From an uncultured Synergistia bacterium (lineage in GTDB: Bacteria > Synergistota > Synergistia > CAYRKT01), in the NCBI GenBank assembly GCA_964425005.1, contig CAYRKT010000001.1, positions 77,980 through 141,979 on the forward strand: a stretch of 64,000 nucleotides of DNA, written 5' to 3'. Below are positions 1 through 64,000 of this stretch, in pieces. Below the pieces are notes generated by a model, which saw nothing but the letters and a program-made list of their open reading frames with translations, did no database searches and was not told where the DNA came from. Positions within the stretch are counted from its first letter, which is position 1; the number at the start of each line of letters is the position of its first letter. The translations under genes and the position numbers were made by a program.

Positions 1-156
1 TCGGTTATGTAGACCGTGAAGACCTTGGGGTAAACCGCTTGGATGACGCCGTGCTTCTCTTCCTGCTTTCTGCGCCCTTTGACGGTCCTTATGCGGACGG
101 TCTCACCGAGGTGGCAGGCTATCTGGTCCCTTATGCGAGCGAGGTTGGAGTACATG
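1..156 (-). CDS. veg: Veg-like small protein, partial (C-terminus lies beyond the window start)
   Basis: Minus-strand translation MYSNLARIRDQIACHLGETVRIRTVKGRRKQEEKHGVIQAVYPKVFTVYITE resembles B. subtilis Veg (..[28 protein letters not shown]..). AAGGGG RBS 9 nt before the ATG at 154-156. The ORF runs off the window edge. Confidence 0.6.
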
Positions 157-195
157 ACATCAACCCCTTGCAGGGATTCTATCGAGCCCAGAGAC

Positions 196-224
196 ATTAT
201 ACCGACTTTTGTTTAAAAATTCAA
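196..224 (-). promoter_or_regulatory. Near-consensus sigma-A-type promoter for veg: -35 TTGAAT (219-224), 17-nt spacer, -10 TATAAT (196-201)
   Basis: Minus-strand sequence reads TTGAATttttaaacaaaagtcggTATAATgtctc. The ATG that overlaps the -10 at 195-197 is therefore not a start codon. AT-rich island in an otherwise GC-rich sequence. Confidence 0.55.
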
Positions 225-294
225 CGTCCTTTCTCCCCTAAGACTCCAGAGGCCTTAAGGGTGCATGCACCTCGTGCCGCCCCGCCAGGTGAGA

Positions 295-300
295 TATAAT
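295..300 (+). promoter_or_regulatory. Candidate -10 hexamer TATAAT upstream of the alcohol dehydrogenase gene (no good -35)
   Basis: gagaTATAATttt lies 62 nt upstream of the ATG at 363; AGGAGG RBS at 348-353. No recognisable -35 element. Confidence 0.3.
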
Positions 301-362
301 TTTAGAGCTCGCGAGTCGAGCCCGAGCGCGCATCGCTTGCTTCTCGCAGGAGGTAATGGACC

Positions 363-1535
363 ATGTATCTTTTTCGCATGCACGTGGCCGGTAAGGCTGT
401 GTTCGGACCTGGAAGCCTGAGGGAGCTGCCCTCGGTGTTGGAATCGTTGGGGGTAAAGAGGCCTTTCCTGGTGACCGACGAGAACATGGTGAAGCTGAGG
501 CACGCGGATAGGGTCTTTGAGGTCCTGAGGGAGGCCAAGCTCGAGCCAGTCGGGGTTTTCGACGGGGTAGAGCCTGAGCCCTCCGTGGAGACCACAGACG
601 CGGCGGCTGAGATGGCCAGGGCCTCCGGGTGCGACGGCGTCATAGGCCTTGGCGGGGGTAGTTGTATGGACGTGGCCAAGGCGGTGGCGGTCCTGGTGAA
701 GAACGAGGGTTCGGCCGCGGACTATCAGGGCCTCGACCTGGTGAAGAAACCGGGTGTCCCGAAGGTCATGATACCCACCACGGCCGGCACGGGAAGCGAG
801 GTCACCTTCACGGCGGTCCTCACCAGGAAGAGGGATGGGGTTAAGGCCGGCATAAACGATCCGAAGTTGTTCCCCGAGGCCTGCGTCCTGGACCCCGAGT
901 TGACCCTGAGCATGCCGCCCCGGGTGACCGCCTCGAGCGGCATGGACGCGCTGGTCCACGCCCTGGAGTCCTTCGTGTCCAGATCTTCCTCGCCTTTCTC
1001 CGAGATGTTCTCCCTCAAGGCCATAGAGATGATAGCTCGTTGGATATACAAGGCCACCTATTGTCCGAGAGACCTGGAGGCCCGCTCTCAGATGCTCCTG
1101 GCCTCCTACTACGGGGGGATAGCCCTGGCCAACGCTGGGGTAGGCCTCTGTCACTCCCTAGCGTATCCCCTAGGCAGCGACCTCGGGGTGCCCCATGGGG
1201 TAGCCAACGCGCTCCTGATCCCATACGTGGTGGATTACAACTGTCTGGCCGAGGTGGAGAAGTACTCGCTGGTCTTCGACGCGCTCTTGGGACAGAGGCG
1301 AGACGACATGTCCAGGTTAGAGAAGGCCAGGAGCTGTGCGGATCTCCTGTTGGAGATGGTGGAGGCACTGGGTCTGCCCACCACTTTATCTGCGCTAGGG
1401 GTCGGAGCAAACCTGGATGACTCCGCCATCGAGAGGCTGGCCCAAAAGGCCATGGCCGTTAAACGCCCCATAGAGAACAACCCGAGGACCCCATCCCTAG
1501 AGGACTGCGTCGAGATCTACAAGAAGGCCCTTTAG
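363..1535 (+). CDS. Iron-containing (group III) alcohol dehydrogenase
   Basis: GGGSCMDVAKAVAV glycine-rich NAD-binding motif and overall Fe-ADH family layout; 390 aa; AGGAGG RBS. Confidence 0.85.
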   Translation: MYLFRMHVAGKAVFGPGSLRELPSVLESLGVKRPFLVTDENMVKLRHADRVFEVLREAKLEPVGVFDGVEPEPSVETTDAAAEMARASGCDGVIGLGGGSCMDVAKAVAVLVKNEGSAADYQGLDLVKKPGVPKVMIPTTAGTGSEVTFTAVLTRKRDGVKAGINDPKLFPEACVLDPELTLSMPPRVTASSGMDALVHALESFVSRSSSPFSEMFSLKAIEMIARWIYKATYCPRDLEARSQMLLASYYGGIALANAGVGLCHSLAYPLGSDLGVPHGVANALLIPYVVDYNCLAEVEKYSLVFDALLGQRRDDMSRLEKARSCADLLLEMVEALGLPTTLSALGVGANLDDSAIERLAQKAMAVKRPIENNPRTPSLEDCVEIYKKAL

Positions 1536-1565
1536 AGGGCCGATCTCCCTCGGAGGTGAAAGTCG

Positions 1566-2771
1566 ATGCCCGGCAGCGAGTTGTTCGACGAGCAGGAGAT
1601 AGAGGCGCTGGCTGAGGTCATAAGGAGGAAGGTGGTCCACCGCTACGCCTTCCAGGCCGAAAGGGGTGGTAGGTACCTGGTGGAGGAGTTCGAACAGGCC
1701 GTAGCCCAGAGGTTCGGCGTGAAGAGGGCCCACGCGGTTTCCTCCGGGTCTGCGGCTCTGCTCGTGGCCATGAGGGCCTTCGGCCTGGGACCCGGGGACG
1801 AGGTCATAACCACGCCCTTCACCTTCGTAGCCAGCGTAGAGGCCGTGCTGGAGTGCGGCGCCATCCCGGTGCTGGCTGAGATAGACGAGAGCTTGAACCT
1901 AGACCCATCCTCGGTGGAGTACCTGGTGACTGAGCGGACTAAGGCCATAATGCCCGTACACATGTTCGGCTCTTGCGCCGATATGGATGCCATAACATCC
2001 ATAGCCAGGAAGCACGGGCTTTACGTCTTCGAGGACGCCTGTCAGGCTATGGGCGCCACCTACAAGGGACATCCAGCGGGGAGCATGGGTTACTTCGGCA
2101 CCTATAGCCTCGATCCCTATAAGGTGATAACTACCGGCGAGGGAGGCGTGATCACCACCAACGACGAGGACTTCTACAGGCGCTGCGAGTACTTCTCGGA
2201 CCACGGCCACGTCCACAACCACGCCATAGACAGAGGGGCCGAGGACAAGGCTTGTCTGGGCTTCAACTACAGGATGTCGGAGCTCCAGGGCGCACTCGGC
2301 CTGGTTCAGCTCAAGAAGCTCGACAGGGCTATCCAGCTCCTGAGGGAAAACAAGAGGAGGATATTGAACAACGTGGGGAAGATAGACGGCTTGAAGCTCA
2401 GGAAGCACGCCGATCCCGAGGGTGAGATAGCCACTCAGCTCGTCTTCATATTGCCCGACGCCGAATCCGCCAGGAGGTTCCAGAGGGCCTCAGCCCAGAG
2501 CGGGGCGCCCTGTGGGATACTGTCGAACAACCTCTGGCACTTCGTGAACAACTGGCAGCACCTGAGGGACAGGAGGACCTACGGCAGGAAGTGCCCCTTC
2601 GAGTGTCCCTACAACGAGGGCAGCTGGCCGACCTACAGGCCGGTGGAATACCCGCAGTCCACGGACGCCCTGAGCAGATCGGTGGTATACGGGCTCAAGA
2701 TCCTCATGAGCGAGCAGGAGATAGAGAGGATCTCAGAGGCGATCTCTAGGGCTGCCAAGGAGGCCCTCTGA
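1566..2771 (+). CDS. DegT/DnrJ/EryC1/StrS-family PLP-dependent aminotransferase
   Basis: N-terminal fold-type I pattern (..VSSGSAALLVAMRA..GDEVITTPFTFVAS..), lysine-containing segment SLDPYKVITTGEGGVITTND. GGAGGTGA RBS. Starts 30 nt after the alcohol dehydrogenase stop, so probably co-transcribed. Confidence 0.85.
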   Translation: MPGSELFDEQEIEALAEVIRRKVVHRYAFQAERGGRYLVEEFEQAVAQRFGVKRAHAVSSGSAALLVAMRAFGLGPGDEVITTPFTFVASVEAVLECGAIPVLAEIDESLNLDPSSVEYLVTERTKAIMPVHMFGSCADMDAITSIARKHGLYVFEDACQAMGATYKGHPAGSMGYFGTYSLDPYKVITTGEGGVITTNDEDFYRRCEYFSDHGHVHNHAIDRGAEDKACLGFNYRMSELQGALGLVQLKKLDRAIQLLRENKRRILNNVGKIDGLKLRKHADPEGEIATQLVFILPDAESARRFQRASAQSGAPCGILSNNLWHFVNNWQHLRDRRTYGRKCPFECPYNEGSWPTYRPVEYPQSTDALSRSVVYGLKILMSEQEIERISEAISRAAKEAL

Positions 2772-2781
2772 GCGCGCCAGG

Positions 2782-2828
2782 TCCCCGGAGGCTGAGCTAC
2801 GTCCTCGATGTGGGAGCCCCAGCCTCCG
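2782..2828 (+). terminator. GC-rich stem-loop 3' of the aminotransferase gene (11-bp stem ccccggaggctg / cagcctccggg, 24-nt loop), no T-run
   Basis: Inverted repeat starting 11 nt after the stop codon. Lacks a U-tract, so at best a weak or Rho-assisted terminator or an RNA-stability element. Confidence 0.25.
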
Positions 2829-3189
2829 GGACTCAACGTTACATAACATATATTATCAGACACTTTTTCGCTGTCCTCTCGCCCAGGGCGTCGGCGCATC
2901 CTCCTGGGCCTTCGATGAGGATAAACCCTGCGGACAGGCCTTCTTCGCGCGAGCGCATCCCTTCGCCCATCCCTCGATCTGAGCGGCCTTCATCTCGACG
3001 GAAGGATTTAGCGGCGTAAGGGCTTTCTGGGTACCCGAAAGGGTTGCGCAAAAGTACATCCTGCGCTGGGCCGAGGACGTTAGCGCACATACCCATTCAA
3101 AACAAGCGCTGGTCCAGCAATACTTCGAAGCGCTTCGTTCGTTTCTCCCGTGCCCTTCGAGGAAGCAGGGCGAAGGGGCCCCCTTCGCC

Positions 3190-4461
3190 CTACCTCCTCA
3201 GGTTCGCTGCAACGAACAGGACCAGAGCTGTGAGGAAGATGGGAGATCCCGCAGAACCGATCGAGCAACCTCCGCCTTCCTCCCAGCCAAGAGAAGGATC
3301 GCTGGAGGGTAACGGTTGCAGGAAGGCGAACTCCTCACAGGCGGCAGCATAGTCCCATATGACCCACTCGCCGAGATCCTCCCCCCCGAGGGTGAGCAGG
3401 CCCGAAAGACCTCCCCAGAGGTCGGTCCTTCCCGCGACACTGCCGTCCAGGAGCGCCTCCCCCCAGGCCCTGATCAGGCGGTCGGAGTCCATCCCCCTCT
3501 TCTTCAGGGCCTCGACGAGGTACGCCACGTCGCAAAGACTGTGGGTGTCGTACTTCGGCATTCTCCTCGTCGCTTCTTCGATGGCCTCGATGAGCCCATC
3601 CCGATCCCTCTGGGCCATCTCCCTGAGGACCTGGAGGACCGCCTTCATCCTGGCAGGCCTGAATATGGTCTGGATCATGGCGAGGGCCGCACTTTCTCCA
3701 CCCTCTTTCCTCTTCCACTCCACCATCCACCTGGGGACTTCTTCGCCGCTAGCTGCATTTTTCCAGTAAAGGGAGCCCCAGTAGGTGCTCCTTGTCGGAT
3801 CTCCGCTCACGATCCACCCCCAGGCCTGGACCCAGGGGGCTATCCCCTCCATGGCCGAGAGGGTTTCGGGAACGGCCGAGAGGCAGGAGCTAAGCACGAG
3901 GAAGTCCACTCCCCCTCTTTCTCTTATTGCCTCCGCGATGGCCTTCCACCGCTTCGGCGTCCCGTCCTCGAACCCGGGCAGGGGAAGTCCCACCCCTCGC
4001 CAGCCACCGCCATGGCTCTCGAAAACGAGAAAGACCTTCTTCCCGGGGGCCATCCTTCGAACCCAATCCAGGGCGTCGACGAAGACCCCGGGGTCGAGAG
4101 GGTCCATCTGCCCAGCGGGGGAAAGCCTTTCCACCTCCTCCCACCTTCCAACCCCGTAGGGCCTGCCCGATGGGCCGCGGGCGGACGACTCCAGAACCCC
4201 CCTCGACCTGACCACAGGCGCGTCTTCGGAGTATGGGAAGTACTGAAGGTAGACATCTATGCCGTTCGCCAGAGCCATCCCGATGTGGTTGTACTCTATC
4301 CCCTCTCTCCTTCCCTTTGAAATGAGATATTCCGGAACAACTTCAAACCCATCCCCTATGAAGTAGTGCAGGATGACCCACTCCTCCTGCGCGAGCGCCA
4401 CCCCCGCGGCACACGAGAGGGCCACCAGCGCAAGGAGCACGGCTTTCAACCCCTTCTTCAT
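3190..4461 (-). CDS. Secreted clan CD cysteine peptidase, clostripain (C11)-like
   Basis: N-terminal signal peptide MKKGLKAVLLALVALSCAAGVALA. Candidate catalytic His in FLVFESHGGGW and catalytic Cys about 45 aa downstream in FLVLSSCLSAVPE, the His-Gly ... Cys arrangement of C11/caspase-fold peptidases. 423 aa. Confidence 0.55.
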   Translation of the reverse strand: MKKGLKAVLLALVALSCAAGVALAQEEWVILHYFIGDGFEVVPEYLISKGRREGIEYNHIGMALANGIDVYLQYFPYSEDAPVVRSRGVLESSARGPSGRPYGVGRWEEVERLSPAGQMDPLDPGVFVDALDWVRRMAPGKKVFLVFESHGGGWRGVGLPLPGFEDGTPKRWKAIAEAIRERGGVDFLVLSSCLSAVPETLSAMEGIAPWVQAWGWIVSGDPTRSTYWGSLYWKNAASGEEVPRWMVEWKRKEGGESAALAMIQTIFRPARMKAVLQVLREMAQRDRDGLIEAIEEATRRMPKYDTHSLCDVAYLVEALKKRGMDSDRLIRAWGEALLDGSVAGRTDLWGGLSGLLTLGGEDLGEWVIWDYAAACEEFAFLQPLPSSDPSLGWEEGGGCSIGSAGSPIFLTALVLFVAANLRR

Positions 4462-4499
4462 CCCCGAACCTCACCTCCTCCTCTCTTTCCGGATCCACC

Positions 4500-4916
4500 T
4501 CAGAAGCCCGGCACCCACCTGTAGATCGAATAAAGGCCGGATTCCTGATCCCTCCTGAGGGTGAACACCACGACCACCTTGCCCAGCCTGATCTCTGCCA
4601 GATGGACCAGCTGGTATCCCCGGGTGAACACCCTCTTCTTCGCCTCCGGGTTCTCCAGGAAATCGTTCACGTCCTCCAGGACCAGGAGGATCTCGCGGGC
4701 CCGGGGGAGCCTGTGGCCGGAGAAGTGAATACACACAGAATCCCCCCACTCCCACCCCTTCTTCCTGGTCCTCTCCATGAGCTCCTTCAGCTCAGCCCCA
4801 TGATCTCCTCCGGGGCGAACCCCGAACACGGGGATGATGGGTCCCGTCTCCTCCTGCACTTCCTCCCTCAGCTCCTCCTTCACCTTCCCCACTCCTGTCT
4901 TCTCATCCACTTCCAT
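4500..4916 (-). CDS. UmuD-like S24 peptidase-domain protein (LexA C-terminal domain homologue without a DNA-binding domain)
   Basis: PIIPVFGVRPGGDHGAEL matches the LexA/UmuD linker (VPLLGRVAAGSPILAEE). GDSVCIHFSGHRL..ILLVLED matches GDSM..I.DGDLL. KRVFTRGYQLVHL matches the LexA VTVKRLKKQGNKVELL segment holding the catalytic Lys. Start at MEVDEK (ATG 4914-4916) preceded by AAAGGAGGTGA. About 138 aa. Confidence 0.6.
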   Translation of the reverse strand: MEVDEKTGVGKVKEELREEVQEETGPIIPVFGVRPGGDHGAELKELMERTRKKGWEWGDSVCIHFSGHRLPRAREILLVLEDVNDFLENPEAKKRVFTRGYQLVHLAEIRLGKVVVVFTLRRDQESGLYSIYRWVPGF

Positions 4917-4986
4917 CACCTCCTTTCCTCCCTTCCCCTGCCTTTTCGTGCGGCGGTGGGTCACCCCCTTTCGGTTAGAAGAAGCC

Positions 4987-5376
4987 TCAAACTCCCCTCC
5001 TGCTCCCTTTGGAGAGCAGGTCCAGGTCTTCTAGGACTCCTATCTCCAGATCCTCCTCCTTGGCCCTGTCGCTCCCGGTGAGGAGCCCCTTACCCTCCAG
5101 CCCCTTCAGCTTCAGCGACCTCGCTCGGATCGACCGCTTCGCGTTCGCCCGTCTTGTCGCCGGAGGCCTCCTCACTGTCGCGGCAGTCCCCGTAGTCGCA
5201 GCTGAAGCAACCCCTTCAGGAAGAGGCCTAACGGGAGCTAACTGCACCCAGGATGGCATGGGGAGGTAGCTCTGGAGGACTGAGCTCTCCTGAGCCAGCT
5301 TCTTCCCTAACGCCCGCTGGGTCTTCGCCAAGATAAGCTCGAAGAGAATCCTTTCCGCACACCCGATCTCCCCCAT
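4987..5376 (-). CDS. Hypothetical protein with a possible helix-turn-helix N-terminus and an Ala/Thr/Arg-rich low-complexity middle
   Basis: ORF MGEIGCAERILFELILAKTQRALGKKLAQESSVLQ.. lies downstream of a candidate promoter. No confident family match from sequence alone. Sits 70 nt upstream of the UmuD-like gene on the same strand. Confidence 0.35.
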   Translation of the reverse strand: MGEIGCAERILFELILAKTQRALGKKLAQESSVLQSYLPMPSWVQLAPVRPLPEGVASAATTGTAATVRRPPATRRANAKRSIRARSLKLKGLEGKGLLTGSDRAKEEDLEIGVLEDLDLLSKGSRRGV

Positions 5377-5407
5377 CCCCTTCGGGGAGAGCCTGCCTGT
5401 GCTATAT

Positions 5408-5435
5408 ATTATCTTCCCCATCCATTTTAATACAA
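5408..5435 (-). promoter_or_regulatory. Candidate sigma-70 promoter: -35 TTGTAT, 16-nt spacer, -10 GATAAT, inside an AT-rich island
   Basis: Minus-strand sequence reads TTGTATtaaaatggatggggaaGATAATatatag. The next ATG (5376) lies about 25 nt downstream of the predicted transcription start. Confidence 0.35.
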
Positions 5436-5787
5436 TTGCTTTCAAGCTGTAATTAGCATATCTGGGCCCATCCCTTTCATCCCTGGGCTTGTGCTCAGCC
5501 GGTACCATCCCCCTGGCGTCTCAGGGCGAGGGGGTTGAGAAAACTTTGCCCCCACCTGGCGCAGGCGGGGGCGGGGGGAAATACATCCGGGTCTCGATCT
5601 TCGAGGCTTTGCGCAGAAGGATCAGGTTATACTCCTCGACGAGGTAAACCCTCCTCCATCCGCATGCCCTTCAGGGCCATCGAATACATGTCATCAGACA
5701 CAAAGACCAGCGGCGAAAGGCTCTCCGACTGGAGTCAAGGTCTGGCGCCGTGCGGCGCGCGAGCCTCTATGAAATTTCGGCTGGAAC

Positions 5788-6138
5788 TCAATGGAGCTTC
5801 TCCCTGGGCGCGTCCTTCCAGATCCTCTCTATGTCGTAGAAGGTTCGGCCCTCGAAGCTGAAGATGTGAACCACCAGATCTCCCAGGTCCACCAGCGTCC
5901 AGTTGGGGCTGTCGAGGCCTTCCACGAAGATCTGGATTTCGGGATCTAGCCTTTCCAGCGTCTCCTTCACGTGCAGGGCTAAGGTCCTCATGTGGTTCTC
6001 CGAGTTGCCAGTGGCTATAACGAAGTAATCGGTCCAGCTACAAACGCCCTTGAGGTTTAGGACGACCACGTCCTCCCCCTTCTTCTCGAGGAGAGCCTCC
6101 ACCACCGCCGACTTCAAAGCGTCGCTCTCGAGAGCCAT
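5788..6138 (-). CDS. rsfS: Ribosomal silencing factor RsfS (Iojap)
   Basis: VVLNLKGVCSWTDYFVIATGNSENHMRTLALHV..LVDLGDLVVHIFSFEGRTFYDIERIW is a typical RsfS signature; 116 aa. Confidence 0.85.
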   Translation of the reverse strand: MALESDALKSAVVEALLEKKGEDVVVLNLKGVCSWTDYFVIATGNSENHMRTLALHVKETLERLDPEIQIFVEGLDSPNWTLVDLGDLVVHIFSFEGRTFYDIERIWKDAPREKLH

Positions 6139-6196
6139 GAAGAGCTGGATCCCCTCCTTTCACATCATCACATCCAGCGAGAACACGCCAACAGGC

Positions 6197-7558
6197 CTAC
6201 CTCGAACCCCTTTTTCGCTCGTCGATAGCCCCCAGGACCCTCTCGAAGTCCGCCCCAACTATCAGCTTCAAGAGCCTGGGGTCTCCTCCTTCCTCCCTCC
6301 TCACCAGAGCCCTGGGAACCCCTACCAGCTCGGACAAGATCAAGGCCTCCTCCACCGCCTCCTCCGACCCATACAGCACCAGGGAGCTCTTGTAGTCGAA
6401 ATGTTTGGCGTTGCCCACCTCCACCACCTGAAGCCCCAGCGCCCTAAGGGCCTCCCCCACCCTCATCGCAGCGCCCCTTACTCCGCTGCCGTTCAGCACC
6501 GCTATGGGCCTCTTCACCGGAAGGAGCTTGAGGGCGCCTGTTTCGCCCGTCGAGTCAGCCGAAGAGATCGTCTCCCCTTCGGCGGCCTCCTCCGAGACGA
6601 ACGCCTTCGAGAAGGCCTCGAGGTCCACCAACCAGTAGCTGGCTCCGTCTATGTAGGCCGCGTTGCCCGGGAGGGTGAAGGTCTTGAGGTTCTTAACGTT
6701 TCCCTCCCTGAAAAAGGAGGCTAAGGCCATGAGCTGGGCCATGGTCATGTCGGTCTCCACCAGCTCGAAAGCCTGCTTCACCAGGGATGGCAGCTTCAGT
6801 ATCACCTCGGGGGAGCTAAGCCTCTCCAGCAAAGCCCTGGCGAACTTCTGGTGCCTGCTTATCCTCCCTATGTCGCCCATGGCGTCCATCCTGAACCTGA
6901 CGTACTGAAGGGCCTTCTCCCCGTTCAACCACTGCTCCCCCTTGGGTATGTCTATGTAAAGACCTCCGGCCCTGTCGACGTAGCGCATGTGCTTCTCCAC
7001 GTCTATCCTGACCCCACCGAGCGAGTCGACGAACTTCACGAAGGCAGCGTAGTCCAGCACCACGTGGTAGTCCACCGGGAGGTTGAGCATGTTCACCACG
7101 GTCTTCCTCAAAAGCCCTATGCCGCCGTAGGCGTAGGCGCTGTTTATCTTCCTCCAACCCTTGCCCTCCACGTAGGCCCTGGTATCGCGGGGGATGGAAA
7201 CCAGCACAACGCGTCCCTTTCGGAGATCCACGTGCGCCAGCATTATGGCGTCCGCCCTGTGGCTGCCCTCCACCCTGTCTATGCCCACCACCAGCACGTT
7301 TATCTCCCTTTTCCCCTCCTGTTTACCTCCCTCCGCCTCGGATCCGAACAGGGTCTCCACGTCGGGCCTGTTGAAGGCCGCCAAAAACCTAAGCCCAAAG
7401 CCCAAGGAAACACCCACGAGGACGATCAACAGGAGGAGAGCGGCGATCCTGTAGTTAAACCTCCCGCCCCTCCTCCCATCCTCCCTTTCCGTCGTCAAGC
7501 CCTCGTCAGAAGCGAAGGCCTCGTCCTTCAGGTCAGGGTCGAACATGGAGACGCCCAT
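6197..7558 (-). CDS. LytR/CpsA/Psr (LCP) family cell-envelope phosphotransferase
   Basis: N-terminal transmembrane helix, then LCP core VLVVGIDRVEGSHRADAIMLAHVDLRKGRVVLVSIPRDTRAYV..INSAYAYGG and a C-terminal LytR_C-like domain. Confidence 0.8.
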   Translation of the reverse strand: MGVSMFDPDLKDEAFASDEGLTTEREDGRRGGRFNYRIAALLLLIVLVGVSLGFGLRFLAAFNRPDVETLFGSEAEGGKQEGKREINVLVVGIDRVEGSHRADAIMLAHVDLRKGRVVLVSIPRDTRAYVEGKGWRKINSAYAYGGIGLLRKTVVNMLNLPVDYHVVLDYAAFVKFVDSLGGVRIDVEKHMRYVDRAGGLYIDIPKGEQWLNGEKALQYVRFRMDAMGDIGRISRHQKFARALLERLSSPEVILKLPSLVKQAFELVETDMTMAQLMALASFFREGNVKNLKTFTLPGNAAYIDGASYWLVDLEAFSKAFVSEEAAEGETISSADSTGETGALKLLPVKRPIAVLNGSGVRGAAMRVGEALRALGLQVVEVGNAKHFDYKSSLVLYGSEEAVEEALILSELVGVPRALVRREEGGDPRLLKLIVGADFERVLGAIDERKRGSR

Positions 7559-7564
7559 CCCCCT

Positions 7565-8239
7565 TCAAAGCGCGTACAGGCGATGTTTGAATATGTAGAC
7601 CTCGACCAGGGGAGGAACCAGATACCTTATGGACTTGCCCTCCCTGACCCTCCTCCTCACCTCGGTGCTGGAGATCGAGAAGAGGGGGATCTCCAGAAGG
7701 ACCACCGAGCGCTTTACAGGTTCGGGCAACAGGTCCAGCTCGGAGGGGTCGTATCCAGGCCTGGTGACGGCTATAAAGGTGCACATCGAGGCCAGCCTCA
7801 GGGGCTCCTTCCAGGACATTATGCCCCTTATCGCGTCCATCCCTGTGATGAAGTAAAGCTCGGGCTCCAATCCCCTGGACCGAACGATCGCTTCCCTGAT
7901 CTCCCCCAGGGTGTCCACGGAATGGGTCGGATAACCCTTGCTGACCTCCAAGTCGGAGACCGAAAAGAAGGGATTATCGACCACCGCCAGTAGGGTCATC
8001 TGATACCTGTGGATCGGAGGGGCGATCTTCGAGAAGTCCTTGTGGGGCGGAACACCAGTGGGGACGAAGATCACCTCCTCCAAACCCATCGCCACCCTCG
8101 CCTCCTCGGCGGCCAGGAGGTGACCGTAGTGTATGGGATCGAAGGTTCCTCCCATCACCCCTATCCTAGTCCTCGAGATCCTCCTCGCCCCCCTCCCCCT
8201 CGGCCATTTGCTCCTCCGGCCAGAACTCGAAGTCCACAT
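7565..8239 (-). CDS. nadD: Nicotinate-nucleotide adenylyltransferase NadD (start codon uncertain; the maximal ORF overlaps the obg stop)
   Basis: RIGVMGGTFDPIHYGHLL HxGH nucleotidyltransferase motif. The maximal ORF starts 73 nt inside obg, and there is no canonical start between there and GTG/ATG at about 8153-8158. Confidence 0.8.
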   Translation of the reverse strand: MWTSSSGRRSKWPRGRGARRISRTRIGVMGGTFDPIHYGHLLAAEEARVAMGLEEVIFVPTGVPPHKDFSKIAPPIHRYQMTLLAVVDNPFFSVSDLEVSKGYPTHSVDTLGEIREAIVRSRGLEPELYFITGMDAIRGIMSWKEPLRLASMCTFIAVTRPGYDPSELDLLPEPVKRSVVLLEIPLFSISSTEVRRRVREGKSIRYLVPPLVEVYIFKHRLYAL

Positions 8240-9512
8240 CCCCTATCCTGACCGTGTCCCCCGGCCGAGCCCCGAACCTGGACAGCACTTTCTCCACCTG
8301 GAATTTTAGCAAAATCTTCTTAAACCTGGCCAGGTTCTCGTCCAGCGAGAGGTCGTTCCTGGCGACGAAGTCCTCGAGGAGTCCGTGGCGCACGAGGAAG
8401 AGGCCCTCCCCAAGGACCTCCACTCTGGGGGGTTCGAGCCTCCTGAGCCTCTCCTCGGCCGTACCGCTCAGGTCGAAAAAGGTCGGCTCCACGCGTCCAG
8501 CGCGAGACCCCGGCTCCCCAGAGGTCAGTTCCAGCAGGGCCTCGACCAGCCCGTCCAACCCTTCGCCCGTGAGGGCGCTGGTGGGAACGAACCTGAGCCC
8601 CACGTCGAGGAAGCGCCTCGCCAGGAGATCGCAGACCGTCCTCTCCGGGAGGAGGTCCACCTTGTTGCCCACGACCAGGGACATCCTGCGCAGCATGTCC
8701 TCCCTGTAGGCTCTGACCTCATCCCTGACCACCTCGAAGTCGCGCCAGATCTCCTCGAGGTCTCCCTTAGACACGTCCAGCACCTGGACCAAAACCCTGG
8801 TCCTCTCGGCGTGCTTGAGGAAGCGAAGGCCAAGGCCCTTTCCCTCGCTGGCTCCCTCTATGAGCCCGGGCAGGTCGGCCACGACCAGGCGCACCTCTTC
8901 GCCGACGGATAGCACCCCCAGGTTGGGAGCAAGGGTGGTGAAGGGATAGTCCCCTATCTTCGGGTTGGCGTTGGACATGGCTGCCAGGAGGCTCGACTTG
9001 CCGGCGTTGGGAAGCCCTAAGAGCCCCACGTCAGCCAGGATCTTCAACTCCAGGCGAATCCACCTGGCCTGGCCACGCCCCCCTCTCTCGGCTACCCTGG
9101 GGCTCTGCCTGACGGAGCTCTTGAAAGAGGCGTTGCCCCTCCCCCCTCTGCCGCCCCTCGCCACCAGCGCCCTGTCGCCGGGCACGACCAGGTCAGCGAG
9201 CTCCCTCCCGTCGTCGTCCTTGACGACGGTCCCGCAGGGGACCTTTATTATCAGGTCCTCCCCGTCCCTTCCCCTTTTGCCCTTGCCCTCTCCCCTGCCG
9301 CCGTCTTGAGCCCTGTACCTCACCTGATAGGTCAGGTCCAAGAGAGTGTAGAGGTCGGGCGATGCCTCGATGTAGACGCTGCCCCCTCTACCACCATCCC
9401 CCCCGTCGGGACCGCCTTTGGGGACGAACTTCTCGCGCCTGAAGCTTACCGCCCCATCGCCCCCCCTGCCGCCCTCGACGTATATCCTGGCTTCGTCCAC
9501 GAAGAAGGCCAC
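8166..9512 (-). CDS. obg: GTPase Obg/CgtA
   Basis: Glycine-rich Obg fold N-terminus FVDEARIYVEGGRGGDGAVSFRREKFVPKGGPDGGDGGRGGSVY, then G domain (GLPNAGKSSLL, NKVD) and a C-terminal extension. GTG start. Confidence 0.9.
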   Translation of the reverse strand: MAFFVDEARIYVEGGRGGDGAVSFRREKFVPKGGPDGGDGGRGGSVYIEASPDLYTLLDLTYQVRYRAQDGGRGEGKGKRGRDGEDLIIKVPCGTVVKDDDGRELADLVVPGDRALVARGGRGGRGNASFKSSVRQSPRVAERGGRGQARWIRLELKILADVGLLGLPNAGKSSLLAAMSNANPKIGDYPFTTLAPNLGVLSVGEEVRLVVADLPGLIEGASEGKGLGLRFLKHAERTRVLVQVLDVSKGDLEEIWRDFEVVRDEVRAYREDMLRRMSLVVGNKVDLLPERTVCDLLARRFLDVGLRFVPTSALTGEGLDGLVEALLELTSGEPGSRAGRVEPTFFDLSGTAEERLRRLEPPRVEVLGEGLFLVRHGLLEDFVARNDLSLDENLARFKKILLKFQVEKVLSRFGARPGDTVRIGDVDFEFWPEEQMAEGEGGEEDLED

Positions 9513-9530
9513 CTAGACCGTCGCACCTCC

Positions 9531-9566
9531 ATAAAAAGTGCAAGCAAGCAAAGCGCTTGCTTGCAC
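9531..9566 (-). terminator. Intrinsic terminator or attenuator between rpmA and obg: 12-bp perfect stem (gtgcaagcaagc / gcttgcttgcac), 5-nt loop, then UUUUUAU on the minus strand
   Basis: Perfect inverted repeat at 9538-9566 immediately followed on the coding strand by a T-run (plus-strand aaaaa at 9533-9537). The GGAGGTG RBS and GTG start of obg follow. Confidence 0.45.
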
Positions 9567-9624
9567 TGAAACGCCCTGACAGCAAAGCCTCGAAGCTTCG
9601 CCGCGGAGCAGCATGCGCTTACCC

Positions 9625-9906
9625 CTAAGAAAGGGGTAGGACGCTCACCACCCGCTTTCCTCCCCTGCTCTCGAACTTGACCACCCCTTCCGAGAGGGCG
9701 AATATGGTGTAGTCCTTGCCCAGCCCCACGTTCCTGCCGGGGTGGAACTTCGTCCCCCTCTGCCTCACTATTATGTTGCCGGCCTTCACCACCTGACCGT
9801 CGTAGACTTTGACTCCGAGCCGCTTGCTTATGCTGTCCCTGCCGTTTTGGGTGCTACCCTGCCCCTTCTTGTGGGCGAATATCTGCAGGTCAAAAGCCCT
9901 AACCAT
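9625..9906 (-). CDS. rpmA: 50S ribosomal protein L27 with an N-terminal propeptide ([10 protein letters not shown] | AHKKGQGST)
   Basis: Conserved mature N-terminus [15 protein letters not shown] is preceded by a 10-aa extension resembling the Bacillus propeptide MLRLDLQFF|ASKKG. Confidence 0.9.
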
Positions 9907-10252
9907 CTCCTCCGACCCCCTCTCCGAAAGTCTCCTCCAGTCTCACGTGGTTCGGATACGCAGCCGCAACGCCCTCCAACCCCACCGAGATCAACTCGAA
10001 GGCGAGCTGTGCCTCCCTCGACGAAGCCTCCTCGACCGAGAGCTCGACCCTGTAGAAACCCCCCTCCGCGCTCCTGCGCATCCTGGGTGAGAAGCCGAAC
10101 CGCTTGAGTCCCTCCCCCAGGGTCTCAAACAGGACCGAGACGGCCGCGCAAACCACGTCCTTCCCCCTCTCGGCGAAACCCGCGTGGCCCCTGCCCTCTA
10201 ATGCCACCACCGGACCTCCGGGGCCCCTCCTCTCGACCCTCACCCTAACCAT
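9899..10252 (-). CDS. prp: Ribosomal-processing cysteine protease Prp
   Basis: [20 protein letters not shown] matches the Prp family (GHAGY..GxDIVCAAVS) with conserved His/Cys. Sits between rplU and rpmA with 8-nt overlaps on both sides. Confidence 0.8.
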
Positions 10253-10559
10253 TTACCTCCAGTATCTCTACCTCCGTGTAGGGCTGGCGATGGGACTTGT
10301 TGCGGCGGTAGTTCTTCTTCCTCTTGAACTTGAAGACCAAAACCTTGTCGTGCTTCCCGTGGGACAAGACCTTAGCCTTGACCGAGGCCCCCTCCAGGTA
10401 AGGCCTGCCCACCCTCACAACCCCGTCCCTGTTCACCAACAGAACCTTGTCGAACTCGAAGACCTCCCCCTCCTCGTAGGGGAGCTTCTCGACCTTCAAA
10501 ACCCCTCCCGGCTGGCACCTGTACTGCTTGCCCCCGGTCTCCAGAACGACGTAAGTCAT
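10245..10559 (-). CDS. rplU: 50S ribosomal protein L21
   Basis: MTYVVLETGGKQYRCQPGGVLKVEKL.. is a typical bL21. GGAGGTG RBS upstream of the ATG at 10557-10559. Confidence 0.9.
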   Translation of the reverse strand: MTYVVLETGGKQYRCQPGGVLKVEKLPYEEGEVFEFDKVLLVNRDGVVRVGRPYLEGASVKAKVLSHGKHDKVLVFKFKRKKNYRRNKSHRQPYTEVEILEVNG

Positions 10560-10607
10560 AGAGGACACCTCCGCGTTCGCCCGCTATATATCGCCGAACA
10601 TTTTTGG

Positions 10608-10637
10608 ATTATAGCAAGGATGCCCCATTGCGGTCAA
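10608..10637 (-). promoter_or_regulatory. Sigma-70 promoter for the rplU-prp-rpmA operon: -35 TTGACC, 18-nt spacer, -10 TATAAT
   Basis: Minus-strand sequence reads TTGACCgcaatggggcatccttgcTATAATccaaaaatg, about 45 nt upstream of the rplU ATG. Confidence 0.45.
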
Positions 10638-10644
10638 CACAAAG

Positions 10645-13320
10645 CTAGCCCAGCTCCTCTATGTTCCGGCGAAGCCTCTCTGCCACCGCCGACATCTCCT
10701 CGAGCCTCGCCCTCTCCCTCTCCACCACCTCGGCGGGTGCCCTGTTGAGGAAGTTCTCGTCGAGGAGCTTGAGACGTAAGGGCTCCATCTCCCGCTCCAG
10801 CCTGGAGAGCTCCTCCCTCAGAGATCCCATGAGACCCCTGAAGTCCAGCTCGAGGGGCATCTGGACCAGGACTTCACCCCATGGGAAGACCTCGAAGACA
10901 GACCTATCGGGCCTGTCCTCGCCCTCCCACGCCGAGACCTCCCTGGCGCCGCTGAGCAGGGCGATGTAGTCCCTCTGCTCCTCCAAGAACCCAAGCGCCT
11001 CCCCCTCGCCCCTGAGGTAGACGCGCACCTCCTCTCGGGGATGGATCCTGGCGTCGGCCCTGAGGTTCCTGACCGATCTCACCACCTCGCTGAGAAGGCG
11101 CATTTTATCGCAGGAGGCCTCGAATCTCTCGGGCACCCCGATGGGCCTCGGCCAGCTGCTCACCGCCAGGAGTTCGTCGCCGAAACCGAACCTGTGCCAG
11201 AGCTCCTCGCTGACGAAGGGAACGAACGGGTGGAGGAGCTTGAGAAGGGTCTCGAACACGGTGAAAGCCACCGCGCCTGTCGCAGCCTTCCTGGAGCTAC
11301 CCTCGAGCCCCCTCATGGCGGGCTTGGCGATCTCCAGGTACCAGTCGCACAGCTCCTTCCAGGTGAAGTCGTATATGGCCCTGGCGGCCTCCCCGAACCT
11401 GTAGAGCTCCAGGTCCTCGGTGACCTTGCGGACCAGCTCGTCCAGCCTCCACAGGATCCACTCGTCCTGGAACTTGAGCTCCATCCCGACCAGGTCCTCG
11501 GGACCCTCTATCAGACTGGCCCCCTCCGACTGGTAGTTCATCAGCACCAGCCTCGAGGCGTTCCAGAGCTTGTTCACGAAGTGCTTGTAGCCCTCTATCT
11601 TCGCCTCAGAGAGCATTATGTCCCTACCCTGGAAGGTGAGAACACAAAGGGTGAACCTCAGCGCGTCGGCGCCGTACTTCTCTATCATGTCCAAGGGATC
11701 TATCACGTTCCCCCTGGACTTGCTCATCTTCTGCCCCCTCTCGTCCCTCACCAGTGCGTGGATGTAGACGTCCCTGAAGGGGATCTCGCCCATGAAGTGA
11801 AGCCCCATCATGATCATGCGGGCCACCCAGAAGAAGATTATGTCGAACCCCGTCACCAAGAGGTCTGTCGGATAGAAGCGCCTAAGGTCCGACGTCTCCT
11901 CGGGCCAGCCTAGGGTGGAGAAGGGCCAAAGGGCGCTGGAGAACCACGTGTCCAGCACGTCCTCGTCCTGCCTTATGGAGCTGCTGCCGCAGGCCTCACA
12001 GGAGGTGGGGTCCTCGCTGCTCACCGTGACGTGCCCGCAGCTGTCGCAGTACCAAGCCGGAATCCTGTGCCCCCACCAGAGCTGCCTAGATATGCACCAG
12101 TCCCTTATGTTCTCCATCCACTGGTAGTAGGTGTTGGCCCAGCTCTCGGGCACGAACCTGATCCTGCCGCTTCTCACCGCCTCCACAGCGGGCTCGGCCA
12201 AGGGCCTGGTCCTGACGAACCACTGGTCGGAAAGGTAAGGCTCTATCTGGGAGGAACACCTGTAGCAGTGACCCACCGAATGGATGTGATCCTCCACCTT
12301 GACCAGGAAGCCCTCCCTCTCCAACCTCTCCACGAAGGCCTTCCTGCACTGAGACCTATCCATGCCGGCGAACTCCCCCGCCTCCTCGGTCATCACGCCC
12401 TTCTCGTCCATCACCTGGATCTGGGGCAAGCCGTGCCTCTGCCCCACCAGGAAGTCGTTGGGATCGTGGGCGGGGGTGATCTTCACACAGCCGGTGCCGA
12501 AGGAGGGATCGACCATCTTGTCCTCTATTATGGGTATCCTCCTACCCACCACCGGGACCACCGCGGTCCTCCCCACCAGGTGTCTGTACCTCTCGTCCTC
12601 CGGGTGAACCGCTATGGCCACATCTCCCAGTATGGTCTCGGGCCTCGTGGTGGCGACCACCACCCTCTCCTCGAGCCCCTCCACCGGATAGGCCACGTAG
12701 TAGAGCTTACCCTTAACCTCCTTGTGCTCCACCTCCAGGTCCGACAGGGCGGTGGTGCAACGGGGACACCAGTTGACCAGGTACTTACCCCTGTATATCA
12801 GGCCCTCCCTGTAGAGGGAGACGAAGACCTCCCTGACCGCCCTGGAGAGACCCTCGTCCAGGGTGAAACGGGTCCTGCTCCAATCGCACGAGGCGCCAAG
12901 CCTCTTCAGCTGGCTGATTATCCTGCTGCCGTACCTCTCCTTCCACTCCCAAACCCTCTGGAGGAAGCGCTCCCTCCCCAGCTGATCCCTCGTCAATCCC
13001 TCCTTAGCTATCTCCCTCTCCACCACGTTCTGGGTGGCTATGCCGGCGTGATCCGTCCCGGGAAGCCACAGGACGTCGAAGCCCCTCATCCTCTTGTACC
13101 TCACCACCACGTCCTGCAGGGTGTTGTTCAAAGCATGGCCCATGTGCAGCGAGCCGGTCACGTTAGGTGGGGGTATAACTATGCAGTAGGGCGGAAGATC
13201 GCTCCTCTTGTGAGCCCTAAATACGTCCTTTTCCATCCAGACGTCGTACCATTTGACCTCCACGCCAGATGGATCGTAGCTGCCCTGGATGCCCTCCCTA
13301 GGAAAGACCCTTTTCCCCAC
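10645..13320 (-). CDS. valS: Valyl-tRNA synthetase
   Basis: HMGHALNNTLQD (HIGH region), KMSKSRGN, C-terminal coiled coil; 891 aa. Confidence 0.95.
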   Translation of the reverse strand: MGKRVFPREGIQGSYDPSGVEVKWYDVWMEKDVFRAHKRSDLPPYCIVIPPPNVTGSLHMGHALNNTLQDVVVRYKRMRGFDVLWLPGTDHAGIATQNVVEREIAKEGLTRDQLGRERFLQRVWEWKERYGSRIISQLKRLGASCDWSRTRFTLDEGLSRAVREVFVSLYREGLIYRGKYLVNWCPRCTTALSDLEVEHKEVKGKLYYVAYPVEGLEERVVVATTRPETILGDVAIAVHPEDERYRHLVGRTAVVPVVGRRIPIIEDKMVDPSFGTGCVKITPAHDPNDFLVGQRHGLPQIQVMDEKGVMTEEAGEFAGMDRSQCRKAFVERLEREGFLVKVEDHIHSVGHCYRCSSQIEPYLSDQWFVRTRPLAEPAVEAVRSGRIRFVPESWANTYYQWMENIRDWCISRQLWWGHRIPAWYCDSCGHVTVSSEDPTSCEACGSSSIRQDEDVLDTWFSSALWPFSTLGWPEETSDLRRFYPTDLLVTGFDIIFFWVARMIMMGLHFMGEIPFRDVYIHALVRDERGQKMSKSRGNVIDPLDMIEKYGADALRFTLCVLTFQGRDIMLSEAKIEGYKHFVNKLWNASRLVLMNYQSEGASLIEGPEDLVGMELKFQDEWILWRLDELVRKVTEDLELYRFGEAARAIYDFTWKELCDWYLEIAKPAMRGLEGSSRKAATGAVAFTVFETLLKLLHPFVPFVSEELWHRFGFGDELLAVSSWPRPIGVPERFEASCDKMRLLSEVVRSVRNLRADARIHPREEVRVYLRGEGEALGFLEEQRDYIALLSGAREVSAWEGEDRPDRSVFEVFPWGEVLVQMPLELDFRGLMGSLREELSRLEREMEPLRLKLLDENFLNRAPAEVVERERARLEEMSAVAERLRRNIEELG

Positions 13321-13963
13321 TCCTCATACCTCCCCACCCACGAAAAGGTGCAAGGCCGTCCGACCGAAAGGCCTTGATCTCCCCGATCAGAAAGCCCCAA
13401 AGCTCTTCTACGCCCTCCCCCTTCACTGAGGAGACCCAAAAGGCCCCGCCCCCCATGAGATGGCCGAACCCAATCCCGAGGGAGCGTCTTCTCTCCGACA
13501 TCTCCGATCGCGAGAGCTTGTCCGCCTTGGTGAAAACCACGACCCTCCTGTGCCGCCAGGGGGAGAGCCACTCCACGAGGGATAGGTCGCCCTCCACGAA
13601 CCCGTGCCTCGCGTCCACCACGTGCAAGACCAGGGCTATCGGCCTATCGCTGCCGAAGTAGAAGTGCACCAGCTCCCGCCACCTCACGAGCTCGCCCCTG
13701 GACCTGGCGGCATACCCGTAGCCCGGGGTGTCCACGAGCCTGAAGGGTGGACTCCCCAGGTGCCGATAGAAGTTGAGGCTCCCGGTCTTGCCGGGCTTAG
13801 AGCTCACCTTGGCCACCGGACCCCCGCAGAGGGCGTTGATGAGGGAGGACTTCCCCACGTTGGACCTACCCACTAGGACGACCTCCGGCAGGGAGGCCCT
13901 GGGCAGCTGATCCGGGAGGAAGGCAGACAGCTCGAACTCGAACCTCAAACCGATCGAGCTCAC
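13298..13963 (-). CDS. engB: Ribosome biogenesis GTPase YihA/EngB (YsxC)
   Basis: [33 protein letters not shown]1-G4 motifs; 221 aa; 4-nt overlap with lon and 23-nt overlap with valS. Confidence 0.85.
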
Positions 13964-16293
13964 CCCACTATCGCGTGCTTGAAGACCTCCAGGGCGGACG
14001 TCACGAAGACGAACCTCATGCCCTCCTTCGCCCAGCCGCTCATCTCCTTGACGTCCTTCTCGTTGTCCTTCGGCAATATCACCGTGGATATCCCAGCCCT
14101 CCTGGCGGCCAATATCTTCTCCCTTATGCCGCCAACCGGCAGGACGTTCCCCCTAAGCGTTATCTCCCCAGTCATGGCCACGTCCCTCCTCACGGGCCTC
14201 CTGAGCAGGGACGAACAGATGCTGGTGGCTATGGAGATGCCAGCCGAGGGCCCGTCCTTCGGTATCGCGCCCTCCGGGACGTGAACGTGCACGTCCAGCT
14301 TATCCCAGGACTCCACCTTGAGTCCTATCGTCTCGGCGTTAGCCCTGATGAAGGTCAGGGCCGCCTTGGCCGACTCCTGCATCACGTCGCCCAGGTTCCC
14401 CGTGAGAATGACCTTGCCGCTGCCCTCCACCACCACCGACTCCACGAACATCACGTCGCCGCCCAGCTCGGTCCAGGCAAGCCCGGTGGCCACCCCTATC
14501 TCGTCCCTGTCCAAAGCTCTGTCCCTGTGATACCTGGGCGCCCCCAGGTAGCTCTCCACGTCCCTGACGGACACGGAGAACCTGGAGGAGCTGGCGCCCT
14601 CCTCCACGATCCTCCTGGCCACCTTCCTGCATATCTTGGCCAGGTTCCTCTCGAGGCTCCTCACGCCGGCCTCCCTGGAGTACTCCCTTATGATCCTCTT
14701 TATAGCCCCGTCGGTGAAGGAGATCCTGCCCCCCACCCCATGCTCGGTCGTGACCTTGGGGATCAGGTGCCTCTTAGCTATGTGGAGCTTCTCCTCCTCC
14801 GCGTAGCCGGGGATCTCTATGACCTCCATCCTGTCCAGCAGAGGCCTGGGTATGGTGTGAGTCACATTGGCCGTGGTTATGAACAGGACGTGGCTCAGGT
14901 CGAAGGGGACCTCCAGGAAGTGATCTGTGAAGGAGTGGTTCTGTTCCGGATCGAGCACCTCGAGCAGAGCAGCGGCGGGGTCCCCCCGGAAGTCCAACCC
15001 TATCTTGTCCACCTCGTCCAGCAGGAAGACGGGGTTTTTCACCCCCGCGTTCCTGATCTTCTGGATTATCCGACCGGGAAGAGCCCCCACGTAGGTGCGC
15101 CGATGACCCCTTATCTCGGCTTCGTCCCTCATCCCTCCCAGCGACATGTTGACGAACTTCCTCCCCAGGGCGCGGGCTATGGACCTGGCCAGGGAGGTCT
15201 TCCCGACCCCGGGCGGACCCACGAAGCACAGGATCTGGGCCTTCCTGTTCTTCGAGACCAACTTCCTGACGGCCAGGAACTCCAGTATTCGCTCCTTGAC
15301 CTCCTCAAGTCCGTAGTGGTCCTCGTCCAGCACCTGCTTCGCGAAGCCTATGTCGACCTTGTCGCGGGTCTGCCTCTTCCAGGGGAGGTTTATGAGCCAG
15401 TCCAGGTAGGTCCTAACCACCGTGGCCTCGGCCGAGATGAGCGGCATCTTGGAGAGCCTGGAGAGCTCGTTGAGCGCCTTCTTCTTGACCTCGGAGGGCA
15501 TGCCGCTCCTCTCTATCTGGGCCTCCAACTCGGCTATCTCCGCGTCGGCCTCCCCGGTGTCCCCCAGCTCCTCCCTTATGACCCTGAGCTGCTCCCTGAG
15601 GTAGTACTCCTTCTGGGACCTCTCCAGCTCGCGCCTCACCCTGTCGTGGATCCTGTGCTCCAGCTCCAGTATCTCTATCTCGGAGGTGAGAAGCCTGAGC
15701 AGCTCCTCCAGCCTCTCCCTAACCCCCACCATCTCCAGGAGCCTTTGCTTCTCCTCCAGCTTCACGACCATGTTGGAGGCCACCATGTCGGCGAGCTGCC
15801 CCGGCATCTCCACGTTCCTGAGGGAGAGGACGGTCTCCTGGGGCACCTTGGGATGAAGTCTGGCGTACCTCTCGAACTGGTCCAGGACGGACCTCATGAG
15901 GGCCTGGATCTCCCTGTCCACCGCCACCTGCCTCTCCTCGAAGGTGACCCTCACCTCCATGAAGTCCTCCAGCCTGAGGTACTCGGATATCTTGGCTCGG
16001 AGCAGACCCTCCACCAGCACCTTGAAGGTGTTCTCCGGGGTCCTCATGACCTGAAGAACCTGGCAGAGGGTGCCCATGCCGTAGAGGTCGGAAGGGGTCG
16101 GGTCGTCCACCTGGAAGTCCCTCTGGGCCACCACCAGGACGAAGCGCCCCCGGAGCATCGACTCCTCGAGCGCCTTCAGCGACTTGGGCCTGCCCACGAA
16201 CATGGGGACTATCATGTGAGGGAATACCACCATATCCCTGACCGGTATCACCGGGAGGACGTCGGGATAGCTCTGAGGGGAGGCGAAGGACAT
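13960..16293 (-). CDS. lon: ATP-dependent protease Lon
   Basis: N-terminal LON domain, Walker [16 protein letters not shown], protease-domain serine in KDGPSAGIS; 777 aa. Confidence 0.95.
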
Positions 16294-16294
16294 A

Positions 16295-17593
16295 TCAAGC
16301 TACCTCCTCGTCGCTCCCCTTGAGGAAGAGGGGCTCACCCCTTCGTCTCACCACTTCCTCGGTGATCACCACCTTCTCCACCTCTCCCTTGTAGTCGGGG
16401 AGCCTGTACATTAGCTCCATCATCACGCTCTCCATTATCCTCCTGAGACCTCGGGCGCCCGTCCTCTGGGCGACAGCGGTCCTGGCTATCTCCCTTATGG
16501 CCTCGGGCGTGAACTCCAGCTTCACCCCGTCGAGCTCGAAGAGCCTCGCGTACTGCCTCACCAGGGCGTTCTTCGGTTCAGTGAGGATGGCACAGAGGTC
16601 GTCCTCCGAGAGGGGATGAACCGCCGTCACCACAGGCAGCCTGCCCACGAACTCAGGTATGAAGCCGTAGTTCAGAAGGTCCTCGGGCTGAACCCGCCGA
16701 AGGAGCTCGTATTCCCGTTCCTCTTCGCTCATCCTGGAGAGCTCGTCCACCTCCTCGGAGGTGGCGAAACCTATGGCGCTCTTCTTGAGCCTTCTGGCCA
16801 CTATGTCGGTCAAGCCCTCGAAGGCACCCCCGCATATGAAGAGTATGTTGGTGGTGTCCACCTGTATGAAGTCCTGATAGGGGTGCTTTCTCCCCCCCTT
16901 GGGAGGGACGTTCGAAACGGTCCCCTCCAGGATCCTCAGGAGCGCCTGCTGAACGCCCTCCCCAGAGACGTCCCTGGTTATCGAGGGGGAAGCGGTCTTC
17001 CTGGCGATCTTATCCACCTCGTCTATGTAGACTATCCCCCTCTCGGCCGCCCTCACGTCGTAGTCGCAGGCCTGCAGCAACCTGGAGAGGATGTTCTCCA
17101 CGTCCTCTCCGACGTACCCCGCCTCGGTCAGAGGGGTGGCGTCAGCTATCACGAAGGGGACCTTGAGCACCTTGGCGAGGGTCTGAGCCAGCAGGGTCTT
17201 GCCGCAGCCGGTGGGCCCCAGGAGCAGGATGTTGGACTTCTGGACCTCCACGTCCAAAAAGGGACCGTAGTAGACCCTCTTGTAGTGGTTGTAGGTGGCC
17301 ACCGCCAGGACCTTCTTGGCCTCTTCCTGCCCCACCACGTAGGCGTCGAGGAAGGCCTTTATCTGCGAGGGAGACGGCAGCTCCACCTCGTCGGCACGGG
17401 GAGATCTGGCATCCGGCAGCTCCTCCGAGGTCACTATAGTGTGGCATATCTCCACGCATTCGTCGCATATGTAGACGCCAGGCCCGGCTATGAGCTTCCT
17501 GACTTCCTTCTCGCTCTTGTTGCAAAAGGAGCACCTGCCGCCTCTTCTGCTCCTGACGCCTCCCTCTCCGTCGCCCAACCCCTTTATCATCAT
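16295..17593 (-). CDS. clpX: ATP-dependent Clp protease ATP-binding subunit ClpX
   Basis: N-terminal zinc-binding CSFCNK..CDEC, Walker [22 protein letters not shown]-loop region; 432 aa. Confidence 0.95.
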
Positions 17594-17608
17594 CGCCCCC
17601 CCTAGGTC

Positions 17609-18211
17609 CTACGAGGAGCCCACAGCGACCTGGGCCCTGCTCTCTATTATCTTGTCTATCAAGCCGTACTCCAAGGCCTGCTGAGAGGTCATGAAGAAGT
17701 CCCTCTCGCTGTCCCTCTCTATCCGCTCTATGTCGTTGCCCGTGTGCTTGGCCAATATCCCCTGCAAGAGCCTTTTGAGGCGAAGGATCTCCCTGGCCTG
17801 TATGTCGATGTCCGTGGCCTGCCCCTGAACGCCGCCCCAGGGCTGATGGATCATTATCCTCGCGTTGGGCAGGGCAAACCGCTTGCCCTTAGCGCCGGCG
17901 CAAAGGAGCACAGCCGCCATGCTGGAGGCCTGTCCTATGCATATGGTGCAGACCTGAGGCCTGACGTACTGCATGGTGTCGTATATGGCGAGGCCAGCTG
18001 TGACCGAGCCGCCGGGGCTGTTGATGTACAGGTATATGTCCCTGTCGGCGTCCTCGCTCTCCAGGAACAGGAGCTGAGCTATCACCAGGTTGGCCAGATG
18101 GTCGTCTATCTCCTCGCCCAGGAATATGATCCTGTCCTTGAGCAACCTGGAGTATATGTCGTAAGCTCTCTCGGTCCTGCCGGTCTGCTCTATGACGATC
18201 GGGACGTACAA
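17609..18211 (-). CDS. clpP: ATP-dependent Clp protease proteolytic subunit ClpP
   Basis: [20 protein letters not shown] (catalytic Ser), HQPWGG (catalytic His); 200 aa. Confidence 0.95.
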
Positions 18212-18217
18212 GTCGAA

Positions 18218-19606
18218 TCACCTCCCCGCATCCTTCGGCCGCTCGAAGTTCTCCAGGAAGAAGGAGATGAGCCCCTGGACGTACCCTTCGTCCACCTCGC
18301 AGCTCTCCCTCTGGCCTACGGCCTCCACCAGGGCGAAGGCTAAAAGCCTCCTCTTAGCCCTGTCCGAGAGGAAGTTCAGGTAGCCCTGAAGCTCCTCCTT
18401 CGGCTTGCTGTTAAGGGTCCTGACCACCGTCTGGTAGGGCACCCCCATCTCAGAGGCCCAGAGGTAGAGCTCCACGTTCAGGTCGCGATCGGAGGGCCTT
18501 ATGCCCATCTTCTCCCCCAGCGCCTCCACCACGAAGTACTCCTTAAGCGACCTCCTGTATCCCTCCTCCAGGCTACGCCTGTAGTCCTCCATGTTGGTCC
18601 CCTGGGAGAGCAGGTAGTCTATCAGGTCCGTACCCTTCTCGGCCAGCTCCCTCTTGAGAGCCTCCACCCTGGCATCCACCCTCTCCAGCACCATCCTCTG
18701 GGGGACCTCGACCCTCGAGGCTTCGACCACCTCGTTGAGGCAAACCCCAGCCAGCCTGGACCTCTCGTAGCCCTCGGCTATGCGGGGGAACTGCTCCCTT
18801 GCCGCCTCGACCAGCGCCTCCCTGCCGGGAAAGCCCAAACCCTTCGCCAGTTCATCCCAGTCCTGCAGGCCGATCTCGTAGACCCCAAGCACCTCCACCC
18901 TGGTCCTCGCCCTGACCCCTGAGCCCAAGCCGAAGACCTTCGGATCCACCTCCAAGTCGTAAGTCTCACCCCTGCTGCGCCCGAGGGACTCCAGGACGAA
19001 CCTGGGGGATCCCTCCTCAAGGGGCAGGAAGTCAGAGAAGGACCTCTCCCTGTCCACCTCGAACTCGTCGCCGTCGCCGGAGGAGACCTCCAGCTCCACC
19101 TTGAGCTCCACCACGTCGCCCATCCTGGCGGGACGGTCCACCCGCTTGGCCTCCTTGCCGAACCTGTTCCTCACGGCCTCCAGAAGCCTCTCCAGCAAAA
19201 CCTCGTCGAGCTCGACCCTCTTCCTCTCCACCTGGATATCCTTGAGCTCGGGCAGCTCCACCTCGGGGAAGACCGAGAGCTCGAACTCGCAGACGAAGTC
19301 CTTGCCCTCCTCCGCCTGGACCACCTTCACCCTGGGCCTATCCATGAGCTTCAGGTCCAGGGAGGAGACGACCTCCTTGAAGGCGTCCTCCACCAGGCCC
19401 TCTAAGGCCCTCTCGTATATGGCCTCCTTGCCCAGATAGAGCTCCAGGATCCTCCTGGGGGCCTTGCCCTTCCTGAAACCCTTTATCTTAAGCTCGCTGG
19501 CGAGCTCCCTTGCGGCCTTTGCAACCCTATCGGCGAAGACCTCCTTGTCCTCCTCCACCCTTACGTGGAGGAGGTTCTCCTGTTGAGAGACCAGCTCAGT
19601 CCTCAT
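18218..19606 (-). CDS. tig: Trigger factor
   Basis: N-terminal ribosome-binding region, central peptidyl-prolyl isomerase-like region and C-terminal domain; sits 6 nt upstream of clpP in the conserved tig-clpP-clpX-lon order. Confidence 0.9.
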   Translation of the reverse strand: MRTELVSQQENLLHVRVEEDKEVFADRVAKAARELASELKIKGFRKGKAPRRILELYLGKEAIYERALEGLVEDAFKEVVSSLDLKLMDRPRVKVVQAEEGKDFVCEFELSVFPEVELPELKDIQVERKRVELDEVLLERLLEAVRNRFGKEAKRVDRPARMGDVVELKVELEVSSGDGDEFEVDRERSFSDFLPLEEGSPRFVLESLGRSRGETYDLEVDPKVFGLGSGVRARTRVEVLGVYEIGLQDWDELAKGLGFPGREALVEAAREQFPRIAEGYERSRLAGVCLNEVVEASRVEVPQRMVLERVDARVEALKRELAEKGTDLIDYLLSQGTNMEDYRRSLEEGYRRSLKEYFVVEALGEKMGIRPSDRDLNVELYLWASEMGVPYQTVVRTLNSKPKEELQGYLNFLSDRAKRRLLAFALVEAVGQRESCEVDEGYVQGLISFFLENFERPKDAGR

Positions 19607-19694
19607 CGAAGCTTACCTCCTCGGAGAGTTGAGGATAGAGAGAAGTTGCAACCACAACCCTTAAGGTATATGATACCAGACCCGCAAAAAATAT

Positions 19695-19779
19695 GGTGCG
19701 AGAGGTGGGATTTGAACCCACACGGGCCTGCGCCCACTGGATCCTAAGTCCAGCGCGTCTTCCCTTCCGCCACTCTCGC
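19695..19779 (-). tRNA. tRNA-Leu, anticodon TAG, type II with long variable arm, CCA encoded
   Basis: Manual fold: acceptor GCGAGAG/CTCTCGC, anticodon stem-loop CTGGA-CTTAGGA-TCCAG (anticodon UAG), variable arm, T arm GTGGG-TTCAAAT-CCCAC, discriminator A, CCA. A TTTTTT run follows on the coding strand. Confidence 0.8.
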
Positions 19780-19841
19780 ACGCCACCGGGAGCAGACTTC
19801 CCGAACGGAAACGGACAGAGGGCTGACAACCCCAAAAAAGA

Positions 19842-19917
19842 TGGTGGGCCGTACAGGAATCGAACCTGTGACCCCCTGATTAAGAGTCAGGTGCTCTACC
19901 GTCTGAGCTAACGGCCC
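19842..19917 (-). tRNA. tRNA-Lys, anticodon CTT, CCA encoded
   Basis: Manual fold: GGGCCGT acceptor, D arm GCTC-AGACGGT-AGAGC, anticodon stem-loop CCTGA-CTCTTAA-TCAGG (anticodon CUU), T arm ACAGG-TTCGATT-CCTGT; 76 nt. Confidence 0.85.
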
Positions 19918-20080
19918 ACGCTCTTCTCACCCTTATTCTTCTTCGCCGCCAAAGCAAGCGCCCTCACCCCAGGGCGCTGAAGCCTTCAGGCCCAAACCCT
20001 GCTAGAATATACTCAAGGAACCCGGCGAAGTCAAGAGCGACCTGGGGCGAGGTCAAGCTCGAGCGAGGGAGTGATCTCCT

Positions 20081-21496
20081 TTGCCCTACTCGTCTCGCTA
20101 CGCCGTCGGCGACACCATAGCCGCCATCGCGACGCCCTTCGGCGAGGGCGGGATATCGGTGGTCAAGGTATCCGGCCCCGAGGCGGTGAGGCTCGCCGAG
20201 GGACTGCTCAGATCCCGAAGAAGGCTCTCTGAGGTACCCCCGAGGCACATGTTGCACGCCTGGGCGATCGACCCCTCCTCGGGAGAGCCCCTGGACGAGG
20301 TGCTGGCGGTGAGGTTCGATCCCCCCAGGAGCTACACCGGCGAGGAGGTGGCCGAGATACACTGCCACGGGGGCTGCGCGGTGAGCCAGCGAATCCTGGA
20401 GATCCTCCTCCAGCTGGGGGCCAGGCACGCCTCGCCGGGGGAGTTCACCTTCAGGGCCTTCTTCAACGGAAAGATGGACCTCACCCAGGTCGAGTCGGTC
20501 CTGTCCCTCATAAGGGCGAGGACGGAGGCGGCCCTGAAGAGCGCCGCCAGGAGCTTGGGGGGCGCCGTGAGGAGGAGGGCTGAGTCCGTGAGGGAACGGC
20601 TCTTAAGACTGGCCGCCTGGATCGAGGCCCAGATAGACTACCCTGACGAGGACGTCCCCCAGGCCGAGGTGGAGGCCCTGGCATCTGAGCTGGAGGGGAT
20701 CTGCGAGGATCTAGAGGACCTGCTGGAGAGGATGAGGGCAGGGCAGCTGCTGGGGGAGGGCATAAGGGTGGCCATAGTGGGAAGACCCAACGTTGGGAAA
20801 AGCAGCCTTCTCAACGCCCTGCTCAAGGAGGCGAGGGCCATAGTAACCTCCATACCTGGTACCACCCGGGACATAGTGGAGGGGGTGATATCCCACAAGG
20901 GGATCCCCATAAGGCTGGCCGACACCGCGGGGATAAGGGAGACCATCGACGAGGTGGAGAGCATCGGGGTCCAACGGGCCCTGGCGGCTGCTAGGGAGTC
21001 CGACGTGAACGTCCTGGTCCTGGACGGAAGCGATGACCTCACGGAGGAGGACCTCAGGCTCATGGAGGAGTTCGCCCACAAGCCCATGGTGGTAGTGGTG
21101 AACAAGCTGGATCTACCGAGCAGGATCACCCCAGAAGGGGTCAGGAGGGAGGCCCTCAGGAGGTTAGGTCGAGACCTGAGGGCGGAGGTCCTGGAGATAT
21201 CCGCCCTGCGGGGCACCAACGTGGAGGCCCTGAAGGAGGCCCTGGTGCGCTTCGTCCTGGAGGGCGAAGGAGGGCTCCAGGAGGCCTTGAGCTCGACCCC
21301 CAGACAGATCTCCTGCGTCCTGGACTCGTCCGAGCACCTAAAGGAGGCTAAGCTCGCGCTGGACGAGGGCCTCGGGCTCGAGGTGGTGGCGGAGCTCATC
21401 AGGAGGTCCCTCGAGAAGCTAGACGTCCTCCTGGGCCTCAGCGCGCAGGAGGACGTCATAGAGCAGATATTCTCCAGCTTTTGCGTGGGAAAATAG
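20081..21496 (+). CDS. mnmE: tRNA modification GTPase MnmE (TrmE)
   Basis: N-terminal AIATPFGEGGISVVKVSG, G domain [19 protein letters not shown]-terminal CVGK tetrapeptide; TTG start with GAGGGAG RBS. Confidence 0.9.
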   Translation: MPYSSRYAVGDTIAAIATPFGEGGISVVKVSGPEAVRLAEGLLRSRRRLSEVPPRHMLHAWAIDPSSGEPLDEVLAVRFDPPRSYTGEEVAEIHCHGGCAVSQRILEILLQLGARHASPGEFTFRAFFNGKMDLTQVESVLSLIRARTEAALKSAARSLGGAVRRRAESVRERLLRLAAWIEAQIDYPDEDVPQAEVEALASELEGICEDLEDLLERMRAGQLLGEGIRVAIVGRPNVGKSSLLNALLKEARAIVTSIPGTTRDIVEGVISHKGIPIRLADTAGIRETIDEVESIGVQRALAAARESDVNVLVLDGSDDLTEEDLRLMEEFAHKPMVVVVNKLDLPSRITPEGVRREALRRLGRDLRAEVLEISALRGTNVEALKEALVRFVLEGEGGLQEALSSTPRQISCVLDSSEHLKEAKLALDEGLGLEVVAELIRRSLEKLDVLLGLSAQEDVIEQIFSSFCVGK

Positions 21497-21500
21497 CCGA

Positions 21501-23216
21501 TCACATGCGCCGCGGAGCCGATACCCCCAACAGCCTCAGCCCGTTGGCCAGGACCGTACGGGTGGCCTCGCAGAGGACCAACCGGGCGTCCCTCAGGCGC
21601 TCGTCCCCGCAGCTCAACACAGGGCAGGAGTTGTAGAAGCGATGAAACCTGGAGGCCAGCTCCTGGAGGTAGAAGGCCACTCGATGGGGAGCCAGCTCCC
21701 TGGCGGAACGCTCCACCTCCTCCGGGAACTCGGCCAGATGCCTTATCAGGTCCATCTCCTCCGGCGAGGAGAGGGGGGTTAGATCGGCGGAGGAGGCATC
21801 CGGCATCGAGACCCCCCTCGAGAGGGCCTCTTCCTCCAGGCTGCATATCCTCGCATGGGCGTACTGCACGTAGTACACCGGGTTGTCGGAGGACTGGCTC
21901 TTCGCCAGGTTCAGGTCGAACTCCAGGTGGCTGTCCGATTTCCTCATGACGTAGAAGAACCTCGCAGCGTCCACGCCCACCTCCTCGAAGACCTCCCGCA
22001 GCGTGATGAACTCCCCGGACCTGGTGGACATGGAGACCTGCTTTCCATCCCTCAACAGGGTGACGAACTGGATCAAGACCACCTGGAAGCTCTCCTCAGG
22101 ATAGCCCAGGGCCTTGACAGCCGCCTTCATCCTGGGCACGTAGCCGTGGTGGTCCGCGCCCCATATGTCCACCAGGAGGTTGAAGCCTCGGTCGTACTTG
22201 TTCTTGTGGTAAGCCACGTCGGAGGCGAAGTAGGTGGGCGCTCCGTTGCTCCTCACCAGGACCCTGTCCTTCTCGTCCCCGAAGGCGGTGGACCTAAACC
22301 ACAAGGCCCCGTCCCCCTCGTAGGCGAACCCCTTGCCCTTGAGGTACTCCATGGCCTCGTCGAGGAGCCCCCTCTCGTAGAGGCTCCTCTCGGAGAACCA
22401 CACGTCGAACTCCACCCCGAAGTCCCTGAGGTCCTTGACTATACCCTCCAGGATCCAGTCCTTGGAGAACCTGTAGAAGTCGTCCACCACCCTCTCGACC
22501 TCGTCGCGGCCCTCCTCGCCCCTGGCCAGGGCCTCCTCGAGCCTCCGAAGGTGGAGGTCCCCATCCCTCTCGAGAACCATCCTGGCTACGTCGTACATGT
22601 AGGAGCCCTTGTAGCCGTCCTCCGGCAAGGGGTAGAGCTCAGGACGACCGAGGATCTCCACGTACCTGGCCAGGGCAGAACGCCCGAGCAACCTCATCTG
22701 AAGGCCGGCGTCGTTTATGTAGTACTCCTTGGAGACCTCGTAGCCGGCGAACCTGAGGACGTTGGCCATCACGTCCCCGACCGCTGCCCCTCTGCCGTGG
22801 CCCACGTGCAGCGGCCCAGTGGGATTGGCGCTGACGAACTCGAGGTTGACCCTAATGCCTCTACCCAAGTCCGAGCTGCCGTAACTATCCCCCATCCGAA
22901 CTATGTGGGGGAGCACCGATCTCCAGAAGGCGTCGGCCATCCTGAAGTTGAGGAAGCCGGGCTTTGCCACCTCCACCTCCCTGAAGAGGGAGGGATCGAA
23001 AACCCTGTCCCTTATCCTTGCGGCTATCTCCATCGGACTGGCCCTCAACACCTTGGCGAGCTGCATGGCCAAGGGGCTAGCCACGTCGCCGAACGACTCG
23101 TTGCGAGGGACCTCCACCAAAACGGGAGGGAGAAGCCCCTCGTCCAGACCCCTTTCCCTCAGGAGCTCGAGGGCTACCTCCTTGAGCCTCTCGGAAACCA
23201 TCCTCTGAACCCTCAT
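21501..23216 (-). CDS. argS: Arginyl-tRNA synthetase (start placed at an internal ATG; the maximal ORF reaches 23285 and would overlap secA)
   Basis: Class I HIGH region (ANPTGPLHVGHGRGAAVGD), anticodon-binding C-terminal domain. The chosen start MRVQRMVSERLKEV has a GGGGG RBS. Confidence 0.9.
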   Translation of the reverse strand: MRVQRMVSERLKEVALELLRERGLDEGLLPPVLVEVPRNESFGDVASPLAMQLAKVLRASPMEIAARIRDRVFDPSLFREVEVAKPGFLNFRMADAFWRSVLPHIVRMGDSYGSSDLGRGIRVNLEFVSANPTGPLHVGHGRGAAVGDVMANVLRFAGYEVSKEYYINDAGLQMRLLGRSALARYVEILGRPELYPLPEDGYKGSYMYDVARMVLERDGDLHLRRLEEALARGEEGRDEVERVVDDFYRFSKDWILEGIVKDLRDFGVEFDVWFSERSLYERGLLDEAMEYLKGKGFAYEGDGALWFRSTAFGDEKDRVLVRSNGAPTYFASDVAYHKNKYDRGFNLLVDIWGADHHGYVPRMKAAVKALGYPEESFQVVLIQFVTLLRDGKQVSMSTRSGEFITLREVFEEVGVDAARFFYVMRKSDSHLEFDLNLAKSQSSDNPVYYVQYAHARICSLEEEALSRGVSMPDASSADLTPLSSPEEMDLIRHLAEFPEEVERSARELAPHRVAFYLQELASRFHRFYNSCPVLSCGDERLRDARLVLCEATRTVLANGLRLLGVSAPRRM

Positions 23217-23227
23217 GGAATGACCCC

Positions 23228-25930
23228 CTAAGGCCGATTTTTGCCGCAACAGTGCTTGTACTTCTTGCCGCTGCCGCAAGGGCATGGCTCGTTCCTGCCC
23301 ACCTTCCGCTCGACCCTAACGGGCGTCTGCCGGTGCGGAAGCTGCAGGGGCGCGTCTCCCCCCACCGCCACGACGCCCTCCGGAGCGGCCACCTCTCTGA
23401 CTCCGCCAGCCTCGGGCTTGAGCTCCACTCCCCTGGTGTGCCTCAGCTCGAGCGAGAAGGCCACCGATACGACCCTGGAGAGGTCGCTCCTCCACAGGAA
23501 CCCCACCACGTCCCTCTTTATCCTGAAGAGCATGTCCTGGAAGAGCCTGTAGGACTCGAACTGATACTCCAGGAGCGGATCCTTCTGCCCTATGGCCCTC
23601 AGGCCTATGCCGCGCCTGAGCTCGTCCATGGAGAGAAGGTGGTCCCTCCAGTGAACGTCCACGGTGTGGAGCAAGAAGACCCTGAGCAGCTGGTTGAGCT
23701 CGGCCCTGGGAAGCGAAGGGTCGTCGAGCTTTTGGAAGAGCCTGGACTTGTAGGAATCGAGCTTCGTCGAGATCTCACCCAGGTCTTCCGCGGAGGCCAG
23801 GGCGATAGTCTCCCCTATGGTGCTCTTGAGCGTCGAGGATACCCTCTCGACCATCTCCTCGACCCCCTCGTCCTCCTGGGGGGACAGAAGGCCTTCGAAG
23901 AAGTCCTCCACCAGGTCCTTGCAGTGGGAGAAGACCTCCTCGTCCAGGAGTATCCGCCTGCGCTCGGAGTAGACCACCTCCCTCTGCTTGTTCATGACCA
24001 GGTCGTACTCCAGCAGGCGCTTCCTGATCTCGAAGTGGAGGCTCTCGACCTTCTTCTGCGCCGACTCTATGGCCTTGGAGAGGAGGGGGTGCTCTATAGC
24101 TTCGCCCTCCTGGACGCCGAGCTTCTCCATGATGGACTTTATCCTCTCGCCCCCGAAGAGGCGAAGGAGGTCGTCCTCGAGGGAGAGGTAGAACCTGCTC
24201 TTGCCGGGATCGCCCTGTCTGCCGCTCCTGCCGCGCAGCTGGTTGTCTATCCTTCGAGCCTCGTGCCTCTCGGTGCCCAAGACGTAAAGTCCACCGAGCT
24301 CCACAACTCGCTCGCGCTCCCTATCGCATATCTCCTTGAACTCCCTGAGCAGGCGCTCGTGCTCGGGGCTTCCCAGCTCTATCCCCCGCCTCTCGCACTC
24401 CTCCCTGGCCAGGAAGTGCGGATTGCCCCCCAGTATTATGTCCGTGCCGCGGCCGGCCATGTTGGTGGCTATGGTGACTGCCCCCAGACGACCGGCCTGA
24501 GCCACTATCTTGGCCTCCTTCTCGTGGTACTTAGCGTTGAGGACCTGGTGAGGTATGCCCCTCCTCTTGAGCATGGAGCTCAGTAGCTCGGATGTCTCTA
24601 TGGAGGTGGTCCCCACCAGGATGGGCTGCCCCCTCCGGTGAGTCTCCACTATGTCCTCCACCACCGCCTCGAACTTCTCCCGCTTGGTCCTGTATACCAC
24701 GTCCGGCAGGTCCTGGCGGATCATGGGCTTGTGGGTGGGTATGACCACCACCTCGAGGCCGTATATCTCCCTGAACTCCTCGGCCTCCGTGGCGGCGGTG
24801 CCGGTCATCCCGGCCAGCTTCCTGTACATGCGGAAGTAGTTCTGAAGGGTTATGGTGGCCAACGTCTGGTTCTCCGAGCCTATCCTGACCCCTTCCTTGG
24901 CCTCGATGCTCTGGTGGAGCCCGTCGGAGTACCTCCTGCCGAACATGAGCCTCCCGGTGAACTCGTCTACTATGATCACCTCTCCGTCCTTGACCACGTA
25001 GTCCACGTCCCTCTTGAAGAGGTGATGCGCCTTCAACGCCTGGACTATCTTGTGGGCCATGTCGGAGGTGATGTCGTCGAAGAGGCTGTCCACCTTGAGC
25101 AGCTCCTCGCAGCGTCTGATGCCGGCCTCGGTCAGGACCACGTTCCTCTCCTTCTCGTCCACCTCGAAGTGGACGCCCCTCTTCAGGGACCTGGCCACCC
25201 TGTCGGCCAGGATGTAGGGCTCCACCGAGTCCTCGCTGGGACCGGAGATGATGAGGGGGGTCCTGGCCTCGTCTATCAGGATGCTGTCCACCTCGTCCAC
25301 GATGGCGTAGCTGTGCCCCCTCTGCACCAGCTCGTCCCTGGAGACCGCCATGTTGTCCCTCAGGTAGTCGAAGCCGAACTCGGCGTTGGTCCCGTACGTT
25401 ATGTCGCAGAGGTAGGCCCTCTTCCTCTCCTCGAAGGGCATGTGGGAGTATATCACCCCGACGCTCAAGCCCAGGAAGCGATATATGGGACCCATCCACT
25501 CGGCGTCCCTCTTGGCCAGGTAGTCGTTCACCGTGACCACGTGGACGCCCTCCCCGGTGAGGGCGTTGAGGTAGGCCGAGAGGGTGGCCACCAGCGTCTT
25601 GCCCTCGCCGGTCTTCATCTCGGCTATCTTCCCCTCGTGCAGGACCACGCCCCCCATGAGCTGGACGTCGAAGTGCCTCATGCCCAGCACCCTCCTGGAT
25701 ACCTCCCTCACCACCGCGAAGGCCTCCGGGAGGATCTCGTCCAGGGTCTCTCCCCGCTCGAGCCTGGACTTGAAGACCAGGGTCTGGGAGGCTAAATCCG
25801 AGTCCGACATGGGGATATACCGTTCCTCCAGGGAGTTTATCCTCTTGACCAGCTCGCGAAGCCTCTTGAGCTCCCTCTCCTGGGCGTCGAGGCCCAGAGC
25901 CCTCTTCAAAAATCCGAACAAGCGAACCAC
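23228..25930 (-). CDS. secA: Preprotein translocase ATPase SecA
   Basis: DEAD-like motor domains and C-terminal zinc finger [14 protein letters not shown]; 900 aa; GTG start. Confidence 0.95.
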
Positions 25931-25976
25931 CGACCTGGGGTTTCTCTAGAGCTAACGCGGACGAAGAGTCCTACCC

Positions 25977-25985
25977 ATTATAGCA
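25977..25985 (-). promoter_or_regulatory. Extended -10 promoter element (TGcTATAAT) upstream of secA
   Basis: Minus strand reads gctgTGcTATAATgggtagg, about 45 nt upstream of the secA start. Confidence 0.35.
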
Positions 25986-26018
25986 CAGCTCCAGAGCGGT
26001 TATACTATTGACCAGGAG

Positions 26019-27566
26019 GTGAATGGGTTGGGCGTAAAAAGGGCTTTGGTCTCCACCTGGGACAAGAGCGGGCTGGAGGAGCTCGCCTCCTCCTTTCGAG
26101 AGAGGGACGTGGAGGTGATCTCCACAGGAGGGACGGCTAAGGTCCTCCGCGGGATGGGGTGCACGGTGGTGGAGGTCGAGAGCGTCTCGGGCTTCCCAAG
26201 CCTCTTCGGCGGGAGGGTAAAGACCCTCCATCCCGCGGTCATGGGCGCCATCCTCATGAGAAGGGACTCGAAGGAGGACCTGTCGGAGGCCGACGCGCAC
26301 GGAATAAAGCCCGTGGACCTGGTGGTGGTAGATCTCTACCCGTTCGAGGCGGCCTCCGCCTCGGGCTCGCCGCTGGAGGAACTGGTGGAGAAGATAGACG
26401 TGGGGGGCGTGACCCTCATCCGGGCAGCGGCCAAGAACTTCGCCAGCGTGGCGGTGGTGGTGGACAAAGCCGACTACCCGAAGGTGGCCCAGCTCATAAG
26501 GGAGAGAGGAGAGATCCCCCTCGAGGTCCGAAGGGGCCTGGCGGTCAAGGCCTTCAGGAGGAGCTCCTTCTACGACGCCCTGATAGGGTTCGAGCTCGCG
26601 AGGCGCTTCGAGGAGGAGGTCATCCCGTTGTCCGCCGCCGAGATCTCGCTCCCCTTGTCCCTCGTGAGCGCCCTTCGCTACGGCGAGAACCCCCATCAGA
26701 GGGCCTCCCTCTTCTCCTCTCCTCTGAACCCGCCCCTGCGCGTGGAGAAGCTGCAGGGCAAGGAGCTCTCCTACAACAACCTCCTCGACCTGGAGTCCGC
26801 CCTGGTCGGCTGTCATCTGCTGAGGGAGAGGTGCGCCTGCGTTATCATCAAGCACAACCAGCCCTGTGGGATAGCCGTTGGGACCACCCCGAAGGAGGCC
26901 TACGCCAGGGCCGTAGAGGCCGACCCCGTGTCGGCGTTCGGCGGGGTGGTGGGCTTCACCAGAGCGGTGGACGGAGAGACGGCCGAGGAGGTAACTAAAT
27001 CCTTCAAGGAGGCCGTGGTGGCCCCGGACTACTCGAGCGAGGCCCTCTCGATCCTGAGGGGGAGGGAGAGGCTCTCGATCCTGAGGGCGGACCCAAAGGA
27101 CCTGAGGTCCAGGCCCTCCCTCAGGAACACCGTCTTCGGGATCCTCGTGCAGGAGGAGAGGGAGACGCCGATGCCGGCCCTGACCTCCATGAGGTGGGTG
27201 TCCGGCGACCCACAGGGGCTAGACGAGGAGTCGGCGGATGTGGCATGGGTGGCATCGTACCTCCTCAAGAGCAACGCCGTGGCCATCGCCAAGGGGGGCA
27301 GGACGGTGGGACTCTGCGGTGGGCAGCCGAACCGGGTCAGCGCCGTGGCCATAGCCCTGCAGAGGGCGGGCGAACTGGCGAGAGGTTCGGTGATGGTCTC
27401 GGACGGCTTCTTCCCCTTCCCCGACTCCATAGAGCTGGCGGCGGATTCCGGGGTATCCTTCGTGATCCAGCCCGGCGGGTCCGTGAGGGACGAAGAGGTG
27501 ATCGAGGCGGCCAGGGCAAGGGGTGTCGCCATGGCCATCACGGGGATCAGGCTCTTCAGGCACTGA
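26019..27566 (+). CDS. purH: Bifunctional AICAR formyltransferase / IMP cyclohydrolase PurH (true start may be TTG at 26028)
   Basis: MGS-like N-terminus KRALVSTWDKSGLEELA..ISTGGTAKVL and AICARFT domain; 515 aa. The AGGAGG at 26014-26019 is better spaced for the TTG at 26028. Confidence 0.9.
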   Translation: MNGLGVKRALVSTWDKSGLEELASSFRERDVEVISTGGTAKVLRGMGCTVVEVESVSGFPSLFGGRVKTLHPAVMGAILMRRDSKEDLSEADAHGIKPVDLVVVDLYPFEAASASGSPLEELVEKIDVGGVTLIRAAAKNFASVAVVVDKADYPKVAQLIRERGEIPLEVRRGLAVKAFRRSSFYDALIGFELARRFEEEVIPLSAAEISLPLSLVSALRYGENPHQRASLFSSPLNPPLRVEKLQGKELSYNNLLDLESALVGCHLLRERCACVIIKHNQPCGIAVGTTPKEAYARAVEADPVSAFGGVVGFTRAVDGETAEEVTKSFKEAVVAPDYSSEALSILRGRERLSILRADPKDLRSRPSLRNTVFGILVQEERETPMPALTSMRWVSGDPQGLDEESADVAWVASYLLKSNAVAIAKGGRTVGLCGGQPNRVSAVAIALQRAGELARGSVMVSDGFFPFPDSIELAADSGVSFVIQPGGSVRDEEVIEAARARGVAMAITGIRLFRH

Positions 27567-27575
27567 GGACCAGAC

Positions 27576-27872
27576 ATGAGAGGCAAGCTAGCTCTCACCC
27601 TGTTCTCGCTGCTGATCTGCGCCTGTCTCAGCCCTATGCCCTCGGGGGCAAGCGAGTGGAAGGAGGTGTTCCGGAGGGACCACGCGGTGTACCTCGTGGA
27701 GCTACCCCCCATCAGCAACGACTGCAGCTCGACTCAAGTCAGGGTGAGGATAAAGATCGAGGGGACGGGCTTCGAAGAGGAGCTGATATACCAGTTCAGC
27801 GAGGACGGCAAGCTCTACAGGAACCTGGACAGCGTCGTCAGGGCCTCCGACGGAGGCCTGGTGGAGACCTGA
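27576..27872 (+). CDS. Small exported hypothetical protein (signal peptide)
   Basis: MRGKLALTLFSLLICACLSPMPSGASEW.. hydrophobic signal sequence. Starts 9 nt after the purH stop with a GAGGA RBS; 98 aa. Confidence 0.5.
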   Translation: MRGKLALTLFSLLICACLSPMPSGASEWKEVFRRDHAVYLVELPPISNDCSSTQVRVRIKIEGTGFEEELIYQFSEDGKLYRNLDSVVRASDGGLVET

Positions 27873-27975
27873 ATAGTCATGTCCGGCTGGGCCTCGTGGA
27901 GGCCCGTGGAGGCGGGTAGCCCGGCGGAGGCCATATGGGAGGCGCTGAGGAAGAGGTGAAGGAGGGATCTCAAGC

Positions 27976-28479
27976 TTGGCCAGGGTAGTGATAACCACCA
28001 GGCAGGGAGACAAGGGTTTCACGAGGATAGGCGACGGTTCGACCCTGAGGAAGGACGACCCGAGGGTCGAAACCTATGGCGCACTGGACGAATGCCAGGC
28101 GGCGCTGGGCTGTGCGAGGGCTTTCTGCAGGTCGGAGGGGATCAGGGGAAAAATCCACAGGCTAGAGGAGGACCTGAAGTTCCTGATGGGATACATAGCC
28201 AAATACCCGGGGGTAGAACTCCCCCCCATCAAAACCCTGGAGGAGATGGTGGAGGAGGCCGTGAAGAGCTCAGAGGGCAGGGAGTTTAAGTTCCTCACCC
28301 CGGGGGAGAACCCGGTCGACGCCTTCCTCCACCTGGCGAGGACCATAGCTAGAAGGGCCGAACGGTGGGCGGTGAAGCTGCTCCTCGATGGGGAGATAGA
28401 CCTGGACTGCTACACCTACGTGAACAGGCTCTCCGACGCCATCTACGCCCTCGTGCTCATCTACGAGGAGGAGAAATGA
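27976..28479 (+). CDS. PduO-type ATP:cob(I)alamin adenosyltransferase
   Basis: ITTRQGDKGFTRIGDGSTLRKDDPRVETYGALDECQAALG matches the PduO/MMAB N-terminal signature (TKTGDKGETSL..KDDPRIEAYGTVDELNS). TTG start with AAGGAGGGA RBS; 167 aa. Confidence 0.8.
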   Translation: MARVVITTRQGDKGFTRIGDGSTLRKDDPRVETYGALDECQAALGCARAFCRSEGIRGKIHRLEEDLKFLMGYIAKYPGVELPPIKTLEEMVEEAVKSSEGREFKFLTPGENPVDAFLHLARTIARRAERWAVKLLLDGEIDLDCYTYVNRLSDAIYALVLIYEEEK

Positions 28480-28482
28480 AAA

Positions 28483-28569
28483 TGGTGCCGGAGGTGGGAT
28501 TTGAACCCACACGGGCTTCCGCCCACTACCCCCTCAAGATAGCGTGTCTGCCAATTCCACCACTCCGGC
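28483..28569 (-). tRNA. tRNA-Leu, anticodon GAG, type II, CCA encoded
   Basis: Manual fold: acceptor GCCGGAG/CTCCGGC, anticodon stem-loop CTATC-TTGAGGG-GGTAG (anticodon GAG), variable arm TGGGCGGAAGCCCGT, T arm GTGGG-TTCAAAT-CCCAC. Own TATAAT -10 at 28580-28585 on the minus strand. Confidence 0.8.
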
Positions 28570-28604
28570 ACGCGCAAAGATTATAAGGCCGAAGCACTCG
28601 CAAG

Positions 28605-29963
28605 TCAATAAGGACGAGGCCCTGGCGCCACAGCCTCGACCCTGACGCCCACCGAAGGGCAGTTCTCCTCCTTCAGGAACTTCGAGAGTTTCCTCGAGAG
28701 CTCCATCTGCCTGCGCCACTGGCCGAAGGCCATCCCCCGGGAGGTCAAGAGGTCCACCTCCCTCAGCAAGGCCGGTGGGATGGGCGAGAGGCTTTCCCGC
28801 TCGAAGGGCGTCTGAGGAAGGGGCATGAAGGCGTGAGCGTGGAGCTTGGCACCCATGGAGGAGAGGAGGCGCATCAACCTCAGGGTTTCCCTCGCGTCGT
28901 CCTCCTCCTCCCCGGGCAGGCCGAATATGAAGTCCACCCACACCTCGAAGCCGAAGTCCCTCGCCAACGCCACCGCCTCGACCACCGCGTCCGCCGTGTG
29001 CCCCCTCCTGCACCGAGCTAGCATCCTGGCGCTACCGCTTTGGGCTCCCATCACCAGCCTCCTGTTGTCGGCAAACCTCCTGAGCAGCGCCAGCACCTCT
29101 GGGCTTATCTGGTCCGGCCTGACCTCGGAGGGAAAGGAACCGAAGAAGATCCTACCCCCCTTGCACGCCTCTCTGAGGGAGGAGAGGAGCCTCTCCAGGG
29201 CCTCCAGGTTGACCCTAACCCCGTCGCTGGACCCATAGGAGAGGGCGTTAGGGGTTATGAACCGGAAGTCCCTTAAGCCCCTCGACGCCATCCGGGAGAC
29301 CAGATCGCAGATGAACTCCACGCTCCTGTGTCTTACGCGCCTGCCGAACATGTAGGAGGTCTGACAGAAGGCGCAGCCGTAGGGACAGCCCCTGGTTATC
29401 TCTATGGGGCCAAACCTTCCCAGGCTGAAGGAGACCGGAAGGTGAGCGTCCAGGTCTATGGCCTCCCCCGCCAGCTCGCCGCCGACGACCTCCCTCGCGC
29501 CGCCGAAGGCCTTCAGCACCAGTTCGTCCGCCGACCCAACTGGCTCGAGGTTGAGGGCCTCCCACAACCCCCTCAAGGCCCAGGGGAAGGATCGCTCTCC
29601 CTCCCCCACCATCGCCAGATGCGCCCCAGCCCTCAGGACGCTCTCCGGCAGCGCGGTGGCGTGAGGACCCCCCACCATCACCACGGCCCACTTGAAGCCC
29701 GCCCTGAGGGAGGAGATGAGCGGGTATCGATCGAACGCCTCGGTGGAGAAGGCGGACACGGCGACCCCAAAGGGGCGCCTCTCCCCCTCCAGGCGCTGGC
29801 AGGCCTCGAGCAGCCTCCTCTCGTCTCCCACCAGCTCGACCTCAAGCGCGCCCCCCAGGAGGCCTTCTCCCTCCAGCGAACCGAGGAGGGCGTTGAAGCT
29901 ATACCTGTGATCCCTGTCGCACAGACAAACGAGCGAAAAGCTCGTCCTCGAGGGACTAACCAT
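28605..29963 (-). CDS. B12-binding-domain / radical SAM domain protein (class B radical SAM, unknown substrate)
   Basis: N-terminal Rossmann-like B12-binding-type domain (..AVVMVGGPHATALPESVL..), then the radical SAM cluster motif ITRGCPYGCAFCQTSY (CxxxCxxC); 452 aa. Confidence 0.8.
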   Translation of the reverse strand: MVSPSRTSFSLVCLCDRDHRYSFNALLGSLEGEGLLGGALEVELVGDERRLLEACQRLEGERRPFGVAVSAFSTEAFDRYPLISSLRAGFKWAVVMVGGPHATALPESVLRAGAHLAMVGEGERSFPWALRGLWEALNLEPVGSADELVLKAFGGAREVVGGELAGEAIDLDAHLPVSFSLGRFGPIEITRGCPYGCAFCQTSYMFGRRVRHRSVEFICDLVSRMASRGLRDFRFITPNALSYGSSDGVRVNLEALERLLSSLREACKGGRIFFGSFPSEVRPDQISPEVLALLRRFADNRRLVMGAQSGSARMLARCRRGHTADAVVEAVALARDFGFEVWVDFIFGLPGEEEDDARETLRLMRLLSSMGAKLHAHAFMPLPQTPFERESLSPIPPALLREVDLLTSRGMAFGQWRRQMELSRKLSKFLKEENCPSVGVRVEAVAPGPRPY

Positions 29964-30038
29964 CTTCGGGTCCTTGTGGTCGCGCGAAGCTTGCTTATAA
30001 TATCATACTCGCATCTGCGACTCAGGAGGGATAAGGAC

Positions 30039-30698
30039 ATGGAGATCTTTCGGAGACACGAGAAGCTCTTGGACCTTCAAAGGCTTAAGAGCTCTTCGGT
30101 CCTGGTGGTGGGCGCAGGGGGGCTGGGATCGCCAGTGCTGGAGATGCTCTGCAGGGTCGGGGTAGGAAAGCTGGTGGTGGCGGAGAACGCCTCGGTGGAC
30201 GAGCCAGACCTAAACAGGCAGATACTCTACACCCGGGAGGACCTGGGCAAGAGCAAGCTCCGCAAGGTCGTGGAGAGGCTCAAGGGCATAAGGCCAGACC
30301 TGGAGATAGAGGCCCTCGAGCGAAGGGTGGACGAGGGCTTCGAGCTGCCTAAGGTGGACTGCGTCGCCCTATGCGTGGACAACTTCGAGACCAGGCTCCT
30401 GGTGGACGAGAAGGCTTCAGCCGCGGGGATACCGGTGGTGAACGCAGGCATCAAGGGGTACTACGGACAGGTGAACACCGTCCTCCCAGGGAGAACCGTC
30501 AACATGAGACGACTGTTCAAGAACGCGAGGACGGAAAGGGAGATCCCCGTCTATCCGCCCACCGCCCTGCTGGTGGGGACCCTCCAGGCCCACGAGGTCA
30601 TCGAGGTCCTGCTGGACAGACCACAGCTGGCCGGCAAGATGTTGATAGTCGACCTGCTCAACCTGTCCTTCGAGGTGATACCCCTGATGCCCGAATGA
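30039..30698 (+). CDS. ThiF/MoeB/HesA-family E1-like adenylyltransferase, stand-alone (no rhodanese domain)
   Basis: VLVVGAGGLGSPVLEMLCRVGVGKLVVAENASVDEPDLNRQILY is an E1 nucleotide-binding signature. ATG at 30039 with AGGAGGG RBS and a TATAAT at about 29993-29998. The six-frame ORF from 29328 carries a spurious N-terminal extension. Confidence 0.8.
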   Translation: MEIFRRHEKLLDLQRLKSSSVLVVGAGGLGSPVLEMLCRVGVGKLVVAENASVDEPDLNRQILYTREDLGKSKLRKVVERLKGIRPDLEIEALERRVDEGFELPKVDCVALCVDNFETRLLVDEKASAAGIPVVNAGIKGYYGQVNTVLPGRTVNMRRLFKNARTEREIPVYPPTALLVGTLQAHEVIEVLLDRPQLAGKMLIVDLLNLSFEVIPLMPE

Positions 30699-31641
30699 GC
30701 AGGCCTTCCTCTCGATCGAAAGAGGCCCTGGCCAGCCTCACGTCCTCCTCCATCTGCCTGGCGAGCTCCGAGGGGGAGGAGAACCTCCTCTCGTCCCTGA
30801 GCCTCCGCAGGAAGAAGAGCCTAATCCGTCTGCCGTAGAGGTCCCCCTCCACGCCCAGGAGGTGGGCCTCCACCTCCGGCCCCTTTAGCCCCTTGTCGAA
30901 GGTGGGGGAGAACCCCACGTTCACGGCGGCCGGGAACAGGGCGTCGCCGAGCTTCGCCGCCCCCGCGTAGACGCCCACGGGGGGCAGAAGCTTTTCCTCC
31001 GGGAAGCTGAGGTTGGCCGTAGGGAACCCCAAGGAGGAACCTATCCTGTGCCCCACCACCACCTCCCCGTCCAAGAAGTAGGGCCTACCCAGCAGCTCGA
31101 CGACCCTCTCCAGGCGTCCTTTGCCCACGAACCTCCTCACGAGGGTGCTGCTCAACTTAACGCCCCTGTATGTGACCTCCGGCACCGTCAAGCCCAGCAC
31201 TCCCCTGCTGCGGAGGTAGCTGCGCACCACCCCGATGCCGCCCACGCCCCCCTTCCCCAGCGCCGCGTCGCCGCCGAGGACGAGGGCGACCACTCCCAGC
31301 CTCCGGAGGACCTCCTCGAGAAACGCCGTGGCGGGAGTGGAGGAGAGCTCCTCGTCGAACTCGAGCACGAAGCAGGCGTCCAAGCCGTGGTCCGCGAGGA
31401 GGTCCAGCCTCTCTCTGAGGGTGGACAGTACGAAGGCCCCGTTACGCTTGCCCAGGAAGACGTCGGGATGCGGCTCGAAGGTCAAGACGGCGGACCTGAG
31501 GCCCATGGATCTGGCCATTCGAACCACCCTTCGGACGATCAGCTGATGGCCCAGGTGAAAGCCGTCGAACGCTCCGAGGCTCAGCACGAAGCCCTTGCGA
31601 TCCGTCCGAAGATCTCCGAGCTTACCCTTCCAGACCAGCAA
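30658..31641 (-). CDS. ribF: Bifunctional riboflavin kinase / FAD synthetase
   Basis: VLSLGAFDGFHLGHQLIV (nucleotidyltransferase) and C-terminal riboflavin kinase domain; 3' end overlaps the convergent ThiF-like gene by 41 nt. Confidence 0.85.
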   Translation of the reverse strand: MLVWKGKLGDLRTDRKGFVLSLGAFDGFHLGHQLIVRRVVRMARSMGLRSAVLTFEPHPDVFLGKRNGAFVLSTLRERLDLLADHGLDACFVLEFDEELSSTPATAFLEEVLRRLGVVALVLGGDAALGKGGVGGIGVVRSYLRSRGVLGLTVPEVTYRGVKLSSTLVRRFVGKGRLERVVELLGRPYFLDGEVVVGHRIGSSLGFPTANLSFPEEKLLPPVGVYAGAAKLGDALFPAAVNVGFSPTFDKGLKGPEVEAHLLGVEGDLYGRRIRLFFLRRLRDERRFSSPSELARQMEEDVRLARASFDREEGLLIRASGVSPRRTG

Positions 31642-31671
31642 GGTCTAGCGCATCCCTCCCTCAGGCCTCCA

Positions 31672-32610
31672 TCAGACCATCACCTTGAGAGGCCTGGCCT
31701 GAAAGCCACCGGAGCCCCTCTGGGGCAGGGCCACCACCAGGGGGCCTCTCCTGCCGAGGACCCCCACCACGAACCCCCTCCACCACGGGACCCTACCCCT
31801 ACCGACCGCCCTCAGGGAGCTGAGCGGCACTGAAGAGCCGTTCGACAACCGCCTGAAGGTCAGCTCGTCGCAGACGTAAGAGGGATAGTCCCTGCTAAGG
31901 AAGTCGAAGGGGTCCATCAGGGCTTCCCTGACCCTGAGGGGATCAGCCCTGAGCGCCTCGTAGGGCACCGCGTCCTCCTCGCCGAAGGAACCCACGGAGA
32001 AGCGCTTGAGCCATCCCACGCAGGAGGGGATGCCCAGTTTCCTCCCCAGATCCTCCGCCAAAGACCTGACGTACGTTCCCCTGGAACAGAAGACCCTTAT
32101 CCTCGCCACAAGACATCCCCTCAGCGCCTCGTCGGCCTCGTCCGGGGGCTCCAGCGAGAGGACCCGCAGGTAGCTTATCTCCACTAGCCTGGGCGTCAGC
32201 TCGACCTCCAGCCCTCGCCTCCTCATCTCGTGGGCCCTAACCCCATCCACCTTCACCGAGGAGTAGGGATGAGGCCTCTGCCAGACCTCCCCGACCATGG
32301 AGAGGGCAACCGCCCGCAGGTCCTCGAGGGAAACGCCCCGCGGTTCCTCCCTCTCCACGGGGACGCCGGACAGATCCCCCGTGTCGGTGGAAAGCCCCAA
32401 CACCAGGCAAGCCTCGTAGCCCTTCTCCAGGCCCATAACCTCCTCGGACAGACGGGTGGCTTTGCCCACGCACACCACCAGAAGGCCCTCGGCCGGTCCG
32501 TCCAGGGCTCCGGCGTGCCCCGCCTTGCAGCCGAACAGGGCTTCCACCGCGTCCACCACTTCCCTGCTCCTCGGACCCGCGGGCTTGTATACGCAAAGCA
32601 TCCCGCTCAT
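31672..32610 (-). CDS. truB: tRNA pseudouridine(55) synthase TruB (start at internal ATG MSGML; the six-frame ORF is 5'-extended)
   Basis: GMLCVYKPAGPRSREVV..KAGHAGALDGPAEGLLVVCVGKATRL catalytic Asp motif and PUA-like C-terminus. Confidence 0.85.
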   Translation of the reverse strand: MSGMLCVYKPAGPRSREVVDAVEALFGCKAGHAGALDGPAEGLLVVCVGKATRLSEEVMGLEKGYEACLVLGLSTDTGDLSGVPVEREEPRGVSLEDLRAVALSMVGEVWQRPHPYSSVKVDGVRAHEMRRRGLEVELTPRLVEISYLRVLSLEPPDEADEALRGCLVARIRVFCSRGTYVRSLAEDLGRKLGIPSCVGWLKRFSVGSFGEEDAVPYEALRADPLRVREALMDPFDFLSRDYPSYVCDELTFRRLSNGSSVPLSSLRAVGRGRVPWWRGFVVGVLGRRGPLVVALPQRGSGGFQARPLKVMV

Positions 32611-33692
32611 GACCCCAAGCTCGAAAGCGCCTCCTTGAGCGAATCGACCACCACGGAGACGGCCTCCTCCAGGCTCACCCCAGCGAGCCTGAAGCCAGAG
32701 GCCCTCGGATGTCCGCCGCCCCCGAAGGCGGACGCCACCGTCGAGAGGTCCACCTCGCACCTTCCCCTCAAGCTCACCCTCACCAGCCCCGCCTCCTCCG
32801 TCAAGAGGGCCGACAGCGAAACCCCCTTGACCCTCAACAGGCTCTCCACCAGCCCCTCGGCGCTCCCCCGCTCCAGCCCCAACTCCTCGAAGTCCGACGA
32901 GAGGAGGAAACTCCAGCAGAGCCTACCGTCCAGCGCGAGCGAAGCCCTCTGCCAGGCCCGTCCCCACAGCTTGAGCGCCATCAGGTCCCGTTGACCGTAG
33001 AGCCGGTCGTGAACCTTGGCGGGATCGGCGCCCAACCCCACCAGCTTAGACGCCACCATGAGCGCCCTCTCCGAGGTGTTCTCCAGGGAGAAGGCCCCCG
33101 TGTCCGTTATCAAACCCACGTATAGGGCCTCCGCGGCCCCGGGAGAGAGGCGCTCCGCCAGCCCCAAGCCCTCCAGGAGCGAGAAGGAGAGCTCACAGGT
33201 GGAAGACGCCTCGGGGAAAACCGCGTTCACGTGGCCGAAAAGCTCGTTGTCGCGGTGATGGTCCACGTTGATCAGGGTTAGCCCGAGCTCCTCCACGAGG
33301 GGGGCGATCCAGCCCAGCCTGGCGAAGCTCCCGCAGTCCAGCGTCAGGAGGCATCCTGATCTCCTCAGCGCTGAACCCACCAGCGCTGGATCGACCAGGA
33401 CCTCGCCGAACCCCTCCAGAAAGCCGTAGGCGGGGGGAAAGGGGTCGGGGGACACCACGAACGCCTCCCTGCCGAGCTCCTTGAGGAGCAGGTAGAAGCC
33501 AAGGGAGGATCCCACCGCGTCCCCGTCGGGCCTCTCGTGGGTCGCTATCGTCAAGGCCCCGACGCCCTTGAGGATCGCCTCGCTGAGGCTCAGGAGCAGG
33601 CCCCCGTCCAGAGGGAGCGGTGAACACCCCTCAGCTCCACGTGCCGCGAGGGGTTTTCGCCCATCCAGGTGGTCACAGGTCGGAAGAGCCAA
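32607..33692 (-). CDS. nrnA: DHH/DHHA1-family phosphoesterase (NrnA-like oligoribonuclease / pAp phosphatase); N-terminus uncertain
   Basis: LTIATHERPDGDAVGS (DHH motif I), downstream DHH motifs, C-terminal GGGGHPRASG (DHHA1). Confidence 0.8.
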   Translation of the reverse strand: MALPTCDHLDGRKPLAARGAEGCSPLPLDGGLLLSLSEAILKGVGALTIATHERPDGDAVGSSLGFYLLLKELGREAFVVSPDPFPPAYGFLEGFGEVLVDPALVGSALRRSGCLLTLDCGSFARLGWIAPLVEELGLTLINVDHHRDNELFGHVNAVFPEASSTCELSFSLLEGLGLAERLSPGAAEALYVGLITDTGAFSLENTSERALMVASKLVGLGADPAKVHDRLYGQRDLMALKLWGRAWQRASLALDGRLCWSFLLSSDFEELGLERGSAEGLVESLLRVKGVSLSALLTEEAGLVRVSLRGRCEVDLSTVASAFGGGGHPRASGFRLAGVSLEEAVSVVVDSLKEALSSLGS

Positions 33693-33972
33693 GGGCAGAC
33701 CTCCTGCCGTACTTGAAGTTCAGCCTGGGGACGGTCCTTATCCTCATGCGCTTCCCCAGCTCCCTCCTGAGGAAGGTGGAGACCCTTTCCAGGGCCTCTT
33801 CCACCCGCGGCGCGTCCTCTTCGTCCAGCAAGGTGAAGTAGACGAGAGCTGAGCTGAGGTCGGGCGAGCAATCGACGGAGAGCAACACCGCCTCCCTGGC
33901 CACCTCGTCCTTCACCTCGAACTCCAGCATCTCGGAGAGAAGCCGAAGCAACTCCCTGTTAAGCCTCTCCAT
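33673..33972 (-). CDS. rbfA: Ribosome-binding factor A
   Basis: MERLNRELLRLLSEMLEFEVKDEVAREAVLLSVDCSPDLSSALVYFTLL.. is a typical RbfA. The six-frame ORF (to 34035) is 5'-extended into ylxP. Confidence 0.8.
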   Translation of the reverse strand: MERLNRELLRLLSEMLEFEVKDEVAREAVLLSVDCSPDLSSALVYFTLLDEEDAPRVEEALERVSTFLRRELGKRMRIRTVPRLNFKYGRRSALGSSDL

Positions 33973-33980
33973 CCTGAAGT

Positions 33981-34268
33981 TCACCAAGGACCGTCCACCT
34001 CCCTGGAGACCTCTAGGACGGGGAAGCCGTGGCAACCGTGGACCATCTCCTCTATGGCGTCCAGCCTCTTCTCCACCACGTCCCTCTGGTCGGAGACGGT
34101 CACGAAGGCCAGGACCCCAAGCTCCCTCTCCGCAGAGGGCTCCTCTGCGGCCGAGACGTTCCAGCCGCTCCTGGCCCTGTCGAGGATCATCCGGAGTACC
34201 CTTCTCCTCTCCTTTATGGAGGATATCCCCTCGAAGAAGATCTTCACCTTCATGAAGCCCACGTACAT
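33981..34268 (-). CDS. ylxP: DUF503 protein (YlxP-like) of the nusA-infB operon
   Basis: MYVGFMKVKIFFEGISSIKERRRVLRMILDRAR..NVSAAE.. matches YlxP-like proteins; conserved position between infB and rbfA. Confidence 0.7.
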   Translation of the reverse strand: MYVGFMKVKIFFEGISSIKERRRVLRMILDRARSGWNVSAAEEPSAERELGVLAFVTVSDQRDVVEKRLDAIEEMVHGCHGFPVLEVSREVDGPW

Positions 34269-34281
34269 GCCAGACCTCTGC

Positions 34282-36261
34282 CTAGCCCAAGGTCCTCCTG
34301 GTCTCGCTCACCACGAAGAACTCCACCAGGTCCCCTTCCTGGAAGTCCTGGAAGCCCTCGAAGGCCATGCCGCACTCGAAGCCCGAGGCCACCTCTCTGA
34401 CGTCGTCCTTGAAGCGCTTAAGGCTCGCCAGCCTCCCCTCGTAGAGGATCTCCTTGCCCCTCCTGACGCGCACCGAGGCGTTCCTCCTGGCGAAACCCTC
34501 CAGGACGTAACAGCCGGCCACCTTCCCGCCCTTGGGGAGCTTGAAGATGGCCCTTATCTCGGCCTTGCCCACGACCTCCTCCTTCCTCTCGGGCTCCAGC
34601 AGACCCTCCAGGGCGGCCTTCACGTCGTCGAGCATCTCGTATATTATCCTGTAGGTCCTCACGTCCACCCCCTCGTCCTCGGCGAGCCTGGAGGCCGCCT
34701 TCTCGACCTGCACGTTGAAGCCCAGGACTATGGCGTCGGAGGCCGCAGCCAGCATCACGTCGGACTCGGAGACGTTGCCTATGCCCTTGTGGACCACCTC
34801 CACCCCTACCTCGTCCCTGGCCATCTTCCTTATGGAGGACTCGATGGCCTCCAGGGAGCCCTGGGTGTCGGCCTTGAGTATGAGCCTGAGCTGTTTCGCC
34901 TCCCCCTCTTGAAGCCTCCTGTAGAGGTCCTCGAGCCTGACCCTGGAGGGCTTGACCGCCTCTCCGGTCTGCTCCTTTTTGCTCTCCAGGATGGCCTTGG
35001 CTTCCCTCTCCGAGGAGACCTTCACGAAGGTGTCGCCGGCCACGGGCACTTCCTCGAAGCCCGATACCTCGACGGGCGTGCCGGGAGGGGCCTCCTTGAC
35101 GTAGTTTCCTCTGTCGTCGAGCATGGACCTGACCTTGGCGTAGGTGTTGCTGGTGAGCACCACGTCGCCGACTCGCAAGGTGCCGTGCTGGACTATCACG
35201 GAGCCCACTGGGCCTCTCCCCTTGTCCAACCTGGACTCGATTATGTATCCCCTGGGCAGAGCGTGGGGGTCGGCCTTCAGCTCCAGCATGTCGGCCACCA
35301 ACAGGATCATCTCCAGCAGCTCTTCCACCCCTTTGCCGGTCTTGGCGGAGACGGGCACCATGACGGTGTCGCCGCCCCACTCCTCGGGTATCAGCCCCCT
35401 CTCGGAGAGCTGCCTCTTGACCCTCTCCACGTCCACCCCCGGCTTGTCGATCTTGTTTATGGCCACGACTATGGGGACTCCAGCGGCGCGGGCGTGACTT
35501 ATCGCCTCCTCCGTCTGCGGCATCACCCCGTCGTCGGCGGCCACCACCAGCACCGCCACGTCGGTCACCTTAGCGCCCCTGGCCCTGAGGGTGGTGAAGG
35601 CCTCGTGCCCAGGGGTGTCCAGGAAGACTATCCTTCTGCCGCCGTGCTCCACGAGGGAGGCACCTATGTGCTGGGTTATGCCACCGGCCTCCTTGGCCGC
35701 CCTGTTGGTCCGCCTTATGGTGTCCAGGAGGGTGGTCTTGCCGTGATCCACGTGTCCCATCACGGTCACCACGGGGGGCCTTGGCACCATCCTCTCGGGC
35801 CTAACGTCCTCCGGAGAAGCGGAGGGAGCGGGCCCCCCCTGGTCCGAAGCCCCATCGCCCCACTCGAGCTCAACCCCATAGGCCTCCCCCAGGATCAGGA
35901 GGGCCTCGTCGTCCGCCCTGTCCGAGGCGGAGAGCATCTTCGAGGCCTTGACCAGCTTGCTCACCGCGTCGCCCACCGGAACCCCGAGCGCCTTGGCCAG
36001 CTCGGCCACCGTGGCGCCCTTAGCCACCGACACCCTTCTGACAGCTCGCTGGGGGGCGGGCGCAGCCTTGCTGGGAGCGCTAGCGTCCTCCTTCTTCAGC
36101 ATGTCCTCCACCAGCTTGGCGGTCTCCACGTCTATGGAGCTCATGTGCGTCTTAGCCTCTATCCCCAGCTTCTCGAGGACCTCCATGAGGTCCTTTGCCG
36201 ACATCTTGAGGAGTTTCGCCAGCTCATACACCCTTATCTTGTTCACCAAGACCACCCCCAT
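34282..36261 (-). CDS. infB: Translation initiation factor IF-2 (short N-terminal region)
   Basis: G domain [29 protein letters not shown], domains II and C-terminal; 659 aa. Confidence 0.95.
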
Positions 36262-36583
36262 CGAGGAGAGAGACCAGCCAAGAGTAAAAAGGAGTGCCGC
36301 GCGGCACCAAAAGGTACTTCCTCTCGATCCCCAGGCGCTCCGCCAGACAGCTAGAGGGCAAGGATAGCCTCACCCTGCGCACAGAAGGACCCACGGCACC
36401 CGGTAGCCTCAGGGGCGCGCCGTCGGAGGTCACCACCAGGACCCCACCCCTCCTCCGACCCAGGAGGAAGGACTTGATGGAATCCTGACCGCAGACCAAA
36501 GCCCTAGCCTTCCTGGCGAAGGCGAGAACCGAGAGGATCTTGAGCGACGTCGGCTCGTCCGCCCTCAGCTCTTCTGAGCTCAT
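36224..36583 (-). CDS. ylxQ: L7Ae-family RNA-binding protein YlxQ-like (start uncertain, may overlap ylxR)
   Basis: LSVLAFARKARALVCGQDSIKSFLLGRRRGGVLVVTSDGAP...VSLLD resembles B. subtilis YlxQ (LGLANRARKVVSGEDLV..AKLVLLTEDAS...ISLLD). No canonical start codon between the ylxR stop and the conserved ARKA motif. Confidence 0.55.
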   Translation of the reverse strand: MSSEELRADEPTSLKILSVLAFARKARALVCGQDSIKSFLLGRRRGGVLVVTSDGAPLRLPGAVGPSVRRVRLSLPSSCLAERLGIERKYLLVPRGTPFYSWLVSLLDGGGLGEQDKGV

Positions 36584-36803
36584 CCCTGAGGATCTCATAG
36601 AAGGAGGGATCTATGGGCCTATCCAGCTTCAGCGCGACCTCCAGGACCTTCTTCCTGCTGGCGAGCTCAACGCACTCCTCTCTCCTGCACAGATAAGCGC
36701 CTCTCCCCTTAGCCCTGCCCGTCTTATCGAAGATGACGCTACCGTCCTCGCCCCTGGCTATCCGGAAGAAGTCGCGCTTGTCCCCCTCCCTCTTGCAGGC
36801 CAC
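36504..36803 (-). CDS. ylxR: YlxR-family (DUF448) RNA-binding protein (GTG start; homologues suggest a slightly longer N-terminus)
   Basis: CVACKREGDKRDFFRIARGEDGSVIFDKTGRAKGRGAYLCRREEC matches the YlxR C..C...GRGAY.C signature; directly downstream of nusA. Confidence 0.7.
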   Translation of the reverse strand: MACKREGDKRDFFRIARGEDGSVIFDKTGRAKGRGAYLCRREECVELASRKKVLEVALKLDRPIDPSFYEILRDELRRAEGGRADVAQDPLGSRLRQEG

Positions 36804-36817
36804 GCAGCTCCTCCTGA

Positions 36818-37942
36818 TCAGTCTCTTCCCGATCTCAGATCACCCCATAGCTCCTCGTCCTTCTGAAGAGCATCTATTAGTATATCACGCAAAGTGGGCC
36901 CCCTCTGGACGCCACCGTGCGGCTTTATGTCTATCTTGTAGCCCGTGAGCCGGGCGGCCAGCCTCACGTTCTGCCCCTTCTTGCCTATGGCCAGCGAGAG
37001 CTGGTTGGCCGGGACGAAGACCCTAACCGCCTTCTCCTCTGGCATGAGCTTTATGTCCACTATCTCGGCAGGGTTGAGGGCGTTTCTCACGAACTTCAGC
37101 GGGTCGGAGTCCCACTGCACCAGGTCCACCCTCTCCCCCGAGAGCTCCTCGCTTATCGCCTTTATCCTGGCCCCCTTGGGTCCTATGCAGGTGCCCACTG
37201 GATCCACGTTGGGATCGTACGAGACCACCGCCACCTTCGACCTGTCGCCCGCCTCCCGGGCCACCCTCTTTATCTCGACCACGCCCTCCTTTATCTCCGG
37301 CACGTGCATCTCCAGAAGTCTCCTGAGGAGATCCGGATGGGTCCTGGAGAGCTCGAGCAGAGGCCCCTTGTTGGTCTTCTTCACGTTCAGGAGGAGGAAC
37401 TTCATCCTCCTCCCCGGGGCGTACTCCTCCCCTGGTATCTGCTCGTCGGCCCTCAACATGGCCTCCAACCCGTCTACCCCGACGAGCACGTCTCCCTCCT
37501 CCACCCTGAAGACCACGCCGCTCACCATCTGGCCCACCTGGTGGTAGAGGTCCTTGTAGAGCTGCTCCCTCTCGGCCTCCCTTATCCTCTGCATCACCAC
37601 CTGTCTAGCGGTCTGGGCAGCTATCCTGCCGAACTCCTCAGGGTCGACCTCCACCTCCACCACGTCCCCTATCCTGGCGTCGAAGCCCCTCTCCCTGGCC
37701 TCCTCCAGGGAGATCTCGGCGTTCGGGTTCGAGACCCTCTCCACTATCTGCTTGAGCTCGTAGACCGATATGGTCCCGTTCTCGATGTCCACCTCGACCC
37801 TGACGTTCCTCTGACCGCCGCTGTGCTTCTTGTAAGCTGAGACGAGGGCGCTCTCCAGGGCGTAGGTTATTATGGAGACGTTGAGCTTCTTCTCCTTCTC
37901 CAGCTGCTTAACCGCCCTGACGAACTCCTTGCCCAGATCCAT
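36818..37942 (-). CDS. nusA: Transcription termination/antitermination factor NusA
   Basis: N-terminal domain, S1 and two KH domains (..IGKKGQNVRLAARLTGYKIDI..); 374 aa (no C-terminal AR repeats). Confidence 0.95.
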   Translation of the reverse strand: MDLGKEFVRAVKQLEKEKKLNVSIITYALESALVSAYKKHSGGQRNVRVEVDIENGTISVYELKQIVERVSNPNAEISLEEARERGFDARIGDVVEVEVDPEEFGRIAAQTARQVVMQRIREAEREQLYKDLYHQVGQMVSGVVFRVEEGDVLVGVDGLEAMLRADEQIPGEEYAPGRRMKFLLLNVKKTNKGPLLELSRTHPDLLRRLLEMHVPEIKEGVVEIKRVAREAGDRSKVAVVSYDPNVDPVGTCIGPKGARIKAISEELSGERVDLVQWDSDPLKFVRNALNPAEIVDIKLMPEEKAVRVFVPANQLSLAIGKKGQNVRLAARLTGYKIDIKPHGGVQRGPTLRDILIDALQKDEELWGDLRSGRD

Positions 37943-37957
37943 CCGCCTTCACCCCTT

Positions 37958-38428
37958 TCAAGAAGTCCCGCCCGCGAGGTTGGCCCTGATCAGGTCCCTC
38001 CAGAGAACCCGAAGGGGTCCCCCCTCCGTCTCCAGCAGGACTCCTTCGTCGTCGACGGACCTCAACACGCCGCTCAAGACCTGCTGTCTGCCGGCAGGGC
38101 CCCGCCTCTTGACCCTCACCTCTCTGCCCAGGAATCGCTCGTAGTCCTCCCTCCTGAAGAGCGGCCTATCGAGCCCGGGCGAGGACACCTCGAGGTAGTA
38201 CCTGTCGGCGAAGAGATCCTCGTATCTCTCGTCCAGCATCCTGCTCAGGGCCTTGCTGACCAGCTCGCAGTCCTTGAGGGTCACCCCTCCAGCCACGTCC
38301 ACGTAAACCCTTAGAAGGGAGCTCCTCCTCACGAGCTCCATCCCCACGAACTCGTATCCCATCCCCTCCACGGTGCGCCTCACGTCGTCCTCCAGGGAAT
38401 CCTCCATAGGGGACCTTATGACCCCCAC
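37958..38428 (-). CDS. rimP: Ribosome maturation factor RimP
   Basis: VEGMGYEFVGMELVRRSSLLRVYVD..YYLEVSSPGLDRPL is a typical RimP. Confidence 0.85.
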   Translation of the reverse strand: MGVIRSPMEDSLEDDVRRTVEGMGYEFVGMELVRRSSLLRVYVDVAGGVTLKDCELVSKALSRMLDERYEDLFADRYYLEVSSPGLDRPLFRREDYERFLGREVRVKRRGPAGRQQVLSGVLRSVDDEGVLLETEGGPLRVLWRDLIRANLAGGTS

Positions 38429-38443
38429 GGCTCATCACCTCGA

Positions 38444-38473
38444 GCTTAAACAAAAAAGTGGGCAATTGCCCAC
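38444..38473 (-). terminator. Rho-independent terminator downstream of the PHP-domain gene / upstream of rimP: palindrome GTGGGCAATTGCCCAC followed by UUUUUUGUUU
   Basis: Perfect 16-nt palindrome at 38458-38473 (6-bp GC-rich stem, 4-nt loop) immediately followed on the minus strand by a T-run (plus-strand aaacaaaaaa at 38448-38457). Confidence 0.5.
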
Positions 38474-38534
38474 CCCTCTTCGACCTTTTCCGCGAGCTCA
38501 CCCAGCCCTTATTTTACCACTAAAGGGAAAACTA

Positions 38535-39320
38535 TCAAGGAGATCCCCCGCCGACCTGCTGGTGCTCCAGGAAGCGATAGGGGCAACAGCGACCGCCCAG
38601 GACGGAGCCCTTCAGGGCCTCGAACGAAAGCTCCTCGAGCCACACCAGGGTGGCGCAGGACCTCCTTATGTCCTCGACCCTGTGGGCGTCGGAGGAGGAG
38701 ACGAACGGATAGGTGGGGTGAAGAGCCCTGAGCCTCTCGTAGAGATCGAGGTCGCAGCGACAGCTGACCTCCAGGGCGCAGGGAAGCCCGGGGGGGACGA
38801 AGCCGAAGACAGCGGTGTAGCTGAGGGACGGCCTGTCCACGTGCGCCATGATCACGAGCGCGTCGAACTCGTCGTGGGCCAGCAGGGCTATCTCGTCGGC
38901 GCCGAGGTCCACCCCGGCCAGGAGGAGCCTCTCCTCGAAGCCCAGCACGTCGTCGTCCTCGTCTATCAGCACCTGGTATCCCAGCAAGTCCGGATCGTTC
39001 CTGGCCGGCGGCAGGGCCCGCCAGACCAACTCCTGGAAGGCCAAGGCAGCCTCGATCGTGCCGAACACGCACAGGACGTGGACGTCCTCGCGGCTTTGAA
39101 CCTCCATGCCGGGGAAGAAGCGGATCCCCGCGCCCCACAAGACCTTCGAGAACGCCGGGCAGTTGGCCGTCGCGTTGTGATCGGAGACCACCAGGACCTC
39201 TATGCCCTCCTCCGCAGCCCTGTTCGCAATAGACTTTGTCCCCATGCGCAGGTCCGCGCATGGGGACAAAACGGAGTGCACGTGAAAATCCACCAGCACG
39301 CCCCTCTCGGGCACCGCCAT
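38535..39320 (-). CDS. PHP-domain metal-dependent phosphoesterase
   Basis: VLVDFHVHSVLSPCAD (PHP motif I), ..VSDHN.., C-terminal ..SSSDAHR..; 12 nt downstream of rpoC. Confidence 0.7.
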   Translation of the reverse strand: MAVPERGVLVDFHVHSVLSPCADLRMGTKSIANRAAEEGIEVLVVSDHNATANCPAFSKVLWGAGIRFFPGMEVQSREDVHVLCVFGTIEAALAFQELVWRALPPARNDPDLLGYQVLIDEDDDVLGFEERLLLAGVDLGADEIALLAHDEFDALVIMAHVDRPSLSYTAVFGFVPPGLPCALEVSCRCDLDLYERLRALHPTYPFVSSSDAHRVEDIRRSCATLVWLEELSFEALKGSVLGGRCCPYRFLEHQQVGGGSP

Positions 39321-39332
39321 CCGACGAACCCC

Positions 39333-42300
39333 CTAGGAGGCCGCCATCTCCTCCTGCCTCGGCCTGACCTTCAAGCGCCTGTAGGCGTGAACCCCCGTTC
39401 CGGCGGGTATGAGGCTGCCTATTATCACGTTCTCCTTGAGGCCAACCAGCGGATCGTACTGGGAGCAGACCGCAGCCCTGCAGAGGACCTGAGCCGTCTG
39501 CTGGAAGCTGGCCGCCGAAAGCCAGCTGTCCGTGCTCAAGGCGGCCTTGGTGATGCCGTGGACGAAGGGCTTCCACTGGGGCTTCTTCCAGAAACGCCTC
39601 ACGAAGGTGATGCGCTGGACCAGCATCCTCATCTCCACGCCCGAGGTCAGCCCCCTAACCACTATCTCGGAGGGCTCGGCCTCCACTATCCTGTCGAGGA
39701 TCTCGTGGTTTATCTCCTGGCCGGCCAGCGCCAGGACCTCGCCGGAGGAGGAGACCACGTCCTGCAGGAGGACCCTTCCGTAGAGCAAACCGCTCAGCGC
39801 CTGCTCGAGTATCATCTGCCTGGTGAGGGGTTTACCCCCTACCTCCATGGCCGCTATTCGCCCCTCCACGAACTCCTTGACCACCCTGCCGTCCACCATC
39901 ATGCCCAGGTCCTTGACCTCGTTCCCGTCCCTGTCTATGACCCTTCCGAGCTCCTTGCCCCAGAAGTTGTTCACCAAGAACTTCTCCAGCACGTCGCCCT
40001 TGTTGACTATCTCCACGCTCTTCCAGACCCTTATGAGGGGGACCTCCCTGTCGGCCAGGAGCTTTAGGACCTCCGGGGTCAGCAGCTTGTCCCTGGAGGC
40101 CAGCAAGGTCCCGCCCAGGACCACGTCCTCGGCCAGGTAGGCCTTGCCAGCCAGCTCCTCCATGACCTTGAGGTGCTTGACCTTTATTATCCTGACCTCC
40201 TCCTTCAGGGCCTTGAGCAGGTTGAGCACGTTGGAGGGGTTGATCAGGGTGCCGGGCTTCATCTCGAAGTCGGGTCCGCTCAGCCCATCCATCAGCTGAA
40301 GCCCAAGCACCTCCTTGCGGAAGGGCGACTCGCCCACTATGACCCTCACGTAGCCCTCCTCGTCCTCCAACAGGAGCTCCGACAGCCCCTCCAGGGAGGA
40401 GACCAGCCTCTCGGCCATCTCGGCGCTCTTCACGGTCTGCCCCGCCAGCTCGTGGCCCACCACCTGGCGCCCTTCCTCGTCGTACAGGGCGACTATCCTC
40501 CTGCCCTGGAGCACCTTGAGGTTGTCGGCCTTGAAGCGCTCGTTCTCGGCATCCAGCCGCTGAAGCTCCTCCTGGAGCTCGTCCACCCAGACCATGTCCC
40601 CCGCGACGAACCTGCTGTCGCCCTCGTCCACTATCCTGACCCTGTTGGTCGGGGCGACCTTCCTGAGGATCACCTCCACGTGCTTGTCGTTTATCTTGAC
40701 GCCCTGCGACCTGTAGACCTCCTGGATCCCATCCAGCAGGTACCTCTGCACCGCCTCCAGGCCGCAGACCTCCAGGAGCTGCTGCGGGTCCACGTAGCCC
40801 TCGGATATCTGCATCCCCTTGTGGACCTCGTCTCCCTCCTCCACGAACAAACCCACCCCTTTGGAGACGACGTAGGTCTTCTCCACCGAGGGATCGGCCC
40901 TGTCCTGGACCACCACCTTTCGCTTGTCCTCCAGCTCCTTTATCTCCTTGACTACGCCGTCCACCTCGGATATCACGGCCACCTTCTTGGGCCTCCTCAC
41001 CTCGAAGAGCTGCTCTATCCTGGGTAGGCCCTGGGTTATGTCCTCGCCCAGTATTCGCACCCCTCCGGTATGGAAGGTCCTCATCGTGAGCTGAGTGCCA
41101 GGCTCACCTATCGATTGAGCCGCCACCACGCCCACAGCCTCGCCTATGCTCACCAGCCTCCTCCTGGCCAGGTCCATCCCGTAGCACTTCTGGCATACCC
41201 CCACCTTGGACCTGCACTTCATGGGGCTCCTTATGAGGACCCGTTTGACCCCGGCGGCCTCTATGGCCGAAGCCGCCTCCCTGCTCACCATCTCGTCCCT
41301 CCTGACCAGGACCTCGCCGGTGCGCGGGTCCACCACGTCCTCCAGCACGAAACGTCCAGCTATCCGCTCGGAGAGGGGTATCACCACGCGCCCTTCCTTC
41401 TCGAAGGCGCTTACCCAGATGCCCTCGTCGGTGCCGCAGTCGGATTGGGATACTATTATGTCCTGGGCCACGTCCACCAGTCTTCTGGTGAGGTATCCAG
41501 ACTTCGAGGTCCTCAAAGCCGTGTCCGCGAGCCCCTTCCTGGCGCCATGGGTGGACAGGAAGTACTCGAGCATGTTGAGCCCCTCCCTGAAGTTGGAGAG
41601 GATCGGGTAGTCTATTATCTTGCCGGAGGGGTCGGCCATAAGTCCACGGATGCCAGCCATCTGGGAGACCTGCGTTATGTTGCCCCTGGCGCCAGATCCC
41701 ACCATCCTCCTAAGGGGGTTTATGGTCTCCATGGACTCCAAAACCCTCTCGCCCACCTTCCTGGCCGTGTTGGACCAGAGGATCTCCTTCTGCTGGAGGT
41801 ACTCCTCCTCGGAGATGAGCCCCTTCTTGAAGCTCTCCTCCAGCTTGCCGTTCTCCTCCATCGCCCGATCCACTATCTCCTTCTTGTCGGGCGGTATGAC
41901 CACGTCGGTTATGCCGAGGCTCAACCCGGACTGGGTGGCCCACCTGAAGCCCAGGTACTTCATCTTGTCGAGTATCTCCACCAGCTCGACGGTGGTGACC
42001 AGGTCGTAGGCCTTGTCCAGGAGCTCGCTGAGATCCCCCTTGGAGACCTCCTTGTTGAAAAACCTGAGCTCCCTGGGGAGGATGCTGTTGAACAGCACCC
42101 TTCCTGGGGTGGTCTCTATCATCTGGTCCCCGTAGCGCATCTTTATCCTGGCACCCACGTGGACCAAGCCGTGGTCCAGGGCTATGAGCACGTCCTCCTC
42201 GTCGGCGAAGACCTTGCCCTCCCCCTTGACCCCCTTCTGCTCCATGGTCAGGTAGTGAAGCCCTATGACCATGTCCTGCGTCGGCGTCACTATGGGCGAG

Positions 42301-44276
42301 CCGTTGGCCGGGGATAGCAGGTTGTTAGCGGAGAGCATCAAAACCCTGCACTCCGTCTGGGCCTCTATGGACAGGGGAACGTGCACGGCCATCTGATCCC
42401 CGTCGAAGTCGGCGTTGTAGGCCACGCACACCAGGGGCGGTATCTGTATGGCCTTGCCCTCCACCAGGACCGGCTCGAAGGCCTGGATGCTGAGCCGATG
42501 GAGCGTGGGGGCGCGGTTCAAGAGCACCGGGTGGTCCTTTATGACCTCCTCGAGGACCTCCCAGACCTCCTCCCTGTCCCTCTCCAGCATCCTCTTGGCG
42601 GCCTTTATGTTCTGGGCGTAGCCCTTCTCCACGAGCTTGTTTATGATGAAGGGCCTAAAGAGCTCCAAGGCCATCATCTTGGGCAGACCGCACTGGTAGT
42701 GCTTTAGGTGGGGCCCTATGACTATGACGCTCCTGCCGGAGTAGTCGACCCTCTTGCCCAGGAGGTTCTGCCTGAACCTGCCCTTCTTGCCCTTCAGGAG
42801 ATCGCTCAGGCTCTTGAGGGGCCTGTTCGCGGAGCCCAGAACAGCCTTGCCCCTCCTGCCGTTCTCTATGAGGGCGTCCACCGCCTCCTGGAGCATGCGC
42901 TTCTCGTTCCTTATCACGATCTCCGGCGCCCTCATGTCGATGAGCTTCCTCAACCGGTTGTTCCGGTTTATGACCCTCCTGTAGAGGTCGTTTATGTCGG
43001 AGACCGCGAACCTACCTCCGTCCAGCTGGACCATGGGCCTCAAGTCCGGCGGGATCACGGGCAGGACCTCCAGGATCATCCACTCCGGCCTGCTCTCGGA
43101 CCTCCGAAACTCCTCCACCACCTGGAGCCTCTTTATGAGCCTGCGACGCCTCTGGCCCATCGACTCGGCTATGGCCTCCCTTAGGGAGTCGGCTATCTCC
43201 TCCAGGTCGAGGCTCATGAGGAGCTTCTTGACCGCCTCGGCCCCAGCTCCGGCCTCAAACTCCTTGTCGAACATCTTGCAGAGCCTGCTCTCGCTCTCGA
43301 GTATTATCTCCCCCTGCTTGAAGGGGGACTTGGAGGGGTTTATCACTATGTAGCAGGGCTCCTCCACTATCTTCGTCTCGGGCTGAACCTGGAACTTGCC
43401 CATGTACTTGTTGTAGTAGAGGTGGTACTCGCTGGAGGAGATGATGCTCCCCACCGAGAAAGGCAACCTGGCCACCGCGGTGACCAGATAGGCCTCCTCC
43501 GAGCCGACCCTGGCGGGTTCCACCACCAGCTCAACCCCCTCCGAAGTCGCCCTCTCCACCTCGGAGCGGGGCAGGATCTGTCCCACTGCGTAGCTGGGAG
43601 AGCTGGACGATACCACGGCGAAGGCGGGCTCAACCACCAGGCCCTCGTGCTCGCCCCTGGTGACCTCCAGCATCTTAGAGCGGGGGATCAAGCTGCCCTC
43701 CTTGACGGGGGGTTCCTCCACGGAGACGACCCGATAGGCCTCCTCCGCGCTGAACCGGTGGTCGTAGTGCTCGAAGATCCTCTTCTGCGACTCGGTGACC
43801 ACATCTCCCCTCTTGACCAGGTCGCCCCTCTTCCCGGTCATCACGACCTTGTAGGCGTTCTCCCTTCGCCTGTTGGAGGCGAAGTATATGACCTTCTCCA
43901 ACTCCTTGGCCTGGACGTCCAGGAGTATGCTGAGCCTGCTGGGTATGCCCCGCAGGAACCACAGATGGACCACGGGAGCGGCGAGCTCTATGTGCCCCAT
44001 CCTCTCCCTCCGGACCCTGCTGTCGGTGAGCTCGACGCCGCACCTGTCGCAGGACATCCCCTTGAACCTCATACCCGTCTTCTTGTACTTGCCGCAGTAG
44101 CACTCGTAGCTCTTGGTGGGGCCGAATATGCGCTCGCAGAACAGACCATCCCTCTCGGGCTTGAGGGTCCTGTAGTTGATGGTCTCGGCCTTCTTCACCT
44201 CGCCGCTCGATATCTGCCTGATCCTCTCAGGGCTCGCCAGCTTTATCTTGACGCCCCTTATGGTCTTCTTGGCCAT
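39333..44276 (-). CDS. rpoC: DNA-directed RNA polymerase beta-prime subunit, long form with two lineage-specific insertions
   Basis: Zn finger [20 protein letters not shown] catalytic motif, trigger-loop region TFHTGG, C-terminal LSAASFQQT. About 160 extra residues after the YF of region A (aa about 170-340) and about 315 extra residues between [10 protein letters not shown] and [10 protein letters not shown] (aa about 1240-1560) relative to E. coli. Confidence 0.95.
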
Positions 44277-44301
44277 CTCCGATCATCCCCCCGGGAGACC
44301 C

Positions 44302-47871
<3,570 letters not shown>

Positions 47872-47989
47872 AAAGGATCATCCCCCTTACGGCAGGAATT
47901 CCTGCGGGACATGACAAAGGCTTATTATACAACCGATTCCACGATAAGACAACTGCAGTAGCCCCGGAAAGGTGGGATCGATGCCCCCG

Positions 47990-48520
47990 CTAGCTTCGGC
48001 TGGAGCCAACGACCTCTAAGGCTCTCCTGGCGTACAGGAAGCCTGACGCGAGGGACACCAAAGCCGAAGCCAGCATCACCAGCATGTATCCCCTGATCTC
48101 CAAGATCGCCATCGAGATCCCTAGCATCTGGAGGAAGGTCTTGAGCTTCCCTCCGAAGGCGGCGGGTATCACCGCGCCGTGAAGCAGGGCCAGGAGCCTC
48201 AAGGTGGAGACCACGAACTCCCTCGATATCAGGAGTATGACCAGCCACCCAGGAAGCCTCTCCATCTCCACCAGGGCTATCAAGACCGAGGAAACCAGGA
48301 GCTTATCCGCCATAGGATCCAACAGCTTTCCCACCAGGGTCACGTCGCCCCGCAACCTGGCGAGGTACCCGTCCAGCAGGTCGGTCAAAGCCCCCACGAC
48401 GAAAAGGAGGACGGCCACATGTCTGGCCCAGGGGCGCTCCAGGAACATGAAAACTATCACAAATGGGACGATCAAAACCCTCGCCACCGTTATCTTGTTC
48501 GCCAGCCCCAGGGGCATCAC
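47990..48520 (-). CDS. pgsA: CDP-diacylglycerol--glycerol-3-phosphate 3-phosphatidyltransferase
   Basis: ANKITVARVLIVPFVIVFMF..DLLDGYLARL.. CDP-alcohol phosphotransferase motif; 176 aa. Confidence 0.85.
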   Translation of the reverse strand: MMPLGLANKITVARVLIVPFVIVFMFLERPWARHVAVLLFVVGALTDLLDGYLARLRGDVTLVGKLLDPMADKLLVSSVLIALVEMERLPGWLVILLISREFVVSTLRLLALLHGAVIPAAFGGKLKTFLQMLGISMAILEIRGYMLVMLASALVSLASGFLYARRALEVVGSSRS

Positions 48521-48547
48521 CTCCGCTGAAACGATATAATATCACAC

Positions 48548-49480
48548 ATGCCCGGGAGCGAACCATACAGGACCTGGAGCTCTTACCTGCGGGAGAGGTT
48601 CGGAAGGAGGGTCCACAAGGTCTCTCTGGACGTGGGGGCCACCTGCCCCCACAGAGACGAGGACGACAAAGGACTAGGGGGCTGCGTCTTCTGCGATCGA
48701 AGAGGGGGCGGTAGCGGGGCTTCCCTGAGGGGCGAATCCCTCGAGGAACAGGTCGAGAGGGGGGCTACCTTCGCCGTCTCCAGGTTCAAGGCGCAGGCCG
48801 TGATCCTCTACCTCCAAAGCTACACCCCGACCTTGCTCAGCGCTTCGGCCCTGGAGGAGGCTGTGGAGAGGGCTCTCTCGGCGGCAAGCAGGCTCTGCCC
48901 CGTGGTGGGGGTATCGGTGGCCACGAGGCCTGACACGCTAAAGGAGGAACACATCGACCTCCTCCTGCGGCTTCAGGGCCGAGGGCTGGAGGCGTGGGTC
49001 GAGGTGGGTGCGCAAAGCCTCTGCAGCAAGAGCCTGCTTTGGCTGAACCGCCGCCACGGCGTGAGCTCCACGATCAAGGCCTTCAGGATGCTATCAGAGG
49101 CGAGGATAAAAAGCTGCGCCCACGTGATCCTCGGGATACCCGTGGAGGAAGAGGAGGAGACTGTGGACTCGGTGGTCTCCCTGAGCCTGCTAGGGGCCAT
49201 CTCCTTCAAGTTCCACCCTCTCCACGTGCTCAGGGGGACACCCCTCCACCAGATGTTCCTGCGGGGGGAGTACGTCCCCCTCGCCATGGAGGACTACATA
49301 AGGACCCTGTCCCTGTGCATCTCCTCCCTGCCGGAGGAGGCCATAGTGCAGCGCGTATCCGCTGAGGCACCACCCGATCTGCTGGTGGCGCCCCAGTGGT
49401 GCCTCCAGAAGCAGAACGTGATAAAGGCCCTCAGGGACTACATGAGCTCCAACGGCCTAAGACAAGGGTCTAGACGCTAG
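48548..49480 (+). CDS. Radical SAM protein, TIGR01212 (YhcC-like) family
   Basis: VSLDVGATCPHRDEDDKGLGGCVFCDRRG cysteine motif typical of this family; 310 aa. A TATAAT at 48531-48536 lies only about 12 nt before the ATG, so the transcript may be near-leaderless. Confidence 0.8.
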   Translation: MPGSEPYRTWSSYLRERFGRRVHKVSLDVGATCPHRDEDDKGLGGCVFCDRRGGGSGASLRGESLEEQVERGATFAVSRFKAQAVILYLQSYTPTLLSASALEEAVERALSAASRLCPVVGVSVATRPDTLKEEHIDLLLRLQGRGLEAWVEVGAQSLCSKSLLWLNRRHGVSSTIKAFRMLSEARIKSCAHVILGIPVEEEEETVDSVVSLSLLGAISFKFHPLHVLRGTPLHQMFLRGEYVPLAMEDYIRTLSLCISSLPEEAIVQRVSAEAPPDLLVAPQWCLQKQNVIKALRDYMSSNGLRQGSRR

Positions 49481-50003
49481 CCCCCTTACCCCTGTAGGTG
49501 GGCGCCGTCTCCGGTTCGGTCCCGCGCTTGACCTTGTGGTAGTAGGCGTAAGTCATCGGCTCTCCGCCCAGGTGGACCGCCGCGTCCACAAGCCTCCCCA
49601 CGAACAGTGTGTGGGTGCCCACGTCCAAGGAGGAGACCACCTCGCACTCCCCCCAGGCCACGCAGTGGTTGAGGACTATGGGGCAACCCCTGGGCGAGAT
49701 CACGTACTCGAGCCCCTCGAGGGCGAACTTGTCCACGTCCCTGCCGCACTTGAACCCGAAGTGACCTATGAACCTAAGAGGGGTGTCCTGGGAGAGGATC
49801 GAGAAGGAGAAGAGCCCGCTTCTGGCCACGTGCTCGTGGGTGCAGTTCCTCTTGTTGAGACAAACCCCTATCTGCGGCGGCTCGGCGGTGACCTGCATGA
49901 GGGCGTTGGCTATCTGGGCGTTAAAACGCCCCTCCAGGGGGGATGAGACCACGTACACGCCGTAACTTATGTGGTAGAGGGCCTTAAGGTCCAACGAATC
50001 CAC
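49470..50003 (-). CDS. Flavin reductase-like (FMN-binding split-barrel) protein, flavoredoxin-type
   Basis: Flavin_Reduct-like layout (..YGVYVVSS..NAQIANALMQVTAEPPQIGVCLNKRN..HTLFVGRLVD..); 177 aa. Confidence 0.7.
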   Translation of the reverse strand: MDSLDLKALYHISYGVYVVSSPLEGRFNAQIANALMQVTAEPPQIGVCLNKRNCTHEHVARSGLFSFSILSQDTPLRFIGHFGFKCGRDVDKFALEGLEYVISPRGCPIVLNHCVAWGECEVVSSLDVGTHTLFVGRLVDAAVHLGGEPMTYAYYHKVKRGTEPETAPTYRGKGASV

Positions 50004-50007
50004 CTCC

Positions 50008-50862
50008 TCACAACTTGATGTCCTTGAGCTTCTGTTGGGCCTTGAGGATGCTCACTATCACGTCAGTCACGCTGTCGAAGCGCTTCATGGTGTCCCGCAT
50101 CACGGCGGTGGACCTCTCTATGTGGTCCGAGCCGGCCCCCAACCTGTCGGAGGACTCGCTGAGTATCCCACGGATCTCCTCCATGAAGGCCCTGACGGCC
50201 TCGGAGAACTCGGTGAAGGAGAGGAGCGCGCCCTGGACTATGTCGAACATCTCCTTGACCTTCCCTATGTTCTCCATGGCCTCCCTGACGGCCGACGAGA
50301 GCTCCCTCACCTTGACGTTTATGTTGTCCGACACCCCTTTGGACTCGTTGGCCAGGTTCTGCACCTCGTGGGCGACCACGGCGAAGCCCCTGCCGTGTTC
50401 GCCGGCTCTGGCCGCCTCTATGGAGGCGTTCAAGGCCAGGAGGTTGGTCTGTTTGGCTATCTTGGAGATCTGTTTGACCATCTCCTCCACCTCGAGGAAG
50501 GCCCCCAGGATGCCATAGGTCTTCTTGACCGTGTCCTCCACCATGGCGCTGGCGCCGGCCAGGTCCGTGCCCGCCCTGGACAGGTCCCCCGAGAGCCGCT
50601 CGTTCATCTGTTTCACCCTCTCTATGTTCTCAGCGGCAGACCTCTTGCTGAGCTCGAAGGTATCCCGAAGCTTCCTGAAGGACTTGTTGAGATCCTCGAA
50701 CTCGGACAAGACCTCCCCCAGGTCCTTCTTCACCGCGAGAGCCCTCCTGAGGATGGTCTTGTCGAGCTGCTGCATGAAGGAGAGCATCAAGATCTCGGAG
50801 AAGAAGGAAGAGGATAGCTTCTTGATGTGGGACATACCGACCTGTCTGGCCATATCGGACAC
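50008..50862 (-). CDS. Soluble methyl-accepting chemotaxis protein (signalling domain only, no transmembrane or HAMP region)
   Basis: Highly conserved MCP tip LLALNASIEAARAGEHGRGFAVVAHEVQNLANESK; 284 aa with no hydrophobic segment. Confidence 0.75.
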   Translation of the reverse strand: MSDMARQVGMSHIKKLSSSFFSEILMLSFMQQLDKTILRRALAVKKDLGEVLSEFEDLNKSFRKLRDTFELSKRSAAENIERVKQMNERLSGDLSRAGTDLAGASAMVEDTVKKTYGILGAFLEVEEMVKQISKIAKQTNLLALNASIEAARAGEHGRGFAVVAHEVQNLANESKGVSDNINVKVRELSSAVREAMENIGKVKEMFDIVQGALLSFTEFSEAVRAFMEEIRGILSESSDRLGAGSDHIERSTAVMRDTMKRFDSVTDVIVSILKAQQKLKDIKL

Positions 50863-50885
50863 CTCCAGAGGCCCCTAAGCCTCGC

Positions 50886-51698
50886 TTACGAGCCGGTGTA
50901 GATGTGATCTATCACGTCCACGCCGCACTGGAGATCCCTCAACCAGTTGAAGAACTTTCTTACGTTCGACTCGCCCGCTATGACGGCCCCGTGCTGAGGA
51001 GCCACGGCCGATACCTCGAACCTGGAGACCACGTCCAGCCACTTCCTCAAGGCCCTGTTGGAGTTCATGTACCTCCTGTGGAAGGCCTCCATGTACTTGA
51101 AGTGCGCGTCCAGGTCCTCCACCACCGGGTAGCGGTTGCCCTTCGGGAAGACGGCCGCCCCTATGTCTCCGGTGAACAGTATCTTAGACACCGGATCGTA
51201 GAGGGATATGGCCCCAGTGGAATGGAGGAAATGAGCCGGCAAGAGCTCCAGCTTCACCCCAGAGGAGAGGGAGATCTGGCCCCCCCTGTCGGGTATGGCC
51301 ACAACCCTGGACCTGTCGAAGACGCCGAAGTGGGGCAGGAACCTGGTCCAAAGGGCCGATATGTAGATCTTGGCCCTCTCGGCTATGGACATCCAGAGGG
51401 TCACCCCCGAGCAGACGTCGGGGTCCTGGTGGTTGTAGAAGATGTGCCTTATGGCATCGGTGCTGAACATCTCCACTATGTTGGCCAACACCTTGGGGAA
51501 GACGTGAGCGCCTCCCGGGTCCAGCAGGACCAGCTCTCCCGCGTCCTCTATCAAGTACTGGTTCGTCTGCACTACCCCTTCCTCTTCCTCCTCCTCGAAG
51601 CCCAGCAGCACGAACTTGTGCCTCTGGTCCTCGTACAACACCACGGAGGAACCCTCCCTCCTCATGGCGAGCACGCCTACCACCCCCCACAGAGCCAC
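50886..51698 (-). CDS. Metallo-beta-lactamase-fold, flavodiiron-N-domain-like protein without a flavodoxin domain (candidate oxygen-binding di-iron sensor, ODP-like)
   Basis: Aligns with the FprA N-domain in this window: YNHQDPDVCSG vs VNHMEPDHSGS, LLPAHFLHSTG vs LSFHTIPMVHW, ILFTGDIG vs VLFSCDAFG. Partial di-iron ligand set. Immediately upstream of the soluble MCP; 1-nt overlap with the upstream fur-family gene. Confidence 0.5.
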   Translation of the reverse strand: MALWGVVGVLAMRREGSSVVLYEDQRHKFVLLGFEEEEEEGVVQTNQYLIEDAGELVLLDPGGAHVFPKVLANIVEMFSTDAIRHIFYNHQDPDVCSGVTLWMSIAERAKIYISALWTRFLPHFGVFDRSRVVAIPDRGGQISLSSGVKLELLPAHFLHSTGAISLYDPVSKILFTGDIGAAVFPKGNRYPVVEDLDAHFKYMEAFHRRYMNSNRALRKWLDVVSRFEVSAVAPQHGAVIAGESNVRKFFNWLRDLQCGVDVIDHIYTGS

Positions 51699-52141
51699 TA
51701 GAGCTTCTCAGCGCAACTGGAACACAGGCCCACCAGGTTGACCCGTACGTCCTCGACCCTCAAGCCCATCCCCTCAGCGGCGGAGACCACATGGGAGAAG
51801 TCGAGCTCAGAAGGCACGTCAAAAACCCCCCCGCAACCCCTGCACCTGAGGTGGGCGTGCGGGCTGACGTCGCCCTCCGCCCTGACCTCCCCGCTCTCCG
51901 CGTAGATCAGCTTGACTATCCCCTTCTCGAAGAGCAATTTCAAGGTATTATACACCGTGGTCTTAGATATGGTGGAGATGTCCTGCCCCAGGACTGAATA
52001 TATCTCGTCCACGGTGGGATGGGACTTGCTCTGCAGGACGTATTCTAGAATCCTCACCCTGTGGTAGGACGGGGTAACTCCCGCCTCGAGCAAAAGCTCC
52101 CTGGCCTTGGACCTCCAATCCACCGCGCAAAGCGATCTCAC
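51698..52141 (-). CDS. Fur-family transcriptional regulator (PerR-like)
   Basis: Winged-helix N-terminus (..RVRILEYVLQSKSHPTVDEIY..), HAHLRCRGCGGV and C-terminal CSSC metal sites; 147 aa. Confidence 0.8.
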   Translation of the reverse strand: MRSLCAVDWRSKARELLLEAGVTPSYHRVRILEYVLQSKSHPTVDEIYSVLGQDISTISKTTVYNTLKLLFEKGIVKLIYAESGEVRAEGDVSPHAHLRCRGCGGVFDVPSELDFSHVVSAAEGMGLRVEDVRVNLVGLCSSCAEKL

Positions 52142-52888
52142 CTAGCTCACCCCCTTTCCAGAGACGAGCGTCAAATCGGGCAACCTGACGTATCGGGGCT
52201 CGGCCCCGGTAAGCAGGGTTCTGCCCAGGTCGTCGAAGGGAGCCATGGCGACCGCTATGGCCCTGGTGGAGGGAAACCACCCGCGCGAACCCAGAGGCCT
52301 CAGCGAGGGGATCACCTCAGAGAGGTCCGGGATGCCCTCTCCCACCACCTCCACAGGGGCCTCCGCCGACATCAGGGCCTCCATCAGCTCCGTCGTACCG
52401 CCGCAGCGGGGCCCGAGGAACCTCCCACGATCGGGCGAGAGCAAGCCGTAGTAGTAGAGGCCCGGCTTGGCCGGCAAGGCGGCCAGGACCGCGACCCCTC
52501 TGGCTCCCGCCCAGGGATAGGCCATCGCCTCCAGAGAACCCATCCCCAAGAGCTCGACCCCCAGCGCGAGCCCAAGTCCCCTAGCGTAGGCAAGCCCTAT
52601 CTTTATCCCCGTGAAGGACCCTGGACCCACCGTCACCGACACGGCCGAGAGGTCGAGGAGGGACCGAGAGGACCTGGAGAGCACCTCTTCCACCAAGAGG
52701 GGCAACAGCTCCGCGTGCCTTCGCGGAGCCCAGAGGGATTCAGCCGCCAGGAGCCTCCCACCCCCAGCGAGGGCCACCGAAGCCCAGTCCGAACAGGCAT
52801 CTATCCCCAAGACGAGATCATGGGCCAAAGCGCAACGCCTCCACCACCGGCGAGGTCGACGCCAGCGACCCCCACCTCCTGGCGGCAT
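52142..52888 (-). CDS. tsaB: tRNA threonylcarbamoyladenosine biosynthesis protein TsaB (start probably internal; the maximal ORF overlaps tsaE by 71 nt)
   Basis: LVLGIDACSDWASVALAGG..LDLSAVSVTVGPGSFTGIKIG.. is typical of YeaZ/TsaB. Confidence 0.75.
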   Translation of the reverse strand: MPPGGGGRWRRPRRWWRRCALAHDLVLGIDACSDWASVALAGGGRLLAAESLWAPRRHAELLPLLVEEVLSRSSRSLLDLSAVSVTVGPGSFTGIKIGLAYARGLGLALGVELLGMGSLEAMAYPWAGARGVAVLAALPAKPGLYYYGLLSPDRGRFLGPRCGGTTELMEALMSAEAPVEVVGEGIPDLSEVIPSLRPLGSRGWFPSTRAIAVAMAPFDDLGRTLLTGAEPRYVRLPDLTLVSGKGVS

Positions 52889-53339
52889 CCTCGCCCAGGG
52901 GCTTCACCTCCAGAAATCGCTCCTCCGGGGCCGAACCGAAGCTGAATCGAAGGGCAAACCCCCGAGAAGGGGCGTAGGACATCCTCTCAGCCCACTCCAC
53001 CAGGACCACCCAGCCCTCCGCCTCGTACTCCTCGAACGCTAGCCCCAGCTCGCCCCCCTCCACCCTGAACAGGTCCACGTGGAGGACCCTCAACCCCCCC
53101 GACGGGGGCGCGTACTCGAGGGCCACGAGGAAGGAGGGACTTCTCACCTCCCCCCCACAACCCAACCTCTCGCAGAAGCCCCTCGCGAACTCGGTCTTCC
53201 CCACGCCCATCTCGCCGAAGAGGAGGAAGAAATCGCCCCCCCTAGCGACCCTGGCCATCTCGCCAGCGAAGAGCCGCATCGATTCGACGCTCAGGACCCT
53301 AAGGAGCACCAGGGGCACACCCCTTAGCCCACAGGACAA
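52818..53339 (-). CDS. tsaE: tRNA threonylcarbamoyladenosine biosynthesis ATPase TsaE
   Basis: P-loop LLFGEMGVGKTEFARG, SPSFLVALEY, HVDLFRV, VLVEW motifs of YjeE/TsaE. Confidence 0.8.
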   Translation of the reverse strand: MSCGLRGVPLVLLRVLSVESMRLFAGEMARVARGGDFFLLFGEMGVGKTEFARGFCERLGCGGEVRSPSFLVALEYAPPSGGLRVLHVDLFRVEGGELGLAFEEYEAEGWVVLVEWAERMSYAPSRGFALRFSFGSAPEERFLEVKPLGEDAARRWGSLASTSPVVEALRFGP

Positions 53340-53345
53340 GAAATT

Positions 53346-53443
53346 TGGCGGAGGCGTGTGGGAATCGAACCCACCGGGAGCCGCCGAGGCAACCCCCCAC
53401 TGGATTTGAAGTCCAGGACACCCACCAGGACATATCCGCCTCC
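53346..53443 (-). tRNA. selC: tRNA-Sec (selenocysteine tRNA), anticodon TCA, about 98 nt with long variable arm, CCA encoded
   Basis: Anticodon arm CTGGA-CTTCAAA-TCCAG is identical to E. coli selC; long extra arm TGGGGGGTTGCCTCGGCGGCTCCC; T arm GTGGG-TTCGATT-CCCAC; discriminator G + CCA; acceptor GGAGGCG(G)/(A)CGCCTCC with a G:A at the 8th pair. Confidence 0.75.
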
Positions 53444-53455
53444 GCTCTTGGAGAG

Positions 53456-53464
53456 ATTATACCA
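53456..53464 (-). promoter_or_regulatory. Extended -10 promoter (TGgTATAAT) directly upstream of tRNA-Sec
   Basis: Minus strand reads ttagtttttTGgTATAATctctccaagag|tRNA. The predicted transcription start lies about 6 nt before the mature 5' end. Sits in the 50-nt gap after the fprA stop. Confidence 0.4.
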
Positions 53465-53493
53465 AAAACTAAGAGGTACCTTTCGGGATGCCC

Positions 53494-54702
53494 TCAGTAC
53501 TGACAGGCCTTGAGAAGCTGGGCCATCCTGCGCCCCATCTCCCTGCACCTGTCCAGGTCCTCGGCGGACGGAGAGGACTTGAACTCGAAGGACGGCTCCA
53601 CCAGCTCCCACGATCCGCTCTTCGTCAGCACCTCCTTCATCTGGGAGACGATCCCGGGACTCCAGGTGTAGCAACCTACCAAGCCCAGAAGCCTGCCCTC
53701 CATCTTCTTGTTGGCCAGGTGCCCCAGGAGCTCGCGAACCGGAGGGAAGATCTCGGCGTTGTAGGTGCAGGAGGCCAGCACCAGGGCCTTGAAGCGCCAT
53801 ATGTCCTTCACCACGAAGGAGGAGTGAACCCTGGAGGCGTCGTGGACCACTATCCTCTCTATCCCCTCCTCCGCCAGGGTCCTCGCCACGGCCTCGGCGG
53901 CCTTTCGGGTGTTGCCGTACATGGACCCGTAGACCACCACGGCGCCGCACTCGGTCCTGTGCTCGCTCCACCTCAGGTACCTTTCGACTATGGAGTTGGG
54001 CCTCCGGCGATGGATGGGGCCGTGGGAGGGAGCCACCACCCTTATCCTCAAAGAGGATAGCTTCTCTATCGCCGCCTTGACCGGCTTGCTGTAGCGACCG
54101 ACGATGTTCGAGAAGTACCTCAGGATCTCGTCCTCGTAGTACTCCATGTCGACCTCGTCGTCGAATATACCTCCGTCGAGACAACCGAAACCGCCGAAGG
54201 CGTCGCAGGAGAAGAGGACGCCCTCCCCCTCGTGGTAGGTGGCCATGGTCTCAGGCCAATGGACCATGGGTATGGTGTGGAAGGAGAGCGCGTGCCCACC
54301 GCCCAGGTCGAGCCTATCCCCGTCCTTCACCACCAGCACGTCTCGCTCCCCCAGTCCATAGAAGCTCTTTAGCATCTCGAGGGTCTTGGAGTTGCCCACG
54401 AACTTGAGCCCCGGATACAGAGCCTTCAGCATCCTGGCCGAACCAGAGTGATCGGGCTCCATGTGGTTTACCACCACGTAGCTCAACGGCCTGCCCCCTA
54501 GGACGGACCTCACCTTGTCCATCAGCTCGCCGAAGAAGGAGGACTTGACCGTGTCCACCAGCAACGCCTCGTCCCCCACCACCAGGTAGGAGTTGTAGGA
54601 GACACCCCTAGGAAGAGGCCAGTAGGCCTCGAAGAGATCGGTCTCGTGGTCGTTTACGCCCACCCAGTAGATGCCCTTGGCCACGGCCACCGCCTCGTGC
54701 AA
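53494..54702 (-). CDS. Flavodiiron protein (FprA / rubredoxin:oxygen oxidoreductase type)
   Basis: MBL-like di-iron domain with VVNHMEPDHSGS (H-x-E-x-D-H), HTIP, DAFGG, then a C-terminal flavodoxin-like domain; 402 aa. Confidence 0.85.
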   Translation of the reverse strand: MHEAVAVAKGIYWVGVNDHETDLFEAYWPLPRGVSYNSYLVVGDEALLVDTVKSSFFGELMDKVRSVLGGRPLSYVVVNHMEPDHSGSARMLKALYPGLKFVGNSKTLEMLKSFYGLGERDVLVVKDGDRLDLGGGHALSFHTIPMVHWPETMATYHEGEGVLFSCDAFGGFGCLDGGIFDDEVDMEYYEDEILRYFSNIVGRYSKPVKAAIEKLSSLRIRVVAPSHGPIHRRRPNSIVERYLRWSEHRTECGAVVVYGSMYGNTRKAAEAVARTLAEEGIERIVVHDASRVHSSFVVKDIWRFKALVLASCTYNAEIFPPVRELLGHLANKKMEGRLLGLVGCYTWSPGIVSQMKEVLTKSGSWELVEPSFEFKSSPSAEDLDRCREMGRRMAQLLKACQY

Positions 54703-54911
54703 CTAAAATCACCTCCACCGCTCGATTCGCAGGACCCAGGCGCTTAATGGGGCCGTCGATCCTGCTATACTTTATTCCGAGGTCAACAACTTCGGGGAGG
54801 AGAGGATGTCAGGCCATGAGGGACAGCTGCGGTCAAAGGTGCGTCCAAAGCTATTATAGCATCGCCCTCTGGAACGCATACGGCCCTCTGAGGACCTCGA
54901 TAGAACGAAGC

Positions 54912-55502
54912 ATGAAACGTCTGCTCCAACCGCTGGTCTGCCTCCTCGTGGGGGTGGGCGTGTCGCCCAACCTCTTGAGCCTCTTGGGGGTGGCGGGCAA
55001 CGCGCTGGGAGGGATCCTCTTCGCCCTGGACGAGTACAGGCTTGCCGGGTTAACGACCCTCCTGGCTGGCACCATGGACGTCCTGGACGGAGAGGTGGCC
55101 AGGTCCGGCAGGTCCGAGAGCAAGTTCGGCGCGCTGCTGGACTCCACCCTGGACAGGTACTCGGAGATGCTGGTCTTCTGCGGCTTGGCCTCCAGCTCAT
55201 ATTGGGATGGATCTTCCCTCGGCTTCGCCGTCCTGTTGCTCTCCCTCGCAGGAGCTACCGGCTCGATGATGGTGAGCTACATCAGGGCCAGGGCCGAGTC
55301 CCTGGGGATGGAGTGCAAGACTGGGCTCTTTCAGAGACCCGAGAGGGTGATCATCCTGGGACTGGGCAGCTTGATCGTCGGCAAGGGACCTCTGATGATC
55401 CTGCCCCTCGCCCTCATAGCCGTTGGGACCAACTTCACCGCCCTCGAGAGGTTGACCCACTGCATGAGGGTCTCCCGGCGAGGGGATACCTCCGCCGGAT
55501 GA
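54912..55502 (+). CDS. CDP-alcohol phosphatidyltransferase family protein (start at internal ATG; the ORF extends to 54747)
   Basis: DVLDGEVARSGRSESKFGALLDSTLDRYSE = D-G-x2-A-R-x8-G-x3-D-x3-D motif; downstream SYIRARAESLG and transmembrane segments. Confidence 0.75.
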   Translation: MKRLLQPLVCLLVGVGVSPNLLSLLGVAGNALGGILFALDEYRLAGLTTLLAGTMDVLDGEVARSGRSESKFGALLDSTLDRYSEMLVFCGLASSSYWDGSSLGFAVLLLSLAGATGSMMVSYIRARAESLGMECKTGLFQRPERVIILGLGSLIVGKGPLMILPLALIAVGTNFTALERLTHCMRVSRRGDTSAG

Positions 55503-56402
55503 GGGGTCGAAGGGCTCGACGTGGACCACCACCGTGGACCTGTGCCCCAGGTATGAGCCCAAGGTCGACTCGACCCGAGAGGCTATCTCGTGGGCCTTGA
55601 CCACGTCCAGGGAGGGATCCACCAGCACGTGCAGGTCCACGCTGGCGTACGGCCCAAGCCTCCTGATCCTCACCTTGTGGAAGTCCATGACCCCGGGCAC
55701 CTCGCCCACCAGGGATTTGACCCTCTCCACCTCCTCGCCGGAGGGGATGCCGTCCATGAGCTCGTGGACGCTGCTCAGCAGGAGCGGAAGGGCCGACCAC
55801 CCTATGAACAGCCCCACCACTGCGGCCGCGAGGCCGTCCAGCCCCACCAGCGCGCCGCCAAGGCGGGATAGCCCAGTGCCGGCGACCACCACCACGGAGG
55901 AGAGGGCGTCCGACCTGTGCTCCAGCCCCTTCGCCTTGAGTAGGTCGTTGCGCAAGGCCTCGGACCTCAGGATGGTGTACCTGGCGAGCAACTCCTTGGA
56001 GACCACGGACGAGAGGGCGAGCCAGAAGGCAAGCGGCTCCGGCGGCTCTAGGAGACGGGATCCCAAAGAAAACCCCAAGAAGTCCCGAAGGCCCAAGAAG
56101 ACGAACAGAAAGGCCACCCCCACGAGCGATGAGCCGCAGAGCAAAGTGGCCAGCGTCTCGGCTCTTCCGTGCCCGTAGGGGTGGCGCTCGTCGGCCGGCC
56201 TGGAGGAGAGCTTAACGCTCCAGATGGCCACCAGATCGGTGATGAGGTCCGCCGAGGAGTGGAAGGCGTCGCTCACCAGCGAGATGCTTCCAGCCCAGAT
56301 TCCCCCCGCTAGCTTAGCGGCCACGAGCAGGGAGTTGACCCAAAGGCCCAGCCTGAGGACCCTAAGCTCGTCCCCCGCCCCCACGCCCGGCGCAGCGCCC
56401 AA
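55197..56402 (-). CDS. Cation diffusion facilitator (CDF) family metal efflux transporter with a long His/Asp-rich C-terminal tail
   Basis: LVSDAFHSSADLITDLVAI..ERHPYGHGRAETLATLL (CDF transmembrane signature) and cytoplasmic C-terminal domain ending about ..VVVHVEP. The ORF continues about 100 codons further (GGGIPSPGDPH..DDHPLG..VAHHHRAG), antisense to the CDP-alcohol phosphatidyltransferase gene. Confidence 0.75.
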   Translation of the reverse strand: MGAAPGVGAGDELRVLRLGLWVNSLLVAAKLAGGIWAGSISLVSDAFHSSADLITDLVAIWSVKLSSRPADERHPYGHGRAETLATLLCGSSLVGVAFLFVFLGLRDFLGFSLGSRLLEPPEPLAFWLALSSVVSKELLARYTILRSEALRNDLLKAKGLEHRSDALSSVVVVAGTGLSRLGGALVGLDGLAAAVVGLFIGWSALPLLLSSVHELMDGIPSGEEVERVKSLVGEVPGVMDFHKVRIRRLGPYASVDLHVLVDPSLDVVKAHEIASRVESTLGSYLGHRSTVVVHVEPFDPSSGGGIPSPGDPHAVGQPLEGGEVGPNGYEGEGQDHQRSLADDQAAQSQDDHPLGSLKEPSLALHPQGLGPGPDVAHHHRAGSSCEGEQQDGEAEGRSIPI

Positions 56403-56403
56403 G

Positions 56404-57357
56404 CTATCCCTCCTTGGGGACCACGTGCGTCCCGGCCCTGCCCTCCAGGGCCTCCAGCGCCTCGTTAAGGCTGGCTATTATACCCCTCCTGCCGCCCCAC
56501 TCGACGAACCTGAGGACCGCTTCCACCTTGGGCCCCATGCTGCCGCTCTTGAAGTGCCCCTCCCGCTGGAGTGCCCTCATGGTGGGCACGTCCACCACGT
56601 CCAGCCACCTCTCGTCGGGCTGCCTGAAGTTAACGGCCACCTTAGGCACGTCGGTGAGGATGAGCAGGACGTCGGCCCTCACAGTCTCCGCCAGCTTCTC
56701 CCCGGCCAGGTCCTTGTCTATCACCGCCTCCACCCCGCGGAGCTTGCCGCTCTCGTCCCTCACCACCGGTATGCCGCCGCCTCCGGAGGCTATCACCACC
56801 ACGCCGGCCTCCAGCATCGCCTTGATGACCTCGCTCTCCACGATGGACTTGGGCTGCGGAGAGGGCACCACCCTGCGCCAACCCCTGCCCGCGTCCTCCA
56901 CCCAGACCTCCCCGGTGGCCTCCATCCTGCGCCTGGCCTCCTCCTCGGTGTAGAAGGGTCCCACGGGCTTGGTCGGGTTCTTGAAGGAGGGATCGGAGGG
57001 GTCCACCTCCACCTGGGTCACCACGCAGGCCACCTCCTTCCGGATCCCCTCCTCCAGGAAGGCGTTGCGCAGGTTCTGGGATATCATGTAGCCTATCATG
57101 CCCTGGCTCTCGGCCCCGCAGACGTCCATGGGCATGGCGGGCACCTGGGAGCTTCCCAGCTCGTTCTGGATCATTATGGCGCCCACCTGAGGACCGTTCC
57201 CGTGGGTTATGACCACCTCGTAGCCCGCCTTGACCATCTTGGCTATCTGCTTGCAGGTGTGTCGCACGTTCTCCATCTGCTCCTGGGCGGTCCCCTTCTG
57301 CTTGGGCTGCAGTATGGCGTTGCCTCCCAGAGCCACCACTATCCTGCCCTTTCCCAT
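56404..57357 (-). CDS. arcC: Carbamate kinase
   Basis: [43 protein letters not shown] is typical of carbamate kinase; 317 aa. No arcA/arcB in the window. Confidence 0.85.
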
Positions 57358-57376
57358 AAATTCCTCCCCCCTTGTG

Positions 57377-58714
57377 CTATCTCCTGTTCCTCCATTCCAC
57401 CCTCAGAGGAGTCCCTCTAAGCTCCAGAGCCTCCCTGAGCCTTCTCTCAACCATCCTCTCGAAAGAGCTATCCACCAGGTCAGATTGGTTGACGAAGAAG
57501 ACGAAGCGAGGTGGGCGAGTCCCCGCCTGGACGCAGTAGTACACGTTCAAGTGCCTACCCCTTCCGTCCGAGGGCATTCTCTCAAAGGCCAAAATTTCCT
57601 TAACCAGGGCGTTGAGCCTGGCAGTGGGAACCCTCCTGGACCAGTTATCGTAGGCCTCCAGTACGTAGCTAGGGATGCGGAGCACGTTCCTCTTGGTCCT
57701 GGCGGAGACGAAGAGCAGGGGAGCCCAGCTCACAAACCCCATCTCCCTCTCGATGAACTTGACGAAGCGCCCCCCTACGAGCTCGTCCTTGGGGACCAAG
57801 TCCCACTTGTTGAGGATCAAAACCAGGGCCTTGCCCCTACTTTTGACCTCCTCGGCGAGCTTCTTGTCCTGATCCGTGGCGGGCTCGGTGGCGTCCATGA
57901 TCAGAAGGGCCACGTCCGCCCTATCGAGGGCCCTCAGGGCCCGCACCACCGAGTAGTACTCCACGTCGTCCCTTATCCTGGACCTGCGCCTCACGCCCGC
58001 GGTGTCCAGGAAACGGTAGCGTCGACCCTCCACCTCTAAGATGCTGTCCACCACGTCCCTCGTCGTGCCAGGCACTTCGCTCACTATGCTTCGCTCGTCC
58101 CCCAACAAGGCGTTGAAAAGCGATGACTTTCCCACGTTGGGCCTGCCCAGTATGGCCACGGAGATCTCGCTCTCCGCCTCAGCCCTATCGCGAGCCTCCT
58201 GGGGCAAAAGGGGCAGGACCACCTCCATGAGCTCAGCCACGCCCAGGCCGTGTTCCGCTGATACGCCCACCACCCTCTCGAAGCCGAGCTCGTACCCGCA
58301 ATAGACGCTGGCGCTGTCCTTAGGGGAGTCTATCTTGTTGACCACCACCACCACTTCTTTGCCGTGCCTGCGCAGGAGCTCCCCCACCTCTTTGTCCACG
58401 TGGTCGACGCCCCTCTTGCCGTCCACCACCAGCAGCACCACGTCGGCCTCCTTGATGGAGAGCATCACCTGCCTTCGCACGGCCTCGTCGAAGGGGTTGT
58501 CGTCCCCGAGGAAGAGACCGCCCGTGTCCACCAGGTAGAAGCTCTTGCCCTCCCAGCTGACCTCCCCGTACAACCTGTCCCTCGTCACGCCAGGGACGTC
58601 GTCCGTTATGGCGAGCCTCCTTCCGATCAACCTGTTGAAGAGCGTCGACTTGCCCACGTTCGGCTTACCCACTATCGTCACAACGGCCAACCACACCACC
58701 CCCGCAAGAGACAA
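57377..58714 (-). CDS. der: Ribosome biogenesis GTPase Der (EngA), tandem G domains + KH-like domain
   Basis: [18 protein letters not shown] and [19 protein letters not shown]-loops, two NKxD motifs; 445 aa. Confidence 0.9.
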
Positions 58715-58718
58715 CCCC

Positions 58719-60587
58719 TCAATCCCTCAGGACCTCGATGGACCTGACCGCGAGGGACCTCCCACCAGGGCGGCGAAGCGCGAAGAAACCAGCCATCCAG
58801 CCTCTCACGCCCTCGTGATCCGAGGATCTGAGGCAGACCTCCAGATCCTCCCCCTCCTCGCTGACCCCAATGAGCTCCGCGAAGGACGGCAAGGACGACG
58901 TGAAGCCCTCCCCTCCTCCCCTAAGGGCGAGCCGAAGCCTATACAGGTTAACGAAAGGAGGATAGCCAAAAATCCGCCTCCCTTCAAGCTCCACGCTCCA
59001 CATGTTTTGAGGTCCTCCTTTTAAGGCGTTGACAAACCAGGAACGGGGGTTCCTGGTCTGCACGTAGACCTCCCTCTCCTCGCCGGGCCTGAGCCCCCTG
59101 TAGCCCGACTGCAGGATGGCCCCGTAGAGCCTGGGGACCACGTCGTAGTCCGGCCTGGATAGCTCGAGCTCCAGGTCGAGCCAGGCGCAAAGGGGGACCC
59201 TCGCGGACTCGAGCACGTCGAGGGACCCACGACTGCCCAGGATCAAGCCGCCCCCTCTCGCCCACCCCAACACCTCGGCGAGCGCCCTCCTGGAGAGATC
59301 CCCCCTCAGCACCGCCGTCTTCCCCTCGCCGAACAACCCACCGGCCACCTCGGCGTAGGCCTCAAGCCCTGGGGAGAGATAGCGCCTAAAGGGGGACCCA
59401 CACCTGGGGCACCTCTCGCTCGGATCGCCGGAGACGCCGCACCACCTGCACCTCTGTCCGCCGGACCTCGACAGGGAAAGGGGCCGCGAGCACCTGGGAC
59501 AGCTCATGGTCGTCCCGCAATCCTCACAGACCGCCAAGGCGGCGTAACCCTTCCTGTCCAGCAACCAGAGGACGATTCCCCCCGAGTCCAGCACCTTCCT
59601 CGTAGCGCTCACGAGGGCTGGGGAGATCCTGGTTCCCCCCACGGGGCCAAGATCCCTGGCCCTCCTCAGGTCCACCACGTGCAGGCTCACCCCGTCGCGC
59701 GACCTGAAGGGCACCCTCTCCCTCCAGAGGAGCTCGCCCGAGGCGCCAGACCTCAGGGCCCTGTAGGAACGGCTCGACGGCATGTCGCCTCCGAGGACCA
59801 GCTTGAAGCCCTCGACCTTCGACCTCATGTAGGCCACAGTCCTGGCGTTTATCGTCCCGTGCCTCTGGGATATCAGATACGGGGAGGCCTCTTGCTCCAC
59901 CACCATCAGCCCCAAGCGCGGCGAGGGCACGAAGACGGAGGAGCGCGCCCCCACCACCACCTTCCCTCCCCGGCTCAGCCTGAGCTCCAGCCAAAGGGAG
60001 AGCGCCCTCCTGGAGGAAAAACCCCTCCAGAGGTGAAGCTCAAGGCCCTTCAAGCGCTCTCTGGCGAAGGAGAAAAATCTCTCCGCCGAGGAGACCTCGG
60101 GGAAGACGAGCACCGCGTCCTCGCCCCTCTCGGCCGCACCTTCAGCCTCCGCGCAGTAGAAATCCCACCTCTCCCACTCCTTGAAGGAGTAGAAGAGAAA
60201 AAGCTTTCCCTCCCCACCTTCCGACCTGGCCGGCAGGGGCTCCCGGATCGGCTCCAGCCTGGGAGGACACATCTGGGCCAACACCAGACCTCTGGAGGTG
60301 AGGAAGAGCTTGCCTATCTCGTCCGACAGCGCCCAAAGCCCGTCGGTGAGGAAGGGATAGAGGTCCACGGGACACAGATCGTCCCGCAGCGCGCTGAGGT
60401 CCGGCAACCCCCGCGGGTGCTCGCCGTCCAGGGGGCGACAGCTCACCACCCATCCCCTTCTCCTCGACCTCCCAAGCGGCAGGTCCACCCTCACCCCCGC
60501 CGCCAGGGGCGCGCGGGAGAGATAAAAAAGGTTGTCCCACCAAGGGGCGGGACAACAGGCCTCGACCAGGTAGAGTTCCTCCGACAT
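58719..60587 (-). CDS. priA: Primosomal protein N' (PriA) homologue with degenerate helicase motifs (probable pseudohelicase)
   Basis: PriA-like N-terminal 3'-DNA-binding region, VVVGARSSVFVP (cf. IVIGTRSALFTP) and Cys-rich zinc region CEDCGTTMSCPRCSRPLSL..CRWCG are retained. Walker A is SEGGEGKL (vs GVTGSGKT), DEEH box is VEQEA, motif III is GGDMP (vs GSATP), motif VI is QSGYRGLR (vs QVAGRAGR). Confidence 0.75.
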   Translation of the reverse strand: MSEELYLVEACCPAPWWDNLFYLSRAPLAAGVRVDLPLGRSRRRGWVVSCRPLDGEHPRGLPDLSALRDDLCPVDLYPFLTDGLWALSDEIGKLFLTSRGLVLAQMCPPRLEPIREPLPARSEGGEGKLFLFYSFKEWERWDFYCAEAEGAAERGEDAVLVFPEVSSAERFFSFARERLKGLELHLWRGFSSRRALSLWLELRLSRGGKVVVGARSSVFVPSPRLGLMVVEQEASPYLISQRHGTINARTVAYMRSKVEGFKLVLGGDMPSSRSYRALRSGASGELLWRERVPFRSRDGVSLHVVDLRRARDLGPVGGTRISPALVSATRKVLDSGGIVLWLLDRKGYAALAVCEDCGTTMSCPRCSRPLSLSRSGGQRCRWCGVSGDPSERCPRCGSPFRRYLSPGLEAYAEVAGGLFGEGKTAVLRGDLSRRALAEVLGWARGGGLILGSRGSLDVLESARVPLCAWLDLELELSRPDYDVVPRLYGAILQSGYRGLRPGEEREVYVQTRNPRSWFVNALKGGPQNMWSVELEGRRIFGYPPFVNLYRLRLALRGGGEGFTSSLPSFAELIGVSEEGEDLEVCLRSSDHEGVRGWMAGFFALRRPGGRSLAVRSIEVLRD

Positions 60588-60603
60588 CCCTAGGACCCAG
60601 GGC

Positions 60604-61818
60604 CTATCCCAACAGGAGGCTCGCCTCCTCGAGGATCAACCTGGCCGCCTCTCCCTTCGCCAAGGTCCCTAACTCGACCGGCTCCTTGCCGGAGGAGAAG
60701 TATATCCTCCCCCGTATCAGCTCCGACGAAAAACCAGCGTCCCCCGAGGAGACGTCGTTGGCCACGATCATGTCCAGCCCCTTCTTGCGAAGCTTTCGAA
60801 GGACCTCCTCCTCCTTCACCTCCCACTCGGCGGCGAAGCCGACCAGCACCTGATCTGGCCTCCTGTGGGCCCCCAGATAGGCCGCTATGTCGGGGTTCTG
60901 TACCAGCTCCAAAGCGAGGGTCTCCGCGCCCTCCCTCTTCAGCTTACCCCTCGCTGGGGAGGAAACCCTGTAGTCTGAGACGGCCGCCGCCTTGATCACC
61001 ACGTCGAAATCCCTGTAGAGGGAGGAGACCACCTCGAACATCTGAAGCGCGCTCTCGACCCTGATCGTGTGGACGTAGGAAGGGGGTCTGACCTCCGTGG
61101 GCCCCAGGACCAGCGTGACCTCAGCGCCCATGTAGGCCGCGAACCTGGCGAGCTCAACCCCCATCGAGCCGCTAGAGGGGTTGGATATGAACCTCACCGA
61201 GTCTATGAACTCCCTCGTGGGCCCGCCCGTGACCAAGACCTTCCTCCCCTGGAGCCTCTTGTCGGGATAGGAGGCGCGGCATATCTCGTCGACCACCACG
61301 TCCACCGGCGGGAGCTTGCCCTTGCCGTACTCGTCGCAAGCCAAAAGCCCCTCGTCGGGCTCCACCACCTCGTAGCCGTAGCCCCTGCAGAGCTCCAGGT
61401 TGGCCTTAGTGGCGGGGTGCTCCAGCATCTGGGCGTTCATGGCCGGAAAGATCAAGACCTTCCCCCTGTAGGCCAGGGCAAGAGCCCCGTAGAAGGTGGA
61501 CGCATCCCCGTGGGCCAGCCTGGCGATCACCGAGGCGGTGGCTGGGACGAAGGCCACCAGATCCGCCCACCTGGCCAGCCTGATGTGGGGTATACGATGA
61601 CCCCAGTCCAGTCCCAGGAACTCCTCCTCCAGAGTGCAGCGGTCCTCGATGAGGGCGGACACGACCAGGGGGGGGACGAAGGCGGAGGCCCCCTCGGTGA
61701 GATGGGCCTTCACTTGAAAGCCCATCTTCCTGAGGGACCTGCCCACGTCGCAGACCCTGTAGGCCGATATGCCGCCGCCTATCACCAGGAGGACCTTCAC
61801 GCCGCTCTGCCAGGACAA
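60604..61818 (-). CDS. coaBC: Bifunctional phosphopantothenoylcysteine decarboxylase / phosphopantothenate-cysteine ligase
   Basis: N-terminal flavoprotein KVLLVIGGGISAYRV and C-terminal DFP/CoaB domain; 404 aa. Confidence 0.9.
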   Translation of the reverse strand: MSWQSGVKVLLVIGGGISAYRVCDVGRSLRKMGFQVKAHLTEGASAFVPPLVVSALIEDRCTLEEEFLGLDWGHRIPHIRLARWADLVAFVPATASVIARLAHGDASTFYGALALAYRGKVLIFPAMNAQMLEHPATKANLELCRGYGYEVVEPDEGLLACDEYGKGKLPPVDVVVDEICRASYPDKRLQGRKVLVTGGPTREFIDSVRFISNPSSGSMGVELARFAAYMGAEVTLVLGPTEVRPPSYVHTIRVESALQMFEVVSSLYRDFDVVIKAAAVSDYRVSSPARGKLKREGAETLALELVQNPDIAAYLGAHRRPDQVLVGFAAEWEVKEEEVLRKLRKKGLDMIVANDVSSGDAGFSSELIRGRIYFSSGKEPVELGTLAKGEAARLILEEASLLLG

Positions 61819-61821
61819 CCC

Positions 61822-62064
61822 TCATTCCCCCACGTCGCCGGAGGCTATCTTGAGGGACGACTCGTCCAGGAAGATCAGCTCCAGCTGTCCCGCCGCGATC
61901 TCGTCCAGCGCCCGCCTTATGTAGCCCTTCTTGCCCGACCTGTCGAGGAAGACCTCCTTGCTCTCGAAGAGCTGCTTCGCCCTCTTGAAGGCAGCCACGG
62001 TCAGGACGTATATGTTGGGGGCCTTCCCCTCCCTTATTATCCTCTCCACGTCAGGGTATATCAA
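61822..62064 (-). CDS. rpoZ: RNA polymerase omega subunit
   Basis: NIYVLTVAAFKRAKQL resembles the omega core (..lvAarRArql..); conserved gmk-rpoZ-coaBC context; 80 aa. Confidence 0.7.
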   Translation of the reverse strand: MIYPDVERIIREGKAPNIYVLTVAAFKRAKQLFESKEVFLDRSGKKGYIRRALDEIAAGQLELIFLDESSLKIASGDVGE

Positions 62065-62079
62065 AGCCCGTTCACCTCC

Positions 62080-62661
62080 TCATCTCCTGTAGGACTCTAT
62101 TATCCTCTTCACCTCGTCTGCGGCCCTCTCCAGGTCGTCGTTGACCACCGCGTGGTCGTACCAGGCGACCTGCCTCATCTCCACCTCGCTGCTCTCCATG
62201 CGCAACCTGAAGCTCTCGCTCGTCTCGGTGCCTCTGCCAGCAAGCCTCCTCTCGAGCGCCTCCCTGGAGGGCGGCATTATGAATATCAATATGGCCTCGG
62301 GGAAGACCTCCTTCACCTGCCTCGCCCCCTGGACGTCTATCTCCAGGATCACGTCCTTGCCCTCGGAGAGCGCCCTCTCCACGTCCTCCCTGAGGGTGCC
62401 GTACATGTTCCCGTGGACGGAAGCCCACTCCAGGAAATCCCCCCTCCTCACCCTCTCCTCGAACTCCTCCCTGGACACGAAGCGGTAGTCCACGCCCTCC
62501 TCCTCTCCCTCCCTGGGGGACCTGGTCGTGCAGGAGACGGAGTAGACCAGCCCATCCAGGAGCTGGAACAACCTCTTGCGGATGCTGCTCTTCCCAGCGC
62601 CTGAGGGACCTGAGATCACTATAAGGTTTCCAGGGGCTTTAGGTCTCCTAGAGTCCTCCAA
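62080..62661 (-). CDS. gmk: Guanylate kinase
   Basis: LIVISGPSGAGKSSI P-loop and guanylate kinase core; 193 aa. Confidence 0.9.
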   Translation of the reverse strand: MEDSRRPKAPGNLIVISGPSGAGKSSIRKRLFQLLDGLVYSVSCTTRSPREGEEEGVDYRFVSREEFEERVRRGDFLEWASVHGNMYGTLREDVERALSEGKDVILEIDVQGARQVKEVFPEAILIFIMPPSREALERRLAGRGTETSESFRLRMESSEVEMRQVAWYDHAVVNDDLERAADEVKRIIESYRR

Positions 62662-62665
62662 AGGG

Positions 62666-62920
62666 CTAATCCCCCTCGCTTAGCCCGGCTATCCTCTGAG
62701 CGATGGTCTCGGGGTTTATGGCCGACAGTATCACGTGGTCGCTGTCGGTGACTATTATAGCTCTGGTCTTCCTGCCCTGGGTGGCGTCTATAAGCTTACC
62801 CCTCTCCCTCGCCTCTTCCTTGAGCCTCCTTATGGGCGCCGAGTCCGGCGCCACCACCGCCACGACCCTGTCGGCTACGACCATGTTGCCAAACCCCACG
62901 TGAACGAGCCTGAGATCCAT
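62666..62920 (-). CDS. remA: DUF370 / RemA-family small DNA-binding protein
   Basis: [76 protein letters not shown] closely matches B. subtilis RemA ([66 protein letters not shown]). The six-frame ORF to 63655 is a spurious fusion. Confidence 0.8.
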
Positions 62921-62925
62921 GAGCA

Positions 62926-63810
62926 TCACTCCACGTTCTGAAGTTGCTCCCTCAAGCTTTCTATGAGGTTCCTCATCTCCACCGTCAGGTGCCTGATCCT
63001 GGCGTCCGGAACCTTGGAAGCCACGGTGTTGGCCTCCCTCTGCATCTCCTGCGCCAGGAAGTCGAGCCTCTTCCCCTTGGCCGACTCCTTCGCGTCCTCC
63101 AGGATCAGGTAGAACTGGTCCAGGTGGCTCTTGAGCCTGCCCAGCTCCTCCTCTATGTCCCACCGATCCACCAGGATGGCGGCCTCCATGTGAAGCCGCA
63201 TCTGGTCCATCGACAGCTCCGAAGCCAGGGACGACAGCTTCTCGAGCAACGAGGAAAAGGCGCTTCCCCTTACCTCCTGCCACCTCTCCTCGGTCTGACG
63301 CAAGTTGGACTCCATCGAGCGCAGTATGCCCCTGATAAGTCCCTCCAGGTTTTCGCCCTCCCTCCGCCTCATGGAAAGGAGGTCCTCGTAGGCCCTCTCC
63401 AGGAGCTCTAGGCAAAGCCGCGATAGCTCCTCCCGATCTATGTCCAACCCAACCTCGACCTCCACCACCCCCGGCAGGAGCAACAGGTCCTCCAACCTCA
63501 ACTCCTGCAGGAGCTTGAGCTCCCCCCTGAGCTTCTCCACCTCGAAGAAGTAGCGAAGCAACACCTCCCTGTTGACCCTGTAGACGGCCGAGGGATCCAC
63601 CAAGCGGGAGGACAGGTTCACCGAGAACTTCCCGCGCCTGAGCTTCCTCTCGCACCAGAGCCTGACGTCCCTCTCCACCTCAGCTAGCTCCTTGGAGACC
63701 CTCAGGGTGTACTCCTTGAACCTGTGGTTGTAGCTGGATATCTCGGCCTCGAGCCTGCCCTGGGCCAGCGAGAGCTCCGCCCTTCCGTAACCCGTCATGC
63801 TGAATATCAA
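62926..63810 (-). CDS. yicC: YicC-family stress-induced protein
   Basis: [31 protein letters not shown].. N-terminus and C-terminal DUF1732-like region; 294 aa. Confidence 0.85.
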
Positions 63811-63827
63811 GTCCGGTCAACCCCTTT

Positions 63828-64000
63828 CAACGCGCCACCGTGGAGGATAAGATCTCCGCAACCCTAGACGTGAGCACGTCCAACCCCCATCCCATCTTGG
63901 CGCTGATGGGCAACACATCCTCGTAGCCAGCGCCCCTGAACCTGGCCCTGGCGCTCTCCACATCCGAAGGGCCTACGAGGTCTACCTTGTTCAGCAGGAG
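63828..64000 (-). CDS. C-terminal fragment of a P-loop GTPase (gene continues past the window end)
   Basis: Minus-strand translation ..LLLNKVDLVGPSDVESARARFRGAGYEDVLPISAKMGWGLDVLTSRVAEILSSTVAR* has the NKxD (G4) and SAK (G5) motifs. Only 57 residues in the window, so the family is undetermined. Confidence 0.4.

Follow-up and report, generated by a model that had tools for sequence, protein, structure and literature searches.

The interval from 27576 to 30698 of a 64,000-nucleotide stretch of DNA from an uncultured Synergistia bacterium (the window) is best read, with a probability of about 0.65, as a set of separate transcription units that serve unrelated, housekeeping-type functions and lie side by side only in this lineage; within it, an orphan gene (p98) and the short open reading frame behind it (ORF26) are most simply taken as a single gene. 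The radical SAM, ThiF-like and PduO genes are real, and sequence comparison places them together only in this one uncultured lineage, where they do not have the look of a system. Every gene described in an earlier note on this DNA is recovered by ORF and tRNA calls, and its sole coordinate error concerns ORF26, which exists but lies at 27879-27959, 2 nt above the 27877-27957 given there. Beyond that note stands the possibility that p98 and ORF26 together make up one hidden selenoprotein gene.

A reading frame that continues past a conserved UGA

The p98 frame (27576-27872, plus strand) is an orphan of 98 aa that ends at the TGA at 27870-27872. Its N-terminal signal peptide, already recognized in the earlier note, has a positive N-terminus, about 14 hydrophobic residues as its core and an S-x-A site, all of them retained in a relative of 64% identity although the sequence there diverges. 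No Pfam or NCBIfam model matches the protein; its homologues amount to only two clusters among 5.8 billion proteins, and an exhaustive HMMER search added spurious repeat matches only. AlphaFold predicts a small antiparallel beta sheet (pLDDT 73), for which the PDB has no match.

Downstream of the UGA, and in frame with p98, lies ORF26 (26 codons, MSGWASWRPVEAGSPAEAIWEALRKR; 27879-27959, plus strand), contained in an extension of 28 codons (27873-27959, plus strand) whose stop codon at 27957-27959 abuts the ribosome-binding site of pduO (GGAGGG, 27961-27966). The UGA is kept in all three sequence versions of the family, which represent two lineages. GC3 of the extension is 0.89, compared with 0.82-0.88 in genes and 0.38-0.60 in spacers, and its codon-usage log-likelihood of -3.55 per codon is the best of the six frames; among 44 gene stops, similar scores are found only where a real in-frame gene follows. 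Comparison with the diverged relative L040 gives pS 0.46 and pN 0.13, a ratio of 0.29 (0.22 for purH), from only about 17-20 differences between two lineages. As for conservation of ORF26, which the earlier note had made a point against its proposal if lacking, the frame is under purifying selection in L040, but the ATG is lost, being GCT there while the UGA is kept. The first start codon past the UGA in L040 is a GTG 12 codons downstream, and all three changes 5' of that GTG are synonymous in the p98 frame. What had been put forward as two candidate substrates or partners thus shares one frame split by a UGA, and p98 and ORF26 are more likely one interrupted gene.

A candidate selenocysteine codon

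A tRNA-Sec gene with anticodon UCA (53346-53443, minus strand; RF01852 at 77.9 bits, gathering score 47) shows, at the level of gene content, that the organism decodes UGA as selenocysteine; selA, selB and selD do not lie in the 64-kb window. Within the extension, the hairpin UGGGCCUC-GUG-GAGGCCCG (27888-27906, plus strand) is a candidate bacterial SECIS element. It has an 8-bp upper stem and a C-GUG-G loop, stands 23 nt from the UGA and has an energy of -13.3 kcal/mol. The loop counts 3 nt, or 5 nt with the closing C-G pair (C-G-U-G-G, as in N1-G-[G/U]-N-N2), and a lower stem may form between 27877-27881 and 27905-27909. The bSECIS consensus of Zhang and Gladyshev, as summarised in PMC13188914, calls for a loop of 3-9 nt with G followed by G or U, an upper stem of 4-16 bp, a distance of 16-37 nt from the UGA and an energy of at most -7.5 kcal/mol, and the candidate satisfies all four of these published constraints (PMC13188914). 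The window contains 1582 TGA triplets, of which 3.7% pass as well, and 1.1% do so with an energy of -12 kcal/mol or lower; among its 24 TGA gene stops, the p98 UGA is the only one to be followed by such a hairpin, the other 23 having none.

The upper stem is kept in L040 and the alifold lower stem includes one compensatory pair, while single-sequence folds give different lower stems in the two lineages. None of the Rfam SECIS families gives a match, and the local 56-nt fold is no better than shuffled sequences (z = -0.72).

In its in-frame UGA with coding-like sequence on both sides, its consensus-fitting hairpin and the tRNA-Sec in the genome, the locus resembles bacterial selenoprotein genes with an intragenic SECIS, of which E. 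coli fdhF is the paradigm. It differs in that p98-ORF26 belongs to none of the known selenoprotein families and in that selenocysteine would come to lie within the last quarter of an exported orphan protein. No homologue aligns a Cys to the UGA, the family consisting of three sequence versions from two lineages that both carry UGA, and neither a redox motif (CxxU-type or UxxC-type) nor a conserved partner Cys is found near it.

If the hairpin acts in this way from 23 nt downstream, it would recode the UGA to yield an exported selenoprotein of 127 aa in which the signal peptide is followed by some 75 aa of beta-sheet domain, the selenocysteine and a Trp-rich tail of 28 aa, and the stop codon of this longer reading would sit on the pduO ribosome-binding site. 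We hold selenocysteine insertion, taken alone, as a tentative proposal with somewhat less than even chances of being right.

Other readings of the region behind p98

The same sequence could instead hold an independent small gene or leader peptide that starts at the ATG at 27879 and couples translation of pduO, the UGA at 27870 being an ordinary stop. The coding-like frame would suit such a gene; in this lineage the ATG has a possible Shine-Dalgarno sequence (GGAG) 12 nt upstream, and the stop that abuts the pduO ribosome-binding site could couple pduO's weak TTG start. In-frame neighbours also arise by chance in one case of three, and the window holds four such junctions. In L040, however, the ATG is replaced by GCT and no start is available until the GTG 12 codons after the UGA, with the three changes 5' of that GTG all synonymous in frame; moreover, this reading leaves unexplained why a SECIS-like hairpin stands at the right spacing behind the UGA. 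We consider an independent ORF26 rather unlikely.

Another possibility is that 27873-27975 is untranslated and that conserved, GC-rich hairpins flanking the p98 stop form an RNA element that acts in stabilisation, in processing or in the control of pduO, with the coding-like signal as a by-product of composition or of an antisense frame. None of 200 shuffles of the segment 27835-27965 folds as well as the native sequence (z = -3.27), and an antisense ORF at 27815-27973, which is open in both lineages, shares third codon positions with the sense frame. Nucleotide-level constraint is also suggested immediately upstream, where a block at 27779-27875 (plus strand) is identical to L040 at 96 of 97 nt and shows 0 synonymous changes over 21 synonymous sites, whereas 7.6-9.7 would be expected from the pS of purH (0.36) and of the extension (0.46). 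The segment 27873-27959 itself is not frozen at the nucleotide level, because its synonymous divergence of 0.46 is as high as that of purH. The p98 frame outscores its antisense counterpart by about 7 log units in codon-usage likelihood and has the lower dN/dS against L040 (0.29, compared with 0.52 in antisense). With neither a U-tract terminator nor an Rfam match at 27873-27975, a purely untranslated element is improbable, and a single p98-ORF26 gene is still the simplest account of this segment.

The radical SAM protein

The radical SAM gene (28605-29963, minus strand) encodes 452 aa with a B12-binding-type domain. The earlier note had guessed a class-B-type enzyme and named the MJ_1487-like family as an example, and the guess of the family proves exact: by HMM the protein falls clearly within the uncharacterised TIGR04013/MJ_1487 family (388.2 bits, cutoff 251), covering model positions 4-382 of 382. 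It also matches PF04055 (88 bits) and, marginally, the B12-binding PF02310 (33.1 bits, cutoff 32.1). The cluster motif CX3CX2C (C193/C197/C200) is invariant across 31 aligned TIGR04013 members, and the predicted model (pLDDT 88.9) joins an N-terminal Rossmann-type domain to a radical SAM barrel. Full-length match, motif and the same two domains thus tie the protein to its family, from which no structural difference is seen; identity to members from Thermodesulfobacteriota, Dictyoglomaceae, Thermodesulfovibrio, Methanocaldococcus and Asgard archaea is 40-46%. This copy is the most divergent found, its next relative outside the species being 45% identical. The sole literature statement found on MJ1487 is an unsupported BzaE-like guess (PMC11742838).

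The nearest characterised relative by both sequence and fold, with the same two-domain architecture, is MgmA/QCMT (TIGR04014), the B12-dependent radical SAM glutamine C-alpha-methyltransferase of methyl-coenzyme M reductase (MCR) (PMC11796369, PMC9401015). Its structure (PDB 9CCB) is the best PDB match in sequence (E 5e-26) and in fold (TM 0.65-0.69, 24% identity). The protein is not MgmA/QCMT itself: its TIGR04014 score of 112.6 bits is far under the cutoff of 360, MCR is not in evidence in the bacterial host, and the gene lies in a bacterial context (secA, purH, nusA-infB-rbfA-truB-ribF). Since TIGR04013 is widespread in non-methanogens, the substrate must differ from that of MgmA/QCMT. By analogy, we infer that the enzyme would act as a cobalamin-dependent radical SAM C-methyltransferase, probably on an unfolded protein or another macromolecule.

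Cobalamin use calls for some caution, as the match to the B12-binding domain is marginal and the model superposes not only on MgmA, TsrM, CysS, OxsB and TokK but also on the cobalamin-independent AprD4 and MiaB.

A short E1 enzyme and its absent carrier gene

Divergent from the radical SAM gene, across a spacer of 75 nt (29964-30038) that includes the TATAAT reported earlier (29996-30001) and the thiF ribosome-binding site (AGGAGGG, 30024-30030), lies thiF (30039-30698, plus strand), a short ThiF/MoeB/HesA-type E1 adenylyltransferase gene of 219 aa that overlaps ribF by 41 nt at its 3' end. The ATG at 30039 is the start; an alternative start that would give 235 aa is broken by a 2-nt indel in a relative of 82% nucleotide identity. 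The TATAAT is kept in that relative, while the spacer shows indels and no conserved ORF between the two, so that the precursor peptide for which the earlier note would have searched here does not emerge.

The description of the product as a stand-alone E1 holds. It matches PF00899 (171 bits) and has neither a rhodanese domain nor CxxC motifs. All 22 columns that are invariant in an alignment of 15 members are kept, and the adenylation site is intact (GxGxxG, the NRQ arginine finger and the DN..R aspartate). No equivalog cutoff is reached: scores are 145 against 339 for PRK08328, 127 against 450 for UbaA, 127 against 275 for TIGR02356, 118 bits against 449 for MoeB and 38 against 304 for TcdA. 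Bacterial members of the clade likewise lack CxxC motifs, and in this absence as in length the protein resembles relatives of Thermotogota and Synergistota type; from its sequence it is a member of a short PF00899 E1 clade without zinc-binding cysteines.

In its PF00899 domain and invariant residues the protein is like the E1 of ThiS-ThiF and MoaD-MoeB carrier pairs, and it would adenylate the C-terminal Gly-Gly of a ThiS/MoaD-type sulfur carrier. It differs from such pairs in gene order. All six relatives outside the lineage have an abutting upstream ThiS-like gene of 93-97 aa with a GG end, whereas here none lies upstream, and a search of the whole 64-kb window for a ThiS/MoaD-like gene gives no plausible small GG-ending ORF and no tblastn match. 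The carrier would then have to be encoded elsewhere in the lineage. Thermus TtuC/TtuB and archaeal UbaA/SAMP are functional analogues of short E1-carrier pairs of this kind.

PduO and the tRNA between converging units

The pduO gene (27976-28479, plus strand; 167 aa, TTG start) encodes a PduO-type ATP:cob(I)alamin adenosyltransferase that passes both the NCBIfam equivalog TIGR00636 (111.4 bits, cutoff 108.45) and PF01923 (127.5 bits) at full length and would adenosylate cob(I)alamin. It differs from the usual setting in standing alone, with no pdu, eut or cob genes around it; it is probably co-transcribed with purH and p98, and purH-p98-pduO would form a tightly packed plus-strand operon. As the earlier note had it, pduO adjoins the radical SAM gene, but on the far side of tRNA-Leu(GAG) (28483-28569, minus strand). 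Immediately 5' of the tRNA, a promoter-like TTGACT-17-TATAAT (28580-28608, minus strand) agrees with 11 of 12 consensus positions and overlaps the stop codon of the radical SAM gene, so the tRNA would be transcribed from a strong promoter of its own between the two converging units.

Neighbours or one system

The earlier note proposed that radical SAM protein, ThiF, PduO and the small ORFs might constitute one RiPP-type or cofactor/tRNA-sulfur module in which p98 or ORF26 would serve as a substrate or a partner. Adjacency speaks for it, as do the divergent 75-nt arrangement kept in one close relative, the loss of the upstream ThiS gene, through which ThiF could have been rewired, and the relation of both PduO and the radical SAM protein to cobalamin. 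Co-occurrence elsewhere, by which the note had proposed to judge the pair, is not seen. No ThiF or PduO gene was found by tblastn and HMM near TIGR04013 orthologues at 27 loci of other phyla (Thermodesulfobacteriota, Elusimicrobia, Sumerlaeota, Holophagales, Nitrospiraceae, Asgard archaea and Bathyarchaeia), with flanks of up to 6 kb on each side, some contigs being shorter, and a positive same-species control. These 27 loci share no common neighbour gene across clades, and none of the six loci of ThiF relatives outside the lineage has a radical SAM gene nearby. The only close relative available, at 82% nucleotide identity, does retain the radical SAM-thiF-ribF order, and at such a distance inherited synteny explains this order and the retained -10 box equally well.

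The components also fit poorly together. No RiPP system is indicated, because the 219 aa of ThiF amount to the adenylation domain alone, without an N-terminal extension for peptide binding, and the spacer, which carries indels, contains no conserved ORF. The pduO gene is convergent with the radical SAM gene, and a promoter-bearing tRNA lies between them. Class-B radical SAM methylases use methylcobalamin that is formed in situ, whereas the product of PduO is adenosylcobalamin, and the radical SAM and ThiF proteins would stay in the cytoplasm while p98 is exported. By the note's own test of co-location the single module is largely refuted, and we regard it as very improbable.

That the genes form an accessory island inserted beside tRNA-Leu, as the earlier note suggested, is scarcely tenable: only the tRNA-adjacent position and the orphan status of p98 favour an insertion, while GC is 0.60-0.67 throughout, GC3 is 0.82-0.88 in the region's genes as in flanking purH, no integrase is present, the only repeat of the tRNA-Leu 3' end is the other tRNA-Leu gene and thus not att-like, core genes lie on both flanks (secA and purH at the p98 end; ribF, truB, rbfA and infB at the thiF end), and the purH-p98 order is kept in the diverged relative. 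With no integrase, att-like repeat or compositional shift, the region is therefore not an insertion at the tRNA.

Juxtaposition of separate units is thus the reading that we prefer. Lineage-specific functional recruitment would be compatible with the sequence data, and cobalamin may genuinely connect pduO with the radical SAM gene even though the link is not conserved.

A locus of juxtaposed units

The radical SAM gene (28605-29963, minus strand), the gene for a ThiF-like E1 (thiF, 30039-30698, plus) and pduO (27976-28479, plus) had been read in an earlier note, together with two small ORFs, as one possible system beside tRNA-Leu(GAG) (28483-28569, minus). We conclude that the locus is a set of unrelated units juxtaposed in one lineage. 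Comparative genomics, which that note had named as the way to refute a functional link, goes against it on both sides. Twenty-seven orthologous loci of the radical SAM protein's family, TIGR04013 (the MJ_1487 family), were collected with flanks of up to 6 kb each side from GTDB species genomes of Thermodesulfobacteriota, Desulfonauticus, Elusimicrobia, Sumerlaeota, Holophagales, Nitrospiraceae, Bacteroidales, Myxococcales, Asgard archaea and Bathyarchaeia. None has a ThiF or PduO homologue nearby by tblastn, by a ThiF profile HMM or, for PduO, by phmmer, and a same-species control locus was positive both in the tblastn test and in the HMM/phmmer test. Likewise, no radical SAM gene lies near thiF in any of six relatives outside the lineage. 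The radical SAM-thiF-ribF order recurs in a single close relative, whose ThiF is 89% identical; with 82% nucleotide identity over 2.4 kb, it is taken as inherited synteny.

pduO and the radical SAM gene converge, with the tRNA-Leu gene between them; its near-consensus sigma-70 promoter (TTGACT-17-TATAAT, 28608-28580 on the minus strand, 11 of 12 consensus positions) overlaps the radical SAM stop codon. The radical SAM gene and thiF are separated by a spacer of 75 nt, in which a TATAAT (29996-30001) and the thiF ribosome-binding site are kept in the relative. Indels of 8, 3 and 2 nt against that relative mean that the spacer encodes no peptide, and the 2-nt indel places the thiF start at the ATG at 30039, not at the upstream TTG of some gene callers. 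Insertion beside the tRNA, also proposed, finds no echo in the sequence: GC and GC3 resemble those of flanking core genes, no integrase is present, and the tRNA 3' end lacks an att-like copy, being repeated only in the other tRNA-Leu gene.

To the left of the locus lie secA (23228-25930, minus) and purH (26019-27566, plus), and it is followed on the minus strand, from 30658 onward, by ribF, truB, an nrnA-like DHH gene, rbfA, DUF503 and infB. Identical copies with unchanged gene order are present in metagenome contigs as long as 158 kb. The genes are as first described, save that the 26-codon ORF sits 2 nt further right. thiF and ribF are convergent, their 3' ends overlapping by 41 nt (30658-30698); the same overlap is seen in a relative's locus, L034 (1962-2002). 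The region is ordinary but for two things, an orphaned E1 and a candidate selenoprotein gene that is unannotated. The “E1 + B12 radical SAM” system, tempting as it looks, is false and can be struck from the list, and otherwise little changes; the candidate selenoprotein, a side result, outweighs this main finding in importance.

A candidate selenoprotein gene split at a UGA

The 98-codon ORF p98 (27576-27872, plus) is an orphan. A word-index search among 5.8 billion proteins gave only two homologue clusters, at 96% and 64% identity; exhaustive HMMER added only repeat or low-complexity noise, and a scan of metagenome contigs gave no match. AlphaFold predicts a small antiparallel beta sheet, for which a fold search returned no PDB match. 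The protein would be exported by its predicted signal peptide, the features of which are maintained in the 64% relative.

The Trp-rich, 26-codon ORF26 (27879-27959, plus) starts 6 nt past the p98 stop in the same frame (...GAG ACC TGA ATA GTC ATG TCC...), and by composition the 28 codons that follow the UGA look translated in the p98 frame. Their GC3 is 0.89, where real genes have 0.82-0.88 and three spacers 0.38-0.60; their log-likelihood for codon usage is -3.55 per codon, with a median of -3.61 for true genes; and the p98 frame is the best of six after the UGA by about 7 log units. Among 44 gene stops in the window, the only others with a comparable coding signal behind them precede a real gene in the same frame. 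Pfam and NCBIfam gave no match for the 127-aa fusion in which C stands in for U.

The same stretch holds a hairpin, UGGGCCUC-GUG-GAGGCCCG, at 27888-27906 (-13.3 kcal/mol), with its loop 23 nt from the UGA. It agrees with all four constraints of the bSECIS consensus: a loop of 3-9 nt with G then G/U, an upper stem of 4-16 bp, a spacing of 16-37 nt and an energy of -7.5 kcal/mol or lower (PMC13188914). Of 1582 TGA triplets in the window, a perfect-stem implementation passes 3.7% (1.1% at -12 kcal/mol or lower), and it finds no such hairpin after the other TGA gene stops (0/23). L040, a diverged relative that carries the purH-p98 region, keeps the upper stem whole; no SECIS family in Rfam gave a match. 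Alifold adds a lower stem (27877-27881/27905-27909) in which an ATG-to-GCT change makes one compensated and two half-compensated pairs; it is given little weight, since single-sequence folds prefer other lower stems. A long-range pairing (27842-27853/27921-27932) was rejected as a conserved structure, two L040 changes weakening it. That the post-UGA stretch is an untranslated structured RNA is a live alternative.

L040 (purH pS 0.36 relative to the window) also bears on a second live alternative, in which ORF26 is an independent small ORF that couples translation to pduO. ORF26 has its own ATG here; in L040 GCT replaces it, the first start codon is a GTG that lies 12 codons past the UGA, and the UGA is retained despite the loss. 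The post-UGA frame has pS 0.46 and pN 0.13, a ratio of 0.29 (purH 0.22), against 0.52 for the antisense frame that shares its third positions. At the sequence level, this comparison argues against an independent ORF26. An antisense ORF (27815-27973, minus; 2249-2398, minus, in L040) has the same third codon positions as the p98/ORF26 frame; it is free of stops in either lineage and was annotated on L040 by one gene caller. Both codon usage and dN/dS speak for the sense frame. It is probable that p98 and ORF26 are a single gene, split at the UGA by every gene call we met.

We put insertion of selenocysteine at that UGA at somewhat under even odds. A tRNA-Sec gene lies at 53346-53443 on the minus strand (ARAGORN; Rfam RF01852, 77.9 bits); selA, selB and selD are not apparent among window ORFs, most of them judged by eye. 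No Cys homologue aligned to the UGA was found for the p98 family, and near the UGA there is neither a redox motif nor a conserved partner cysteine. The comparison spans two lineages only, with about 20 substitutions. If the UGA is recoded, residue 99 of the product would be Sec, and the tail after it amphipathic and rich in Trp. Readthrough would end on the pduO ribosome-binding site, so pduO translation might be coupled to Sec insertion. The tRNA-Sec gene adjoins tsaE, tsaB and a flavodiiron-type gene.

At the end of p98, 27779-27875 (the last 31 p98 codons plus the UGA) is identical to L040 at 96 of 97 nt, with no synonymous changes where 7.6-9.7 would be expected; identity falls to about 55% in the 5' half of p98, and neighbouring purH has the pS of 0.36. 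Such a block could stem from a recombination tract, from a mosaic assembly in which co-occurring strains are mixed, or from an element acting at the nucleotide level just before the UGA.

Taken as a whole, the fullest reading is that p98 and ORF26 together are the first member of a new selenoprotein family, restricted to this lineage and exported by signal peptide or as lipoproteins, with UGA codon 99 recoded by an intragenic SECIS, PduO translation possibly coupled to Sec insertion, and the ~97-nt block possibly a further recoding or regulatory element; we put it at roughly 0.35. Were Sec insertion true, an uncultured lineage would have yielded a new exported selenoprotein family, and an example of orphan selenoproteins that, having no Cys homologues, escape standard pipelines.

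The radical SAM protein

The suggestion of an MJ_1487-like class was borne out by HMM classification: the protein is a full-length TIGR04013 member (388 bits, cutoff 251) with PF04055 and a marginal match to PF02310. The second-best family, TIGR04014 (MCR glutamine C-methyltransferase), scores 112 bits against a cutoff of 360. Both the top PDB sequence relative (E 5e-26) and the top fold relative (TM 0.65-0.69; AlphaFold model, pLDDT 88.9) are 9CCB, which is MgmA, the glutamine C-methyltransferase of TIGR04014 (PMC11796369). By analogy with MgmA, its nearest characterised relative, the enzyme may tentatively be assigned methylcobalamin-based C-methylation: it would reductively cleave SAM at a [4Fe-4S] cluster and methylate an unactivated carbon via methylcobalamin. 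MgmA, the model for this predicted chemistry, acts on an unfolded peptide.

TIGR04013, sister to the MCR glutamine methylase, is widespread among anaerobes and thermophiles in bacteria and archaea. A literature search on TIGR04013 and MJ1487 found no experimental work, the sole mention being a homology-only, BzaE-like guess for MJ1487 (PMC11742838). Three radical SAM enzymes of archaeal lipids, Gms, Gmm and Ted, were considered and set aside; Gms is a SPASM/Twitch enzyme, and their papers do not mention TIGR04013. All-against-all clustering of ORFs across the 27 loci gave synteny confined to single clades (murI, argD and dapB in Thermodesulfobacteria, different genes in Asgard archaea) and no conserved partner; the substrate therefore needs biochemistry or phylogenetic profiling, not neighbourhood analysis.

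A second radical SAM gene (48548-49480, plus; N-terminus ...VGATCPHRDE...) appears unrelated to the p98/pduO/thiF locus and, from its N-terminal sequence, may encode a small tRNA-modification protein of the MnmL/YtqA type.

PduO and an orphaned E1

PduO passes the TIGR00636 cutoff (111.4 against 108.45 bits) and, by known family function, would adenosylate cob(I)alamin. A search for a riboswitch or other known RNA ahead of pduO turned up tRNAs only, both at the Rfam gathering thresholds and with E relaxed to 5.

ThiF matches PF00899 (171 bits), misses every equivalog cutoff and retains all invariant residues in an alignment with 14 relatives. CxxC zinc motifs are missing from it and from other bacterial members of its short clade, whereas archaeal members have them. 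All six relatives from outside the lineage (39-46% identical; the ones named at source are a Synergistetes MAG and Pseudothermotoga) have a gene of 93-97 aa that abuts or overlaps the start of thiF; the products whose ends were read finish in ...GGG or ...SGG, like ThiS/MoaD-type carriers. A scan for GG-ended ORFs and tblastn with three ThiS-like neighbours found nothing credible in the 64-kb window. This ThiF is thus, unusually, an orphaned E1, split from the ThiS-like gene that accompanies thiF in every relative examined. To judge from these six relatives, its substrate is most likely a Gly-Gly-ended carrier encoded elsewhere, which it would adenylate.

The lineage is poorly sampled: among 5.8 billion proteins, the closest to the radical SAM protein outside its own species is only 45% identical, and ThiF has one relative at 89% and the next at 46%. 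Two of the ThiF relatives' loci, L044 (3710-7045) and L045 (3083-6442), place after ThiS-ThiF a transglutaminase-core protein of about 441 aa, an ORF of 48-49 aa and a 4Fe-4S protein, a group that may form a module for ubiquitin-like conjugation or deconjugation; in both, an M42 peptidase precedes the ThiS-ThiF pair.

Follow-up and report, generated by a model that had tools for sequence, protein, structure and literature searches.

The minus strand of positions 53346 to 53443 carries a normal, intact bacterial selC, the gene for the selenocysteine tRNA (tRNA-Sec), and as a gene it is routine. We consider it very likely that this is the functional selC, with anticodon UCA, of an uncultured anaerobe of about 62% G+C that probably belongs to the Synergistota. 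Throughout this text, "the window" refers to the entire stretch of 64,000 nucleotides that was analysed. The features discussed below are listed in Table 1.

Table 1. Features of the selC locus and related sites, with positions counted in the window
Feature	Position	Strand	Basis or remark
selC, 98-nt tRNA-Sec with encoded 3' GCCA (discriminator G73 + CCA)	53346..53443	-	ARAGORN, Rfam RF01852
selC sequence GGAGGCGGAUAUGUCCUGGUGGGUGUCCUGGACUUCAAAUCCAGUGGGGGGUUGCCUCGGCGGCUCCCGGUGGGUUCGAUUCCCACACGCCUCCGCCA	53346-53443	-	minus strand
Anticodon TCA (UCA), reads UGA	53407..53409	-	ARAGORN; anticodon at tRNA position 35
Anticodon arm CTGGACTTCAAATCCAG, 17 nt	53400-53416	-	holds TCA
Acceptor strands GGAGGCGG and ACGCCUCC, 8 nt each			sequence
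T arm GUGGG-UUCGAUU-CCCAC			sequence
AD linker AU, 2 nt			sequence
G8, eighth in the 5' acceptor strand (numbered 7 in bacterial tRNA-Sec), opposite A66	53436	-	sequence
A66, first nt after the 5-bp T stem, opposite G8	53357	-	sequence
Extended -10 element TGGTATAAT	53456-53464	-	last T precedes the mature 5' end by 12 nt
TGNTATAAT sites	10608-10616, 25977-25985, 53456-53464, 54853-54861	all -	directly 5' of rplU, secA, selC and fprA
fprA, flavodiiron protein with metallo-beta-lactamase/ODP and flavodoxin domains (upstream neighbour)	53494..54702	-	PF00753, PF19583, PF00258
Own promoter motif of fprA, TGCTATAAT	54853-54861	-	motif count
tsaE (downstream neighbour)	52818..53339	-	PF02367 TsaE, 82.3 bits
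tsaB, overlaps the end of tsaE	52142..52828	-	TIGR03725 TsaB, 118.5 bits vs cutoff 69.3

Structure and probable promoter of selC

Both ARAGORN (tRNA-SeC, anticodon tca) and Rfam find the gene exactly where a preliminary description of this DNA had placed a 98-nt tRNA-Sec on the minus strand. The Rfam match to RF01852 (53350..53443, minus strand) covers the full model from position 1 to 91 with 77.9 bits at E 2.6e-14 (the gathering score is 47), and the generic tRNA model scored lower at this locus and was suppressed as the weaker clan member. A search of positions 52000-56000 with Rfam at E<=1 gave no match besides RF01852 at selC. Since ARAGORN and RF01852 both identify a tRNA-Sec, the gene is neither folded as a non-Sec type II tRNA nor as a pseudogene.

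The anticodon arm (CUGGA-CUUCAAA-UCCAG) has UCA in its 7-nt loop and a stem of 5 bp according to ARAGORN, the RF01852 alignment, and a consensus fold with related sequences. The acceptor and T stems have 8+5 geometry (GGAGGCGG / ACGCCTCC plus GTGGG / CCCAC): The 5' strand has 8 nt, the T stem 5 bp, and 8 nt separate the T stem from G73. The D arm (AUGUCC-UGGU-GGGUGU) has a 4-nt D loop (UGGU) on a 6-bp D stem, three pairs of which are G·U or U·G, and the extra arm forms a 9-bp stem with a 4-nt loop in both the MFE and centroid folds. The discriminator G73, which is part of the GCCA at 53346-53349, is found in 90 of the 91 unique sequences of the tRNA-Sec class to which the window gene belongs. 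The 9-bp extra stem and the 8 nt per acceptor strand bear out the long extra arm and extended acceptor geometry described earlier, and the anticodon arm that had been called identical to that of E. coli selC is indeed present in an annotated E. coli tRNA-Sec (L092). Comparison of the window tRNA to E. coli genomes with blastn gave only a 24-nt match in one record, which verifies the anticodon arm and nothing more. As an aside, the tRNA-Sec of E. coli Nissle 1917 (L092:124-202; NZ_CP007799.1, 5254171-5254249) is annotated as only 79 nt. At about 95 nt, E. coli selC is longer than this, and NZ_CP007799.1 thus seems to lack most of the extra arm through either a deletion or an assembly error.

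The consensus fold was calculated from the window tRNA and its 12 closest environmental relatives (13 sequences) and gave the same cloverleaf with a 7-bp Watson-Crick acceptor stem followed by R8/R66, 5-bp anticodon and T stems, and the extra stem. Compensatory changes are present in 12 of the 29 predicted pairs. Covariation was seen in four of the six pairs of the D stem, of which the two loop-proximal ones are invariant; the D-stem column pair 11:26 reads AU, CG, UG, or GC among the 13 folded sequences. The contig of the window was matched in metagenomes only, and the 98-nt tRNA is identical in five independent metagenome assemblies (ENA, JGI, Logan) that come from different samples. In the strain variant L002, six changes in the 77 nt upstream and two in the 45 nt downstream flank a tRNA that has none.

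In work on the Aquifex aeolicus molecule, bacterial tRNA-Sec is described with 8 bp in the acceptor stem (1:72...5a:67a, 6:67, 7:66), 5 bp in the T stem, 6 bp in the D stem, 6-9 bp in the extra stem, and 4 nt in the D loop (PMC3711452). The window selC resembles the tRNA-Sec of E. coli and A. aeolicus in its UCA anticodon, 8-nt acceptor strands, 5-bp T stem, 2-nt AD linker, 6-bp D stem, 4-nt D loop, G73, and encoded CCA, and it has the 9-bp extra stem in common with A. aeolicus (PMC3711452). It differs from both in the three G·U/U·G pairs of its D stem, and from E. coli in having G·A in place of C7:G66. Its gene lies between fprA and tsaE and not beside selA or selB.

The extended -10 element that had been proposed ahead of selC is present as TGGTATAAT, and motifs of its kind are strongly enriched in the window. 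The general form TGNTATAAT (TGnTATAAT) has four sites in these 64 kb of 62% G+C sequence versus 0.05 expected, a number that was reached by none of 100 shuffles, and TATAAT alone occurs 13 times versus 1.7 expected, including one site 10 nt before tRNA-Leu(gag). Because each of the four TGNTATAAT sites is directly upstream of a minus-strand gene, an extended -10 without a -35 seems to be the usual strong promoter form of this organism. The strain variants L002 and L006, whose upstream flanks otherwise differ, show no change in TGGTATAAT or in the 12 nt that separate it from the tRNA. No hexamer resembling a TTGACA-type -35 was found at a spacing of 16-18 nt, with GAAAGG at 17-nt spacing from the -10 matching only one of six positions, and it is due to this lack of a -35 that a two-hexamer promoter scan of 52800-54000 reported no promoter. 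A -35 hexamer is not required at extended -10 promoters. The element thus resembles sigma-70-type promoters of the extended -10 form (TGnTATAAT), with a perfect motif and no usable -35, and its spacing of 12 nt to the mature 5' end would be compatible with a leader of 4-6 nt. Judged from these sequence features, an extended -10 promoter of its own is very probable for selC. The scan of 52800-54000 detected terminator-like sites in neither of the two gaps that separate selC from fprA and tsaE, so that read-through from fprA and continuation into tsaE-tsaB would both be possible.

Purine opposite purine at acceptor position 7:66

The acceptor stem of the window tRNA consists of seven Watson-Crick pairs and a non-Watson-Crick G·A at 7:66, as seen in the RF01852 alignment and in the consensus fold. 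This G·A at the eighth acceptor pair had been flagged for confirmation and is real: It is the same in all five assemblies and has purine opposite purine like 70 of 89 members of its class, so that we see no warning sign in it. These numbers come from a metagenome scan with a pattern that fixed only the D loop, the anticodon arm, and the T loop. The scan gave 120 loci, from which the removal of duplicates and of sequences cut by contig ends left 89 unique tRNAs with seven clean acceptor pairs, including the one of the window. Because the acceptor sequence was not part of the search pattern, position 7:66 was not under selection by the scan. Among these 89 tRNAs, which form one sequence class and are counted regardless of phylogeny, the eighth acceptor position has purine opposite purine in 70 (36 G·G, 18 G·A, 15 A·G, and one A·A), a Watson-Crick or G·U pair in 16, and C·A in three. 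At 14 of the loci with purine opposite purine, tblastn with the E. coli proteins detected selA, selB, and/or selD adjoining the tRNA, and tRNAs of this kind are therefore part of functional Sec systems.

The EF-Tu antideterminant box of E. coli consists of three pairs (C7:G66, G49:U65, and C50:G64) and thus includes 7:66, according to the part of PMC11231383 that cites Rudinger 1996. By analogy, the purine opposition at 7:66 suggests a means of excluding EF-Tu. Going further, it is conceivable but doubtful that purine opposite purine at 7:66 is a selected feature of a large tRNA-Sec class in which this junction would act as an EF-Tu antideterminant and/or SelB determinant that replaces C7:G66. 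We found no description of the prevalence of purine opposite purine at 7:66 in the searchable literature, though specialists may know of it from published cloverleaf figures.

With only 12 canonical pairs in its acceptor/T helix, the window tRNA is similar to tRNA-Sec with a 12-bp acceptor/T domain, i.e., the 7/5 form with bulges (PMC5330540) and the mycobacterial 7/6 form (PMC13449736), and its 5' sequence GGAGGCG resembles mycobacterial tRNA-Sec (PMC13449736). Unlike these 12-bp variants, it has the canonical 8+5 nt without a bulge, a shortened 3' strand, or a sixth T-stem pair, and its junction has purine opposite purine where no nucleotide is missing. A mycobacterial-type 7/6 fold was considered and rejected: In the consensus fold (n=13), the T stem is always preceded by a G, which cannot pair with A66 or G66.

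Three environmental tRNA-Sec-like genes are irregular in other ways. One of them (L093, 4147-4244) has a T stem with only three clean pairs, another (L101) a non-G discriminator and no CCA in register, and the third (L120) an acceptor stem with poor pairing. These genes may be pseudogenes or have variant folds.

Gene neighbourhood and Sec machinery

Pfam and NCBIfam identify the neighbours of selC as fprA and tsaE, in agreement with the preliminary description, and the gap between them, given there as 150 nt, measures 154-184 nt from the fprA stop (53494) to the tsaE start. This start is either the TTG at 53339 or, as in public contigs, the GTG at 53309, i.e., 6-36 nt past the 3' end of the tRNA, and co-transcription of selC and tsaE appears possible from the sequence. 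Beyond tsaB follow the genes of Fur, an ODP-type metallo-beta-lactamase protein, an MCP-signal protein, and a flavin reductase. The t6A37 modification that TsaE and TsaB make is found on tRNAs for ANN codons, a group to which tRNA-Sec is not known to belong.

FprA matches the flavorubredoxin-type models of NCBIfam below their cutoffs. It is the one protein from which the lineage was placed. Its best genome matches are four Synergistaceae/Synergistales MAGs (58-64% identity), so that the organism probably belongs to a Synergistota lineage without a close genome in the collection that was scanned. FprA is also a protein that can be transferred horizontally. None of 80 loci with FprA relatives has a tRNA-Sec within 10 kb, and the tsaE/tsaB neighbourhood is likewise found at none of the 80. 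A tblastn comparison of FprA, TsaE, TsaB, Fur, ODP, CDF, and ArcC of the window to the environmental selC loci revealed no synteny. Given its absence from both sets of loci, the order fprA-selC-tsaE appears to be specific to this lineage and to have no evident functional meaning, and with no shared neighbourhood in 80 loci the local gene order is of no comparative help.

Every sizeable ORF of the window was annotated together with about 19 kb of extra flank, which amounts to 83 kb (positions 68,345-151,792 of the 158-kb contig k141_73210). These 83 kb contain no SelA, SelB, or SelD, with the GTPase domain of IF-2 as the sole match to SelB, and no member of known selenoprotein families. There is also no credible gene with an in-frame TGA because each pair of ORFs separated by a TGA in the same frame consists of two ordinary adjacent genes (tig and clpP, nadD-like and lytR, gmk and rpoZ, rpoZ and coaBC, purH and a 98-aa ORF, archease and rtcB, and acylphosphatase and surE). 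ORF annotation and in-frame TGA scan thus agree with the earlier impression that the window has neither sel genes nor a selenoprotein gene, and for this reason Sec decoding by the organism is something that we infer. TGA is the stop codon of 24 of the 49 window genes, which makes UGA a normal stop here, as SECIS-dependent recoding would predict. Sec is used by 13 of 14 sequenced Synergistetes, and the phylum is rich in selenoproteins (PMC5029168). The genes of SelA, SelB, and SelD as well as those of selenoproteins would then presumably lie elsewhere in the genome.

Within 10 kb to the left of the window, contig k141_73210 encodes hypA and a cobW/hypB-like hydrogenase-maturation gene as well as an archease-rtcB RNA-ligase pair (L087:430-1432 and L087:6706-8622). 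The hyp genes hint at a [NiFe] hydrogenase encoded elsewhere in the genome. In selenium users, a [NiFe] hydrogenase can be a [NiFeSe] enzyme.

A few other genes of the window merit a comment. A plus-strand ORF at 54747-55502 matches CDP-alcohol phosphatidyltransferase (PF01066, 52.8 bits) and overlaps positions 55197-55508 of a minus-strand ORF of a CDF transporter (55197-56402). The last ca. 100 codons of this 401-aa CDF ORF are past its Pfam domains and antisense to the PF01066 ORF. In five of six public contigs, gene calls are absent from the gap and from the plus strand opposite the CDF tail, and all that L003 and L006 show in this region is a short call of 97 aa without a family. Either the CDF call is over-extended, or the CDF and PF01066 genes overlap convergently by about 300 bp. 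A 622-aa protein encoded between coaBC and der (58719-60587, minus strand), which may be a divergent PriA, weakly matches PriA models (TIGR00595, 172 bits versus a cutoff of 230) and has no Pfam helicase domain at E<=0.01. Four ORFs have coding-like base composition and no Pfam or NCBIfam match, i.e., a consecutive block of three on the minus strand (3190-4461, 4500-4964, and 4987-5508) and the 98-aa ORF on the plus strand (27576-27872), which follows purH in the same frame past a TGA.

Alternative explanations and significance

If the gene works like its counterparts in E. coli and Aquifex, selC would be transcribed from its own extended -10, possibly with read-through from fprA and perhaps on into tsaE-tsaB, and RNase P would trim a short 5' leader from a transcript in which the CCA end is already encoded. 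SerRS would charge the tRNA with serine by way of G73 and the long extra arm, and SelA, which would recognise the tRNA by its 6-bp D stem and its 4-nt D loop, would convert serine to selenocysteine with selenophosphate made by SelD. SelB-GTP would then bring the tRNA to UGA codons with a SECIS hairpin downstream, while the 13-layer acceptor/T helix would exclude EF-Tu. A working Sec system of this kind is consistent with the intact, conserved tRNA and its promoter as well as with the use of Sec across Synergistetes. Against it we count that selC lies outside any selAB(C) cluster, unlike many environmental relatives, that its promoter has no -35, and that no Sec genes are found in 83 kb.

The same observations could be read as those of an orphan or relic selC, i.e., a tRNA gene that was kept after the loss of selA, selB, and selD in an organism without selenoproteins. 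The empty 83 kb and the detachment from selA and selB, which adjoin the tRNA in many members of its class, would fit this idea, and the Sec trait is indeed absent from one of the 14 sequenced Synergistetes (PMC5029168). However, a relic would hardly be expected to keep all tRNA-Sec identity features intact, nor to be perfectly conserved, together with its promoter element, across strains whose flanks vary. The 83 kb are moreover only a few percent of a genome, and E. coli selC, at about 3.84 Mb, is likewise unlinked from selAB (3.76 Mb) and selD (1.85 Mb). We therefore regard a relic as unlikely. Even less probable is a selC-like tRNA of another identity such as a selC*-type tRNA-Cys, an allo-tRNA, or a UGA suppressor that inserts serine via EF-Tu. 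Such tRNAs are known from anaerobes (PMC7609411), and the unpaired eighth acceptor position formally leaves 12 Watson-Crick layers, with EF-Tu preferring a 12-bp acceptor/T domain (PMC11231383). However, the combination of G73 as the Ser/Sec identity base with UCA, 8-nt acceptor strands, and a 6-bp D stem with 4-nt D loop is that of tRNA-Sec, the score of the Rfam tRNA-Sec model is far above its threshold, and the purine-opposite-purine configuration occurs beside selA, selB, and/or selD in 14 loci. General suppression of UGA is at odds with the window genes, about half of which end in a TGA that serves as an ordinary stop.

An assembly or sequencing error behind the G·A, or a locus that is merely a truncated attachment-site remnant of selC, has a negligible probability in our estimation. 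The selC gene is an integration hot spot in enterobacteria, and one E. coli record has a shortened tRNA-Sec annotated with 79 nt. An error is contradicted by the identity of all 98 nt in five assemblies from different samples and sources, and truncation by an Rfam match that covers the full model. We also rejected the attachment-site remnant on the ground that the window has no duplicate of the tRNA 3' end; a search for a second copy with up to three mismatches found none.

A functional selC thus remains our preferred explanation. For bacterial tRNA-Sec more generally, G·A, G·G, or A·G at the eighth acceptor position is no ground to suspect a pseudogene or an assembly error. Apart from this rule and from what it says about selenium use the gene is routine, with the prevalence of purines at 7:66 as a mildly interesting by-product. 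For the organism itself, selC marks an uncultured lineage as a probable user of selenocysteine, and genes interrupted by UGA (e.g., those of glycine reductase or formate dehydrogenase) should therefore be sought in its genome and not be dismissed as truncated.

Follow-up and report, generated by a model that had tools for sequence, protein, structure and literature searches.

A divergent PriA with a predicted dead motor in Synergistota

Can a PriA that has lost its ATPase site still be a working part of replication restart? The question is raised by a gene on the minus strand of the 64-kb stretch of DNA analysed here (the window, out of a 158-kb contig), where an open reading frame (ORF) for 622 aa fills positions 58719-60587 exactly. 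The initial annotation had read its product as a PriA homologue with degenerate ATPase/helicase motifs, of the kind described for Deinococcus radiodurans. The best named matches of the window RpoB are all from Synergistota (64-68% identity), which at the sequence level puts the window in a deep lineage of this phylum of gut, oral and anaerobic-digester bacteria. The coordinates of the features discussed are collected in Table 1.

Table 1. Features of the priA locus, with positions in the window and residue numbers of the encoded protein.
Feature	Residues	Position	Strand	Basis or remark
der (engA) GTPase		57377..58714	-	immediately downstream; conserved gene order
priA orthologue, predicted pseudohelicase, 622 aa		58719..60587	-	homology, dN/dS, AF2 model, fold matches
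Shortened C-terminal domain	546-622	58722..58952	-	no PriA_C Pfam match
Partly kept motif VI, QSGYRGLR	493-500	59088..59111	-	aligned to QVAGRAGR
Degenerate motif V, LGSRGSLDV	450-458	59214..59240	-	aligned to IGTQMLAKG
Chance Walker-A-like string, GLFGEGKT	417-424	59316..59339	-	not a P-loop
Cysteine-rich region	353-403	59379..59531	-	four CxxC pairs, two predicted Zn sites
Motif IV region, WLLDRKGYA	341-349	59541..59567	-	aligned to FLNRRGYA; clade-wide signature
Degenerate motif III, LGGDMPSS	265-272	59772..59795	-	aligned to LGSATPAL
Degenerate motif II, VVEQEA	229-234	59886..59903	-	aligned to VIDEEH
VVVGARSSVFVP block (GARS)	210-221	59925..59960	-	canonical PriA signature kept
Motif Ia remnant, VLVFPEV (PE kept)	159-165	60093..60113	-	alignment
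Degenerate motif I, SFKEWERW	134-141	60165..60188	-	aligned to E. coli GVTGSGKT
SEGGEGKL	122-129	60201..60224	-	linker ahead of strand β1, not the P-loop site
3'-DNA-binding domain (3'BD)	1-110	60258..60587	-	Pfam PF17764, alignment to E. coli
coaBC		60604..61818	-	immediately upstream; conserved order marking positional orthology
rpoZ		61822..62064	-	conserved gene order
gmk		62080..62661	-	conserved gene order
remA		62666..62929	-	conserved gene order
yicC		62926..63810	-	conserved gene order

Sequence searches and structure prediction both point to PriA. A phmmer comparison with the PriA chains 4nl4 and 6dgd from the PDB gave E = 2e-35 over residues 141-547, and the family model TIGR00595 matched at E = 1.8e-50 (172 bits, under its equivalog cutoff of 230); the DEAD, Helicase_C and PriA_C models of Pfam found no match in the window protein. 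The AlphaFold (AF2) model has a pLDDT of 88 and a pTM of 0.90 and contains two RecA-like SF2 lobes, with strand-helix alternation over residues 128-342 and 404-545. Its top fold matches in the PDB are PriA structures at TM 0.72-0.76, among them the E. coli winged-helix-deletion protein 6dcr, with Mfd next in line at no more than 0.34 and DEAD-box and Brr2 helicases after it. Fold and domain order are those of canonical PriA (E. coli, K. pneumoniae; 4nl4, 6dgd, 8fak; TIGR00595), and so are the Tyr, Gly and Lys/Arg of the 3'BD pocket, the GARSxxFxP block, the LxxRxGYA of motif IV, the zinc region with its four CxxC pairs, the C-terminal PPF motif and the gmk-rpoZ-coaBC-priA neighbourhood. In contrast to canonical PriA (~730 aa), the protein has no functional motif I, II, III or V and no winged-helix domain, and its C-terminal domain (CTD) is short. 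As far as sequence and model allow, the window ORF is a divergent PriA from which the ATPase site has gone; multiple alignment, structure prediction and more than 90 relatives uphold the original identification.

Motif positions were set by alignment to the E. coli and other canonical PriAs. The initial annotation had quoted five strings, all of which are present: SEGGEGKL, VVVGARSSVFVP, VEQEA (230-234), GGDMP (266-270) and QSGYRGLR. It had taken the first of them as the broken Walker A, and here it has to be corrected, as GVTGSGKT of the E. coli protein aligns instead to SFKEWERW. Nor is SEGGEGKL a displaced P-loop, since it precedes strand β1 (residues 128-133) and its Lys is not kept in the 81%-identical relative P0002 (GGEGTV). 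SFKEWERW directly follows β1; in the alignment all three glycines and the threonine of the P-loop are replaced and E. coli K230 corresponds to R140, and in the model a helix starts at residue 137, with most of the former loop helical. Motif II has changed from DEEH to EQEA (D320 to E231, E321 to Q232 and H323 to A234, with E233 retained), SAT of motif III has become GDM and GTQ..KG of motif V is now GSR..DV. The earlier statement that every helicase signature is broken is accurate for these four motifs but goes too far for the others: motif VI has lost both glycines and retains Q493, R497 and R500, motif Ia keeps its PE, and motif IV (LLDRKGYA) and the GARS block, whose conservation had been recognised from the start, stay near to canonical (consensus of the block VVVGARSAxFxP). 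Alignment and model thus directly reveal the loss of the P-loop glycines, of the Walker Lys and Thr (now Arg-Trp), of the Asp and His of DEEH, of SAT and of the winged-helix domain.

Could an intact motor signature be hidden elsewhere? No GxGK[ST] or DE[ED]H is found intact in the correct structural position. The alternative frames of the locus hold no Walker A, DExH box or motif VI, so that motifs masked by a frameshift are ruled out. One perfect GxxGxGKT string, GLFGEGKT, does occur in the protein. It lies in lobe 2 with a helix-to-strand rather than strand-to-helix topology, aligns to a variable 'FPxxR' stretch of canonical PriAs and is found neither in P0002 (GEDKA) nor in any other relative; a match of this type arises in 1.4% of protein shuffles. 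On account of its topology, alignment position, non-conservation and shuffle frequency it is rejected as a displaced P-loop. A different proposal is that ATP or another nucleotide is nevertheless bound, and perhaps slowly hydrolysed, by way of R140, the motif VI arginines or GLFGEGKT itself. Such a dependence would fit the invariance of R140 throughout the clade, the survival of Q493, R497 and R500 in the window protein, the low shuffle frequency just given and the second, weak nucleotide site proposed for E. coli PriA in studies cited in a review (PMC5778457). However, the K230R substitution alone suffices to abolish the ATPase of the E. coli enzyme (PMC5778457), and here it is accompanied by the loss of every P-loop glycine, a mostly helical loop in the model, and replacement of the motif II Asp and His, SAT and the motif V Gln, while GLFGEGKT occupies a hypervariable position in the wrong topology. 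We therefore regard cryptic nucleotide dependence as highly improbable.

Degenerate motifs may also be the mark of a decaying pseudogene, or of an artefact, from misassembly or a frameshift, with no more than the look of a degenerate PriA. The scores under the NCBIfam and Pfam cutoffs and the long antisense ORFs that overlap priA could be read in this way, although antisense ORFs are a usual by-product of DNA with 64% G+C. The explanation is effectively refuted by the gene itself: all relatives have it as an uninterrupted, full-length frame, the fold is predicted with confidence, no motif can be recovered from another frame, and the exact protein turns up in NCBI, JGI and ENA as well as in several Logan assemblies, with identical or near-identical copies in independent assemblies. 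Its dN/dS comes to 0.19 in the comparison with the 81%-identical relative and to 0.17 with a relative at 99%. ORF 58719-60587 is a genuine gene under purifying selection. The neighbouring genes show dN/dS of 0.08-0.09 against the 81% relative, about half the priA value, which indicates some relaxation of constraint.

The gene also sits where a vertically inherited priA should be found. The window, L044 and L045 and 40 Synergistota loci all share the order yicC-remA-gmk-rpoZ-coaBC-priA-der, and its gmk-rpoZ-coaBC-priA part agrees with that of B. subtilis. Every genome sampled has priA in this ancestral position; the rpoB region of Thermanaerovibrio acidaminovorans has a differing context, with no priA within 10 kb. 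Other window genes include ValS, ArgS, SecA, IF-2, Obg, NusA, TruB, RpoB/C and further housekeeping genes, and a Tig-ClpP-ClpX-Lon group assigned by ORF sizes and order alone.

How far does the motor loss extend? Scanning GTDB representative contigs with the single protein gave no match, the window species being absent from the representatives; a scan with a clade alignment recovered 41 orthologues from 41 GTDB Synergistota species genomes. GK[ST], DExH and QxxGRxGR are missing from all 41, and likewise from all of the ~51 family clusters found by a profile search of 1.84 billion proteins. Arg at the K230 position is invariant in the 41 orthologues, and 44/44 clade sequences have it. A neighbour-joining (NJ) tree unites the window protein, P0002 and the 41 clade representatives in an exclusive clade (40/40 bootstraps), with the window protein and P0002 as sister to the remainder (34/40). 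The clade can be recognised by PxPWW near the N-terminus, R-[WFY] at the Walker K-T, the motif IV sequence W-L-L-D-R-K-G-Y-A, the absence of a winged-helix domain, a length of ~600 aa and a gene placed between coaBC and der; the window protein has PAPWW at 13-17, R140-W141 and WLLDRKGYA. The last string doubled as one of the search patterns for loci, so its constancy there is partly ascertainment, but it is independently conserved in the clade conservation analysis. Window and remaining clade differ at motif II (EQEA against DEES), motif III (GDM against GRx), motif VI (QSGYRGLR against WESxWRG) and the GARS block, which reads GGPGAVFAP in other Synergistota. By these motif criteria a predicted motor-dead PriA is common to all sampled Synergistota, which would make them a second example, after Deinococcus, of a "pseudohelicase" PriA, and an unreported one; our literature search on PriA in Synergistetes found nothing.

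The former ATP cleft may not simply have eroded. Clade-specific residues are fixed at the former catalytic positions (R140, G267, D344, R453, S494, G498 and R505), and a new conserved set comprises Arg for the Walker Lys, GTR in motif V, WESxWRG in motif VI and, in motif III, Gly for Ser with an Arg behind it in most clade members (the window excepted). Such strongly conserved new residues may reflect a new constraint and not simple decay. This constraint could be, for example, a two-lobe conformation locked independently of nucleotide, or an interaction with some other ligand or partner.

Which parts of PriA have been kept, then? Domain by domain, the clade sequences are as conserved as canonical PriAs in the 3'BD, in the zinc region and in the CTD, and less so only in the two lobes. 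The 3'BD scores 16.4 bits (E 0.008) against PF17764 in the window, under the cutoff of 22.7, and 38-52 bits in clade relatives. Its E. coli counterpart holds the DNA 3' end in a pocket formed by D17, Y18, G37 and K61 (PMC5778457); Y22, G39 and R68 stand in for the last three and D17 is replaced by F21. In the structural comparison the model aligns with full-length PriA. The N-terminal DNA-binding region, described at first as kept, is thus only partly so, the 3'BD being present and the winged-helix domain of ~100 aa missing from the alignment, with no PF21213 match, unlike in E. coli PriA. This domain is not universal, as it is also absent from the motif-intact PriAs P0134, P0137 and P0141 (650-680 aa, Walker A near residue 150-170). 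The zinc region is kept as claimed, with eight rather than four cysteines: C354/357, C363/366, C380/383 and C393/396 form four CxxC pairs inserted in lobe 2. All eight are invariant across 63 PriA sequences, and there are Zn-ribbon hints from Pfam. The CTD has no PF18074 match; it is modelled as a small strand-strand-strand-helix-strand domain (547-621), in which two elements of canonical PriAs are missing, the first helix and the GPxPAP..RGRYR hairpin. In Klebsiella PriA this hairpin adjoins the SSB-tail site, and SSB-mediated fork targeting may therefore differ in the window protein. The SSB-tail residues of the Klebsiella protein (S696, R697, V698 and R699) are kept neither here nor in the canonical PriAs of other phyla.

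Taken together, the data are best explained by a vertically inherited Synergistota priA that has lost its motor and probably serves as an ATP-independent, fork-recognising adaptor recruiting DnaB with DciA; we give this reading a probability of roughly 0.7. Its functional part is most likely on analogy with E. coli K230R and D. radiodurans PriA. The protein retains the PriA fold, with the 3'BD, two RecA-like lobes, a Cys-rich insert in lobe 2 (two predicted Zn sites) and a small CTD, and would neither hydrolyse ATP nor unwind DNA. At a D-loop or a fork that has been abandoned, the pocket of Y22, G39 and R68 would read the 3' end of the leading strand, while the parental duplex and the lagging-strand ssDNA would be bound by the two dead lobes together with the zinc region, which is mobile. 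The resulting complex would bring in the replicative helicase DnaB, partnered in Synergistota by DciA and not by DnaC or DnaI; dciA is present in Synergistetes and is confined to genomes without dnaC/dnaI (PMC5109545). Since such a PriA could not itself expose lagging-strand ssDNA, its substrates would be limited to forks with a pre-existing lagging-strand gap or with one made by another enzyme. The motor was probably lost in the ancestor of Synergistota, and the new residues would have been fixed in the former cleft afterwards. Counting against the adaptor role are the replaced D17 of the pocket, the deleted CTD hairpin and the twofold dN/dS; moreover, motif II E233 and the three motif VI residues survive, and some nucleotide contact may persist. 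A second canonical priA, or another restart system that would make this protein redundant, may also lie outside the 64 kb analysed.

The same observations could be made of a neofunctionalised relic with no role in restart, binding DNA or protein for another job while restart depends on a second canonical PriA or another system, which may lie elsewhere in the genome. In its favour, priA evolves faster than any other gene of the cluster (~30% identity phylum-wide, where the neighbours have 45-75%), new residues stand where catalytic ones stood, the protein has shed its winged-helix domain and part of its CTD, and our view is of a 64-kb window of the genome. Within that window no frame carries a canonical PriA signature, and the ORFs examined include no DnaB, DnaD, DnaI, DciA, PriB, SSB or second PriA. 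Against a relic, the fork-recognition elements (the 3'BD pocket and the eight-Cys region) are preserved as well as in canonical PriAs, and every sampled genome has the gene in its ancestral position. PriA has also been described as the one restart protein that bacterial phyla have in common (PMC5778457), and the motor-dead protein of D. radiodurans still binds forks and DnaB. We thus consider the relic explanation unlikely.

The adaptor reading draws on two systems in which PriA acts without its motor. PriA of D. radiodurans has no ATPase or helicase activity and binds ssDNA, forks and DnaB, and the change of the Walker Lys to Arg is known both from Deinococcus-Thermus PriAs and from the E. 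coli K230R allele (PMC4504706). The likeness to the D. radiodurans protein suggested by the initial annotation is borne out by comparison of the motifs: Walker A and B are non-consensus and R140 takes the place of K230. Other shared traits are an apparently sole priA in its ancestral context and a host that uses DciA and not DnaC/DnaI (PMC5109545), and by analogy fork and ssDNA binding and contact with DnaB without motor activity would be expected. The Synergistota proteins have gone further, however: the Deinococcus-Thermus description concerns motifs I and II (PMC4504706), whereas here the whole glycine-rich loop and motifs III and V are replaced, as is motif VI in most of the phylum, and there is no winged-helix domain. 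A profile search with a 23-sequence Synergistota alignment retrieved no Deinococcus, Thermus or Thermotoga PriA, its matches being about those of the single-sequence search, and none of the other searches yielded a PriA from Deinococcus or Thermus.

The second system is E. coli priA300, with the same Arg for the Walker Lys. K230R kills the ATPase, yet priA300 still restarts replication via the PriA-PriB route, so primosome assembly and restart by one pathway need no motor (PMC5778457). Unlike the window protein, in which the whole cleft is remodelled, the priA300 product differs from an intact helicase by one substitution made in the laboratory. It also needs PriB and DnaT, which are not known beyond a subset of Gram-negative bacteria.

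A further comparison is with the short PriAs of actinobacteria, represented by the NCBIfam PRK14873 models and a PF27106+PF17764 Pfam architecture. The actinobacterial orthologue was once called "smaller and very divergent" (Rocha et al., 2005; PMC1193525), the one remark that our search of the literature on actinobacterial and mycobacterial PriA motifs found. In our own alignment these proteins (P0049-P0065, ~580-700 aa) likewise lack GK[ST], DExH and motif VI, and part of the gene neighbourhood is the same, with gmk and coaBC found upstream of priA in the Egibacteraceae locus L043. They nevertheless form a separate clade, outside that of Synergistota in the NJ tree, with a different motif II (WDDG or LDEH, for example), and the window protein matches the actinobacterial NCBIfam models only at E = 1e-8 to 1e-28. 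Motif-less PriAs were also met in Omnitrophota, Actinomycetota and one Moranbacteria genome.

A wider reading, which we offer only tentatively and which may well prove wrong, combines recurrent phylum-wide motor loss, in Synergistota and at least some Actinomycetota, Omnitrophota and Patescibacteria, with new constraint on the Synergistota cleft and perhaps a single ancient loss shared with Deinococcus-Thermus. The Lys-to-Arg change common to Synergistota and Deinococcus-Thermus might then reflect one event in a shared ancestor. Given the motif-less PriAs in several phyla, ATP-independent restart may be a general evolutionary solution and not a curiosity. This sharpens a question raised in the review: is PriA sufficient to recruit the replicative helicase when neither PriB/DnaT nor DnaD/DnaB/DnaI is there to help? 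The naturally minimal PriA of DciA-type bacteria would be a convenient system for finding which PriA functions are truly essential. Annotation pipelines miss such genes; as their products score below NCBIfam and Pfam thresholds, genome surveys may wrongly call priA absent, and some truncated copies are labelled "prephenate dehydrogenase".

On its sequence the window protein is clearly a PriA homologue, matching the PriAs of Klebsiella and E. coli along residues 141–547 in a HMMER search of PDB sequences (E = 2e-35) and the NCBIfam priA model TIGR00595 with E = 1.8e-50, at 172 bits against a cutoff of 230. Pfam gives only a sub-threshold 3'-DNA-binding domain (3'BD, 16.4 bits) and hints of a zinc ribbon; DEAD, Helicase_C, PriA_C and winged-helix, all found in E. 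coli PriA, have no Pfam match. The AlphaFold2 model, with 63 sequences as input (pLDDT 88, pTM 0.90), retrieves PriA structures first in Foldseek against PDB (8fak, 6dcr, 6dgd and 4nl4, TM 0.72–0.76, 6dcr being the E. coli winged-helix-deletion protein), while the next family, Mfd, reaches only ~0.34. The protein has no winged-helix domain separating the 3'BD from RecA-like lobe 1, and its C-terminal domain (CTD) is shortened. The E. coli 3'-end pocket residues are D17, Y18, G37 and K61 (2018 review, PMC5778457); the last three have conserved counterparts here (Y22, G39 and R68), and D17 corresponds to F21. The 63-sequence PriA alignment shows all eight zinc-region cysteines to be invariant. 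Exactly this protein recurs in assemblies from NCBI, JGI and ENA and in several from Logan, which rules out a sequencing artefact.

We scored the motifs by aligning the protein with E. coli PriA (from NC_000913) and canonical, motif-intact PriAs. The initial annotation had described a PriA with degenerate ATPase/helicase motifs resembling that of Deinococcus radiodurans, and the alignment bears this out as real and rightly interpreted, but precedented. The peptide strings it quoted are all found where it placed them. Motifs I, II, III and V are indeed replaced, but its statement that every signature is broken was too broad, as PE of motif Ia and Q/R/R of motif VI persist. Its Walker A, SEGGEGKL (residues 122–129), was misplaced, lying upstream of strand β1 (128–133 in the model) with a Lys that is unconserved in the 81%-identical relative P0002. 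Past β1 the model is helical from residue 137, so that the phosphate-binding loop is largely lost in it.

Positions of the motifs and other features (residues, window PriA; nt, window)
Feature	Position	E. coli PriA	Window PriA	Pattern in 41 Synergistota orthologues	Remark
priA	58719–60587 nt (−)				622 aa
Motif I	134–141	GVTGSGKT	SFKEWERW	xxxxxxR[WFY]	K230 to R140, T231 to W141, every Gly gone; Arg invariant in orthologues
Motif Ia	within 159–165	PE	PE		retained
GARS block	210–221	VVVGARSAxFxP	VVVGARSSVFVP		retained
Motif II	231–234	DEEH	EQEA	[DE][DEQ]E[SAN]	
Motif III	267–269	SAT	GDM	G[RT]x	
Motif IV	342–349	FLNRRGYA	LLDRKGYA		constancy in GTDB loci partly product of search pattern
GLFGEGKT string	417–424; 59316–59339 nt (−)				lobe 2
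Motif V	451–458	GTQMLAKG	GSRGSLDV	GTR..L	
Motif VI	493–500	QVAGRAGR	QSGYRGLR	WESxWRG	Q and both R retained
ORFs overlapping priA	58545–60593 nt, both strands				93–304 aa; e.g. 59679–60593 (+), 304 aa
yicC–der block	57377–63810 nt				
rpoC-sized ORF and rpoB	39333–44276 (−), 44302–47871 (−) nt				
tRNA-Sec	53346–53443 nt (−)				ARAGORN; Rfam RF01852, 77.9 bits
ORFs without Pfam match	3190–4461, 20638–21846, 25971–26855, 38509–39576 nt (all −)				294–423 aa
Putative tig-clpP-clpX-lon	13960–19606 nt (−)				ORFs of 462, 200, 432, 777 aa
tRNA-Lys, tRNA-Leu	19694–19917 nt				

Intact motifs are not restored elsewhere: a six-frame scan of the gene with 300 nt on either side found DExH or QxxGRxGR in no frame. 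It returned two G4xGK[ST] strings, GKPNVGKS from the downstream der GTPase gene and, within the priA ORF, GLFGEGKT, a perfect GxxGxGKT. We reject the latter as a displaced P-loop because it sits in lobe 2, it has a helix before and a strand after it where a P-loop has the opposite order, its counterpart in canonical PriAs is the hypervariable 'FPxxR' stretch, and P0002 reads GEDKA at this place while no other relative has the string. Shuffling the protein yields such a string in 1.4% of cases. It is species-specific, and a regex-based annotator could take it for a P-loop.

The loss extends across the phylum. Scanning the GTDB species genomes, whose representatives do not include the window species, with a clade profile gave 41 Synergistota loci (Synergistaceae, Aminobacteriaceae, Cloacibacillus, Aminivibrio, Caccocola), and all 41 orthologues lack the helicase motifs. 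When 1.84 billion representative proteins were searched exhaustively with a HMMER profile, ~51 clusters of Synergistota type emerged (862 to ~290 bits), set apart from ordinary PriAs (≤278 bits). GK[ST] at motif I, DExH and motif VI are missing from every one of the ~51. In neighbour-joining trees, built on Kimura distances between divergent sequences, the window protein, P0002 and 41 clade representatives form an exclusive clade (40/40 bootstraps), with the first two sister to the remainder (34/40). The window PriA retains features that other members have lost (the GARS block, motif VI Q/R/R) and lacks the motif II Asp that they retain; this suggests that the sequences diverged step by step once an ancestor had lost the P-loop.

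The gene has kept its ancestral position, in the order yicC-remA-gmk-rpoZ-coaBC-priA-der found in every Synergistota locus with enough flank, and is under purifying selection, somewhat relaxed relative to its neighbours. Against the 81%-identical homologue (L044) dN/dS is 0.19, versus 0.09 for coaBC and 0.08 for der; against the 99% homologue (L045) it is 0.17, versus 0.04 for der and dN = 0, with zero amino-acid differences, for coaBC. It is by far the fastest-evolving gene of the block, ~30% identical to the window across the phylum versus 45–75% for neighbouring genes (loci L003–L042: remA ~70%, gmk 48–60%, der 49–58%, coaBC 42–51%). Several long ORFs lie across priA in its alternative frames or on the opposite strand; they are Arg/Pro/Gly-rich, typical of high-GC antisense frames, and give no evidence for overlapping genes.

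The best named matches of the window RpoB are all Synergistota (Thermanaerovibrio, Aminobacterium, Aminithiophilus, Cloacibacillus, Aminivibrio, Thermovirgaceae; 64–68% identity), with one nameless relative at 74%. The adjoining rpoC-sized ORF is unusually long (1647 aa, versus 1651 aa in Thermanaerovibrio acidaminovorans), apparently because of an insertion specific to this lineage and typical of Synergistota. These matches, the RpoC length and the position of the species outside the GTDB representatives place the organism in a deep-branching Synergistota lineage.

Column conservation (1 minus normalised entropy) in the Synergistota clade (44 sequences) equals that of canonical PriAs (112 sequences) outside the two lobes: 0.50 versus 0.47 in the 3'BD, 0.52 versus 0.49 in the zinc region and 0.40 versus 0.38 in the CTD, compared with 0.50 versus 0.62 in lobe 1 and 0.54 versus 0.60 in the second part of lobe 2. 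Several ex-catalytic sites carry near-invariant new residues (R140, G267, D344, R453, S494, G498, R505). On these grounds the DNA-recognition and zinc modules are maintained and the ATP cleft is remodelled rather than randomised.

What could such a protein do? It has the PriA fold and lacks the P-loop, Lys/Thr of Walker A, Asp/His of motif II and SAT; its 3'BD pocket and its zinc region are conserved. K230R alone ends the ATPase, helicase and translocase activity of E. coli PriA, and priA300 cells still restart replication, via the PriB route (PMC5778457). The D. radiodurans protein lacks both ATPase and helicase activity and binds ssDNA (Kd ~215 nM), forks (~109 nM) and DnaB (PMC4504706). In a recent cryo-EM study, the PriA zinc region swings and encircles lagging-strand ssDNA, and a duplex lagging arm needs prior unwinding (PMC13594977). 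Synergistetes carry the gene for DciA, a protein confined to genomes without dnaC/dnaI (PMC5109545). From these precedents, the motor loss and the retained modules, we propose, with a probability of roughly 0.7, that the window PriA would recognise forks independently of ATP and serve as an adaptor bringing in DnaB together with DciA, acting on forks or D-loops whose lagging-strand ssDNA is already exposed. That it has no helicase activity is highly probable; the DnaB recruitment step is somewhat favoured.

The closest known system is the Deinococcus-Thermus PriA pseudohelicase, whose defining Lys to Arg change is common to the window PriA, which differs in phylum, in extent of motif loss and in having no winged-helix domain. 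The field's review describes PriA helicase activity as conserved "except in Deinococcus", and our literature search found no paper linking PriA with Synergistetes. Homologues of 580–700 aa without GK[ST], DExH and motif VI also occur beyond the Synergistota clade, in Candidatus Omnitrophota (P0171, P0212), in Actinomycetota (P0049–P0065, Egibacteraceae locus L043), in agreement with a 2005 paper calling the actinobacterial protein "smaller and very divergent" (PMC1193525), and in nameless proteins (P0125, P0130, P0136, P0144–P0146, P0158, P0167, P0183, P0207, P0218). A Moranbacteria MAG protein (P0051) is listed on the basis of PF17764, its sole Pfam domain on record, and stands outside the motif alignment. 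Motif-less sequences make up 82/207 of the alignment, a sample biased towards the query. Motor loss thus seems to have occurred in several phyla and is probably recurrent, and this phylum-wide, probably repeated motif loss is the main value of the analysis.

Three N-terminally truncated Synergistota-type PriAs of 427–463 aa (P0221, P0228, P0229, in the Aminivibrio/Aminobacteriaceae cluster of P0072) are labelled 'prephenate dehydrogenase' in NCBI, where full-length members are nameless or primosomal protein N'; the label is probably a propagated misannotation arising from a family that scores under PriA model cutoffs.

Elsewhere in the window, four ORFs have no Pfam match. Some overlap long opposite-strand ORFs and may be spurious products of 60–65% G+C; that at 3190–4461, without an NCBIfam match either and without an obvious competitor, may be a genuine gene of no known family. 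The sizes and order of four further ORFs suggest a classical tig-clpP-clpX-lon cluster, followed by the tRNA-Lys and tRNA-Leu genes. The tRNA-Sec gene, flanked by tsaE and a flavodiiron-protein gene, indicates that the organism uses selenocysteine.
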